Part shown: positions 1-46,297 of the stretch, one piece after another
How the letters are laid out: the number at the start of each line of letters is the position of its first letter
How positions within the stretch are numbered: position 1 is the stretch's first letter
Source: Macrostomum lignano
Taxonomy: Eukaryota
NCBI GenBank assembly: GCA_002269645.1
Contig: NIVC01002654.1
Coordinates: forward strand, 57,371 to 103,667
DNA length: 46,297 nt
Reading direction: 5' to 3'
The notes under the pieces: generated by a model
Seen by the model: the letters and a program-made list of their open reading frames with translations, nothing else
Database searches by the model: none
Told to the model about the DNA's origin: nothing
Made by a program: the position numbers and the translations under genes

Positions 1-1539
1 AACATACCAGTTTAATGGTAGCCACCCGGCCCATCGGTGGCGACGAAAATGTTAATCTAAGTGCTTATAATAATAGTCGTTTTGTTTTAATCTTTAACAA
101 CTGTAATATTTATAACCTGAAGTTTGTCTTAATGCTAATCTTGCCGTTGCTCAAAAAAGGCTATTAAATAGAGGCAAAATTAAAAAGCGACAGGCCTAAT
201 CTAAAGTTTTTCAAGTAAATATTAAGAATCATGTTCAAGAATTCGTGTTGACATTTCGAAGAGTGAAATAGAAGGAAAACATATCGTATGTACTACTGGT
301 AAGTAGAATACTGAGGAGGCGATCGAAATGAAACGAAGTAGATCTCGGAGTTACATGATCCCTGAGGTTAAATACCCTAGATTACTGTAAGATATTTAAA
401 AGAAGAAATACATATTAAGAGATTCCAGGCCTGTAAAAGAATTGATCCTGCACTCGGAACATAGTAAGAACGCGACCAGTAAGAAGTAAGAAATTACTCA
501 GACAGACAAAGACTAATGCTCGAAGGAATATCTAAAAGAGACAAAATATTTACTAGAGTATTTTTGCTTAACTATTTGTTTAAAGATTGAAGGTCCAACT
601 GAAGAGACTCACTAGACTAGGAGAAATCCGACTTGACTGCAAGGCTTCCAGCGTACCGCTGAGCAAAATTAAAAACAAAGAAGTATAGTCACGCCGGAGA
701 CAAAAGAGGTCACAAGTTGTCTTTGTCTTAAAGTTGACTTCATAAGCTACGAACTTGATGCTGTCTACACGTAGAAAATATATATAAGAAGGCTAAATCA
801 CAGTGGTTCCTTTTGGTAGACAATTCCTTATCTGTCTTAAATGTATAAATGAGTTCGATAAAATATATTTTGAAAGTAAAATCGGTATAGACTTCAGCTG
901 ATGGCAATAAAATTGTAGAAAGCAATACTAGCAAAAATAGATCTGAGCGGCAAATTTGGTATAAAACACGGCTTCTTAAATTTCAGTTTTGTGAGCTTAA
1001 AAATATTTATAAAGGAACAAAATGACCATCTTTGAGGCAACGTTAGGCACCAGAAGTTAGTAAGATACTATGTCTAACTAAAGTATTAGTTATCTTGGAT
1101 GTTTTTTGAAGCTTAGTACTAAAAAATTATGATTAATATCTCTAGGCATCTGCGCCCTTCATCAGCAGCAGCCAGTGGGCCAAGAACTCAATCGGATCAG
1201 CTGGTCGCGCGTCGGCAACTCTGGCCAAGCCTCTGGACAGGACGGCGCCTAAAAGTTTCATTAAAGTAAAATATAATCAAAAAGATTTCTAATGCTTTTT
1301 AATAAATCATATATTTATATAAACTGTTTATTTGTTTTAAAACATTCTGCAAACAAAACCGATGCTACACCTAGAAATTTGACTGCTAAGTTTTCTGAAG
1401 GTGAATGTTTTTTTGAGTCTGGATCAACAAATTTTCAATAAATTTGCATATCGGACTGCAATCGTCACTTTGTATTTAATAAATAATACTGAACCTACGC
1501 ACAATGATGCATGCCCCCAATACACTATTATAGTGGGTA

Positions 1540-1779
1540 TTACTCACGAACATAGCTAAGGTAGTCGCGTTGTAGGTAATCGTTAATCGGTTTCGGATTT
1601 CTGTTATTTAACAACGCCTGGTGACTATCGGTGTGTTTTGTCTGCAGAATTTCGTACACCTGCACCGGATGGTCTCGAAGCAAGACGACAAGTCTGTTGG
1701 GGCTCGGAGACATGAGCAGCACTGGCTCCTCCTCGAATAGATAGTTGAATAGCAGAGAGCCGTCCAGGAGGGAGAAGGC
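1540..1779 (-). CDS. NWD1: NWD1-like gene, terminal coding exon (exon 8). It encodes ...AFSLLDGSLLFNYLFEEEPVLLMSPSPNRLVVLLRDHPVQVYEIL... and ends at a stop.
   Basis: Minus-strand ORF 1540..1722 extends upstream in frame to acceptor cacag|GCC at about 1779. Phase 0 matches the donor of the upstream exon. An ATTAAA polyA-like signal lies downstream on minus at about 1480. Confidence 0.55.
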   Translation of the reverse strand, partial: AFSLLDGSLLFNYLFEEEPVLLMSPSPNRLVVLLRDHPVQVYEILQTKHTDSHQALLNNRNPKPINDYLQRDYLSYVRE

Positions 1780-1840
1780 CTGTGGATGTTTGAGTTGGTT
1801 GATTAAACATACAGAACACTGACTTTAAGACTAGATATGA

Positions 1841-2240
1841 ATCCTAAAGTAGAGGTAGGACACACTGCAACCCGATAACTGGACTCACTGCAACTCGATG
1901 ACTGGACACACTGCAACCCGATGACTGTGGACACACTGCAACCCAATAACTGAACTCACTGCAACCCAATAACTGAATTCACTGCAACCCGATGACTGTG
2001 GACACACTGCAACCCAATAACTGAACTCACTGCAACCCAATAACTGAATTCACTGCAACCCGATGACTGTGGACACATTGCAACCCAATAACTGAACTCC
2101 TGCAACCCGATGACTGGACACATTGCAACCCGATGACTGGACACATTGCAACCCGATGACTGGACACACTGCAACCCGATGACTGTGGACACACTGCAAC
2201 CCAATGACTGTGGACACACTGCAACCCGATGACTGTTATT
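1841..2240. repeat. Minisatellite, unit about 21-23 bp (CACTGCAACCCGATGACTGGA/ CTGTGGA variants), left part of an array split by a SINE.
   Basis: Direct tandem periodicity visible in the sequence. It lies within the last intron of the NWD1-like gene. Confidence 0.9.
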
Positions 2241-2250
2241 ATTACAGGCA

Positions 2251-2597
2251 GGGGGGTTGTGTGCACCCTGGCGCAATTTAAGCGACATTGTCACACAACC
2301 GGCGAGAGGCATTACTGCCCATTCCGCCGACTCCCCTGAGCAGGCATACAAGCGCGCGGATACGTTACGCAGGCACACACTCACACAGGAGTGTACAGCG
2401 GCCCTAACTTTATCAATTGTTAGGCATGTACACTTCACTGCGCCTTGGGGGGGTTGGCTCTCAAGGCCGTTAATTGCACAAGCGAGCCAAGCCAAGATTC
2501 CAATCCAGCCCCAAATTAATGTGGCTGCACTTGGAATCGAGCCTGGGTTGCGGCACACCAGAGCAGCTGCGCTACCGCTGGGCTACGGCCCCCCCCC
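2251..2597 (-). mobile_element. tRNA-derived SINE, copy 1 (about 350 bp), inserted into the minisatellite.
   Basis: Read on minus, it shows a G9 run, then GGCCGTAGCCCAGCGGTAGCGCAG (A-box-like TRGCNNAGYGG) and GGCTCGATTCC (B-box-like). A body follows that is shared with the copy at 35295-35490 (TTCAAGTGCAG.CACATT.ATTT.GGGCT..ATTG.AATCT.GGCTTGGCTC....GTGCAATTAACG.CCTTGAG.GCCAACCCCC...ACATGCCTAAC). It is flanked by the same satellite unit on both sides, with a possible target-site duplication (TSD) ccgatgactgt. Confidence 0.65.
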
Positions 2598-3000
2598 GAT
2601 GACTGTGGACACACTGCAACCCGATGACTGGACACATTGCAACCTAATAACTGGACACTGGACACACTGCAAACCGATGACTAAACACACTGCAACCCCA
2701 TGACTAAACACACTGCAACCCCATGACTAAACACACTGCAACCCCATGACTAAACACACTGCAGCCCGATCACTAAACACACTGCAACCCCATGACTAAA
2801 CACACTGCAACCCGATGACTGTGGACACACTGCAACCCCATGACTAAACACACTGCAACCCTGACTAAACACACTGCAACCCGATCACTAAACACACTGC
2901 AACCCCATGACTAAACACACTGCAACCCGATGACTGGACACACTGCAACCCGATGACTGGACACACTGCAACCCGATGCCTGGACACATTGTAACCAAAG
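2598..3000. repeat. Minisatellite, same 21-23 bp family, right part.
   Basis: Tandem periodicity. Continues the 1841-2240 array after the SINE. Confidence 0.9.
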
Positions 3001-3051
3001 ACAGGTAGCATTCTAACAAAAAACTGAACAGTCTTGATCCGCCAAACTCAC

Positions 3052-3672
3052 CTGCAGAATTCTCTGACCATCCTGCATCAGGTCCTCCTCTGTCCCATCC
3101 TCCTGATCTCGATTGCTCCACCTTTGCCCCAAGGCGAGCCTTCGTCCAATAAGTACGGAACCGTCCATCGCCAACAGCATGTCCTTCAGCACCACGGCGT
3201 TGGTTGGGTCAAGATCGCGAACTGTTTCTCCAGTCTGGACGCTGACAATCTTCATCCGGTAGGTAACGCAGCGCTCACCATCAGGCAGGAGACACAGAAT
3301 CCCAGAGTCGAAGGTCTTGCTTACGGATACAACTCCCAGGTTAACATCGTAGGTCACGAGCTGACCAGGCCAGCACATGACCTCGCGGTGAAGAGCTCTG
3401 GCGTGGCTTTCAATACCTACGCATCGGTACTGAACGATCACGTGACCCGGATGTCCTGGTCGAGCAAACAACATCTCCGGTTGACAATGATCGTCGTGTT
3501 TCAGTTTCAGAGAAAATTGCAGCACCAGTTGAAGCCCGTTCTGGGCTAGACAGAGCATAGCGGCTGACACCTTGGATGAGTCGCCGCCTGCCGCTTGAGT
3601 CAGCAACTCGGACAGCTTCGGTACGATCTCAGCGGCCAGTGGGGCGCCACTTTCCTGGTCAACTGAGCTTTC
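3052..3672 (-). CDS. NWD1: NWD1-like exon 7 (WD-repeat region).
   Basis: ORF 3013..3678. Acceptor tttgcag|GAAAGC at about 3672 and donor CAG|GTGAGT at about 3052. Both are phase 0. Confidence 0.75.
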
Positions 3673-3859
3673 CTGCAAAGGAAAGTAGAGGGACTGAGTT
3701 ATGTTTAGATAGGAAGTTCAAGATCAAACTGAATCTGGCTTAGTAAGACTCTGGTTTGGACTCAAGACTACGAGTAAAAATCCCGTGTTTGTGAATTACT
3801 CATTCGTGAAAATTGACTCAATGATATTACAATTAGGCTGTATCTGCAACCAAACTCAC

Positions 3860-6580
3860 CAGGTACTCAGCAATCTTCAATCGCAGCAGCTCTCTAGCCT
3901 GGCTGATTGCAAATTTGTTTAGCTCCAGTTCGCCTTGCGACCCGCCGTCCTTGGCAACTGCCAGGTCGAGGCGCGCATCCGCCTGCGCCAGATCGCTGGC
4001 AGCTGCGCGCATCGCTTCAACTGCAGCTCGGCGAGTTGCATAACTTAAAAATGCCTCACCGATCGGAAGTTTCGACGGCAGTTGCGGCGCTTTCAGGCGT
4101 TCAATACGGCGAGTAAGTAGATCAGCGCACAGAATCTGGACAGTTTTCTTCAACAGTAGAAACATTTGACCTTTGTCGCTGGATAGAACTCCGAAATAGT
4201 CGGAAGCTTCATCAAACATAGGCGGTCTGTGCTCATCTTTGGCCAACAGGTACCCCACTGGTAGCGAAGTGAACTGGGGGTGATTTGTGATTATTACCGT
4301 CAACTCTGTGCGGCTTGGATCGATCGAGTTTGAGTCAACATCAAACAGAGTTCCATTGGTCAGTGTCGTGGACTCCGAGTCTACCAGACGCATGCCCAGA
4401 TACCTTGGATCGTGCACTAAAACCAGATTAACGCATTTCAATTCGTCCCAATTCTCATTGTAGTCCTTGAGAAAGGGATCTAGATGCTTAACGAAATCAT
4501 CTGCGGTGTTATCTTCGGGTTTGGATTCTTCAGCTTTCTCAGAACCTTTTAGGTAATTATCTTCGTCCTCCTCCGCGAAGACTCCCATAGCATCAGAAGC
4601 GTTGCTGCTGTCTTTGCCTCTGATATCGATTACAATGCGACTCCTTCCAGTTCCAAAGTCTACTTCCACCGCTTGTCCTTGATTGACTTGCTGGTCGTAG
4701 AATGATGAAATCATTTTACCAGATTGACCAGGGCGATATGCAAATAGACCCTGTTTTATCATTTTAGTGCTGATCTTCGCCTTATCAAAGTCGCCTATGG
4801 AGGCCTGCAGAGCGGACAGTTTCAGTATCTTCAGGTGCACCCACGAGTCATTGGTAACTGATTCATCCGGGAGCAAGTTGATCGCCAAGAAGTCTGTGCC
4901 GCTAGGCTGGCCCAGGCTGTAGAATTCGGAATTTCCAGTTAAAGTGCGCAGAAAACTGCCATCTCTGGCGGACCATAGGTTTAACATGCAGCCAGATCTG
5001 CCTTTTGAGAGCAACAAGTCACCATTAGAACTGATGAATAGAGAGTCCATCAGAGGCGCTATTTCCTTACTGTCGTCCTGGTCTAAATTGTGCGTCTCCT
5101 CTAGCACTGAATGGTAGGACAGCTGTGCGGATGAACCGTCGCAGAGGTTGCAGACAAAGCCCATACCGCTCTGCACCGGTGAGCGAAACATCAGAGCAGC
5201 TGTTCCACCATCTGCGGACAGTACTATGCTAAACTCGTGGTTTGCATCGGTCGCTGGACGGATTAACTTCCAGAAAGCACTTTTGTGTACTTCTTTACTA
5301 TTGATGGTGAAGCAGTGCACACTAAATGCTACGCTGTGTGAAGCATTCTCTGGCCCCTCTGTGCGTGTGATGATGAGAAGCTTTCCGTGCAAGACGAACG
5401 GGCAAAACGACTGGAACTGTGAATTCAGAGCTCGTTCTGTCAGCTCAGGACAGCCCAGCTCGACTTCAGTACAGTACTTATCAAGAATAAGAAGACGTGG
5501 AACGTGGGCTGGAGGTCCAGTGGCATCATGATCTGAAAACAACTCGGAATGTCCTACAAAGAACAAGAACTGATCGCCGTTCAATATCGGGCCCTCCCAG
5601 CGCGATTCGCTAGCCAGTAACCGAACCAAATGTAGCGGTTCAGGTCGCAACAAATAGAAAGGTGTTCTCGAAGCTGACTCTGACGTTTTCTTTCTAAGAA
5701 CGAGGTGTTTGTCTGATGCAGCGTAAACTAGGTTGTCACCAGACTCGGCTGCCGCCAGAGCAATCTCACCGGGCAAAGAGTCCATGACGACTCGCCAAGC
5801 TCCAGTGTGCAAATTCGTTTTGAATATTTTGTAAGTTTTGTTGTCGTTGGGATCCTCTTTAGCAATGGAAAGATAGCAGCCACTCGGCTGGAGAGTCCGC
5901 ATATGACGCAGATGAATATGCAAAAGCACTGGACTTTGGCATTCAATTTTCTTCAGTTCGTTGCCCTCATGATCGAACCACCAAACAGTTCCGTCTAAAC
6001 GGTCGTCGAGTGACACGGCGTATATTTGGCCTGACTCGCAGAGCATACCGAGGGCCAGCTGCACCTGCACAGTGCACTGGGTGAAGCTGCTGCCGCTATC
6101 GAAGCAGCTGTTCAGCGGTAGGATTCGAGCTGTACTGGCGTTGTCGTCCCGACAGCCGTTCAGAAGGCGCTGAATATTGCGCGACTCTTCCGCAAAGTGA
6201 CGCAGGCGGCCGCACAAGTCGACAGCGAGGGCCAGGGAGCTGTGGCCAAGGCTGAGAGACGCCACGCGGATTGCGTTGAACACTCGTTCCGCGTCAACTG
6301 CTGCATTCCAGTCACCTTTTTCGGACTCGTTGAGGTCTAGAAACAAGCGCAAGTCCCTCATCAGCTGGTAGCGAGACGAACTGGTCAGCCTAGCCTCCAG
6401 GTGAACCACATTGAAGGTCACTTCGCGATGGAATTCTTCAATACGACCGCTGCGTACCAGATGATAGGGCAGTTCGCTCAGCTTCCTCAGGTTTAGCCGT
6501 CTGCTTCCATCGGCCTGCATCTGCAGAGTGTGTGGCTGCGCTGCCACTTGTCTGTCCGCTTCAGTCGGTGGCGCAATGCC
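3860..6580 (-). CDS. NWD1: NWD1-like exon 6, a giant 2.7-kb exon encoding the WD40-repeat region (about 907 codons).
   Basis: 904-aa ORF 3833..6547 extended upstream to acceptor ttttcag|GGCATT (about 6580). Donor CTG|GTGAGT at about 3860. Contains repeated WD-like blades. Confidence 0.8.
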
Positions 6581-6675
6581 CTGAAAATTTCAGCAATTTT
6601 TTTGGCTTAAAGTGCTTTCTACGACTAAAGTTCCATGTCCTTTTCATCTATCTCAAGATTGAGAGTAAGTCTTAC

Positions 6676-7507
6676 TTGTCGAGATAATTTGGCAGCCAGA
6701 TTTGTTGGACAATGGAACGGTTTCGCTTTTCCTGCCCAGACGCCCAGGAAGTAATCAGCCAGACGAGAGTGAGTCGCCCGGGCGTGAGCAGAATCCACGA
6801 ACAGGTACTCACGCGCAACCTCCCAGAACTGCCTGTGGTACCAGAAAAAAACTCTGCTGGCATCGGCCTCTCTCTCGACAAGGTAGTCACCGATCTCGTG
6901 TCTCAGTCGCGTCCAGCAAAGTGGCGGCACTCGAATGAACGGCGGCAGGTGATGCGCGAATATCTCGCCCAGCACGTCCTCATCTAGAGACAGGAGGTCT
7001 TCCATTTCAACGTCGCTCAGACCGTTTCTAGACGCTGTGATGTAAGACAGCGAGTGGCGCACTAGCAGGGTGCCAAATTGCTTCTCCAGTCGACCGAAAA
7101 AGTGAATGATGGCGCCTCGAACTGTGTGCTGTAGACTTTCAATTGGCGTGTAGGATCGCCACTGCACAACCTCGTTGAACATCAGAGTCATGAAGATTGG
7201 CAGGCTGCACTCATTGAATGCGCTTTGCACCAGTTTCCATTGCGACGCAGTTAGGCATCGCCCTCGCGTTTCCAACATCTGCTGCACGATGCTGCAACAC
7301 AGCGACGGCTCCAGGCCGCGAACCTCGATGAAAGCGTCCGCATCGTTTTCAAGCAGCCTCTGGCACGTGTCCAGAATTCCGTGCAGCTCTGGTAAGCAGC
7401 TCAAAACCAACTTCATGTTGTTGGGCTGTTCAGCTCGCAGCCAGTTCAGCGAGTGAGCTCCATCTGATGCATCCAGCTGATCCAATGAATCCAAGAGCAC
7501 AAATATC
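6676..7507 (-). CDS. NWD1: NWD1-like exon 5 (NACHT C-terminal part; begins [13 protein letters not shown], Walker-B-like).
   Basis: ORF 6625..7596. Acceptor cttcag|G at about 7507 takes the 2 nt left over from the upstream exon. Donor CAA|GTAAGA at about 6676. Confidence 0.8.
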
Positions 7508-7578
7508 CTGAAGTTCGAAGGGGTAAGAAAAAGGTGTAATTGGAAAAATAAATCGAATGCTGCCATAGCCAAACTAAC

Positions 7579-8705
7579 CTCCGTCCTTGTTGGCACAATG
7601 TCTCAGCCATGCGGTAGAAGTTCTCTACAAGATCGCGGAAGTCCTCCAGCGTCTGTAGCAGCTCGGTCTCAGATTGAGACATAAATACCGCCATTTGCAG
7701 ACAAATAGATTTCAGAGTCTGTCGAATGCTGGATGACGCTGGACTTGTTCCCAGAAATCTCATAAAAATCAGAGCCTCGGATCGCTGCGACTGGGGAAGC
7801 CAGTCTCTGATCAAGACTCCGGCTCTCGCTAGCACGGATGTCTTGCCGCTGCCTGAGCAGCCGTAGATCACAACAGGGCGAGTTGACGGCCCCATCAGTT
7901 GGCGTTTCACAGCTTCCATGCAGCTCTGCCGACCTTGAAACTGTTTCACATAGCTCACACACTGGTGCGAGTGCTGCAGCACCTCTGTGTACAGACTGTC
8001 CGACTCCAGGCCAGACAGCTGATTCATGCCTCGATCGATCAACCGGCGCAGCTGAACCTCGAAATCGACCGCCAGCCGACCTTCGTAGTCCGCGTCGCCT
8101 TTGGTGACGGAGCTCCAAGTTACTCGATGCGTGACAATGTTGTCGGCCGGCAGCACGGCAGGCAGCTGCTGTTCCTTCAGTCTCTGAAGTTTCTCGAATG
8201 TTGCCTCATCTAAAGTGCCATCAGACAAAGTCTGTACAAATCTCGACACTGTTGAATCACCCGCCGCCACCTGCTGCTTCACATCTTCGATCTCTCGGCA
8301 AAACAACAGTGCATCTTGCCTACGACTATCTCTGCACTGAAAGACACCGTGAACAAACTCCAGGTGAGTGACAGATGCCGAGTAGCGCAGCGCCTGGTCT
8401 GGGCTCATCTCGCCCAACTCGACCGCCTCCTCCGCAGCAGCCGAGACCGCATCGATCAGCAGTCTCTCCTCGCTCCACCAGCCAGCTCGGGCCTCCTCCG
8501 CCTTGACCTCATCTCCATTGGCTAGCGACTCCGGACTCTGGAAGACAAACACCGGGTCGTCCGTCAGGTTCTCGTCCAGGCGGTACCACTTGTGCAGCAG
8601 AGCAAGCGTCGTATCGCTGCCGCTACTTTTGATTCTTCGCACTATAATCTCCATCTCAGATTGCTGGACCTTGTGTGGCAGCTGTCTTGAGCCGTAGCGG
8701 TGGCT
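7579..8705 (-). CDS. NWD1: NWD1-like exon 4: end of the N-terminal DUF4062-like region plus the NACHT P-loop ([19 protein letters not shown] at about 7815-7870).
   Basis: ORF 7446..8654 extended upstream to acceptor tttgatcag|GGGATT (about 8705). Donor AG|GTTAGT at about 7579. Walker A motif GxxxxGKT/S. Motifs ...[19 protein letters not shown]... recall NWD1. Confidence 0.8.
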
Positions 8706-8787
8706 TAGAATCCCCTGATCAAAAATAAATTAATAGTTTTGGCGATTTGCTTGATAAAAGTAAAGCTTATTGGCAATAGTGACTAAC

Positions 8788-8904
8788 CAAGAAGTGAGGG
8801 CCGATGGAAAGTCGCTGACAGTTCAGCAGCTCTGCTAAGCAAATTTCAGTAGCGGTCCGGTCAATGGTGGCTCCGTCTTGGATGCCCCATCGCATGTCGA
8901 CAAT
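8788..8904 (-). CDS. NWD1: NWD1-like exon 3 ([39 protein letters not shown]).
   Basis: Acceptor cttgcag|ATTGTC and donor TTG|gttagt. 117 nt, phase 0-0. The VD(L/M)RWGI and SIGP motifs are typical of the DUF4062 N-terminus of NWD1/NWD2/TEP1. Confidence 0.7.
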
Positions 8905-9005
8905 CTGCAAGAAGATTATAAAATATAAATGCGCTGTTTGTTACTGGCTTATTTCAAGCATTATTGTCCATTAAGTGTCGATATGTAAATATGCGAGCTA
9001 TTTAC

Positions 9006-9094
9006 GTTGAATGCAACTCCGTGCTGCTCGCGACAATAGCGCCTGAGCTTGGGATACACCTGGTTCATGATCACGTTTCTCTCCGTGTGCATGT
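9006..9094 (-). CDS. NWD1: NWD1-like exon 2 (D-MHTERNVIMNQVYPKLRRYCREQHGVAFN).
   Basis: Acceptor ttgcag|AC and donor AAC|gtaaat. 89 nt, phase 1-0. Continues the VFLSSTFSD... DUF4062 motif. Confidence 0.7.
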
Positions 9095-9306
9095 CTGCAA
9101 TCGTGAGGTTTTTATAGTTTTTTTATCATTGCTCAAATGTAAAAAGTTATATTATGATACTAACGAAAACAAGGACACTCAGGCGCAACGCCTTCGGCGA
9201 CACCGCCCCACAACCAGCTTACACGGTGTGAATCGCTTGACAACCCCCTAGGCCAATTTTGCTCCGCCTATTTAAGCAGAGGTTGTTTCAGTCCTCCAGA
9301 ACTCAC

Positions 9307-9466
9307 CAGAGAAAGTGGAGCTCAGAAAGACTCGAACTGTTCTGGAATTTTTCTCCGGCAAATCTGACGCAGAGGACAAAAGATCGCCAGACATCAACCG
9401 ACGAAAGACGTTCTGAGACTCGGACTCCAGCAGCAGCGCGGGAATCGCCTGGGTGAATCGCTTCAC
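9307..9466 (-). CDS. NWD1: NWD1-like exon 1 with the start codon (ATG at 9466, or internal ATG at about 9394). Encodes ...RTVRVFLSSTFS-G.
   Basis: ORF 9272..9466. Donor TCTG|GTGAGT at about 9307. VF(I/L)SSTF is the DUF4062 start. Confidence 0.65.
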
Positions 9467-11514
9467 AAGAGCGGGCCTCCGACGGCGTTGCTGTCCTTCG
9501 GTGACGGCGGGTGCCTTCGCAGCGTCGGAGCCCCTTTGTAGAAGACGTGCCCTGTCGAGTTACGATTTAGATAAGGGTGGGGGTTCAATCTGCGATACCG
9601 TAGCTTACAGGGCTTTTCGATCAGTGCCTGTAAAGATTCAAGACCACGCTATGGATACGCTATACACACAATAGATGACTACGTATGCCGTATTTCTGCC
9701 CTGACAATCTGACATTTCTTACTATCAGGAATTCTGCACATTGCTGGGTTTTGGCTCTAGCGATGTATAATCAAATCAAACTACAGCAACCAGGCCAAAA
9801 TCCTGTGAGGTTAACAACAAACTAACTGGCATGAAATCTAACTTGAAAACTTTCCTGGGAAATCTGTGTGATGATTATTTAGTTAATTTAAGTTATTTTC
9901 TAATCCAGTTTGGACGCTAATCTCACCCAGACATCAACTTCGTCCATTTTGAAACTTTTGATTTAGCCGCCGCTGCAGGTGCCACTCGCTGGCTAAGCCG
10001 CTTCAATAATGATGGCCGTCGAGCCATTGGGCCTCCGCTGCTTCCTCCAGTAGTGTGGCCGACCGCGGGAACAGTTGCATCGCCACTTTCCTTTGTCTCT
10101 TCTTCCTGAAGTTTGCATAAGAAAACACCCTTCATTTTAAAGTTTGAACTATATTACTTTATAATATTTAAGAAGCCTTTTAAATTTTCTTTAAATTGAG
10201 GAAAAGTTAAATATATAATATATTTTACTTTTATATTAAAGTAAAAATATTTTACTTGGGAAAATTGTAAGTATATAGACTTCAGATCATAAATATTTGA
10301 TTTGGAAGCCTTTACTTAGCAAACTAGTAATTTAGTCTTTGATTGGTATGCTTTAATGTTTACCTTTTCTGAATGATTTATTGTGAAACTTTTTACTCAA
10401 AAATATACTAATAAAGTTAAAAATCACAACATACAAATAGGAATAGCAGCTTACAAAATTAATTTAATATTAATATTACTATCTTTTTAAATATTTTATT
10501 TAAATATGCTTCTAGAATACAGAAAAGTTATAAAGATACATTATACAAATGATGCATGTTACATGAAAAGGAAATTGTTTGCAGCAAATTTTTATGTCTC
10601 ATATTGCATACAGCATACTGTACAATGAAACTAGGTCTAATATGCCTAATTCAAAAGGCTGTGAAAGTCTGGGAAAGATTGAAAGTTACTTTTACAAGCA
10701 CAAATTTCCAAAACAGCCCAAAAGTTCTGATAAAAATCTGTTAAATTTGAAAAGCTGGAAATTTAATTGCAGGCTTATCAAATTTTAAAATTTAATTTTC
10801 TGGAACCTACGGTTTCTACCCAGGTTAATTTATTAAGTTGAAAAATATGTTTGAAAAATTGCACAGGTGTTTTTTAGGAGTATGAAACGAAAAGTTAACA
10901 TTAATAATTGCCATCTTCCTTATTATTGTATCAGTTTAATTTTGTACCATTACATAGTTAATTTAACTATTAGAAGACTGATATCAAAGGCTTAGTCTCT
11001 TTCAGTCTTTATCAAAGAATGATAGAAATACTTAGGGCTAAGCTTCATCAAACCATAATAACTGCGTAACTCGCAATTAACCTACCAATTATATTGACTT
11101 TTGTGCCCACGTGCATGAGTTTAAGTTTTAAAGCGTATTGGAAACGTAGTCTCCAAGTTTTATATAAATAAAACATAAACAGAAGTTAAGGACATTAAAT
11201 AAAACTTTAGATAAAATTGATTTATTGTGTTATGTTTACTTCAAAATTAACAATTTTTTTCTAATTTGTTTAGCTACGTACAATTATGCGGTATAGCAAC
11301 ATTTTCAAGCAAAGTAAAGTATTATTAAGTAAATAATGCATATAATTGTTCAGTTATATTTACAAATTATATTTTCAAGATTTTTATTTTGTTCCCACTT
11401 TGACTAATATATAAGAAGCAAATAGATGGTTTCTAATTATTTGAATTCGCTTGCACATTACCCTGGAGACTTCCCTTGCCCATGCTATCGATCCAGACAG
11501 CATCAATTTAATGT

Positions 11515-11598
11515 TATAAAATAAACCGATGATTGATTTTGGCTGGCGATAAAGAAAACGAAGTTAGGGCGGTCGCAGCCCAGAATTCATTTTTTTCT
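11515..11598 (-). repeat. 3' LTR, about 84 bp (TGTTTAAGTTAGAAA...GGTTTATTTTATA on minus).
   Basis: About 90% identical to 14221-14320. Confidence 0.6.
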
Positions 11599-12044
11599 AA
11601 CTTAAACACAGGTCAATGGTTGGGCGTTGGCGGAGAAATATTATTTGAGTACATTGTGCGTACAGTGAAAATAGAGAAAATAACTTATGGATGAAACAGG
11701 CGGCTAGCTTAGGCCAACTCATTTTTTCGACACTCCTCCTTTTTCCTACGAATTCGAAAGTCGTGGGAAAGGACAAAAATAATGGTCTGAGGATTGAACC
11801 TCTAAAAAAATCAACGACTGGACTGGCCATCTCACCCGTTCCCAGCGCCGGGAATTCCCAGCACCCGCAACGCGAAGAAGAACCGAACGGATAGCACCAT
11901 CACGGCCAGGACGCACTTCCTCGACAATACCCAATTTCCACTTGAGTCTTGTTGTCGAGCTTCACCTGCCAGAAGAACCACTTCACCAACATTTGGTGAA
12001 CGGTGGTTTAGGTTGATCCTTTAGGGCTTTCTCGAGCAGAAACT

Positions 12045-12758
12045 CTAAGTAGGACGTCTTCCATTGGTTCCAAAACCACCCAGAGCTGCTTTAAGCATTC
12101 TAAGCCGTTTCGGAAGCGGTAGAACGGAGTCCGCCTCACCGTCGATATCTTCCGGTTCTTGGCTGAGACGACTAGCTGCAATTAAATGGGACGGTGTGAT
12201 GACCTCCATACCATCGCCTGAATCCGAAGGTACATGCAACAGCGGCCGACAGTTAACCACAGCTTCGATTTCCACACTTAGAGTATAATCAACTGGTCGT
12301 AGCTGATGCCAATTGTAGCATCCCAGAGGTTTTCCAGTAACCTCCCCACCACGGGGCTCGCTCGGGCACAAAATGCCAACAATTAATCTTCTTCGACGAA
12401 CAGAACGACTGCAGCTCTTCTGAGATATTAGCGCCGAATCACTGACGACGGAGGGAATGCCTCTTCGAGCCACGAACCGACGCAGTGCATGCAGAAGCTG
12501 TTCGCTGTCCATACTCGAAACAACTTCCAGGTGAACGGCTCGAGTTGCTGAGCAAGTGAAGAGCAGGATGTACGCCTTTTTGCTCTCACCACCCTCCCCC
12601 GTCCGATAGAATTTCGGACCATCATAATCCAGTCCTACGGTACGAAAAGCACGAACAGTTGACAGACGGAAGGATGGAAGCTGCAGAACCGCACGCACGG
12701 AAACCGGTCGCCCTTGAAACTTCTTGCACACAACACACCCCGTCAGTAACTGCTTCAC
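12045..12758 (-). pseudogene. BEL/Pao integrase catalytic core. It is fused directly downstream of the gag Zn knuckle, so the element is deleted.
   Basis: ORF 12045..12758. It has an HHCC-like CVVCKKFQGRP followed by D..D..E core motifs typical of Pao integrases. Confidence 0.7.
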
Positions 12759-13060
12759 ACGCTGTCTCGCCTTTAAAATCCAAAAACGTTCACCTTAGGT
12801 GGATATTTTTGACGAGACGCGCCTTGAGCACATATGCTTACGTGATGCTTGCCGGAGCAATCACGGCACTTCTGCGGATCGCGACTCTTCTCTTTTGCTA
12901 GAAATTGTCTACGCCTTTCAACGGTCGGAAACTCCATGCAATTTTCCGAATAATGCGATGCTTTGCAATAGGTTCGTAGCGTCTGGTGCTTTCGGTTGCA
13001 CTGCTACCAGTGTTGATTGATTGATTGCTACCATTGACATTGATGCGTTTGAAGCTTGCT

Positions 13061-13618
13061 TTAAATCTGAATGAGATGCTTGTGAAGTTGACTTGTGGCT
13101 GAGCTGCGATCCAGCGGACTCCCGCACAAAAATTTCATTCTTGTAGTAATGTCGTCGTGAAACTGCTGAAGACACTTTAGAGATGAGTCCTGGAGACGAA
13201 GTTCAGATATCGCCCCCGTGAATGTCGGAATTTGCCTCTTGGGAAGCTTGATCTGCGACCCGGACTCTACGGAACGACTTTTGGCCGCTGACTCCTCCGG
13301 CGATTGTTGACTATTGAAAGTTGCTTCCAGCATCTTGATGCAGCTGGTACACTTCATCGAATAAGCTTGATTCTCTTCCACTTCAGCATCCAGCCCCTCT
13401 TCAGCGACAGACTCCTCTATGGCTTCATCCAATGCTTGCACTGCCGTCAATTTCGACTTCAGAATCTGCACAATTTCCTCCGCATCCGCACGATTTGCAG
13501 CTCGACCAATATCCACGGAGAGAAGATGGTCAGCCTTTCCAACAGCCTTCGTGATCGCCGCGTGGATACCTGTACGCTTCCTGACTGCTGAAGATACCTC
13601 GTCTTCACTGAGAACCAT
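13061..13618 (-). pseudogene. BEL/Pao gag N-terminal region (DUF1759-like).
   Basis: ORF 13061..13618. The LPK..IP.F.G....W motif class is present. Confidence 0.55.
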
Positions 13619-14207
13619 GACGACTTGAATTGGGAGATGCTGCTAAAGCCAAGAAGAACTCCTGACTGAGAACTTGAAGACAGCCAGCCCAAAAAAAAGA
13701 AGCAGACTGCAGGAAAACACTTCGAGTGAACACGAAGACAAGCGAATGCAAAAAATTCAACAACAAAAAACAAGTAAATTTGGTAAGACAAACTCTAAAA
13801 GTCCAGAATTTGAAGAATTTAACGATCAGCTATTAACTATACGTATAACTGTCAATAATGTTAACGAGATGCGCAAAAAAGACGTAATTCAAAAGGAGAA
13901 ACAGTTACGATACTCATCAACGCAAGGACGGTCGACTGTTCGACATCGATCAGAGAGAGCCTGGCTGAAGGTTGCAGCTCGTGGAACCCGAGGGACCGGA
14001 ATACCGTTGACGGGACCACCGCTGCAGCGATCCGGAGGCCGCGAGCTGCTGCTTACTCTGACGACTGCGCTTCGCCGAAAGCCAACATAGTAGCCCCGTG
14101 CAGAGCGCAACAGTTGGAGAAATATCGCTGCGCTAGAGATTCAGTGCAGTTGCACTAACTTGAGCTTCTGAAGGCCGCAATAGTTTTAACTAGTATGTTG
14201 TACTTTT

Positions 14208-14220
14208 TGTTCGGGCGCCA
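14208..14220 (-). other. Primer-binding site TGGCGCCCGAACA, complementary to the 3' end of a tRNA-Lys-type tRNA. It abuts the 5' LTR.
   Basis: On minus: ...TTTTATA|TGGCGCCCGAACAAAAAG. This is identical to the first 13 nt of the classical tRNA-Lys3 PBS. Confidence 0.65.
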
Positions 14221-14320
14221 TATAAAATAAACCGATAATTGATTTTGGCTGGCGACAAAGAAAACGAAGTTTGGGCGGTCGCAGCCCAGAATTCAGCTTT
14301 TATATTTTCTAACTTAAACA
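14221..14320 (-). repeat. 5' LTR, about 100 bp.
   Basis: Direct repeat of 11515-11598. Begins TGTTTAAG on minus. Confidence 0.6.
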
Positions 14321-14693
14321 TATTTTTTCGACGAATCCAGGGTGACGTTGCAAGTGCTGTCGGTTGTTAGAGAAAAGTAAAGGTGCATCCACTTCAATGG
14401 GCTAAGCAAAAGTCAAGGCCAATTTCGAAACCACTTTAAAATCAATGCTAATCACCTAAAAGCAGGAGTTTACGAGTATATATACTCTTTGAAAACCTCA
14501 GGGGAAGGAACAAGCTTTTTGAAATCCAATAAGAGAAACAAGAGCAGCTGTAAATTAATATTTCGTGTCCACAAACCAATGTCCTTTGCTTGTTGTAAGT
14601 GCAAGCCTGAGGCACTAAAATCTCAAGTGTTATTTACGAACGCATGGAAACAAAAACTAGAAAAGGTGGCACGCAATCGCACAGCACACCAAC

Positions 14694-15287
14694 TATACTG
14701 TCCGTCAAAAGTTCCGGAACCCTTGCTACGATGTCTTCTAGCGGACATAATTTCAGTCCGTTTCAATTGTAACTTGATTCAAATGAAAGCTGCGGATCTC
14801 AGCTCCATGATGTGGTCAAGAAAAAGTTTATTCGAAGGAGCGCGTGTGAACAGGCCAGTGTTATGTACATAAAGGTTAGAGAAAAAAGTGAGGAAAAGAC
14901 AAACAAGCAATTGTCTATGGTTGCTGAGTCTATGGAGCAAACACACATGGGAAGGAATCGGTTTGCGCGCAGTGTTCAGCCTGGCTAACATTAGTCTATG
15001 GCCAAAACTTGTGTTGAAATCAACAGGCTCTTATGGATTCTTGTGCAGTCAGCTTTCATGGGAGAGTCAATTGCTTGTTTGTCTTTTCCTCACTTTTTTC
15101 TCTAACCTTTATGTACATAACACTGGCCTGTTCACACGCGCTCCTTCGAATAAACTTTTTCTTGACCACATCATGGAGCTGAGATCCGCAGCTTTCATTT
15201 GAATCAAGTTACAATTGAAACGGACTGAAATTATGTCCGCTAGAAGACATCGTAGCAAGGGTTCCGGAACTTTTGACGGACAGTATA
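14694..15287. repeat. Perfect inverted repeat: arms 14694-14914 and 15067-15287 (221 bp, apparently 100% identical) with a 152-bp spacer.
   Basis: ORF-track proteins on opposite strands are identical: 14489..14872(+) = 15109..15291(-), and 14779..14991(-) = 14888..15202(+). Arm ends are TATACTGTCCGTCAAAAG / its reverse complement. Confidence 0.9.
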
Positions 15288-16406
15288 CCAAGCCAGTTTA
15301 TATACACCGTCTATGACGTCCGTGATGCCGGCATTTGGTTTGTACCTCATGCTGACGGCAAGGACCACTAGGAACACTTCGTTATACATAAATCTAGTAG
15401 TCCTTGGGTGACGGTCTCTACGCCTCCGTAATTTTACGGCTCCCCGCGTAACAAAGCTGATGCAAAGCTAGCTTAAAAAATAATTAATTTCGCGAAAAAA
15501 ACTTCTAGACGCATGTGGCGTGACTTTGCTGCGTTTTTCCTGTATAGAAAAGGCCCTCCGACAGCGAAGGACCGCGAGCTTTCCAAAAAAAATATGTCTG
15601 AAGAATAGCAGTCGGTTTCATGCAGAACCTTTGTTATAATATGGACTGTATATGAGTAGTACGACCCTTCCTCCACCCTCTCATCTTGTATAATCGCACC
15701 AAATTATTGCCAGGGACTTCTAGAGCTAAATAGAAATGCTGTTTTTAGGAGTCCCTGCCCAGACGACGAACCTACTGATTCGCCTGCATGACCTCTATAT
15801 TTATGTTACTTGTTAGTTCTCATGTTGCTAGCTAAACAATCACATCAAATAAATTGGTTAGCAAAGCAATTGTTTACAAATCAATGAAAATTAATTGTGC
15901 CACAAAATTTGACACAGCTGTGGAGTAAAACAATTCTTGCGTATACCTGTAGACCAAAAGACATTACATGTACGTGTAGTTGACTTAAAAATCACGAAAT
16001 GACGCAACGCAAAAACTTGTTTATATCCGATTAAGCATGAAATTAGCTAAATGAAAGTCAGACAGCAATAGCTGGAAGCGCACATTTACAAATTAAATTC
16101 TTACGCATAATACCAAAAAATTAACAAAATGAATAACATACACGTACACTACGGCTCGCAGTGAGTCGAATTGATTTGAAGTTTCATTTAAACTTGCACA
16201 AAAACTTTTGCAGGCAGCTGTTGGTGCTTCATACTATGTACTATTACACTGCAGGCGCCTCGATCTGAATGCATAATTTATGAGCAGGTTTTAGAAATGA
16301 CTATATTTTATGACTTATTATGACTGGCAGGGAGTAGAATGAGAAATCGATTTACAGGAAATACGTTTTCCGAAAATTATTTCGTCTTGGAAGCTACTTT
16401 GAGCTT

Positions 16407-19404
<2,998 letters not shown>

Positions 19405-20215
19405 CTAACGGACTCGCCCCTGACTGTTAAAGCGGTCTCTTTATCTGTGCATGAGCGAGCCTTGCAACTCTCTCTCCCACTCTATTTTGCTCAGCCCAAT
19501 GTCTCCCGTCCCTGACCCCAGCTCTACCAATGCCGAGCACTACACATAAGCGATACTGCAGTGTGTAGCCCAGTCTGCCCCAGCACACACTCAGGCAAGC
19601 GCTTATCGATATAATATATGAATATCTTACACAGCTAATCCACGCCCACAGATCTACTTAATGGACTCTTATCGATTGAATTTTTATCCAACCCAGCAAC
19701 ACCTGCAGCACCCCCAATTTCTTCTCCAATATAAAATTGTGCATCCAAAGTCCAAGCTATACTACTGCTCAACTGGTCATAGCCTAGCTATCAAATGAGA
19801 ACAGTTTCAAAAAAATCCCAAACCCAACTACAAAAATCCCCCCCCCGCGTGTGGGCGGAAATGCGCCATTAGCACTGTCTCCCACTGCACTGACATAAAC
19901 AAAAACGCTACGTCAAAACTACTCGTACTTATTGCTGAAAATCGCTGAGTAGTGCGATTGTGTATTAATAGTAAAATTAATGTGCTTTAGTGATTAATAA
20001 ATATTTCATTTTATTTAAAGACTTTAGAGCTACTGAGTCATGATTAGTAGTATAAAAAAATCTGAAATATAAAAACAATAGTAGGGCCTACTCAACAAAC
20101 ATCGGTAATAACAAATAGAATCGGGATAAAAGTTGAAAATTATTTCTAGAATAAGACTTTGGGGGCAGGGTCCTGCAAATATTCAACTTTTACTTCACAT
20201 GGCAAACTTAGTAAA

Positions 20216-20221
20216 TTTATT
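20216..20221 (-). terminator. AATAAA polyadenylation signal about 120 nt downstream of the stop at 20339.
   Basis: Plus-strand tttatt. Its position relative to the stop is appropriate. Confidence 0.4.
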
Positions 20222-20338
20222 CGAGCAAAACAAAACTAAGACTGCGTCAAATTTAAACATGAAGATAAATATAATCAGTTTATCAATTATATAAAGTCTG
20301 TTTTCGATACATATCGGCACACAGGGCTCAATCGCTAA

Positions 20339-21873
<1,535 letters not shown>

Positions 21874-21904
21874 TTAAGACTGGTACCGGACGCCTGCAGT
21901 TTCA

Positions 21905-22759
<855 letters not shown>

Positions 22760-22790
22760 CTAATTAAGAATCATATTATAATAAGAATCA

Positions 22791-23612
<822 letters not shown>

Positions 23613-23635
23613 TTAAATTAAAAGACAGAAAGTTA

Positions 23636-24125
<490 letters not shown>

Positions 24126-24249
24126 CTAAAAGATAGAAAAATGAAATTTTTATGCGACAAATTTTAGTATAGAGCGAGTGCAAAATAACGGCGAACCCAG
24201 CCCGTCTCATACAGCCTCCAACTTGAATATTATCTTTAAAAGAACCAAA

Positions 24250-24740
24250 ATGTAGTCAGTCGATTAGTGTCATCAAACAGTGTCAGTCAAACAGTGTCAG
24301 TCAAACAGTGTCAGTCAAACAGTGTCAGTCAAACAGTGTCAGTCAAACAGTGTCAGTCAAACAGTGTCAGTCAAACAGTGTCAGTCAAACAGTGTCAGTC
24401 AATAAGTGTCAGTCAAACAGTGTCAGTCAAACAGTGTCAGTCAAACAGTGTCAGTCAAACAGTGTCAGTCAATAAGTGTCAGTCAAACAGTGTCAGTCAA
24501 TAAGTGTCAGTCAAACAGTGTCAGTCAAACAGTGTCAGTCAAACAGTGTCAGTCAAACAGTGTCAGTCAATAAGTGTCAGTCAAACAGTGTCAGTCAAAC
24601 AGTGTCAGTCAAACAGTGTCAGTCAAACAGTGTCAGTCAAACAGTGTCAGTCAAACAGTGTCAGTCAATAAGTGTCAGTCAAACAGTGTCAGTCAATTAG
24701 TGTCAGTCAAACAGTGTCAGTCAATAAGTGAATTAGTCAA
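24250..24740. repeat. Minisatellite, 14-bp unit (CAGTGTCAGTCAAA/ATAA variants).
   Basis: Tandem periodicity. The same family recurs at 26270-27370. Confidence 0.95.
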
Positions 24741-24787
24741 TCAGTCAATTAGCGCACAGCGCATTGCACAAGTGTCAGACTCCTTAC

Positions 24788-24889
24788 GAATTGGCGCAGC
24801 GAAGGTTGCCGAAGGAGCTGAAGGCGGCGCCTCATCAAACAGCAACGCGTCGAGATCGGCATCTTCATCTTCCTCAGGTTCCTCTTCGA
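24788..24889 (-). CDS. Mini-exon B1 (EEEPEEDEDADLDALLFDEAPPSAPSATFAAPI-R), phase 1-1.
   Basis: Acceptor ttttgcag|TC and donor C|GTAAGGAGT. Three homologous copies. Confidence 0.45.
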
Positions 24890-25259
24890 CTGCAAAAACA
24901 AGTAGCATGAATTGGCAATGCTGCAATCGCATCGATAAAATCATAACCACATTTTATACTTTTATATCAATAGAAAAATTGATTTTAGAATGAAGTTTTT
25001 TCCATTAGCATTATTTTACATTTTTCATCGCAATCCAATAATTCAGCATCTTCGCAGAACATGTCCAGCTCTAAGAGTTAAGGTGCAGCAGCGGCTTTAT
25101 GATTTATTGCAACCCGAATAACGATCATACTTGCAGATTAAAAACAAATACAAAAAGCATTGGCTGACCAGCATTATTCGCCAAAATATTGCCCCCGAGA
25201 TAATGGATAAATAATCAGCGGTCCCAGTGCGTGACAACGATTGTCTGGCGAGCGCCGGT

Positions 25260-25580
25260 AGGCTGGCCTCGCCATCTTAAACATCCTAAACATCTTAAAC
25301 ATCCTAAACATCTTAAACATCTTAAACATCCTAAACATCTTAAACATCCTAAACATCCTAAACATCCTAAACATCTTAAACATCTTAAAAATCCTAAACA
25401 TCTTAAACATCCTAAACACCCTAAACATCTTAAACATCTTAAAAATCCTAAACATCTTAAACATCCTAAACATCCTAAACATCTTAAACATCTTAAAAAT
25501 CCTAAACATCTTAAACATCCTAAACACCCTAAACATCTTAAACATCCTAAACATCTTAAACATCCTAAACAGTCTGGCCT
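25260..25580. repeat. Minisatellite, 9-bp unit (TAAACATCY).
   Basis: Tandem periodicity. Confidence 0.9.
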
Positions 25581-25967
25581 CGCCTAGACTGTTTAAACGA
25601 TGGACAATTCATTGTCACGTGCTGCGACCGCTGATTCTTTGCATTGTTTTTCTGTTTGACGATCCTACAGACAATGCATTGTTTGTAGTAATGGATTGTT
25701 CTGCATTAAAAATGTGAATAATGATCGTCAAATTGCTAAACAATGAGAGAGGGAGGTAGACATATTGAAGGAGAGAGAGGTAGACCGAGGGAGAAAGGTA
25801 GACATGATGAGGGAGAGGTAGTGAGGGAGAGGTAGACATGAGGGCGACAGCGAGTAGGATTCAGAGAAGGGCAGCCCCTCAAGTAACTGCATATTTCCAT
25901 CAGTTGACCAGTTATTCAAATAAAATGTTTGAAAACTCATCGAAAAACAGCTACTAATAGAGGCTTA

Positions 25968-26114
25968 CCTTGCTGTTGCGGAGGCCTACTGGAGGCCATG
26001 AAGGACAGGTATTCAGGAGATTGGGCTCTTCTCAGCGCAACGTCGGAACTTCGGCTGTCGAATTTCACCTTCGAGTCGGAAATCGCCGCGTCAATGTTGC
26101 GCTCAGGGAAGGCA
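25968..26114 (-). CDS. Mini-exon A3 (GAFPERNIDAAISDSKVKFDSRSSDVALRRAQSPEYLSFMASSRPPQQQ), phase 1-1.
   Basis: Acceptor ccttcag|GT and donor CAAG|GTAAGC. Confidence 0.45.
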
Positions 26115-26269
26115 CCTGAAGGCGGAAGGTTAAAACTGGTAATCAAATTGGCTGCATCAGCTGCCGATTTTTCAACTCACAAGAGAGACGAAAGATATAG
26201 ATGGGGAGAAAGAAGAGGGAGATAGGGAGAGATAAGAGGGAGATGGGGAGAGATGAGAGGGAGATGGGG

Positions 26270-27370
26270 AGAGATGTCAGTGTCAGTCAAACAGTGTCAG
26301 TGAAACAGTGTCAGTCAAACAGTGTCAGTCAAACAGTGTCAGTCAATTAGTGTCAGTCAATTAGTGTCAGTCAAACAGTGTCAGTCAATTAGTGTCAGTC
26401 AAACAGTGTCAGTCAAACAGTGTCAGTCAAAAAGTGTCAGTCAAACAGTGTCAGTCAAACAGTGTCAGTCAATTAGTGTCAGTCAAACAGTGTCAGTCAA
26501 ACAGTGTCAGTCAAACAGTGTCAGTCAAACAGTGTCAGTCAAACAGTGTCAGTCAAACAGTGTCAGTCAAACAGTGTCAGTCAAACAGTGTCAGTCAATT
26601 AGTGTCAGTCAAACAGTGTCAGTCAAACAGTGTCAGTCAAACAGTGTCAGTCAAACAGTGTCAGTCAAAAAGTGTCAGTCAAACAGTGTCAGTCAAACAG
26701 TGTCAGTCAATTAGTGTCAGTCAAACAGTGTCAGTCAATTAGTGTCAGTCAAACAGTGTCAGTCAAACAGTGTCAGTCAAATAGAGTCAGTCAATTAGTG
26801 TCAGTCAAATAGTGTCAGTCAAACAGTGTCAGTCAAACAGTGTCAGTCAAACAGTGTCAGTCAAACAGTGTCAGTCAAAAAGTGTCAGTCAAACAGTGTC
26901 AGTCAAACAGTGTCAGTCAAACAGTGTCAGTCAATTAGTGTCAGTCAAACAGTGTCAGTCAAACAGTGTCAGTCAAACAGTGTCAGTCAAAAAGTGTCAG
27001 TCAAATAGTGTCAGTCAAACAGTGTCAGTCAAACAGTGTCAGTCAATTAGTGTCAGTCAAATAGTGTCAGTCAAACAGTGTCAGTCAATTAGTGTCAGTC
27101 AAATAGTGTCAGTCAATTAGTGTCAGTCAAATAGTGTCAGTTAATTAGTGTCAGTCAAATAGTGTCAGTTAATTAGTGTCAGTCAAACAGTGTCAGTCAA
27201 ACAGTGTCAGTCAATTAGTGTCAGTTAATTAGTGTCAGTCAAACAGTGTCAGTCAAACAGTGTCAGTCAATTAGTGTCAGTCAATTAGTGTCAGTCAATT
27301 AGTGTCAGTCAATTAGTGTCAGTCAAACAGTGTCAGTCAATTTGTGTCAGTCAATTTGTGTCAGTCAAAC
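26270..27370. repeat. Minisatellite, 14-bp unit (CAGTGTCAGTCAAA), about 75 copies.
   Basis: Tandem periodicity. Confidence 0.95.
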
Positions 27371-27390
27371 ACTGTTCGTCAGACTCCTTA

Positions 27391-27490
27391 CGAATTGGCG
27401 CAGCGAAGGCAGCCGAATGAGCTGAAGGCGGCGCCTCATCAAACAGCGAAGTGCCAAAATCTTCATCATCTTCCTCAGATTCATCTGCGC
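27391..27490 (-). CDS. Mini-exon B2 (ADESEEDDEDFGTSLFDEAPPSAHSAAFAAPI-R), phase 1-1.
   Basis: Acceptor ttttgcag|GC and donor C|GTAAGGAGT. Confidence 0.45.
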
Positions 27491-27732
27491 CTGCAAAAAC
27501 AGGTACTCGTAGAAGGAATCGGCATTGCTGCAATCCTATTAAATAAAATCAAAAATGTATTCTATAAATTTCTAACCAATAGCAATTTCACATTTGTCAT
27601 CGCGATCCAGTAATGTAGCATCTTCGCAGCACATGTCCAGCTCTAAGAGTGCAGTTTAAGCAGAGGGTTTATGATTTATTGCAATTTAAATAATTCATAA
27701 TTGCAGATTAAAAAATACTAAAGTAGCATTGG

Positions 27733-27828
27733 CTGACCAGCATCCAGATCGAAATCATCGGAAGATTCAGAGGAGTCCTCGCTACCATCGCTGGGCCGTG
27801 CCACCGCAGCCCGGGGCGCATCTGCTGC
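27733..27828 (-). CDS. Mini-exon C-II (AADAPRAAVARPSDGSEDSSESSDDFDLDA), phase 1-1.
   Basis: Acceptor tcatatttccag|CT. The weak donor G|GTCAGCC is conserved in all three macro-repeat copies. Confidence 0.3.
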
Positions 27829-27899
27829 AGCTGGAAATATGACAAAAATATATAAATGCTTAAAGAAATGACCAATATAGTGACCACACACTTGCGACC

Positions 27900-29030
27900 A
27901 GAGAATGACCAGAATAGCGACTATGACCAATCTGATGATCAGATTAGAGACTATGACCAATCTGATGACCAGATTAGCGACTATGACCAATCTGATGACC
28001 AGATTAGCGACTATGACCAATCTGATGACCAGATTAGCGACTATGACCAATCTGATGACCAGATTAGCGACTATGACCAATCTGATGACCAGATTAGCGA
28101 CTATGACCAATCTGATGACCAGATTAGCGACTATGACCAATCTGATGACCAGATTAGCGACTATGACCAATCTGATGACCAGATTAGAGACTATGACCAA
28201 TCTGATGATCAGATTAGCGACTATGACCAATCTGATGACCAGATTAGCGACTATGACCAATCTGATGACCAGATTAGCGACTATGACCAATCTGATGACC
28301 AGATTAGCGACTATGACCAATCTGATGATCAGATTAGAGACTATGACCAATCTGATGACCAGATTAGCGACTATGACCAATCTGATGACCAGATTAGCGA
28401 CTATGACCAATCTGATGACCAGATTAGCGACTATGACCAATCTGATGATCAGATTAGAGACTATGACCAATCTGATGACCAGATTAGCGACTATGACCAA
28501 TCTGATGACCAGATTAGCGACTATGACCAATCTGATGACCAGATTAGAGACTATGACCAATCTGATGACCAGATTAGCGACTATGACCAATCTGATGACC
28601 AGATTAGCGACTATGACCAATCTGATGATCAGATTAGCGACTATGACCAATCTGATGACCAGATTAGCGACTATGACCAATCTGATGACCAGATTAGCGA
28701 CTATGACCAATTTGATGACCAGATTAGCGACTATGACCAATCTGATGACCAGATTAGCGACTATGACCAATCTGATGACCAGATTAGCGACTATGACCAA
28801 TCTGATGACCAGATTAGAGACTATGACCAATCTGATGACCAGCTTAGCGACTATGACCAATCTGATGACCAGATTAGCGACTATGACCAATCTAATGACC
28901 AGATTAGCGACTATGACCAATCTGATGACCAGATTAGAGACTATGACCAATCTGATGACCAGCTTAGCGACTATGACCAATCTGATGACCAGATTAGCGA
29001 CTATGACCAATCTAATGACCAGATTAGCGA
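27900..29030. repeat. Minisatellite, 30-bp unit (GACCAATCTGATGACCAGATTAGCGACTAT), about 38 copies.
   Basis: Tandem periodicity. The unit is a multiple of 3, so all frames stay open. Confidence 0.95.
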
Positions 29031-29460
29031 CAGAGACAGTGTCTGCTGTCTCCAATCCTGTTGTGTCTGCTGTCTCCAATCCTGTTGTGTCTGCTGTCTC
29101 CAATCTGTTGTCTGCTATCTCCAATCTGTTGTCTGCTGTCTCCAATCTGTTGTCTGCTGTCTCTAATCCTGTTGTGTCTGCTGTCTCCAATCCTGTTGTG
29201 TCTCTGTCTCCAATCCTGTTGTGTCTGCTGTCTCTAATCCTGTTGTGTCTGCTGTCTCCAATCCTGTTGTGTCTGCTGTCTCTAATCCTGTTGTGTCTGC
29301 TGTCTCCAATCCTGTTGTGTCTGCTGTCTCCAATCTGTTGTCTGCTGTCTCCAATCCTGTTGTGTCTGCTGTGTCCAATCCTGTTGTGTCTGCTGTGTCC
29401 AATCCCGTTGTGTCTGCTGTCTCCAATCCCGTTGTGTCTGCTGTCTCCAATCCTGTTGTG
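29030..29460. repeat. Minisatellite, 24-bp unit (TGTCTGCTGTCTCCAATCCTGTTG), about 18 copies.
   Basis: Tandem periodicity. Its reverse complement is the unit at 31620-32530. Confidence 0.95.
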
Positions 29461-29586
29461 TCTGCTGTATTGGCTTACGACAGCAAAAGAAATTTCTATT
29501 TTAAATTTTCACAGCATTAATCCCGATTTTCAGCTTGTAAAAAGGTACGTTAATAAAAAATTTGCGCATTGCATCAGACTTCTTAC

Positions 29587-29676
29587 GAGCTGGTGCCTGG
29601 TAGGCTGGTGACAGCGGCTCCTCAAACAGCGACCTGCCGTATTCATCAAAGTCATCTTCCTCAAATTCAGCTTTGC
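29587..29676 (-). CDS. Mini-exon B3 (KAEFEEDDFDEYGRSLFEEPLSPAYQAPA-R), phase 1-1.
   Basis: Acceptor tttttttgcag|GC and donor C|GTAAGAAGT. Confidence 0.45.
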
Positions 29677-29947
29677 CTGCAAAAAAACAGAATCAAAACG
29701 CAATGCTGCAAATCGTATCGAATAAACAAAATTATAAACAAATTCAATAATTTTCTAATCAATTCAAAGACGGATTTTACGTTGAAGTTTTTGCATTGAC
29801 ATTGCCTCGCAGGATTCCATGGATTCGGGCTCAAGGCAGAGGAATCTCGGCTCTATGAGTGCAGTTGAAGTAGCGGGTTTATGATTTATTGCAATTCGAA
29901 TAAGTCATAATTAGAGATTAAAAAACAAATACAAAAAGCATTGGCTG

Positions 29948-30062
29948 ACCATCATCAACATTCGACATCTTTTCAAGATCGGAAGCATCTGAATATTCAG
30001 AACGACTGCTTGGTTCTTCACTGCCTGCCGCCGCACCCCGTGGCACATCTGGTGCAGAAGAT
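29948..30062 (-). CDS. Mini-exon C-III (VVSSAPDVPRGAAAGSEEPSSRSEYSDASDLEKMSNVDD), phase 1-1.
   Basis: Acceptor cttacttttcag|CG and donor G|GTCAGCC. Confidence 0.3.
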
Positions 30063-30099
30063 ACTACCGCTGAAAAGTAAGTGATCAAAATGTTGAAAG

Positions 30100-31130
30100 G
30101 CTTAAATTAATGGCCAGTCTAATGACCAGATAAGCGATAATAACGAACTTAATGACCAGATAAGCGACAATGACCAACCCAGTGACCAGATAAGCGACAA
30201 TGACCAACCTAATGACCAGATAAGCGAGAACGACCAACCTAATGACCAGATCAGCGACAATGACCAACCTAATGACCAGATAAGCGATAATAACGAACTT
30301 AATGACCAGATAAGCGACAATGACCAACCCAGTGACCAGATAAGCGACAATGACCAACCTAATGACCAGATAAGCGACAATGACCAACCCAGTGACCAGA
30401 TAAGCGACAATGACCAACCTAATGACCAGATAAGCGAGAACGACCAACCTAATGACCAGATCAGCGACGACCAACCTAATGACCAGATAAGCGATAATAA
30501 CGAACTTAATGACCAGATAAGCGACAATGACCAACCCAGTGACCAGATAAGCGACAATGACCAACCTAATGACCAGATAAGCGAGAATGACCAACCTAAT
30601 GACCAGATAAGCGAGAATGACCAACCTAATGACCAGATAAGCGATAATAACGAACTTAATGACCAGATAAGCGACAATGACCAACCTAATGACCAGATAA
30701 GCGAGAATGACCAACCTAATGACCAGATCAGCGACAATGACCAACCTAATGACCAGATAAGCGATAATAACGAACTTAATGACCAGATAAGCGACAATGA
30801 CCAACCTAATAACCAGATAAGCGACAATGATCAACCTAATAACCAGATAAGCGAGAATGACCAACCTAATGACCAGATAGGCGACAATGACCAACCTAAT
30901 GACCAGATAAGCGACAATGACCAACCTAATCACCAAATAAGCGAGAATGACCAACCTAATGACCAGATAGGCGACAATGACCAACTTAATGACCAAATAA
31001 GCGACAATGACCAACCTAATGACCAGATAAGCGACAATGACCCATATATTAATCAGATAAGCGACAATGACCCATTTATTGATCAGATTAAAAACGATGA
31101 CCGATTTACTAACCAGGTAAGCGACGATGA
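30100..31130. repeat. Minisatellite, 30-bp unit (GACCAACCTAATGACCAGATAAGCGACAAT), about 34 copies. About 83% similar to the 27900-29030 unit, same orientation.
   Basis: Tandem periodicity. Confidence 0.95.
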
Positions 31131-31309
31131 CTAATTTAATGACCAGATATGAGCGAATGCCTCATCTAATGATTAACCGTCAGTGATATATCTAATGACG
31201 CTATCGAAGCAGCACTATGACCAATCTAATTACTAGATTTGAGACAATGACAAATTAAAGGACTATTAAACACAATGACCGCTTCGATGACTGAAAATTA
31301 GCAGCTCAC

Positions 31310-31570
31310 CTCCCAGTTTGAGTCCGGCAGCTTCGCGGCCAACGTAGACATCTTTCTGGCCCATGCCGACCATGACGCCCTGGTGACGAGGCCGGCCAAC
31401 CACGGTAGGGACGCTGGCCAAGAGGTTGGACCGGTTCGACATCACGGCAGCTTTGGTTAGAAGCGAGCCGGAGTCCAACACCAGAGCCGGTTCGTCATTC
31501 CAGGAGTCTTCGTCCCGGTCATTGTCATCGTCAGATGATTCAGCAGAAGCTGCTGCCAGGAGAGGCATAT
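31310..31570 (-). CDS. Actin-derived exon, phase 1-1: an acidic leader plus [59 protein letters not shown] (actin residues about 8-66, including phosphate-1 loop and D-loop).
   Basis: ORF 31266..31568. Acceptor atgatctgcag|AT and donor GGAG|GTGAGC. A 17-residue stretch, [17 protein letters not shown], is identical to conventional actin. Confidence 0.55.
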
Positions 31571-31619
31571 CTGCAGATCATATTGTAAGCTCTTACCGGT
31601 TATATTTGACATTTGACTC

Positions 31620-32530
31620 GCTTGACCGGGGAAGGAGACAGCAGACACAACAGAATTGGAGACAGCAGACACAACAGGATTGGAGACGGCAGACACAAGA
31701 TGATTGGAGACAGCAGACACAATAGGATTGGAGACAGCAGACACAACAGGATTGAAGACGGCAGACACAATAGGATTGGAGACAGCAGACACAACAGGAT
31801 TGGAGACAGCAGACACAATAGGATTGGAGACAGCAGACACAACAACATTAGAGACAGCAGACACAACAACATTAGAGACAGCAGACACAACAAGATTGGA
31901 GACAGCAGACACAACAACATTGGAGACAGCAGACACAACAAGATTGGAGACAGCAGACACAACAGGATTGGAGACAGCAGACACAACAGGATTGGAGACA
32001 GCAGATACAACAAGATTGGAGACAGCAGACACAACAACATTGGAGACAGCAGACACAACGGGATTGGACACAGCAGACACAACAACATTGGAGACAGCAG
32101 ACACAACAACATTGGAGACAGCAGACACAACAGGATTGGAGACAGCAGACAACAGGATTGGAGACAGCAGACACAACAAGATTGGAGACAGCAGACACAA
32201 CAGGATTGGAGACAGCAGACACAACAGCTTTGGAGACAGCAGACACAATAGGATTGGAGACAGCAGACACAACGGGATTGGAGACAGCAGACACAACAAC
32301 ATTGGAGACAGCAGACACAACAGGATTGGAGACAGCAGACACAACAGGATTGGAGACAGCAGACACAACAAGATTGGAGACAGCAGACACAACAAGATTG
32401 GAGACAGCAGACACAACAAGATTGGAGACAGCAGACACAACAGGATTGGAGACAGCAGACAACAGATTGGAGACAGCAGACACAACAGGATTGGAGACAG
32501 CAGACACAACAGCATTGGAGACGGCAGACA
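31620..32530. repeat. Minisatellite, 24-bp unit (CAACAGGATTGGAGACAGCAGACA), about 38 copies. Inverted orientation relative to the 29030-29460 array.
   Basis: Tandem periodicity. Its reverse complement equals the 29030-29460 unit. Confidence 0.95.
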
Positions 32531-32585
32531 CAATAGGAACAGGTAGCAGATTTAAGCTCAAAGGTTTCCTTCAAATTTTTCTCAC

Positions 32586-32906
32586 GTTTTATTTTTCGCC
32601 GTTTCATTTTTTTAGCAGCCTCGGTTGGTTTGACAGCTTTTTCGGCCTCTGGTGAAGGGCCACGTCCGCCGCGTAGACGCATCACCAGGTGAACGGTGCA
32701 GCCCGGCGTCAGCCCTGCACTGGCAACAGTCCAGTCTGATTCCAGCTGCTTTCCGTCAGCAACTAAACGAATCTGATCCACTGGGATGCGCTGCCGTTCG
32801 CTTATTGCCTCCTTGAGCTCAAGAATATTTTGATTGGGCGTAAGGCTAACTGTGAACTCTTCGCTAGTGAGCGTTCTCACTTTGACGGTGAATTTAGATG
32901 GAAGAG
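32586..32906 (-). CDS. Ubiquitin-like domain exon (KFTVKVRTLTSEEFTVSLTPNQNILELKEAISERQRIPVDQIRLVADGKQLESDWTVASAGLTPGCTVHLVMRLRGG plus a basic KKMKRRKIK tail), phase 1-1. Spliced downstream of the PARP4-like C-terminal exons.
   Basis: ORF 31600..32880 extended upstream to acceptor cattccgcag|CT (about 32906), matching the phase-1 donor of the exon at 32998-33199. Beta-grasp pattern and C-terminal RLRGG. Candidate donor AAAC|GTGAGA at about 32586. Confidence 0.6.
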
Positions 32907-32997
32907 CTGCGGAATGAACAGGCTATTTCTGTACAATTTTTTGTCTAAATAAAAAATCTAACAAGCAATAACATCGAAAAAAAAATCTCAGACTCAC

Positions 32998-33199
32998 ATT
33001 TAGCATCAGCTTGCCGCATTTGTGCGGCTTTCCGATTCTGTTTAACAGACAGCACCACCGGGTGCTTGTCGTGAACGCCGGCCAAAAGCAGCGAAGCTTC
33101 CAGATCGTCAAACAGCCGAAGAGCTTCTTCGCTCTTTCCGGTGTTTGACAACTCCTGACCATCAATGATACCGTCGGCAATTTGCGCGAGAATTTCCGC
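32998..33199 (-). CDS. PARP4: PARP4-like exon 15 (AEILAQIADGIIDGQELSNTGKSEEALRLFDDLEASLLLAGVHDKHPVVLSVKQNRKAAQMRQADAK).
   Basis: Acceptor ttttttag|GCG and donor AAAT|GTGAGT. Phase 0-1. Confidence 0.6.
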
Positions 33200-33367
33200 C
33201 TAAAAAATTTAGACGAGTCATTATGAGAGTAACTATCCATATTGAGTTCTTTTTAATTCTGCGTCATTATAAAGTTTACTTTACGAGAAGGAAAAATGCC
33301 TCGTCAACTCCTTCCTTATAAAGAGGTAAAAAATTGGGACAAATGCCTCGTCATCTAACAAACTCAC

Positions 33368-33484
33368 AAGCCCGTCGCCAGCCTCCTTGATCGGTTCCCA
33401 GCCCTGTGTGGCTAAGATATCAACCTTCTCGTCGTCTAGCAAAGTTTGCAATCGGCCAGTCATGTCCGATTCAAATTTTTCGTC
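33368..33484 (-). CDS. PARP4: PARP4-like exon 14 (DEKFESDMTGRLQTLLDDEKVDILATQGWEPIKEAGDGL; compare human ...EDVDFLPYMSWQGEP...).
   Basis: Acceptor tttctgacag|GAC and donor CTT|GTGAGT. Confidence 0.65.
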
Positions 33485-33603
33485 CTGTCAGAAATAGATA
33501 GCATTTACAATTAGTATATAACAATACCGGTCAGACAAACCTTAGAGATTTAGTATATTGTGAAAGTGTGCTACTATATCATAAGGATAACGATTTCATC
33601 TAC

Positions 33604-33705
33604 CTTTTCACGATCCTCAACCGCTACGAAGCTGGTAAATTGGCAAGCCACTGAGTAGCGAATCGATAATTGAACCAGGTTGGCCTTCTGCTCCAGTCGC
33701 TTCAG
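33604..33705 (-). CDS. PARP4: PARP4-like exon 13 (LKRLEQKANLVQLSIRYSVACQFTSFVAVEDREK; compare human LKSLIIKLSKENSLITQFTSFVAVEKRDE).
   Basis: Acceptor tttacag|CTG and donor AAG|GTAGAT. Phase 0-0. Confidence 0.7.
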
Positions 33706-34060
33706 CTGTAAATTTGATTGGGTTTGCTAATTTGTCACCTTTGAAATCTCAAATGAGTATACCTATTTTTATAGCTCTCTACCAATACGTTTATTGTGAA
33801 CCTAATACGAGAATAACTTCAGTGGTGAACGCATCTGACTTTCGCACCAAAGACCCCAGGTTCGATTATGTGCGCGACCGCACATCACGCCAACAACACA
33901 AGAGCCAACCACGGGGGTCAGAACTGCTTGGCTCTTTAAATGACTGCATGTCGCCATGAGTTGCGACAGTTTCTCAAGTCAGAACTTCATTTATATTAAA
34001 TCATCTTTTCTTAGAAACTCTCCGATTTAACTCTACCGACTTTTCCGACTTTTTAGTTAC

Positions 34061-34757
34061 CTGATGCAGAGCCGGATCGGTATCCAAGCTGCCAGCCTCC
34101 CAGTCGGCAATGAGGCTCCTAGCAGCCAGGGCGTGCACCATGGAGCCGGTGGTAAAGCATAGCTCGCTAGTGAACACCGTGCAGCTGACTCGACAGTCGC
34201 CAGCTTTGGCATGCAGTGTCGCTCGTTGACATCCGCGACCTTCGCGCGGCATCAAGCCATAGACAATCAAGCGCTGACCGTTGAACAGAGCCGACGGACA
34301 AGCAGGCGCTTGGCGCACTACAGACAACTCCTGACTGTCACTGTTGTCATCATCGTCGTCAAGATGCCACTCAACGCTGAGCTCGGTAAGCGCCGGCGCG
34401 GTGAGCCGAGCAATCAGCTCGTCGGCCAATGCAGACCATTTTGAACGTCTGGCCGGGTCGAAAAATTCCACGGAACCGCCGGAACCGGCAGCTCCGGCCA
34501 GCGATCGGAGCCGGTGCCGGTCTGGCGAGGGTCCAACCGAGCAGGCCAGCAAACGCAGGTGCTTGTTAGCACCTGAAGCGGCGACAGCCAGTGTAGCCTC
34601 TTTCGCTTCGTAGTGTCCGTCAGAAATCAGCAGCACCGCGTGCGGTCCGAATTCGCGCAGTTGAGCCAGGTAAGCCAGGTAATTAGAAAGATTTGTGCCA
34701 CCCATATTGGGTTTTGAGGCTCGGATGAATTCTAGACAGCGATTCTGGACGCTTTTC
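34061..34757 (-). CDS. PARP4: PARP4-like exon 12: second half of the VWA domain plus the post-VWA region (GGTNLSNYL...LLISDGH...FNGQRLIVYGLM...HALAARSLIADWEAG).
   Basis: ORF 34001..34705. Acceptor ttttccag|G at about 34757 and donor CAG|GTAACT at about 34061. Strong similarity to human PARP4/VWA5A. Confidence 0.8.
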
Positions 34758-35294
34758 CTGGAAAATTTATAACTCGTGAAGTCAGCAAATGGAATTTTTG
34801 CAGTTTAAAAGACACCAAGAACGAAAATTTAAATGCACCTTTTTAATAGATGCAGTGAACACTATATTAACGAAAAATGGTCCTTTTAGAAAAAATGCTA
34901 TATGCTATTTAAAAATGGTACGCTTGAATGTTAAACTCGGAGTTTACAACATTTGACCGCCGACCCAATAGCCCAGACCCTAATCTGAATTGTCGGCAGT
35001 CAGGATTGTCTTTTTACCACATATTTAAAGAAATCTAGTTACTTTATAGCGCAAATTTAAAATGAATTTTATCAGATATCAAGAGTCTTTACTGTTTACT
35101 CTTTATGTACTCTTTAACGTATTGTACTTCCTGCTTTCAAAGCAAACAGAGATCGGTCTTAATGATTGTGGGAAGTATAGTTTCAAATGTCGGTTTTTCG
35201 TTTACAAAATACAAGGTCAAAACACAATATTTTTAGATTTATCAAAGAAAGTTGCTTCCAAGACAGAAACTATAGTGTAAAAAAGGAGTGAAAG

Positions 35295-35490
35295 AGGGGG
35301 GGGGCGTAGCCCAGTGGTCTAACGCAGCGGTCTGATGTGTCAGCGGCCCATGCTCGAGTTCAAGTGCAGTCACATTTATTTTAGGGCTCAATTGAAATCT
35401 CGGCTTGGCTCTGCTCGTGCAATTAACGCCCTTGAGGCCCAACCCCCGAAGCACAGTGAACTTACATGCCTAACGATAAATAAAGATAAT
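35295..35490 (+). mobile_element. tRNA-derived SINE copy 2 (about 195 bp, 3'-truncated relative to copy 1). It is intronic and abuts the exon-11 splice donor.
   Basis: A G9 run, then GCGTAGCCCAGTGGTCTAACGCAGCGG...GCTCGAGTTCAAGTGCAG, then a body shared with copy 1. Confidence 0.65.
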
Positions 35491-35496
35491 TCTCAC

Positions 35497-35891
35497 CTGC
35501 CGACCGGCTGTGGCAGCGCAAAGCAATCCTCGAACTGCGATCCGAACCGAGCCACGTTGACTCGAGTCCGCGCCGGCAGATGCCGCAACAGCAGCGCCGC
35601 CAGCCGCCTGGCGTCCACGCTTGGCTCGCCAGCCATTGAGCGGCTGCAATCTAACGCCAGGGTGACAACTCCGGAGCAATCCGAGGACGCTGACGATTCG
35701 AACTCTGGGTAGAAGCACACCATCAGAGCGTCGGGACCGCTGGATTGCAGCGAGTCGTCGGGCCGTTCGACCCACAGTCGGGGCGCGTTTATCTCGGCTA
35801 GGGACACCTCGAGGCGGAAGCCAAGCTCGCCGAGAGTCTGCTGTTGGCCCGGTGCCAGGCGAACAACCGAACAGGTCTCCGTGCGCTTCAC
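35497..35891 (-). CDS. PARP4: PARP4-like exon 11: end of VIT plus the start of VWA (VVTLALDCSRSMAG MIDAS motif).
   Basis: ORF 35493..35891. Acceptor tgcaaacag|GTG and donor GGCAG|GTGAGA (phase 2). Confidence 0.8.
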
Positions 35892-36039
35892 CTGTTTGCA
35901 GCATTCAGAAACTCACAGTTCTAGTTGCGCTAGAGCTCAGTTATTTAAACTTATACTAGTAGCATTCATATTGATTTTTAGTTACTTTTTCCAACACCTC
36001 TACCAACTAACGACAACAAAAATGAATCTCCCTGTCCCC

Positions 36040-36620
36040 CACTCTCTCCCTATCCCTCCCCCACTCTCTCCCTATCCTTCCCCCACTCTCTCCCTATCCT
36101 TCCCCCACTCTCTCCCTATCCCCCCCCACTCTCTCCCTATCCCTCCCCCACTCTCTCCCTATCCCTCCCCACTCTCTCCCTATCCTTCCCCCACTCTCTC
36201 CCTATCCCTCCCCCACTCTCTCCCTATCCTTCCCCCACTCTCTCCCTATCCCTCCCCACTCTCTCCCTATCCTTCCTCCACTCTCTCACCATCCCTCCCC
36301 ACTCTCTCCCTATCCTTCCCCACTCTCTCCCTATCCCTCTCCCACTCTCTCCCTATCCCTCTCCCACTCTCTCCCTATCCCTCTCCCACTCTCTCCCTAT
36401 CCCTCCCCACTCTCTCCCTATCCCTCTCTCTCCCTATCCCTCTCCCACTCTCATCCCTCTCCCACTCTCTCCCTATCCCTCCCCACTCTCATCCCCTCTC
36501 TCTCCCTATCCTTATCTACTCTCATCCCTCTCCTCCCTATTTTCAGCACTCTCACCCCTCTCTTCTCCTATCCCTCCCCCACAATCATCCCTTTCTCCCT
36601 GTCCATCACCCTCTCACCCC
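36040..36620. repeat. CT-rich minisatellite, about 21-22-bp unit (CTCTCCCTATCCCTCCCCCACT). Intronic. A further CT-rich low-complexity block lies at 37330-37480.
   Basis: Tandem periodicity. Confidence 0.9.
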
Positions 36621-36731
36621 TCTAACTCCGCATCCATCACCCTCTCACCCGCCCTGTGCTTCTCGCTCTTTTTTGCTAACAACTTTTTGCGCAGATTTGT
36701 AAAAAGCACCTGAAAAGTTTAAAATTTAAAC

Positions 36732-37235
36732 CTGAATCTCATGCGTTGGTGATATTAATCCCCTGATAGGATATGGCATCCTCAGACCGGCCTCCAGACT
36801 GAAAGCTCCAACTGGTCGTCTCACGGCGGCCGTGTCTGTCACCTGCTGCAGGCTGTCATCAGCCGCTGAGGCCGTCTGCCAGGGCGCCGCGCTGCCGGGC
36901 AAGCCGAAGATCACCGCCTCGCCGCTTGGCTTCAACTCGCAGACGTAGCGAATTTTAATCAAAGCCGCCGTCCTTGCCGGCAGGTTGCCAATGGAAACGG
37001 TGAACACGTCGGGACTTTCGGCGGCCTGCTCCATCAGGTAGGCGCCTTTGCCGGCTGACACGGCTTCGCGATACTCGCGCCTGGCTTTCTCCTTCTCCTT
37101 GACAACTCCGACTACTCGTTTGGCGCCGATGTAGGCTTCGAAACCGCACACCGCGGCGCCTTCGCTCAGGGGAAACACGTAGCGAGCCTCCACAGGTGAG
37201 CTGCCAGTGTTGAAGAACTCTTGGAGCAGGACCAC
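36732..37235 (-). CDS. PARP4: PARP4-like exon 10: VIT domain (ARYVFPLSEGAAVCGFEAYIGAKRVVGVVKEKEKARREYREAV...DVFTVSIGNLPARTAALIKIRYVCEL).
   Basis: ORF 36726..37277. Acceptor ccgcccag|GTG and donor CAG|GTTTAA. Near-colinear with the human PARP4 VIT domain. Confidence 0.8.
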
Positions 37236-37717
37236 CTGGGCGGTTGCAGAGAGAGGGAGGGGTGCAGGGGTCCGCAAACTCCGGCCCGCAAAGCCTCTCT
37301 ATCCGGCCCTCGGTTCTTTGAAACTTCACAATAGCAATCCAACCCGATCAAGGTTTGAGTCTCTTCTCAGGTCTCTCTCTCCCCCCTCTTCTACCTTTTC
37401 TCTTCTCTCCGCTCCGCTTCTCTCTACTCATCTCCCTTCTCTTCTCGTTCGTCTTCCCTCTCCTTGTTCCCTTCAATTCTATCATATCATCTGACCTGCA
37501 GTAATGATCAAAACTCTTCATCTGGCGATTAGAAACTGAGGGCCGATGTACACCTGTGTGAGCCTGCGTACAGTATCCGCAGGAGTCAGGGGCGATGGCT
37601 GCAGGCCAGTGTCACCGATTGCGTTGGATAATTGTTTATTATTCCTCAATGTTGCCACAACCTTTTCTACACTTATTATCCAACTGTCAAAACTGTGGCT
37701 AAAATATTTTTTATTCT

Positions 37718-38318
37718 TACCTGAGCCACCAAGTCCACCAGGTTGGCGCGCACGTGCACCGAACGCAACGGCATTGGAGGTCCGCCCGAGTCGCTTAGCA
37801 ACCCAAACTTTTGATCCGCAATTCGAATATTCAACTCCAGATCGGTCAAATCCTCCACCTCGTCGTCTGATTCTTCATCATCAGGGATGCTGCACTGTTC
37901 CATCGTTGCCAGATTATCCATAGGCCGATCGCCGTCCAAATAGAACTCCACAATGTACTCGAGCTTCTGCTGGGCCGAATCAAACACTGCGAACTCGCGA
38001 TCGCTGAAGCCATTGTCATCATCAGCGTTGTTGGCTCCCGTCGAGATTGGAATCGACTCGACGCTCTGACAGTCAGCGGAGGTTGGTGAGCAGGCGGCGG
38101 CAGGCAGCGGCTGAGACACCCGCTGCACCCGGCCCAGGGCGACCGAGCACACCAGAGCCACGCGGCAGCCCAGGCCGGAGCCGTCGGCGCGGGGAGGCTC
38201 CGAATATTTGGCGGCCACCTCGATGTTGTCGGCGAAGTAGATCCCGCGGCCGAGCTTGCCTGCGTGTCGGCGGTGCAGCAGCTGCTGGCCGGCTGGCAGG
38301 CGAGGCGGCAGGAGGCCT
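37718..38318 (-). CDS. PARP4: PARP4-like exon 9: second half of the PARP catalytic domain (GRGIYFAD...EFAVFDSAQQKLEYIVEF) plus the start of VIT.
   Basis: ORF 37676..38335. Acceptor cctcgcag|A completes AGA with the AG left by exon 8. Donor CAG|GTAAGA. Confidence 0.8.
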
Positions 38319-38399
38319 CTGCGAGGGGTTATCATTCAGGATTTTAGGGACTCAAGACGGAGTTTGGTAGAGAGCTAAAAGCGCTGTACAAGAGCGCTA

Positions 38400-38465
38400 A
38401 GATAGACAGACAGACACACAGACACACAGACAGACACACACAGACAAACAGACAGACAGACACAC

Positions 38466-38554
<89 letters not shown>

Positions 38555-38575
38555 TAGACAGACAGACAGACAGAC

Positions 38576-38672
<97 letters not shown>

Positions 38673-38683
38673 CTAAGACACTA

Positions 38684-38724
<41 letters not shown>

Positions 38725-38735
38725 CTAAGACACTA

Positions 38736-38776
<41 letters not shown>

Positions 38777-38851
38777 CTCTGACAGACAGACAGACACACA
38801 GACAGACAGACACACACACAGACAGACAGACAGACAGGCAGACAGACAGGC

Positions 38852-38919
<68 letters not shown>

Positions 38920-38930
38920 TGACTGACAGA
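38400..38930. repeat. (GACA)n microsatellite with CACA/TAGACA variants, in the intron between PARP4-like exons 8 and 9.
   Basis: Direct observation. Same motif and orientation as 20790-21640. Confidence 0.95.
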
Positions 38931-39013
38931 CAGAATCCCAACACTGTTGTGAATGCAGGGGAGCGCTTCAAACTATCTATTACTACAAGCAGTACCGCCA
39001 GGCGCCATCTCAC

Positions 39014-39303
39014 CTAGACAAAATGCCCACCAGATTCCTGCCAGACGAGCCATGAAACAGCAGCCGCACGTTTCCCAAATCTCGTCGAAAAACGGCGGCC
39101 TCTTCGCGTCGACCGACGGAGAAAATCCGGCGAACATTGGCGCCGGAGCCGATGCTGGATTCGTCGATTAATCGACGAACGACGGCCTCCTCGTCTGGGT
39201 CGGCCCGCTGGACAAATGCTTTGAGTGCGCGGCGCTTCACCGAGGCTGGGGGTGACGGGCGCCAATTCGAGGCCTCCGTCACAGATAGAAGGTCGCGCAT
39301 CAG
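39014..39303 (-). CDS. PARP4: PARP4-like exon 8: PARP catalytic H-G-S region ([38 protein letters not shown]).
   Basis: ORF 39010..39342. Acceptor ctttctcccag|CTG and donor AG|GTGAGA. Aligns with human VFRVGRVNETTEFLSKLGNVRPLLHGSPVQNIVGILCRGL. Confidence 0.8.
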
Positions 39304-39339
39304 CTGGGAGAAAGTCGATTGATTGATCGGGGATTCACT

Positions 39340-39770
39340 CATTAGTTGATTGGTTGAATGACTGACTGTCTGACTGATTGAATGTTGATTGATTGATTGA
39401 TTGATTGATTGACTGATTGAATGTTGATTGATTGATTGATTGATTGACTGATTGAATGTTGATTGATTGATTGATGGATTGACTGATTGAATGTTGATTG
39501 ATTGATTGATTGATTGACTGATTGAATGTTGATTGATTGATTGATGGATTGACTGATTGAATGTTGATTGATTGATTGATGGATTGACTGATTGAATGTT
39601 GATTGATTGATTGATTGACTAACTTATTGAATGTTGATTGACTGATTGACTGTTTGAATGTTGATTGATTGATGGATTGATTGACTTATTGTTGATTGTT
39701 TGACTGATTACTTGATTGACTGATTGATATTAACGGTTTGATTGATTGATTGATTGATTGGTTTATTTCT
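39340..39770. repeat. GATT/GACT-rich degenerate microsatellite with about 58-bp higher-order periodicity.
   Basis: Tandem periodicity. Confidence 0.85.
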
Positions 39771-40195
39771 TGATTAACAGGTGCCAGTATTATTATGTAG
39801 CCATTAGCGAATATACATGTAGAAGGGATATGTATTGGTTTAAAAGTGATAAAAACCAAAGGCTAGAAGACTGGTTTTTACCATTTTTATTGTTTTTTTC
39901 TTTACTTTGCATTAGACACTTGAATACTACAATTCTAACTCTTTATAGATGCCATAAAATCATAAAAGCTCGATGCTTCATACTAAATAATAAGTAAGTA
40001 GCTTATTATATTCTTTTCTTACAGCAGGGCACCTAAATGCACAAATCAGAGTGATTAGTGTACATAGTTTAGGTGCACAGAGTATCCTTTTAATAAAAAT
40101 ACAAATCAATTAAACTGATATACAATTATTCTTAGGCGATCATACTGCACTACTGTCAGTAAGCGAATATGGAAATAGATAATAAAATCGCCTAC

Positions 40196-40369
40196 CAAGC
40201 AGACATCTGCGGCCAATCCGAATTTATAAGCCGAGTCCAGGCACCCGCCGCCACCGCTGCCGCATTTCAAAGCCGATTGAAACTGCTGGCAGAGCGAGTG
40301 CGAGTGATAATCCGGCTTGCCTGCGCTCTGCTGCTGGTACTGCATCAGGACGCCTTCGGCTAGGTCCAC
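40196..40369 (-). CDS. PARP4: PARP4-like exon 7 (PARP helical/regulatory domain: VDLAEGVLMQ...FGLAADVCL).
   Basis: ORF 40106..40402. Acceptor cacccgacag|GTG and donor TTG|GTAGGC. The junction ADVCL|LMRDLLSV aligns to human ADLCQLIRDMVNV. Confidence 0.65.
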
Positions 40370-40429
40370 CTGTCGGGTGTGTTGCAGTTTTATTCGCCAC
40401 ATATAACTTTTTTATACTTATAAGCCACT

Positions 40430-40560
40430 CTCTTCAGCACTCGACTAAAGCGTGCAACCCTCTCCAAGTATTTAACTAAAGCGTGCAACCCTCTCCAAGT
40501 ATTTAACTAAAGCGTGCAACCCTCTCCAACACTTAATTAAAGCGTGCAACCCTCTGCAGT
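40430..40560. repeat. About 37-bp tandem repeat, 4 copies (TAACTAAAGCGTGCAACCCTCTCCAAGTATT).
   Basis: Direct observation. Confidence 0.85.
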
Positions 40561-40645
40561 ACTTGGTCTAATGCACGCAAGCGTACTAAGCCCACACAAA
40601 TAATGTACAGATTTATTTAAAAAGTACACAAAAAACTTTGCTTAC

Positions 40646-40816
40646 ATCGTCAATGGTGCAGCTCCGGCTCTGCATCAGGTGGCCCAGCCAACCCTTGCCA
40701 CCCGCGCCTATGCTTTGAGAGGCTTGGCCCAGGAATTCCAGAGCCTCCTGCCAGCAGGCCTCAACGAACTGGTCTTCGCCGGAGTTCAACAGGCTGGGAG
40801 CAACTTGAGTCAGCGC
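40646..40816 (-). CDS. PARP4: PARP4-like exon 6 (ALTQVAPSLLNSGEDQFVEACWQEALEFLGQ...; compare human IWAEALGHLEH).
   Basis: Acceptor ccaacactcgcag|GCG and donor GAT|GTAAGC. 171 nt, phase 0-0. Confidence 0.6.
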
Positions 40817-40919
40817 CTGCGAGTGTTGGCCGGTATGGGATCGGGTATTGTGAGGAGTTTTTGCCTCACTGATGTCTCACTGCTCTCTCCACACACTGGC
40901 ATCTGTCCGCATTTCACAC

Positions 40920-41440
40920 ACTACATGCTGCAGTCTTCCCACATGCTGCAGTCTCCCCACCCGTTGCAGTCTTCCCACCCGTTGCAGTCTTCCCACACGC
41001 TGAGGTCTCCCCACACGCTGAGGTCTCCCTACACGCTGCAGTCTCCCCACCGGTTGCAGTCTTCCCACACGCTGCAGTCTTCCCACACGCTGCAGTCTCC
41101 CCACCCGTTGCAGTCTTCCCACACGCTGAGGTCTCCCCACACACTGAGATCTCCCAACACACTGCAGTCTCCCCACACACTGAGGTCTCCCCACACGCTG
41201 ACGTCTCCCCACACGCTGCAGTCTCCCCACCCGTTGCAGTCTTCCCACCCGCTGCAGTCTTCCCACACGCTGCAGTCTCCCCACACGCTGAGGTCTCCCC
41301 ACACACTGAGATCTCCAAACACACTGAGATCTCCCAACACACTGAGATCTCCCAACACACTGCAGTCTCCCCACACGCTGAGGTCTCCCCACCTGTTGCA
41401 GTCTCCCCACACGCTGGAGTCTGTCTACATGCTGCAGTCT
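40920..41440. repeat. Minisatellite, 18-bp unit (CACGCTGCAGTCTCCCCA), about 29 copies. Intronic.
   Basis: Tandem periodicity. Long ORFs on both strands are artefacts. Confidence 0.95.
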
Positions 41441-41510
41441 TCATACAGAAGTCCCACCGCACCACATCGTGGGTTCCCACGCCCAAGCCCCATCCCATAC
41501 GCTAACTAAC

Positions 41511-41714
41511 CTCTCTAAGCTGGTTCGAGCAGGATCGGAACAGCGAAACTGGCAGGTCTCGGACGCGACTCAGCGGACACCATTTAGTCGAAGCAGGAGC
41601 TGAAGTCGTCGGCCCCAGACTGCCGCCGCTACCGTACGAATCGGACAGATGAGCCAGCACATTCAGCGCGTTGGGAGCGTCCGGTATCACCCGCATGGAC
41701 ACGGGAACAAAGAC
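41511..41714 (-). CDS. PARP4: PARP4-like exon 5 (VFVPVSMRVIPDAPNALNVLAHLSDSYGSGGSLGPTTS...).
   Basis: ORF 41502..41780. Acceptor tatctcgcag|GTC and donor GAG|GTTAGT. Confidence 0.55.
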
Positions 41715-41935
41715 CTGCGAGATATGATAATAATCAAAATAGTAACTATAATAGTAATTAATTAGGATGCAGTACAGCAAAAGTACAAATGTACTTCAAG
41801 CTTAATGTTCGAACTAAAATACACGTGCGCCCTAAATTATTCTAAGTACATTTAGCTTAAAAGTACAAACGCACATAGAAAGTGCATGTGTACTTTTAGA
41901 AAAATTAATAACTAAAAGAACCAATCGATACCTAC

Positions 41936-42022
41936 CTCGCTTCCCTTGCTAGCATAGACAATGTACTGATTCTGTCCATCTATTTCGCCCGTGTACAGCT
42001 CCAACAGGCTGTAAGTCGCATT
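41936..42022 (-). CDS. PARP4: PARP4-like exon 4 (NATYSLLELYTGEIDGQNQYIVYASKGSE).
   Basis: Acceptor tatttcag|AAT and donor GAG|GTAGGT. 87 nt. Confidence 0.5.
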
Positions 42023-42101
42023 CTGAAATAATGAAATTCAATTCATAAATATAATTGTAGTTCACAGAGCAAGGTAGAGCTTCTAACAAATCTCTGCTGA
42101 C

Positions 42102-42223
42102 CTTGACAAAAATGGCGAACCGCAGCAGCTCGAATCGATCTGTTGGCGGTGATATCTTACTCGCCTCCGGAAAGTTGCTAACGTTTTGAACTCGAAATGA
42201 CGGCGTGTCCGATTTCTCGGGCA
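42102..42223 (-). CDS. PARP4: PARP4-like exon 3 (V-PEKSDTPSFRVQNVSNFPEASKISPPTDRFELLRFAIFVK).
   Basis: ORF 41949..42251. Acceptor ttctatcag|TG (phase 1, matching the BRCT-exon donor). Donor AAG|GTCAGC. Confidence 0.55.
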
Positions 42224-42597
42224 CTGATAGAATATTAAAATAGGCTTCCATTGCGAAATTTGAAAAAAGTGTTTAGAAAAAGACACGGCAAGTTTCCTTT
42301 ATTTTAACTGTATCCAAAAATTGATCCCTAAGTGCCGTTTTTATAAACGTGTGTCCAAGAGGGCCGTTCTATGAAAGTGTCACCAAAGGGGCCGTTTTAT
42401 AGAAGTGTCCCCAAAAGGAACGTTTATAATATTGTCGCCAAGGGGAAGTTTTTAATTTAAAAAATCAACTCCGATAAGGAACCTCTGAAGCCTAAATGAT
42501 ATGAATCATTCAGTATTACATTTGAAATCTCAAATCAAAAATAGTCTATAACCAAAAGACGAGTTCTCCCTAGACAAAATTGCTTCTGGTGACTCAC

Positions 42598-42793
42598 CCC
42601 TAACGGCTCCTTTCTCAAACAGTTCGCTGGCCGATTTTCCAGCCGCCAGGAATTCGTCAGTTCCAATCGGACGACCAGCGGCTAAGCAGGCGTCGAGAAA
42701 TCCGATTCGAACCACGGGCTTGCCAAGGCTGAGCGCCTGTCGAACTTTTGAGCACTGCAGGTCGACACCGTCGGATACCAGTAGGTAGTCAAT
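42598..42793 (-). CDS. PARP4: PARP4-like exon 2: BRCT domain (IDYLLVSDGVDLQCSKVRQALSLGKPVVRIGFLDACLAAGRPIG...).
   Basis: ORF 42530..42877. Strong acceptor ttttccctgccttctactcaccag|ATT at about 42793. Donor AGGG|GTGAGT (phase 1). Confidence 0.7.
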
Positions 42794-42844
42794 CTGGTGA
42801 GTAGAAGGCAGGGAAAATCTGTTCAGCACTTTGATTCCCAACCC

Positions 42845-43260
42845 TGCCAGCCAATCAGCGCACTGTCTTGTGTACACTGGCTGAGCCTTATCTAATATTA
42901 GCCAGCCAATCAGCGCACTGCTTGGTGTACACTGTCTGAACCTTATCTAATATCAGCCAGCCAATCAGTGCACTGCTTGGTGTACACTGGCTGAGCCTTA
43001 TCTAATATCAGCCAGCCAATCAGCGCACGGCTTGGTGTACACTGGCTGAGACTTATCTAATCTCAGCCAGCCAATGAGTGCACTGCCTGGTGTACACTGG
43101 CTGAGCCTTATCTAATCTCAGCCAGCCAATGAGTGCACTGCCTGGTGTACACTGGCTGAGCCTTATCTAATCTCAGCCAGCCAATGAGTGCACTGCTTGG
43201 TGTACACTGGCTGAGCCTTATCTGATCTCAGCCAGCCAATCAGCGCACTGCCTAGTTTAC
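42845..43260. repeat. 55-bp tandem repeat, about 7.5 copies (GCCAGCCAATCAGCGCACTGCTTGGTGTACACTGGCTGAGCCTTATCTAATATCA). Each unit carries a CCAAT-box-like AGCCAATCAG. It lies in the first intron of the PARP4-like gene.
   Basis: Direct observation. Confidence 0.9.
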
Positions 43261-43302
43261 ACTGTCTGAAACATTCCATATTATAATACCACAGCGAATT
43301 AC

Positions 43303-43572
43303 CTTCCTAGTGACAATGCAGGACACAATGCCGCCATTGGTCATGATTAATCGTCGATAATTCTGCTTGTCTTTGGGCCGAACGCCGCTGTCCAACAATA
43401 GCGCGAATTGAAGGCTATTCAGTGGACCAGACGCTTGCAAAGGTGGAGCCTGAGCAGTTGAAGCAGTAGCCTCACCTGAGACTGAGCTGGGCACGCCAAT
43501 ATTCTTGAGTGTTGGGAACAAGATTAAGAGGCTAATAGTTAATTTGAGCATTCTCATTGGATAGATATCCAA
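43303..43572 (-). CDS. PARP4: PARP4-like 5' exon (...LQFALLLDSGVRPKDKQNYRRLIMTNGGIVSCIVTRK; compare human FCLKVKYLPQQQKKKLQTDIKENGGKFSFSLNPQ). The start codon is not resolved.
   Basis: ORF 43252..43572. Donor AAG|GTAATT at about 43303. The upstream limit is uncertain. Confidence 0.5.
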
Positions 43573-46297
43573 ATAAAGGTAACTGAAAATAATTCTCTCA
43601 CCAGCGATAGAGGAAGAGGCTTTGCAGCAGAACTAATGCTTGGCTTGGTCAGCGAGTGCAACTTTGCTGTTGATGGAAGCAGAGATGGCAATGCATATAT
43701 ACTAGGAAATTTTAAATTTCATAATAAACCAGACTATTCTAAAGAGAGATTTAGGGCCCAACAGTTTGGGATATTTTTAGCCAATCCTACAAAACAGCCA
43801 ATGCTTTAGTGTTGCGTGGTTGCAAAATTGTAAGTAATATTAATAATATCTTACTTGACTGCATTTGTGGCTGGCATTTTGACAAGGCAGACATAACTAG
43901 CTTTGTTGAGTTGTTGTCAGCGCCAATCACTGGCTTTGGTTTTGAAGCATCCTTTCTAATTGAAGACACCTGCAGCTCTGTGGCCTGATTAGACTTAAAA
44001 GTGTCATGGCTTTGGGTTGTTGTAGGAGCCAGAAATTGGAAAACTGGATGCAATTCAGGCATGGTTGTGGAATAACATTTGCATGCAAATATTTTGGACA
44101 CTTGCTATGAGCTTATAATATTATAGGCCAACTAATTATATTTGTTAATTATTAATGCTATTAAGTTACTTAGTTGCATGGGGGTTGCAGCTTGGCATAC
44201 TTGGCTTAAAGCAAAATTGTTACATAGCTAGCAAGGAATTCCAAATTAGTCCTCTACTTGTTCTTCTATATTGGTATTATATTCAGATTATTTCAAATAT
44301 ACTCAACATTTATTATCAACAACATTGAAAGTCATTGTAAAAATTATTCAACATACACAGTTATTATAAGTTATATAGATAATCCAGCCAAAAAAATATA
44401 TTATTTATGTTTTTTTGATTTTACCTAACTTTTCACTTAAGTCATATTGTCTAAAATGCAAGGCATTATTTAAAAGTGAGGTAGTTATTTAATTCCTAAT
44501 TATTTTTATTTCTCTTGGATAAAGCACCCATTAATAAATGATTAAGAATTCTTTACAGCAATTTTTTACTATTGACAACATATAATATATTTGAATGATT
44601 GATCATTCTTCTATTATTGTTTGATTATATTTAAAAATAGTTTAATAATATGGGTAAATAATAATTCATAAAATTGGGAGACATTTTTTTAAGTTAAAAA
44701 TAATGATTTAATAGCCTATGGCAATGACTCAATAAGAAAGTTGCAAGTGTATAAGAATATAATAAGATCCCTTAAACAAAGTTTGTCCCAAAAAACTATA
44801 TAGTTGTGATTATATTACTCTAGTAGGTAAAAACAATTTAAAAACTTGAATATTGAAAAAAAATCGTCTATGGGTGCTGATTTGCAGAAAATGTAGCAAT
44901 ATTAATAGGCCTATAACGTACTTGCGAACAATGTCATTATGTCAATAAAGATACTTAAATAAAACAGTGAAGCAACAAGGCATTTAAAGATACTAAACTT
45001 AAAAAAATGAATTAGGAAGAACCATAGGATCTAGAGTGGACTAAAAATAAGTTGTAATAACGCGAAAGCAGTTCTTTGCATTAAGGAAGAAGTAAGAACC
45101 GAGGAAAGGAACCAATCCTGGTTAGAAAAAAGGATTATGAAATCATGCCCTCAATAACAATAGCAGCCAATGTATACACTTTTTGCTTCCTAACTAAAAT
45201 TAAAGTTTTTTTTAAACGAATATTGCATATATTTTTCGCCCGTAACCTGTTATTTCCAGAGAGAAACTGGTATATCTACACAAGTGACTAATCAAAACGC
45301 AATCTGAAACTTATAGATCCTCGCCGGGATATCCTGGAAATTGGACATTTCAAATTTTAGATGAAATATTTTTATACCAATGTAGTAAAAACTTGGCGCA
45401 CTTTTAAATTTCATATACTTTTTTGTTCAGGCTAAAGTATTTGTTTTCAATAAGAAAAAATAACTTTTAAAAATGTTTTTTATTTGTTGAGATGGTGAGT
45501 TCTCTTTTTTAAAAAGCATTCTTTGTTCCCGGAAATAGAATTCGTCGGTCGGTCCAAGGCGCAAGTTAGTTAGCAACATATGTGTTCTGGTGTTAGACAT
45601 GTCACCTTTTTAGTAGTCGTAGTTAATTTAGCAGCATATGAGTAATATATCACTTAGTAAATCGCTTTTTTTAAGTGGCTAGAGTTTTTTATTATTGTTA
45701 AAAAATCATGCGTCACCTCACATGTCATAATTGATTTCTATTCTATAAATAACCATGCCTAACAATCCTAACATGCATGCTTCGCATGTTCAGTTTTTGG
45801 AAATAGGCCATAGGTCTAGCCTACTTCAGTAATAATAGTGTTATTTATAATTAGTAAAAATGTATAGAAAATTCCTAAATACAATGTCAATGTGGTTTGG
45901 TGTATTCATACATATTTGTAAGCTAATTTAGGCCTACCAAATTAATTTACTAAAGAAATAAGTATTTATTGAACATTGCAAGAATTATAGGGATTTAGGA
46001 TTCTAGGAATTTAAGAATAAACTATCTACTTTGCTTAGGCCCTAAATCTAATGTTGCTAAGAGTAAAGTATACACTGCAAAAATGCCAAATAGGGGCCTT
46101 AATTTAAAAAAATATTGATATCTAAAAACAACAAATAAATGAATTAGACCTAATTCTAAGCAAATCAATATTGATAAATACTACCTAATTTTTATATCCT
46201 AATAAAATACTTCACTAAAACCTACCAACATATGCTAGGAGCATATATTGATATATGCTCTATTCTTTGCTCTATTTGACGCATTTATAGACCTATA

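Follow-up and report, generated by a model that had tools for sequence, protein, structure and literature searches.

A perfect 220-bp inverted repeat in an intergenic gap of Macrostomum lignano, possibly a young palindromic MITE-like element

Introduction

The described systems closest to the locus reported here are palindromic MITEs, Foldback elements, hairpin-RNA loci, and Tc1 elements with long TIRs. Palindromic or long-TIR MITEs include Stowaway-like elements derived from Tc1/mariner and the PALTA-type palindromic elements of C. elegans (Repbase). TA is the target duplication of Tc1/mariner elements, and many Tc1 elements start with CAGT. The Drosophila Foldback element (FB) has arms composed of tandem subrepeats and makes 9-bp target duplications. 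In Drosophila hpRNA loci, the arms derive from their targets. The IR-DR subgroup of Tc1 elements, which includes S, Minos, Paris, Bari, and Sleeping Beauty, carries TIRs of approximately 200–250 bp (PMC4120734).

[quoted passage not shown] The stretch analyzed here, referred to as the window, comprises 46,297 nt of M. lignano nuclear DNA (contig NIVC01002654.1, positions 57,371–103,667), with a strongly heterogeneous composition and dozens of minisatellites. The original prediction placed a long perfect inverted repeat in an intergenic gap of this window and offered three candidates for it, unranked: a hairpin-RNA locus, a foldback or MITE-like element, and an assembly artifact. A literature search on inverted repeats, hairpins, MITEs, and palindromes of M. 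lignano yielded no description of the element.

Structure of the inverted repeat

The inverted repeat is genuine, and chance cannot account for it. It measures 594 bp overall and consists of a left arm of 220 nt (14694–14913, 41% GC), a spacer or loop of 154 nt of unique sequence (14914–15067, 46% GC), and a right arm of 220 nt (15068–15287) that is the reverse complement of the left one. A base-by-base check found 0 mismatches in the 220 paired nucleotides and sharp arm boundaries, with complementarity at random level directly inside and outside the arms. Tolerating a single mismatch (14914/15067), beyond which two more pairs match, lengthens the arms to 223 nt and shortens the spacer to 148 nt; a repeat search lists this longer version as 100% identical. 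A blastn alignment of one arm to the other gives 99.55% over 223 nt. The arm identity that had been claimed from the open reading frames therefore holds at the nucleotide level, and the outer coordinates were exact; the sizes first given, 221 bp for the arms and 152 bp for the loop, were off by one and two bases, respectively. The translations were indeed the same on opposite strands, as the peptide YCPSKVPEPLLRCLLADIISVRF...RPVLCT is found in both ORF 14489–14872(+) and ORF 15109–15291(-).

The predicted RNA fold of the 594 nt has an energy of -459.5 kcal/mol, compared with -154 ± 6 for dinucleotide shuffles (z = -49.6). The left arm alone folds no better than its shuffles (z = +0.46), and the spacer has no significant structure on either strand relative to shuffles. 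Within the 46-kb window, this is the sole non-satellite inverted repeat with a short spacer. Neither the arm nor the spacer has a further copy, full or partial, in the window. A terminal 24-mer and a mid-arm 27-mer had no exact match in metagenome and prokaryote contigs, which are collections without flatworm genomes.

Content of the arms and spacer

In base composition, the arm and the spacer resemble the flanks (39–45% GC) as opposed to the exons (50–55%). The longer open frames of the left flank, arm, and spacer were joined into a 307-aa query, which matched 0 proteins at E <= 10 among 5.8 billion, M. lignano entries of NCBI and UniRef included; this search covers protein-coding targets, in frames uninterrupted by stop codons. 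For the longer open frames, this agrees with the earlier statement that the arms have no coding homology. Rfam returned 0 matches at the gathering threshold for the whole window and 0 at E <= 1 for 14300–15700.

Several candidate identities gained no support from these or related searches. A hammerhead ribozyme, as in the inverted copies of Penelope-type elements, or a miRNA has no support, since the Rfam search was empty. A pair of tRNA-derived SINEs is likewise unsupported, with 0 tRNA genes in the whole window. Vector contamination was rejected after a blastn search against plasmids without a match.

The internal organization of the arms is simple. No pair of 14-mers with at least 12 matches was detected as a direct repeat within the arm, and the similarity of the outer 45 nt to the remainder of the arm is at chance level (p = 0.29). 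Tandem Repeats Finder and a repeat search revealed no tandem or direct subrepeats in 14694–15287 except two short pairs at chance level. The arm contains three short palindromes. Within its outer 70 nt, each arm contains the pentamer GTCCG 3 times, against an expectation of approximately 0.08; this post hoc observation is weak, and the pentamer could be a candidate subterminal binding motif.

Each arm also carries one AATAAA, at 14827–14832 on the minus strand and at 15149–15154 on the plus strand. A transcript entering from either side would meet this signal approximately 85 nt into the second arm, and if it were used, the hairpin transcript would be cut to a stem of approximately 100 bp.

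Ends and candidate target site

Both ends of the inverted repeat read TATA (14694–14697 on the left and 15284–15287 on the right), and these tetranucleotides are matching candidates for a target-site duplication of TA or TATA. At the left junction, flanking DNA ending in CACACCAAC is followed by TATACTGTCCG, and at the right junction, CGGACAGTATA is followed by CCAAGCC. A systematic scan for target-site duplications identified only TA (offset 2 or 4) and TATA as perfect direct duplications. The pentamers directly outside, CCAAC and CCAAG, agree at 4 of 5 positions. If there is such a duplication, the true end of the element would be TACTGTCC or CTGTCC, and an empty site reconstructed on this assumption, CCAAC-TA(TATA)-CCAAG, would be a TA-repeat target. 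Because TA and TATA are palindromic, such a duplication is indistinguishable from the repeat itself and would be counted within any inverted repeat; the ends are compatible with a target duplication without proving one.

Position and age

An internally deleted LTR retroelement flanks the inverted repeat on the left, and a transporter gene flanks it on the right. The retroelement (11515–14320, minus strand) is separate from it. The LTRs at 11515–11608 and 14221–14320 are 100-nt repeats with 91% identity, differing by 3 substitutions and 2 indels. The 5' LTR starts with TGTTTAAG on the minus strand, and a tRNA-Lys-type primer-binding site, TGGCGCCCGAACAA, is located directly inside it (reverse complement of 14207–14220). 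Only a gag-like ORF (13061–13618) and an integrase-core remnant (12045–12758) remain of the interior, and neither a clear target-site duplication nor a polypurine tract was seen for this element.

On the other side is a two-exon gene for an MFS transporter of the monocarboxylate-transporter-like type, located by tblastn (minus strand, exons 18802–19404 and 16410–17264). ORF 16407–17297(-) is 99% identical to the M. lignano protein BOX15_Mlig029081g1. The inverted repeat is 1.1–1.7 kb downstream of the MFS stop codon, and the intervening DNA contains neither AATAAA nor ATTAAA on the minus strand. The single intron of this gene consists almost wholly of a 20-bp minisatellite (17342–18772, 71 copies), which contains long spurious ORFs on both strands. 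The repeat is truly intergenic, as had been proposed, with 373 nt separating it from the 5' LTR and 1.1 kb from the stop codon.

With 0 differences in 220 positions, the 95% upper bound on the divergence between the arms is approximately 1.4%. If the arms were as old as the neighboring LTR pair, complete identity over 220 nt would have a probability of approximately 0.001. Homeologous gene copies in this genome differ by 1–3% at the protein level. Set against the divergence of the LTRs and of the homeologues, the identity of the arms indicates that the inverted repeat is distinctly younger than its surroundings or that its arms have been homogenized.

Comparison with known elements

The locus resembles palindromic MITEs in several features. 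It is shorter than 600 bp, non-coding, and intergenic, it consists almost entirely of inverted arms, and it has TA at both ends. It differs from them in its perfect 220-nt arms, which would be unusual in any but a very young copy, and in its terminal bases, which match no described family.

The likeness to IR-DR Tc1 elements lies in the TIR length (216–220 nt here) and in the TA at the ends, which is palindromic here. In contrast to these elements, the arms lack direct-repeat transposase-binding sites, there is no transposase ORF, and the ends are not of the CAGT type. The locus was kept out of the IR-DR group because internal direct repeats, which define that group as two or three transposase-binding sites in each TIR of roughly 250 bp, were tested for and are absent. 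Long inverted arms, a short center, and the capacity to fold back are shared with Drosophila FB. The arms here are of unique sequence, unlike those of FB, and with tandem-subrepeat arms and a 9-bp duplication both absent, the locus was not assigned to this group either.

Drosophila hpRNA loci and plant inverted-repeat siRNA loci likewise combine long inverted arms of near-perfect complementarity with a short loop, a structure that would form a Dicer substrate. In hpRNA loci, the arms normally show homology to a target gene, and none was found for the arms here (at the protein level, in the longer open frames). Other structures were rejected. For an inverted SINE pair, two SINEs would have to have inserted independently with identical ends, lacking both tails and target duplications. 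A core of 154 nt is too small for DIRS, Maverick, or viral terminal repeats, which were excluded for this reason.

A possible young palindromic MITE-like element

The most likely explanations are a young transposon-like palindrome and a fresh inverted duplication, both of which are known kinds of structure in repeat-rich genomes. Our tentative preference, at a probability of roughly 45%, is for a young, recently inserted, non-autonomous DNA transposon of palindromic (foldback-type, MITE-like) structure and TA-target type. Of the three candidates first listed, the foldback or MITE-like element fits best, given the 594-bp size, the non-coding content, the long perfect TIRs, and the TA/TATA ends. 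The inverted arms reach the outer ends, the total length is below approximately 800 bp, and the open frames have no homologue, all of which are usual for MITEs.

An element of this kind would be 586–590 bp long. Two TIRs of 216–218 bp would enclose a remnant core of 154 bp, and the duplicated TA on either side would lie within a TATATA-like target. A DDE transposase encoded elsewhere in M. lignano, most plausibly of the Tc1/mariner type, would bind both identical ends, excise the element, and paste it into a TA dinucleotide, so that mobility would be of the cut-and-paste type in trans. A Tc1/mariner family has been described in M. lignano with 35 copies, of which 6 are intact, with TIRs of 19–203 bp and TA duplications (PMC10379824 and its supplement). 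A possible source of the transposase thus exists in this species, and cut-and-paste transposition in trans is proposed for this reason. The identity of the arms would persist through the young age of the insertion or through intramolecular gene conversion between the arms. As a side effect, a read-through transcript could form a perfect double-stranded RNA of 220 bp, a putative Dicer substrate.

Several findings count against a MITE-like element. It is present in a single copy within the 46-kb window, and its TA/TATA ends, being palindromic, do not prove a target duplication. The possible ends, TACTGTCC or CTGTCC, lack the CAGT start, and the internal direct repeats of IR-DR elements are absent. 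In the frames searched, no predicted protein of M. lignano overlaps a copy, which weakly disfavors a very high copy number in the genome.

If the MITE-like reading is correct, the locus would mark very recent activity of a DNA-transposon family in M. lignano. Such a finding would be conceptually routine, and it would be useful for repeat annotation and for transposon-based transgenesis in this species.

Alternative explanations

The best-surviving alternative is a one-off inverted duplication, which we regard as doubtful yet worth serious attention. One arm and the spacer would then be the original intergenic DNA, and a template switch or fold-back repair synthesis would have copied approximately 220 nt in inverted orientation 154 nt away. 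The product would be single-copy, recent, and probably neutral. Many of the results above suit such an event: the sharp boundaries between arms and spacer without a decayed extension, the perfect identity, an arm GC content (41%) in agreement with that of the flanks, the lack of IR-DR and foldback hallmarks, and the lack of an unambiguous, non-palindromic target duplication. One copy only was present among the sequences scanned (the 46-kb window, proteins, and metagenome and prokaryote contigs without flatworm genomes). The ends present a difficulty, because a duplication would fall exactly on TA or TATA with a chance of approximately 1/16 to 1/256. An event of unusual length would also be required, as known template-switch events mostly span tens of bp, and structures of this type in repeat-rich invertebrate genomes are usually derived from transposons. 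If the locus is indeed single-copy, it would be a clean case of a new long inverted duplication, which is raw material for hairpin-RNA genes.

A hairpin-RNA (endo-siRNA) gene is unlikely. In this case, the locus would be transcribed either alone or within a long 3' UTR of the MFS gene, the 220-bp duplex would be diced to siRNAs of approximately 21 nt that silence a target, and selection or gene conversion would keep the arms identical. Such a reading concerns function and could overlie an origin by transposition or duplication. The extreme predicted fold is in its favor, and read-through from the MFS gene is conceivable because no canonical poly(A) signal precedes the repeat on the minus strand. 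Several observations point the other way. In the frames searched, the arms match no protein-coding gene that could be a target, Rfam has no match, and the composition of the arms looks intergenic. The AATAAA in each arm is placed so as to truncate a transcript in either direction, and youth is a simpler account of the perfect identity than selection. Both the transcription and the small-RNA output are putative. For flatworm small-RNA biology, only a functional hpRNA locus would carry wider interest; the locus would otherwise be ordinary. To our knowledge, no hpRNA-type endo-siRNA locus has been described in Platyhelminthes, and this one, if true, would be the first. The pathway genes exist in the species, which has Dicer-2, RdRPs, and an expanded set of Argonautes (PMC5594548), and this also counts for such a gene. 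Amplification of the siRNAs by the retained RdRPs would be possible.

An artifact of assembly or polishing, the third of the initial candidates, is weakened by the unique 154-nt spacer without an adapter and by the internal position, and we consider it improbable. A chimeric palindromic long read, or a mis-join in the Canu consensus or during Pilon polishing, would have made an inverted copy that is absent from the animal. The question is fair, since the M. lignano assembly was produced by Canu 1.4 from PacBio RSII data, which are noisy, and then polished with Pilon (PMC5730564). The assembly is known as redundant and the genome as hard to assemble, and perfect identity is what an artifactual copy would be expected to have. 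Against this, the best match to the SMRTbell adapter is 10 nt long and lies inside an arm, the arms are only 220 nt long, and the structure is approximately 14 kb and 31 kb from the ends of the window, between well-formed features. Palindromes from missed adapters have the 45-nt SMRTbell adapter or nothing at their center, arms of read length, and often a position at a contig end. A consensus at approximately 130x coverage should also drop a single chimeric read. A small remainder of probability, similar to that of a hairpin-RNA gene, is left for explanations beyond those listed.

Other features of the window

The left part of the window is occupied by a gene encoding an NWD1-like STAND/NACHT protein with a CABIT domain (1145–10117, minus strand), which has 23-bp minisatellites in its introns (1858–2235 and 2609–2996). 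Three copies of this gene, Mlig012608g1, g2, and g3, are 96–100% identical and are located on separate contigs in Mlig_3_7. Copy g1 lies on a contig of 149 kb (149,219 bp), g2 shares a contig of 702 kb (701,524 bp) with Mlig029081g1, and the remaining contig measures 153 kb. The gene in the window is closest to g3, with 99.8–100% identity in most exons. The presence of three copies fits the hidden polyploidy and the assembly redundancy of M. lignano. A sharply AT-rich block (10120–11500, approximately 28% GC) separates the retroelement from the first exons of the NACHT gene, and a second one (27–31% GC) is found at 44000–46000.

A dispersed repeat of approximately 195 nt occurs at 2405–2596 and 35296–35488. 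The two copies are inverted, 80% identical, and 32.7 kb apart, and they represent an interspersed repeat family. Two minus-strand ORFs have recognizable homology, namely a partial Hsp70 at 21902–22651 (E = 4e-13) and a PARP catalytic domain at 37676–38335 (E = 2e-11). Both are isolated in a setting of microsatellites (AGAC, GA-rich, and CT-rich) whose strand skews are extreme, and they may represent pseudogene fragments or exons belonging to split genes.

A satellite block at 24000–33000 contains 14-bp arrays (24255–24724 and 26278–27375) and 30-bp arrays (27905–29031 and 30119–31149), and a 109-nt unit recurs in it at 25013, 27585, and 29795. Two 24-bp arrays in the same block (29039–29468 and 31634–32538) are inverted relative to each other, 92–96% complementary, and approximately 2.2 kb apart, and they flank a 30-bp array. 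The layout of this block recalls foldback-type elements with tandem-repeat arms.

What the first reader, a model, noticed from the sequence alone, without database searches (positions are those of the whole stretch)
29030..32530. Inverted minisatellite arrays (24-bp unit) flanking a same-orientation pair of 30-bp arrays
The 24-bp unit at 29030-29460 is the exact reverse complement of the unit at 31620-32530, 2.2 kb away. The 30-bp arrays at 27900-29030 and 30100-31130 are about 83% similar and co-oriented.

Inverted long arrays can extrude hairpins or cruciforms, cause replication slippage, or give rise to double-stranded RNA when transcribed through, as they would be inside this gene's introns. 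The arrangement suggests the macro-unit duplicated with one segment inverted.
Basis: seen in the sequence. Interest (0 to 1): 0.55.

Follow-up and report, generated by a model that had tools for sequence, protein, structure and literature searches.

The report
Inverted intronic minisatellites in flatworm PARP gene
Two arrays of the same 24-bp repeat sit in opposite orientation in two introns of a Macrostomum lignano PARP-family gene; they are real and could zip the pre-mRNA into a ~420-bp duplex, but this is an ordinary by-product of a very repeat-rich genome.

Summary
Array A (29039-29468) and array B (31634-32538) have 24-bp consensus units that are exact reverse complements. The match runs along the whole arrays and stops at their edges. 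The 30-bp arrays (27905-29031 and 30119-31149) are co-oriented and about 80% identical (consensus 26/30).

The window is Macrostomum lignano. A 1196-aa UniProt gene model (A0A1I8HY60, PARP-VIT-vWA) matches its minus-strand exons at 95-100% in most blocks. All four arrays lie in canonical GT-AG introns, which are 83-89% minisatellite.

The exon core E1-Ex-E2 is present three times (71-74% by BLAST, about 80% over aligned columns). The order 24-bp array, 30-bp array, E1-Ex-E2 recurs twice, so a macro-unit duplication is plausible. The 24-bp arrays are nevertheless more alike than the modules (24/24 consensus, shared rare variants). They were therefore recopied or homogenised later.

ViennaRNA predicts about 421 A-B base pairs in the pre-mRNA, with helices up to 71 bp. 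This duplex brackets four phase-1 exons (543 nt), the known geometry for exon skipping, circRNA or siRNA formation. None of these outcomes was tested. A DNA cruciform is unlikely, given the 2.17-kb spacer and about 10% divergence.

Verdict: a real feature, a new member of a known kind, of modest interest.

The parts
29039..29468 (.). 24-bp minisatellite array A. About 18 units; plus strand reads GTGTCTGCTGTCTCCAATCCTGTT. In the minus-strand pre-mRNA it is purine-rich (AACAGGAUUGGAGACAGCAGACAC). It includes four 21-bp deletion-variant units.
   Evidence: TRF; unit list; pattern search
31634..32538 (.). 24-bp minisatellite array B. About 38 units; plus strand reads GGAGACAGCAGACACAACAGGATT, the reverse complement of A. 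It fills 89% of the 1,015-nt intron upstream of the actin-like exon.
   Evidence: TRF
27905..29031 (.). 30-bp minisatellite array A (37.6 units, 96% internal matches). It abuts 24-bp array A through a 7-bp junction.
   Evidence: TRF
29032..29038 (.). Junction between the 30-bp and 24-bp arrays (CAGAGACAG|TGTCTG...). GAGACAG is a fragment of the unit in the opposite (B) orientation, so it can pair with CTGTCTC of the first A unit. This is a possible fold-back or template-switch scar, but 7 bp could arise by chance.
   Evidence: read directly from the sequence
30119..31309 (.). 30-bp minisatellite array B (34.5 units, 87% matches, to 31149) plus its degenerate tail at 31150-31309, which reaches the donor site of the actin-like exon. 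It is co-oriented with 30-bp array A.
   Evidence: TRF; tail z = 13.5
32586..32880 (-). Ubiquitin-like exon (at least 295 nt; its upstream end at 32880 is an ORF limit without an AG acceptor, so the 5' boundary is unresolved), with donor GTGAGA. It is in frame with the next exon but is skipped in gene model A0A1I8HY60.
   Evidence: Pfam PF00240 E = 1.7e-17
31310..31570 (-). Exon 'actinN' (261 nt, phase 1-1). It encodes an acidic stretch followed by actin residues about 3-58. It is the first of the four exons bracketed by the inverted arrays.
   Evidence: tblastn; P0121 match; splice sites
29950..30069 (-). Exon E1c (120 nt, phase 1-1), paralogous to E1b.
29781..29852 (-). Exon Exc (72 nt, phase 1-1).
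29587..29676 (-). Exon E2c (90 nt, phase 1-1), the last exon bracketed by the inverted arrays. The intron downstream of it (29586-27831) holds 24-bp array A and 30-bp array A and is 89% array.
27392..27830 (-). Module b: exons E1b 27738-27830 (93 nt), Exb 27577-27642 (66 nt) and E2b 27392-27490 (99 nt), separated by array-free introns of about 85-95 nt. It is paralogous to module c (29587-30069) and module a (24774-25174).
   Evidence: array-masked self-BLAST

Best explanation
What it is (shown). These are intron-filling minisatellites in the tandemly duplicated C-terminal exon-module region of a Macrostomum lignano PARP-VIT-vWA gene on the minus strand.

How it arose. A module of about 2.2 kb, reading 24-bp array, 30-bp array, then exons E1-Ex-E2 in gene order, was duplicated in tandem (shown for the exon core and the 30-bp arrays). 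The 24-bp array now sits in two introns 2.17 kb apart in opposite orientation. Homology stops at the array edges. The arrays have identical consensus units and share rare variants, whereas the modules are only about 80% identical. The pair was therefore either recopied in inverted orientation after the module duplication or kept alike by gene conversion between the arrays (inferred).

Likely consequence (inferred, not tested). In the pre-mRNA, the pyrimidine-rich copy (B, transcribed first) and the purine-rich copy (A) have little self-structure. They are predicted to pair into an imperfect duplex of about 420 bp. This duplex loops out four phase-1-symmetric exons (actinN, E1c, Exc, E2c; 543 nt). 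That is the geometry by which reverse-complementary intronic matches promote exon-block skipping and back-splicing, and the duplex is long enough to be a Dicer substrate. By default I regard it as a neutral by-product of minisatellite turnover. A DNA-level cruciform is unlikely.
For: - Array identity and orientation.
- Species and gene: P0121 (UniProt A0A1I8HY60, M. lignano) matches window exons at 95-100% in most blocks (three blocks, 60-92%, run over intron or the terminal array) and is colinear from 39303 to 27354.
- Splicing: seven GT-AG exons with lengths divisible by 3 give an open spliced ORF that reproduces the model's sequence.
- Intron content: the array-bearing introns of this gene are 66-89% array, 83-89% for the three that hold these arrays.
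- Genome background: simple and tandem repeats make up 15% of the M. lignano genome (PMC5730564). This window is 25% arrays.
- Module triplication.
- No homology in the flanks.
- Shared minor variants: the 21-bp double-deletion unit, AACGGGATT, GGACAC and AGAGAC all occur in both arrays.
- RNA pairing: cofold -872 against -125 kcal/mol; the co-oriented control gives -151; 421 of 430 nt of A pair with B; helices up to 71 bp in the MFE of 3,751 nt.
[quoted passage not shown] Dicer genes are described across flatworms in a survey that included M. lignano (PMC5594548).
Against: - No RNA or small-RNA data could be examined, so the duplex and any splicing effect are predictions only.
- Intron B could be spliced out before array A is transcribed 2.2-3.5 kb later.
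- The gene model includes all four bracketed exons in linear order, so skipping is at most partial.
- The origin is ambiguous. Conserved array order favours one macro-duplication, while the 24/24 identity favours a later event. The statistical contrast is modest and post hoc (P about 0.005-0.035).
- Array lengths and orientation rest on a single assembly of a genome that is hard to assemble.
Confidence: 0.65

Rival explanations
1. Selected RNA device. The inverted arrays are maintained by selection as an intramolecular zipper. They would regulate inclusion of the actin-like/acidic exon block, drive a circRNA, or act as an intronic hairpin-RNA locus that produces endo-siRNAs.
For: The 24-bp arrays have stayed identical in consensus while the neighbouring exons and introns diverged to about 80%. 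The predicted duplex is very strong and has no competing self-structure. All bracketed exons are phase 1-1, so skipping the block keeps the reading frame. There is a mechanistic precedent (PMC8330042).
Against: Identity can be explained by recent copying or gene conversion without selection. Minisatellites fill the other long introns of this gene too. Four other array pairs in the window are simply co-oriented. No expression data or cross-species conservation could be checked.
Confidence: 0.13
2. Mobile or dispersed satellite. The 24-bp array belongs to a genome-wide repeat family, for example the internal satellite of a transposon. It would have landed independently in two introns in opposite orientation.
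For: Homology ends at the array borders with no shared flanks. The window carries other dispersed and foldback-type repeats.
Against: No terminal repeats or target-site duplications are visible around either array. The 24-mer occurs nowhere else in the 46-kb window. The array order 24 then 30 then E1 is repeated in both modules, which independent insertion would produce only by chance.
Confidence: 0.1
3. Assembly artefact. The inverted orientation or the length of one array would result from misassembly of long noisy reads in a repeat-rich, partly duplicated genome.
For: M. lignano is reported as hard to assemble because of simple repeats and duplicated chromosomes (PMC5730564). A perfect 223-nt palindrome-like repeat elsewhere in the window shows that such structures are present in this assembly.
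Against: The 2.17 kb between the arrays is unique, non-palindromic sequence. It carries four exons in the order and strand given by an independent gene model. The arrays differ in variant composition and length, unlike a fold-back read artefact.
Confidence: 0.07
4. Coding repeats. The arrays, whose periods of 24 and 30 are multiples of 3, would encode peptide repeats that belong to the protein.
For: Long ORFs cross the arrays in several frames on both strands.
Against: Units of 21, 22 and 23 bp shift the frame inside both 24-bp arrays. Canonical splice sites remove the arrays, and the spliced ORF matches the UniProt model exactly. Array-derived peptides in all six frames found nothing in the protein database.
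Confidence: 0.02

Closest known systems
Reverse-complementary matches (e.g. inverted Alu pairs) in introns flanking circularised or skipped exons
   Same: Two reverse-complementary sequences lie in different introns of one pre-mRNA. They bracket exons with canonical splice sites. The predicted intramolecular duplex loops those exons out (PMC8330042).
   Different: The arms are minisatellite arrays rather than transposon copies or short unique matches. The duplex is much longer (about 420 bp, and able to slide in 24-nt register). No back-splice or skipping product has been observed here.
Hairpin-RNA (hpRNA) endo-siRNA loci of Drosophila, some built from inverted tandem repeats
   Same: A long inverted repeat made of tandem units, transcribed as one RNA that can fold into long dsRNA.
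   Different: This pair is intronic within a protein-coding gene and has a 2.2-kb loop containing exons. The arms are about 90% matched. No small RNAs were tested.
Ordinary intronic minisatellites (VNTRs) spread by local segmental duplication
   Same: Units of 24 and 30 bp in head-to-tail arrays of 0.4-1.1 kb, homogeneous in the centre and degenerate at the edges. They are shared between tandemly duplicated modules.
   Different: One family is in inverted orientation, and it is more similar between its copies than the surrounding duplicated sequence.
Cruciform-forming or fragile long inverted repeats and palindromes
   Same: Inverted repeat with arms of at least 430 bp.
   Different: The spacer is 2,165 bp and the arms are about 10% diverged. 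Both features lower the chance of structure formation (PMC10164571 abstract).

Membership tests
Minisatellite (VNTR-type tandem array) | Head-to-tail tandem copies of a 10-100 bp unit along the whole tract | tested here: met
   TRF gives periods of 24 and 30, with 18.5-37.9 copies and 87-96% matches. Units are listed one by one.
Inverted repeat pair | Reverse-complementarity along the whole arms, beyond chance | tested here: met
   446 bp at 89.9% and 443 bp at 91.4%. 207 nt ungapped at 95%. 0 forward against 369 of 419 reverse 12-mers shared. Shuffles give 0 hits.
Intronic reverse-complementary matches that drive circRNA or exon skipping | The two arms lie in different introns of the same pre-mRNA and flank exons with canonical splice sites | tested here: met
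   Gene model A0A1I8HY60 is colinear across both arrays. All exons have GT-AG sites.
Intronic reverse-complementary matches that drive circRNA or exon skipping | Observed back-splice junction or skipped isoform that depends on the arms | not testable with these tools
   No RNA-seq data were available. The UniProt model shows only the linear isoform that includes the exons.
hpRNA / endo-siRNA locus | Transcript folds into long dsRNA | tested here: met
   In silico only: 421 intermolecular pairs, -872 kcal/mol, helices up to 71 bp.
hpRNA / endo-siRNA locus | 21-23-nt small RNAs from both arms with a Dicer signature | not testable with these tools
   No small-RNA data. Dicer genes are described across flatworms in a survey that included M. 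lignano (PMC5594548).
Cruciform-prone / fragile DNA palindrome | Short spacer and near-identical arms | tested here: not met
   The spacer is 2,165 bp and arm identity is 90-95%.
Inverted segmental duplication | Inverted homology extends into unique flanking sequence | tested here: not met
   Local alignments of the flanks score no better than shuffles. No relic 30-bp units lie next to array B.
Transposon-borne satellite (MITE, foldback, Helitron-type) | Terminal repeats or target-site duplication around the array, and further dispersed copies | tested here: inconclusive
   None were seen in the window. The metagenome and prokaryote scans found nothing and are uninformative here.

The most novel reading that the evidence does not exclude
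Minisatellite arrays, rather than transposons, would serve as selected reverse-complementary 'zippers' in M. lignano introns. This pair would be kept identical by selection or conversion. It would control inclusion or circularisation of a 543-nt block of actin-like and acidic exons in a PARP-VIT-vWA gene, or feed an intronic hairpin into the siRNA pathway.
Probability: 0.12. Interest if true: 0.5.

Novelty: new member of a known kind. Interest (0 to 1): 0.25.

Why it matters
If the predicted 420-bp intronic duplex forms in vivo, it would be a clean natural case of minisatellite-based, copy-number-variable complementary arms controlling exon skipping, circRNA or siRNA output. M. lignano is a transgenesis-capable flatworm, so the arms could be deleted to test this. 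If the duplex does not form, the locus simply illustrates how tandem repeats inflate introns and spread by local duplication in a genome that is 15% simple and tandem repeat. It also marks a place where assemblies and gene models should be checked with long reads.

Tried and rejected
- Arrays as coding repeats: rejected. Frame-shifting units, canonical splicing and a match to the UniProt model argue against it. A search with array peptides in all six frames found nothing, although HMMER's bias filter may have contributed.
- Inverted homology in the flanks, and relic 30-bp units next to array B: none found.
- Colinear order of variant units between A and B: rejected. The longest ungapped match puts the 21-bp units in register, but the neighbouring substitution variants do not correspond. 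This is alignment selection, not evidence of colinearity.
- Fetching the paralogous or allelic locus: failed. P0001 is not on record, and the M. lignano hits are UniRef-only with no contigs.
- Scans of metagenome and prokaryote genome contigs with the 24-mer: 0 hits. These collections do not hold flatworm genomes, so the result is uninformative.
- Rfam over the whole window: no family.
- Search for the remaining actin exons: only the N-terminal fragment exists in the window.
- A larger palindrome built from the GA-rich (23005-23586) and CT-rich (36035-36642) arrays and the two AGAC arrays: rejected. There is no significant inverted match, and the AGAC arrays are co-oriented.
Full report
OBSERVATION

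Tandem Repeats Finder finds a 24-bp array A at 29039-29468 (18.5 copies, 93% matches, GTGTCTGCTGTCTCCAATCCTGTT). It finds a 24-bp array B at 31634-32538 (37.9 copies, 92%, GGAGACAGCAGACACAACAGGATT). After rotation the two consensus units are exact reverse complements. The similarity runs along the whole arrays. 369 of 419 12-mers of A occur in the reverse complement of B and none in B read forward. Self-BLAST gives minus-strand matches of 446 bp at 89.9% and 443 bp at 91.4%, and the longest ungapped arms are 207 nt at 95%. The unit with up to 3 mismatches occurs 48 times, only in these two arrays, against 0 in shuffles.

The 30-bp arrays lie at 27905-29031 (96% internal matches) and 30119-31149 (87%). 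They are co-oriented, about 80% identical by BLAST and 26/30 in consensus. The second array continues as degenerate units to 31309.

CONTEXT

The window is eukaryotic, and the recognisable genes are on the minus strand. Pfam finds PARP, VIT, VWA, ubiquitin, HSP70, MFS and NWD1/STAND domains in minus-strand ORFs. A protein search with concatenated exons returned Macrostomum lignano proteins. P0121 (UniProt A0A1I8HY60, 'Poly [ADP-ribose] polymerase', 1196 aa) aligns colinearly to window exons from 39303 down to 27354, at 95-100% identity in most blocks (three blocks, 60-92%, run over intron or the terminal array). The window is thus M. lignano.

I placed splice sites by eye and checked them by script. 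The exons are:
- Ub-like exon, 32586-32880 (upstream boundary unresolved)
- actinN, 31310-31570 (261 nt)
- E1c, 29950-30069 (120 nt)
- Exc, 29781-29852 (72 nt)
- E2c, 29587-29676 (90 nt)
- E1b, 27738-27830 (93 nt)
- Exb, 27577-27642 (66 nt)
- E2b, 27392-27490 (99 nt)

From actinN onward every exon has an AG acceptor and a GT donor, and a length divisible by 3 (phase 1-1). The Ub-like exon has a GT donor (GTGAGA), but its upstream end at 32880 is only an ORF limit (the preceding bases are gtcaaa), and its 295 nt are not divisible by 3. The spliced sequence is open and reproduces the C-terminal sequence of P0121. That model skips the Ub-like exon.

Array B therefore lies in the intron just upstream of actinN. 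30-bp array B lies in the intron between actinN and E1c. 24-bp array A and 30-bp array A together lie in the intron between E2c and E1b. These three introns are 83-89% array, with only 110-209 nt of other sequence, while the neighbouring array-free introns are 83-103 nt.

Wudarski et al. report that simple and tandem repeats make up 15% of the M. lignano genome and hamper its assembly (PMC5730564). This window is 25% arrays. Intronic minisatellites are thus normal for this genome.

ORIGIN

After masking the arrays, self-BLAST shows that the E2-Ex-E1 core is present three times: 24774-25174, 27378-27830 and 29614-30057. Identity is 71-74% by BLAST and about 79-83% over aligned columns. In gene orientation the order 24-bp array, 30-bp array, E1, Ex, E2 occurs twice.

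Three things do not fit a single 'duplication with inversion' event:
- Homology ends at the borders of the 24-bp arrays. Flank alignments in every orientation score like shuffles, and no relic 30-bp units adjoin array B.
- In the upstream copy the two array types are separated by the actinN exon.
- The 24-bp consensus units are identical at 24/24, whereas the 30-bp consensus units differ at 4/30 and the modules are about 80% identical. The probability of 24/24 is about 0.005 at 80% and about 0.035 at 87% (and arithmetic).

The arrays also share rare variants. These include a 21-bp unit carrying two separate deletions (GGAGACAGCAGACAACAGATT), an AACGGGATT unit, and GGACAC and AGAGAC starts. B has in addition its own abundant variants (AACAACATT, AACAAGATT, AATAGGATT). 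The order of variants is not colinear.

I infer that the 24-bp pair exchanged sequence after the module duplication. This could have been a later inverted copy, for example through a template switch. The A-side junction CAGAGACAG|TGTCTGCTGTCTC contains a 7-nt piece in the opposite orientation, which is suggestive only. Alternatively it could reflect non-crossover gene conversion between the inverted arrays. A crossover would flip the four intervening exons and break the gene.

The other shared-unit array pairs in the window are co-oriented: the 23-bp, AGAC and 14-bp pairs and the 30-bp pair.

P0001 is a second M. lignano protein, 92% identical over actinN. It carries the same exon order, including both E1/E2 modules. 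The module duplication therefore predates that paralogue or allele.

CONSEQUENCES

In the minus-strand pre-mRNA, B is pyrimidine-rich and A is purine-rich, and each has weak self-structure (-108 and -17 kcal/mol). Cofolding gives -872 kcal/mol, with 421 of the 430 nt of A paired to B. A control with A placed in the co-oriented sense gives -151. In the MFE structure of the 3,751-nt segment 32650-28900, the same 421 A-B pairs form, with uninterrupted helices up to 71 bp.

This duplex would loop out actinN, E1c, Exc and E2c (543 nt). Because all exons are phase 1-1, skipping the block keeps the frame. [quoted passage not shown] Dicer genes are described across flatworms in a survey that included M. 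lignano, and RNAi-amplification genes were found only in M. lignano (PMC5594548).

These steps are inference. No transcript, circRNA or small-RNA data could be examined. Intron B may also be removed before A is transcribed.

At the DNA level, a 2,165-bp spacer and about 10% divergence make hairpin or cruciform formation unlikely under normal replication. [quoted passage not shown]

RIVALS

- Selected RNA device, 0.13.
- Dispersed or mobile satellite inserted twice, 0.10.
- Assembly artefact, 0.07. The unique, exon-bearing, non-palindromic 2.17-kb spacer, and its agreement with an independent gene model, argue against this.
- Coding repeats, 0.02. Frame-shifting units and splicing argue against this.

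COMPARISON AND VERDICT

Structurally this is an ordinary minisatellite family. Its geometry is that of intronic reverse-complementary matches such as inverted Alu pairs, or of hairpin-RNA loci built from inverted tandem repeats. It meets the sequence-level criteria for those kinds, but the expression-level criteria could not be tested. It fails the criteria for a cruciform-prone palindrome and for an inverted segmental duplication with flanks.

It is a real feature and a new member of a known kind. Interest is modest (0.25) unless RNA data show that the zipper is used.

DEAD ENDS

- No DNA for paralogous loci could be fetched.
- Scans of metagenome and prokaryote contigs were empty and are uninformative.
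- Rfam found nothing.
- The search with array peptides found nothing.

Noticed in passing
window 14694-14916 and 15065-15287: A perfect inverted repeat: 223-nt arms, 100% complementary, 148-nt spacer, with termini TATACTGTCCG...CGGACAGTATA. It could be a foldback or MITE-like element, or a palindromic assembly artefact. It is a much better hairpin or cruciform candidate than the finding itself.
   Followed up: partly
window 31310-31570 (minus) and 32586-32880 (minus): An exon encoding only actin residues about 3-58 ([17 protein letters not shown] conserved) follows, in frame, a ubiquitin-like exon inside a PARP-VIT-vWA gene. No other actin exon exists in the window. Gene model A0A1I8HY60 skips the Ub-like exon. 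Ub-actin fusion proteins of chlorarachniophytes appeared among the hits (P0003, P0005-P0007).
   Followed up: partly
L001 3001-6519; window 21902-22651 (minus): An intronless 1172-aa protein on an ENA metagenome contig combines VIT, vWA, ubiquitin and HSP70 domains (P0123, 35% identity). The window has an HSP70 substrate-binding-domain exon downstream on the same strand. The M. lignano gene may therefore once have extended, or may still extend, to an HSP70 domain.
   Followed up: partly
window 27392-39303 (introns of the PARP gene model): Five of the twelve introns examined are 66-89% minisatellite, with only 110-316 nt of other sequence. In the module region the array-free introns are 83-103 nt. 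There, intron length is set almost entirely by array expansion.
   Followed up: yes
window 27392-31570 (minus): All seven exons from actinN to E2b have lengths divisible by 3 (261, 120, 72, 90, 93, 66, 99) and are phase 1-1. This is consistent with exon-module duplication that preserves the reading frame.
   Followed up: yes
window 24255-24752 and 26278-27375; 20804-21642 and 38400-38934; 1858-2235 and 2609-2996: Three other array families occur twice in the window, and all are co-oriented: a 14-bp unit CAGTGTCAGTCAAA, (AGAC)n, and a 23-bp unit. The 14-bp arrays occupy equivalent positions downstream of E2a and E2b.
   Followed up: partly
window 2405-2596 vs 35296-35488; 11515-11608 vs 14221-14320: Short dispersed repeats: a 197-bp inverted match at 81% and a 100-bp direct match at 91%. 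They are probably transposon fragments.
   Followed up: no
window 3833-8654 (minus): Long minus-strand ORFs (904, 323 and 402 aa) carry NWD1-like winged-helix and STAND NTPase domains, indicating a large NACHT/STAND-type gene with few or no introns.
   Followed up: no

Follow-up and report, generated by a model that had tools for sequence, protein, structure and literature searches.

A putative in-frame ubiquitin-type cassette exon in the linker of PARP4 (vault PARP) from Macrostomum lignano

Introduction

Ubiquitin-fusion precursors include polyubiquitin, Ub-eL40, Ub-eS31, and FUBI-eS30, and deubiquitinases cut them after Gly76. Ub-actin and Ub-P1 fusions are reported in chlorarachniophytes. 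In Sde2-type proteins and in cytopathic pestivirus polyproteins with cellular ubiquitin insertions, a di-glycine module is a built-in deubiquitinase site from which functional halves are freed. Integral ubiquitin-like (UBL) domains normally lack the C-terminal di-glycine.

Vertebrate PARP4 belongs to PARP clade 5A and has the order BRCT, WGR, HD, ART, ITIH-like (VIT and vWA), disordered linker, and MVPID/MINT (PMC2964712; PMC10450202; PMC12280208). The disordered linker between the ITIH-like region and MVPID has been suggested as a place where proteolysis could change how PARP4 associates with the vault (Suskiewicz et al., PMC10450202). Other PARPs are linked to the ubiquitin system through UIMs in PARP10, UBCc/RWD domains in clade 6 and PARP6/8, and the U-box PARPs of Dictyostelium (PMC2964712; PMC10450202).

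The window analysed here (46,297 nt of Macrostomum lignano contig NIVC01002654.1) would likewise combine a PARP with a ubiquitin-system module on one polypeptide. The modules of those PARPs are ubiquitin-binding or E2/E3-like; none is ubiquitin itself and none occurs in clade 5. We suggest, at a probability of roughly 45%, that the UBL open reading frame is a genuine lineage-specific cassette exon and plausibly a deubiquitinase-cleavable proteolytic hinge of M. lignano PARP4, a reading drawn from sequence comparison.

Results

The minus strand of the window carries a PARP4 orthologue, as originally predicted. Exons were chained from the exon-15 donor by a simple dynamic-programming exon chainer and refined by hand, and the frame-consistent refined chain has 32 exons and 2422 codons. 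M. lignano models named "Poly [ADP-ribose] polymerase" top the database matches (84-95% overall, ~100% inside most exons), ahead of PARP4 from Saccoglossus, Acanthaster, lamprey, toad, and others; in the comparison with known families, PARP4 orthologues are the best matches, at 35-40% identity. Pfam identified BRCT (E = 2.1e-7, model residues 25-104), PARP (E = 4.5e-23, residues 440-607), VIT (E = 1.4e-34), and VWA_3 (E = 5.2e-12) in the gene product and gave no PARP_reg match in the translation. The expected motifs are present (TNGG, the H-Y-E set LLFHGS/GIYFAD/DREF, MIDAS-type DCSRS, and TSFVAVE). Exons 1-15 total 4060 nt, are free of stops, and exit in phase 1.

40196 to 43503, minus strand: PARP4 exons 1-7 (43503-43303, 42793-42598, 42223-42102, 42022-41936, 41714-41511, 40816-40646, 40369-40196), BRCT domain and PARP1-like helical region; exact spliced mapping of public model P0003, coding sequence without stops
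37721 to 39303, minus strand: exons 8-9 (39303-39014, 38318-37721), catalytic domain (ADP-ribosyltransferase) carrying the H-Y-E motifs LLFHGS, GIYFAD, and DREF
34061 to 37235, minus strand: exons 10-12 (37235-36732, 35891-35497, 34757-34061), VIT and vWA (ITIH-like) module with MIDAS-type DCSRS
32998 to 33705, minus strand: exons 13-15 (33705-33604 with TSFVAVE, 33484-33368, 33199-32998), end of the ITIH-like region and start of the linker

Candidate 5' ends are the first in-frame ATG of the open reading frame (43557) and the acceptor used by P0003 (43503). Exon 10 as bounded here recovers conserved residues left out by public models P0001 and P0247, and the block MPYPIRGLISPTHEIQ in the exon 10-12 region corresponds to EMPFDIRNLESPTHEI in the orthologues. 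The original prediction counted sixteen exons as far as TSFVAVE; the count is 13 (43503 to 33604), or 15 before the UBL exon. It also set the last two of these beyond PARP4 homology. In an alignment of exons 13-15 with six PARP4 orthologues, TSFVA, V-D, and W are invariant; exon 33484-33368 matches the V-D...W block present in all orthologues aligned, and exon 33199-32998 aligns loosely with invertebrate ones.

32907 to 32997, minus strand: intron separating exon 15 from the UBL exon, 91 nt, AT-rich (GC 0.31)
32586 to 32906, minus strand: UBL cassette exon (exon 16), 321 nt, both splice junctions in phase 1; ubiquitin-type domain and basic tail
31634 to 32538, minus strand: 24-nt tandem repeat of ~38 copies, occupying most of the 1015-nt intron 3' of the UBL exon

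The splice sites derived here at 33368/33199, 32998/32906, and 32586 are identical to those first proposed, and the chainer selected the UBL exon unprompted before reaching a stop beyond the PARP4 C-terminal domain. The acceptor is ttccgcag/CT and the donor AAAC/GTGAGA; they score 6.8 and 8.4, within the range of the trusted cis-splice sites of the gene (3.6-13.7). The 107-codon frame is intact, the exon is open in the required frame alone, the other two having 7 and 6 stops, and the codon score is positive. GC content is 0.51 in the exon and 0.31 and 0.36 in the flanks, switching to AT-rich exactly at both predicted boundaries. An in-frame TAG lies in the upstream intron six codons 5' of the acceptor. 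Introns of this gene that lack an inserted tandem repeat are typically short (79-182 nt). Inserted repeats fill the introns of M. lignano PARP4, and the naive UBL reading frame extends to 434 codons because the 24-nt repeat is open in several frames. Since the exon is phase 1/1, as are all its neighbours, its inclusion or skipping leaves the frame unchanged. The unannotated exon is probably spliced into at least some mRNAs.

The ubiquitin-type domain (32892-32665) ends in RLRGG (Gly-Gly codons 32670-32665) and is followed directly by the basic tail RGPSPEAEKAVKPTEAAKKMKRRKIK (32664-32586), which is predicted to be disordered. The Pfam search matched PF00240 over its full length (profile 1-72 of 72; 63.6 bits, E = 1.5e-17), and PDB matches are ubiquitin, NEDD8, and ISG15 (~1e-13). 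The domain is modelled by AF2 as a ubiquitin fold (pLDDT ~80-89 across residues 1-78), with ubiquitin the top Foldseek match (TM 0.95, rmsd 1.0 Å). Identity to ubiquitin is 30/76 (39%). Buried positions remain I, L, V, F, or M in 16 of 17 cases vs 8 of 59 elsewhere (p = 1e-9), and the final 11 residues are 9/11 identical vs 21/65 in the remainder (p = 0.003). The I44-type patch (L8, V44, H68, V70) is retained, as are R72, L73, R74, G75, and G76, and the next residue is Arg, not Pro. In simulations of neutral drift of a ubiquitin coding sequence to equal divergence, the probability of no stop together with at least 16 core hydrophobics was 0.0004. The exon thus looks like one that has been under past purifying selection.

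None of the other PARP4s examined carries a UBL; the original prediction had said this of vertebrate PARP4. Seven orthologue models have neither an LRGG motif nor a ubiquitin Pfam match, and a search of the Clavelina PARP4 locus found no UBL-like DNA; therefore cross-species conservation lends no support. Ubiquitin itself (~40% identity) was the closest match when 1.84 billion representatives were searched exhaustively, so the exon is in no predicted protein, and it is in no protein of a 15-billion-sequence collection. All three public models that span the junction, from three loci (A0A1I8HY60, A0A1I8J8J5, and the paralogue A0A1I8ICP7), join exon 15 to exon 17. These observations, and the richness of the PARP4 introns in inserted repeats, would suit a reading frame that is unused today, either a formerly used exon or a never-fixed exonised insertion of ubiquitin-derived sequence into an intron, with mRNA running from exon 15 to exon 17. 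We consider this rather unlikely. The public models have conserved VIT-region residues missing, split the gene in three, or fuse it to neighbours, and their exon choice is weak evidence because of such clear errors in conserved regions. A relic would also leave unexplained the intact 107-codon frame, the fold-specific substitution pattern (P ~4e-4 under neutral drift), two good splice sites in the sole fitting phase, the typical length of the 91-nt upstream intron, and the GC shifts exactly at the predicted sites.

The UBL was originally placed at the C-terminal end of the protein. Position 32586 is a 5' splice site with GT instead of a stop codon, and the gene runs ~12 kb further, with 16 exons and ~960 codons, to a stop codon at 20339. 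The UBL therefore lies mid-gene, in the linker joining the VIT/vWA module to the vault anchor; behind it come, in order, an actin-like exon, exons of acidic repeats, an exon resembling the Hsp70 substrate-binding domain, and the C-terminal vault-docking domain.

31310 to 31570, minus strand: exon 17, acidic stretch and actin N-terminal fragment, phase 1 in and out
22820 to 30069, minus strand: exons 18-29 (30069-29950, 29852-29781, 29676-29587, 27830-27738, 27642-27592, 27490-27392, 26115-25969, 25070-25020, 24889-24788, 24125-24000, 23817-23665, 22963-22820), short phase-1/phase-1 exons of a linker that is acidic, duplicated internally, and probably disordered
21651 to 22716, minus strand: exons 30-31 (22716-21962, 21843-21651), Hsp70 substrate-binding-domain-like segment and helical segment
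20339 to 20769, minus strand: last exon, encoding the homologue of the MVP-interacting (MINT/MVPID) domain at the C-terminus of PARP4, stop codon 20341-20339

Public models P0001, P0002, and P0247 include exon 17. The actin part of this exon (matches at E ~1e-8; 33/57 identity to beta-actin) contains a 21-residue D-loop block, and Clavelina PARP4 has an equivalent actin fragment within one long exon. Exons 18-29 are based on the mapping of P0001 as far as 27363, on the dynamic-programming chain with manual refinement, and on P0231 from 23817; some of them may be optional. P0231 matches the last five exons (23817 onward) at 100%, including exons 30-31, where Pfam assigns the Hsp70-like segment to HSP70 (profile positions 379-521; E = 4.8e-13). 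The last exon carries SLG and (R)LELGxxW motifs, was aligned with six orthologue C-termini, and matches PARP4 C-termini by hhalign (probability 94%, E = 1.4e-7). At the position of the conserved MVP-contacting Arg, presumably human R1689, M. lignano has Thr, with Arg one residue before. The MINT/MVPID domain is defined as in PMC12280208 and PMC10450202.

The original prediction had allowed a fusion with a neighbouring transcript. This is not supported: PARP4 exons flank the UBL exon on both sides, and it has neither a start nor a stop codon of its own. A related possibility is that the UBL exon is part of another transcript, whether nested, started from an alternative promoter, or trans-spliced to the spliced leader (SL) from a polycistronic precursor; such precursors make up ~7% of the transcripts in M. 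lignano. Both trans-splicing and multi-gene transcriptional units occur commonly in the species (PMC5730564; PMC8629364), exon 17 opens at 31570 with an in-frame ATG that makes a trans-spliced downstream product conceivable, and an AATAAA occurs at 32593, inside the UBL exon. However, no in-frame ATG precedes the domain in the exon and a stop lies in frame just 5' of the acceptor. The terminal ATG of the SL (sequence from PMC8629364) is in another frame, which stops after 10 codons. No stop follows the domain in the exon, so polyadenylation past the AATAAA would yield a non-stop mRNA, and no plus-strand gene overlapping the exon was found. A separate transcript is therefore highly improbable. 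What stands of the original prediction is the PARP4 orthologue, the in-frame UBL exon, and its absence from the other PARP4s examined; the terminal position, exon count, homology limit, and fusion alternative do not.

Discussion

M. lignano PARP4 resembles vertebrate PARP4 in the order of BRCT, H-Y-E catalytic domain, VIT, vWA, and TSFVAVE block, and in a long linker followed by a C-terminal helical domain with SLG and LELGxxW. It differs in the ubiquitin-type exon, actin N-terminal fragment, and Hsp70-SBD-like segment of its linker, in the lack of a Pfam-detected PARP_reg, and in the Thr at the MVP-contacting position.

Multidomain proteins such as parkin, RAD23, BAG1, and UHRF1 contain a beta-grasp domain with a preserved hydrophobic patch, and the M. 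lignano UBL could similarly be translated and left uncleaved, as an integral docking module comparable to the UBLs of parkin, RAD23, and BAG-type proteins. Through such a module PARP4 could attract the proteasome or partners that bind ubiquitin, and the KKMKRRKIK stretch could give the UBL isoform a nuclear-localisation-like signal. All coding and in-frame evidence for the exon fits this explanation equally, and the retained I44-type patch, the position deep inside the protein far from both termini, and the predicted disorder of the basic tail agree with it. We consider it unlikely nevertheless. Integral UBL proteins normally lack a processing-competent C-terminal Gly-Gly, whereas the M. lignano domain keeps the full RLRGG (R72 to G76) before a non-proline residue, and this tail is its best conserved part (9/11 identical vs 32% for the remainder, p = 0.003).

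The M. lignano UBL shares with ubiquitin-fusion precursors an RLRGG-ending ubiquitin fold in line with a following polypeptide, a non-proline next residue, and actin-like sequence 27 residues on. It differs in being internal (~1350 residues precede it), not N-terminal, and in its 39% identity to ubiquitin; the basic tail shows no significant resemblance to eS31 (shuffle p = 0.24). With Sde2-type proteins and pestivirus insertions it shares a di-glycine-bearing ubiquitin or UBL module inside a larger polypeptide, although homology is limited to the ubiquitin fold and the protein context is different. For the M. lignano protein, cleavage is a proposal.

In the cassette-hinge explanation that we favour, exon 16 would be included in or skipped from PARP4 mRNA, with the frame kept either way. 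If included and translated, the domain would, somewhat more probably than otherwise, act as an in-line ubiquitin. Deubiquitinases would then cut after its Gly-Gly, as in ubiquitin-fusion precursors; such a cut is expected because the L8/V44/H68/V70 patch, R72, and the complete RLRGG are kept and Arg, not Pro, follows. At 39% identity to ubiquitin, recognition by deubiquitinases or E1 is not guaranteed, and cleavage after Gly-Gly is something we purely infer. Cleavage would release the catalytic half, its new end a ubiquitin-like Gly-Gly, from the half carrying the actin-like, acidic, Hsp70-like, and vault-anchor segments. If true, the hinge would settle whether the PARP4 enzyme remains tethered in the vault.

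Identity and structure of the PARP4 gene

PARP4 is, to our knowledge, the only enzyme housed in the vault. Macrostomum lignano is a free-living flatworm with a genome rich in tandem repeats and duplicated blocks and with spliced-leader (SL) trans-splicing (PMC5730564). Coding segments of the minus strand, roughly concatenated and used as query, matched best the M. lignano proteins A0A1I8HY60, A0A1I8ICP7, and A0A1I8HZR9, named "Poly [ADP-ribose] polymerase" (84-95% overall identity), followed by PARP4 of Saccoglossus, Acanthaster, lamprey, blenny, Clavelina, toad, and Watersipora (35-40% identity). Because the flatworm models match most exons at ~100% identity (tblastn against the window), the locus is identified by its sequence as the vault-PARP gene of M. 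lignano.

Exons were mapped by aligning public proteins to the DNA with exact GT-AG splicing, and two boundaries that are wrong in the public models were corrected. The 15 exons from 43503 to 32998 give a spliced coding sequence of 4060 nt that has no stop codons and exits in phase 1. Junction coordinates in the original prediction, made from the sequence alone, agree exactly with these splice sites, and the motifs it quoted (TNGG, HGS, GIYFAD, DCSRS, and TSFVAVE) are all found in the spliced translation. Its count of sixteen exons up to TSFVAVE was not reproduced, because 13 were found. Two of the three exons that it added after the last PARP4-homologous ones are PARP4-homologous themselves: exon 33484-33368 aligns with the VD...W block that is invariant in all orthologues, and exon 33199-32998 aligns loosely with a helical segment of invertebrate orthologues. 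The third has no counterpart in the PARP4 orthologues examined:

32906-32586, minus strand, ubiquitin-like (UBL) exon of 321 nt and 107 codons, entered in phase 1 and left in phase 1

Pfam analysis of the conceptual protein, a check suggested with the original prediction, found BRCT, PARP, VIT, and VWA_3 domains and placed the UBL exon in the Pfam ubiquitin family. BRCT is at the N terminus (PF00533, E = 2.1e-7, model residues 25-104), and the catalytic (ART) domain (PF00644, E = 4.5e-23) is followed by VIT (1.4e-34), VWA_3 (5.2e-12), and VWA (1.4e-6). In alignment, the catalytic motifs are LLFHGS, GIYFAD, and DREF in the flatworm vs. RLLFHAS, GIYFAD, and DDEY in orthologues. For the WGR and helical regulatory domains that precede ART in PARP4, PARP_reg stayed above the E <= 0.01 cut-off in the flatworm protein, where the resemblance is at motif level only (FVEACWQEALEFLG); the cut-off was reached in Acanthaster and Bufo. 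The inter-alpha-trypsin inhibitor heavy chain-like (ITIH-like) module, VIT plus vWA, has its DxSxS motif as DCSRS, plus the TSFVAVE block.

The C-terminal MINT/MVPID region anchors PARP4 in the vault interior (PMC12280208, PMC10450202). The last flatworm exon aligns with a profile built from six PARP4 C-termini (E = 1.4e-7, hhalign probability 94%), and SLG together with L, G, and W of (R)LELGxxW is invariant in all seven sequences (the M. lignano exon and the six C-termini). At the position of the conserved MVP-contacting Arg, which we take to be human R1689, M. lignano has Thr, with Arg one residue earlier. Of the hallmarks of PARP4, the predicted protein has BRCT, ART with H-Y-E, the VIT and vWA domains, and an MVPID homologue at its C terminus.

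The UBL domain had been proposed as a C-terminal addition. This position does not hold: the UBL exon ends at a donor (AAAC/GTGAGA) with no stop codon, and the PARP4 C-terminal domain lies further downstream. If the donor is not used, the UBL frame stays open for 434 codons and enters a 24-nt tandem repeat. The public models A0A1I8HY60, A0A1I8J8J5, and A0A1I8ICP7 (a paralogue) run from exon 15 to exon 31570-31310 and then to further acidic exons. A small dynamic-programming exon chainer using codon usage and splice sites, trained on the upstream exons and started at the exon-15 donor, chose a path through the UBL exon and then the actin-like exon, ending at the stop codon at 20339. After manual refinement the whole gene has 32 frame-consistent exons and 2422 codons. 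The last five exons are 100% identical in the independent public model A0A1I8HA83, which wrongly runs on into the adjoining MFS transporter gene. Because the last exon is an MVPID homologue that aligns with PARP4 C-termini, the UBL is placed in mid-gene, in the linker running from the ITIH-like module to the vault anchor.

Splicing and coding features of the UBL exon

The UBL exon lies on the same strand as PARP4, between two PARP4 exons, and shares its phase with every exon from 33199 to 22716. With phase 1 at both ends, its inclusion or skipping would leave the frame unchanged. Only one frame of the exon is open, and it is the required one; the other two contain 7 and 6 stops. Acceptor and donor score 6.8 and 8.4 (3.6-13.7 for the gene's trusted cis-splice sites), and the codon score is positive, though the exon was outside the training set. 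The upstream intron is 91 nt, within the 79-182 nt of this gene's repeat-free introns, and the downstream intron is 1015 nt, 905 nt of which is tandem repeat. The exon has a GC content of 0.51 and its flanks 0.31 and 0.36, with the drop falling exactly at both predicted boundaries.

Within the exon there is no in-frame ATG ahead of the UBL domain and no stop codon after it, an in-frame TAG lies six codons 5' of the acceptor, and no plus-strand gene was found over the exon. The M. lignano spliced leader ends in ...TTGCATG (PMC8629364); independent translation of the UBL from this ATG was rejected, as it would be out of frame and stop after 10 codons. An AATAAA hexamer at 32588-32593 (minus strand) lies within Lys/Ile-rich codons at the end of the exon, immediately upstream of the donor. 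With no stop codon ahead of it, the hexamer is probably a coincidence, and its use as a 3' end (32593), which would yield a non-stop mRNA, is unlikely.

The UBL exon is skipped in all three public models spanning this point, and no database protein contains it in junction-spanning and exhaustive representative searches. Both results favor the main rival explanation overall, that the exon is an unused relic. Public flatworm models are a poor witness on skipping, because they omit conserved VIT-region blocks common to all orthologues (MPYPIRGLISPTHEIQ vs. EMPFDIRNLESPTHEI), divide one gene among three overlapping fragments, and fuse fragments to neighbors. The 3' fragment is fused to the downstream MFS transporter gene in A0A1I8HA83 and A0A1I8J8I8 (16410-20339, minus strand), and the 5' fragment is fused to ~1080 residues of unrelated upstream sequence in A0A1I8HZR9 (43602-44104, minus strand). 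A paralogous fragment, A0A1I8FKX2, is named "Ubiquitin-like domain-containing protein" in UniProt, yet no UBL is present in its 254-aa sequence, whose first part is the actin-like exon; the name was not used as support.

The relic explanation is also favored by comparison with other species. No UBL was found in any of the other PARP4 orthologue models examined, which bears out the original view that it is foreign to vertebrate PARP4. In the one orthologous locus compared as DNA, that of Clavelina lepadiformis, there is no UBL-like DNA in 18.5 kb; tblastn with the UBL-exon and Hsp70-like protein sequences and with ubiquitin itself gave only noise at E <= 10.

Fold and selection

The UBL exon encodes a predicted beta-grasp fold that covers profile positions 1-72 of 72 in PF00240 (63.6 bits, cut-off 25.4, E = 1.5e-17), and solved ubiquitin, NEDD8, and ISG15 chains match it at ~1e-13. 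In an AlphaFold model from the single sequence, residues 1-78 have pLDDT of ~80-89 and the tail is disordered; the best structural match of the model in Foldseek is ubiquitin (TM 0.95, rmsd 1.0 A, 76 residues). Identity to ubiquitin is 30/76 (39.5%). An exhaustive search of 1.84 billion representative proteins found no relative closer than ~43% identity, and its top matches were all polyubiquitin-like multi-domain proteins. The junction-spanning search returned only actins and an M. lignano model that lacks the UBL.

Substitutions are unevenly distributed. Sixteen of 17 buried positions are I, L, V, F, or M, vs. 8/59 elsewhere (Fisher p = 1e-9), and the tail TVHLVMRLRGG is identical to ubiquitin at 9 of 11 positions, vs. 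21/65 in the rest (p = 0.003). The tail reads VHLVMRLRGG/R at 32694-32662 (minus strand), with the GG codons at 32670-32665 and R72 kept. Other ubiquitin positions kept are L8, V44 (I44 in ubiquitin), H68, V70, R42, K27, and K48; lysines K6, K11, K29, K33, and K63 are not. When the ubiquitin coding sequence was evolved by simulated neutral substitution to equal divergence, the frame stayed open in 10% of runs, at least 16 core hydrophobics were kept in 0.7%, and both occurred in 0.04%. The simulation had no indels and is therefore a conservative test. This pattern indicates that the domain was kept for its fold and C-terminal tail, and the predicted domain has the tested features of the modifier-type (type 1) ubiquitin family. 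An open frame with so well kept a core, reached in only 0.04% of neutral runs, counts against an unused relic, and the UBL exon is probably used in at least some mRNAs.

Comparison with other ubiquitin-like proteins

Ubiquitin-fusion precursors (Ub-eS31, Ub-eL40, and polyubiquitin) carry a near-identical ubiquitin at the N terminus, whereas here ~1353 residues precede a domain of 39.5% identity. Its internal position and identity of only 39% mean that the UBL is not a canonical ubiquitin fusion. Origin from Ub-eS31 (RPS27A) was considered and rejected; the HMMER alignment extends into the basic tail, but the tail similarity has a shuffle p of 0.24. Integral (type 2) UBL proteins have embedded domains without a processing di-glycine; the flatworm UBL is embedded yet keeps RLRGG. 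PARPs with UIM, UBCc/RWD, or U-box modules are known (PMC2964712, PMC10450202). Our literature search found no report of a PARP, nor of a PARP4, bearing ubiquitin itself. If it is expressed, a ubiquitin-bearing PARP4 would be new.

Deubiquitinases cut ubiquitin-type domains that have RLRGG and a non-proline next residue in ubiquitin-fusion precursors. As far as we know, loss of the di-glycine is usual in embedded UBL domains that are not cleaved. The main rival among readings with a real exon is an uncleaved UBL with a docking role; the retained RLRGG and a tail that is the most conserved part of the domain do not fit it well. Given exon inclusion, we lean toward deubiquitinase cleavage after Gly-Gly, because RLRGG with a non-proline residue is a deubiquitinase target, uncut UBLs normally lose GG, and the tail is best conserved here. 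The cut bond would lie between codons 32667-32665 and 32664-32662. The N-terminal product would be the BRCT-ART-VIT-vWA half ending in a ubiquitin-like GG, and the C-terminal product would begin with the basic KKMKRRKIK stretch, followed by the actin-like, acidic, Hsp70-like, and vault-docking parts. As the cassette is phase-symmetric, a vault-tethered or a releasable form could be selected by splicing. The long, disordered ITIHL-MVPID linker has been raised as a possible regulatory cleavage site altering vault association in primate PARP4 (PMC10450202).

Cleavage after RLRGG in the cassette isoform may have further consequences. Deubiquitinases would free the whole BRCT-ART-VIT-vWA enzyme from the vault anchor, and the C-terminal Gly-Gly of the freed ADP-ribosyltransferase would be activated by E1/E2/E3, ligating the enzyme onto target proteins as if it were a giant ubiquitin. 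Alternative splicing would decide between vault-tethered and releasable or conjugatable forms. To this scheme as a whole we assign a probability of roughly 7%.

Other linker segments and neighboring DNA

An actin N-terminal fragment (~residues 1-60) is encoded at 31310-31570 (minus strand), with 33/57 residues identical to beta-actin and a nearly perfect D-loop. C. lepadiformis PARP4 has an equivalent fragment in the equivalent place, within a single 2-kb exon (13107-15116 of its locus, L001), and the fragment is absent in the PARP4 models of Acanthaster, Saccoglossus, Watersipora, lamprey, blenny, and toad. The flatworm and Clavelina fragments resemble actin as closely as they resemble one another; they may be an ancient feature or may have been captured twice independently. 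The fragment might mimic a ligand binding the actin cleft.

Exon 22716-21962 (minus strand) encodes a segment like the Hsp70 substrate-binding domain (PF00012, E = 4.8e-13, profile positions 379-521), and a helical exon (21843-21651, minus strand) follows it just before the vault-docking domain. Its nearest matches outside Macrostomum are bacterial HscA (29-38% identity), and it is absent from the Clavelina locus (tblastn) and the other PARP4 models. With the UBL, the actin fragment, and the Hsp70-like segment all there, one phase-1 linker contains three lookalikes of very abundant housekeeping proteins. All exons of this linker (22716-33199, minus strand) are bounded by phase-1 introns, and several are internal duplicates, including an acidic EEDDxDFGxSLFDEAPPSA..FAAPI unit and an ERDIDAAIS unit, each present three times. 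With this layout, exons could be shuffled or skipped freely.

Almost every long intron between 20804 and 43269 is filled by a tandem repeat array (period 4-55 nt, up to 1.1 kb); introns lacking one measure just 79-182 nt. With several frames open, the arrays give rise to long spurious ORFs. Elsewhere in the window, a NWD1-like STAND NTPase gene lies at ~3000-10150 (minus strand; HTH_NWD1 E = 1e-15, with weak nSTAND1 and NPHP3_N matches in Pfam), continuing into a long C-terminal ORF with no Pfam match. ORFs at ~11600-13700 (minus strand) look by eye like retroelement integrase and gag-like sequence, e.g., GLDYDGPKFY...AYILLFTCSATRAVHLEVV, and have no Pfam match at E <= 0.001.

Significance

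The public annotation of this locus is corrected here: three fragments are one gene, and two of them had been fused to neighboring genes. The phase-1 linker of one gene can gather pieces of abundant housekeeping proteins (ubiquitin, actin, and Hsp70). If the UBL exon is unused, the finding shrinks to an annotation curiosity. If it is expressed, a ubiquitin module placed in this linker, its tail for cleavage and conjugation intact, would be a natural test case for regulated vault release and would physically connect ADP-ribosylation to the ubiquitin system in a new way.
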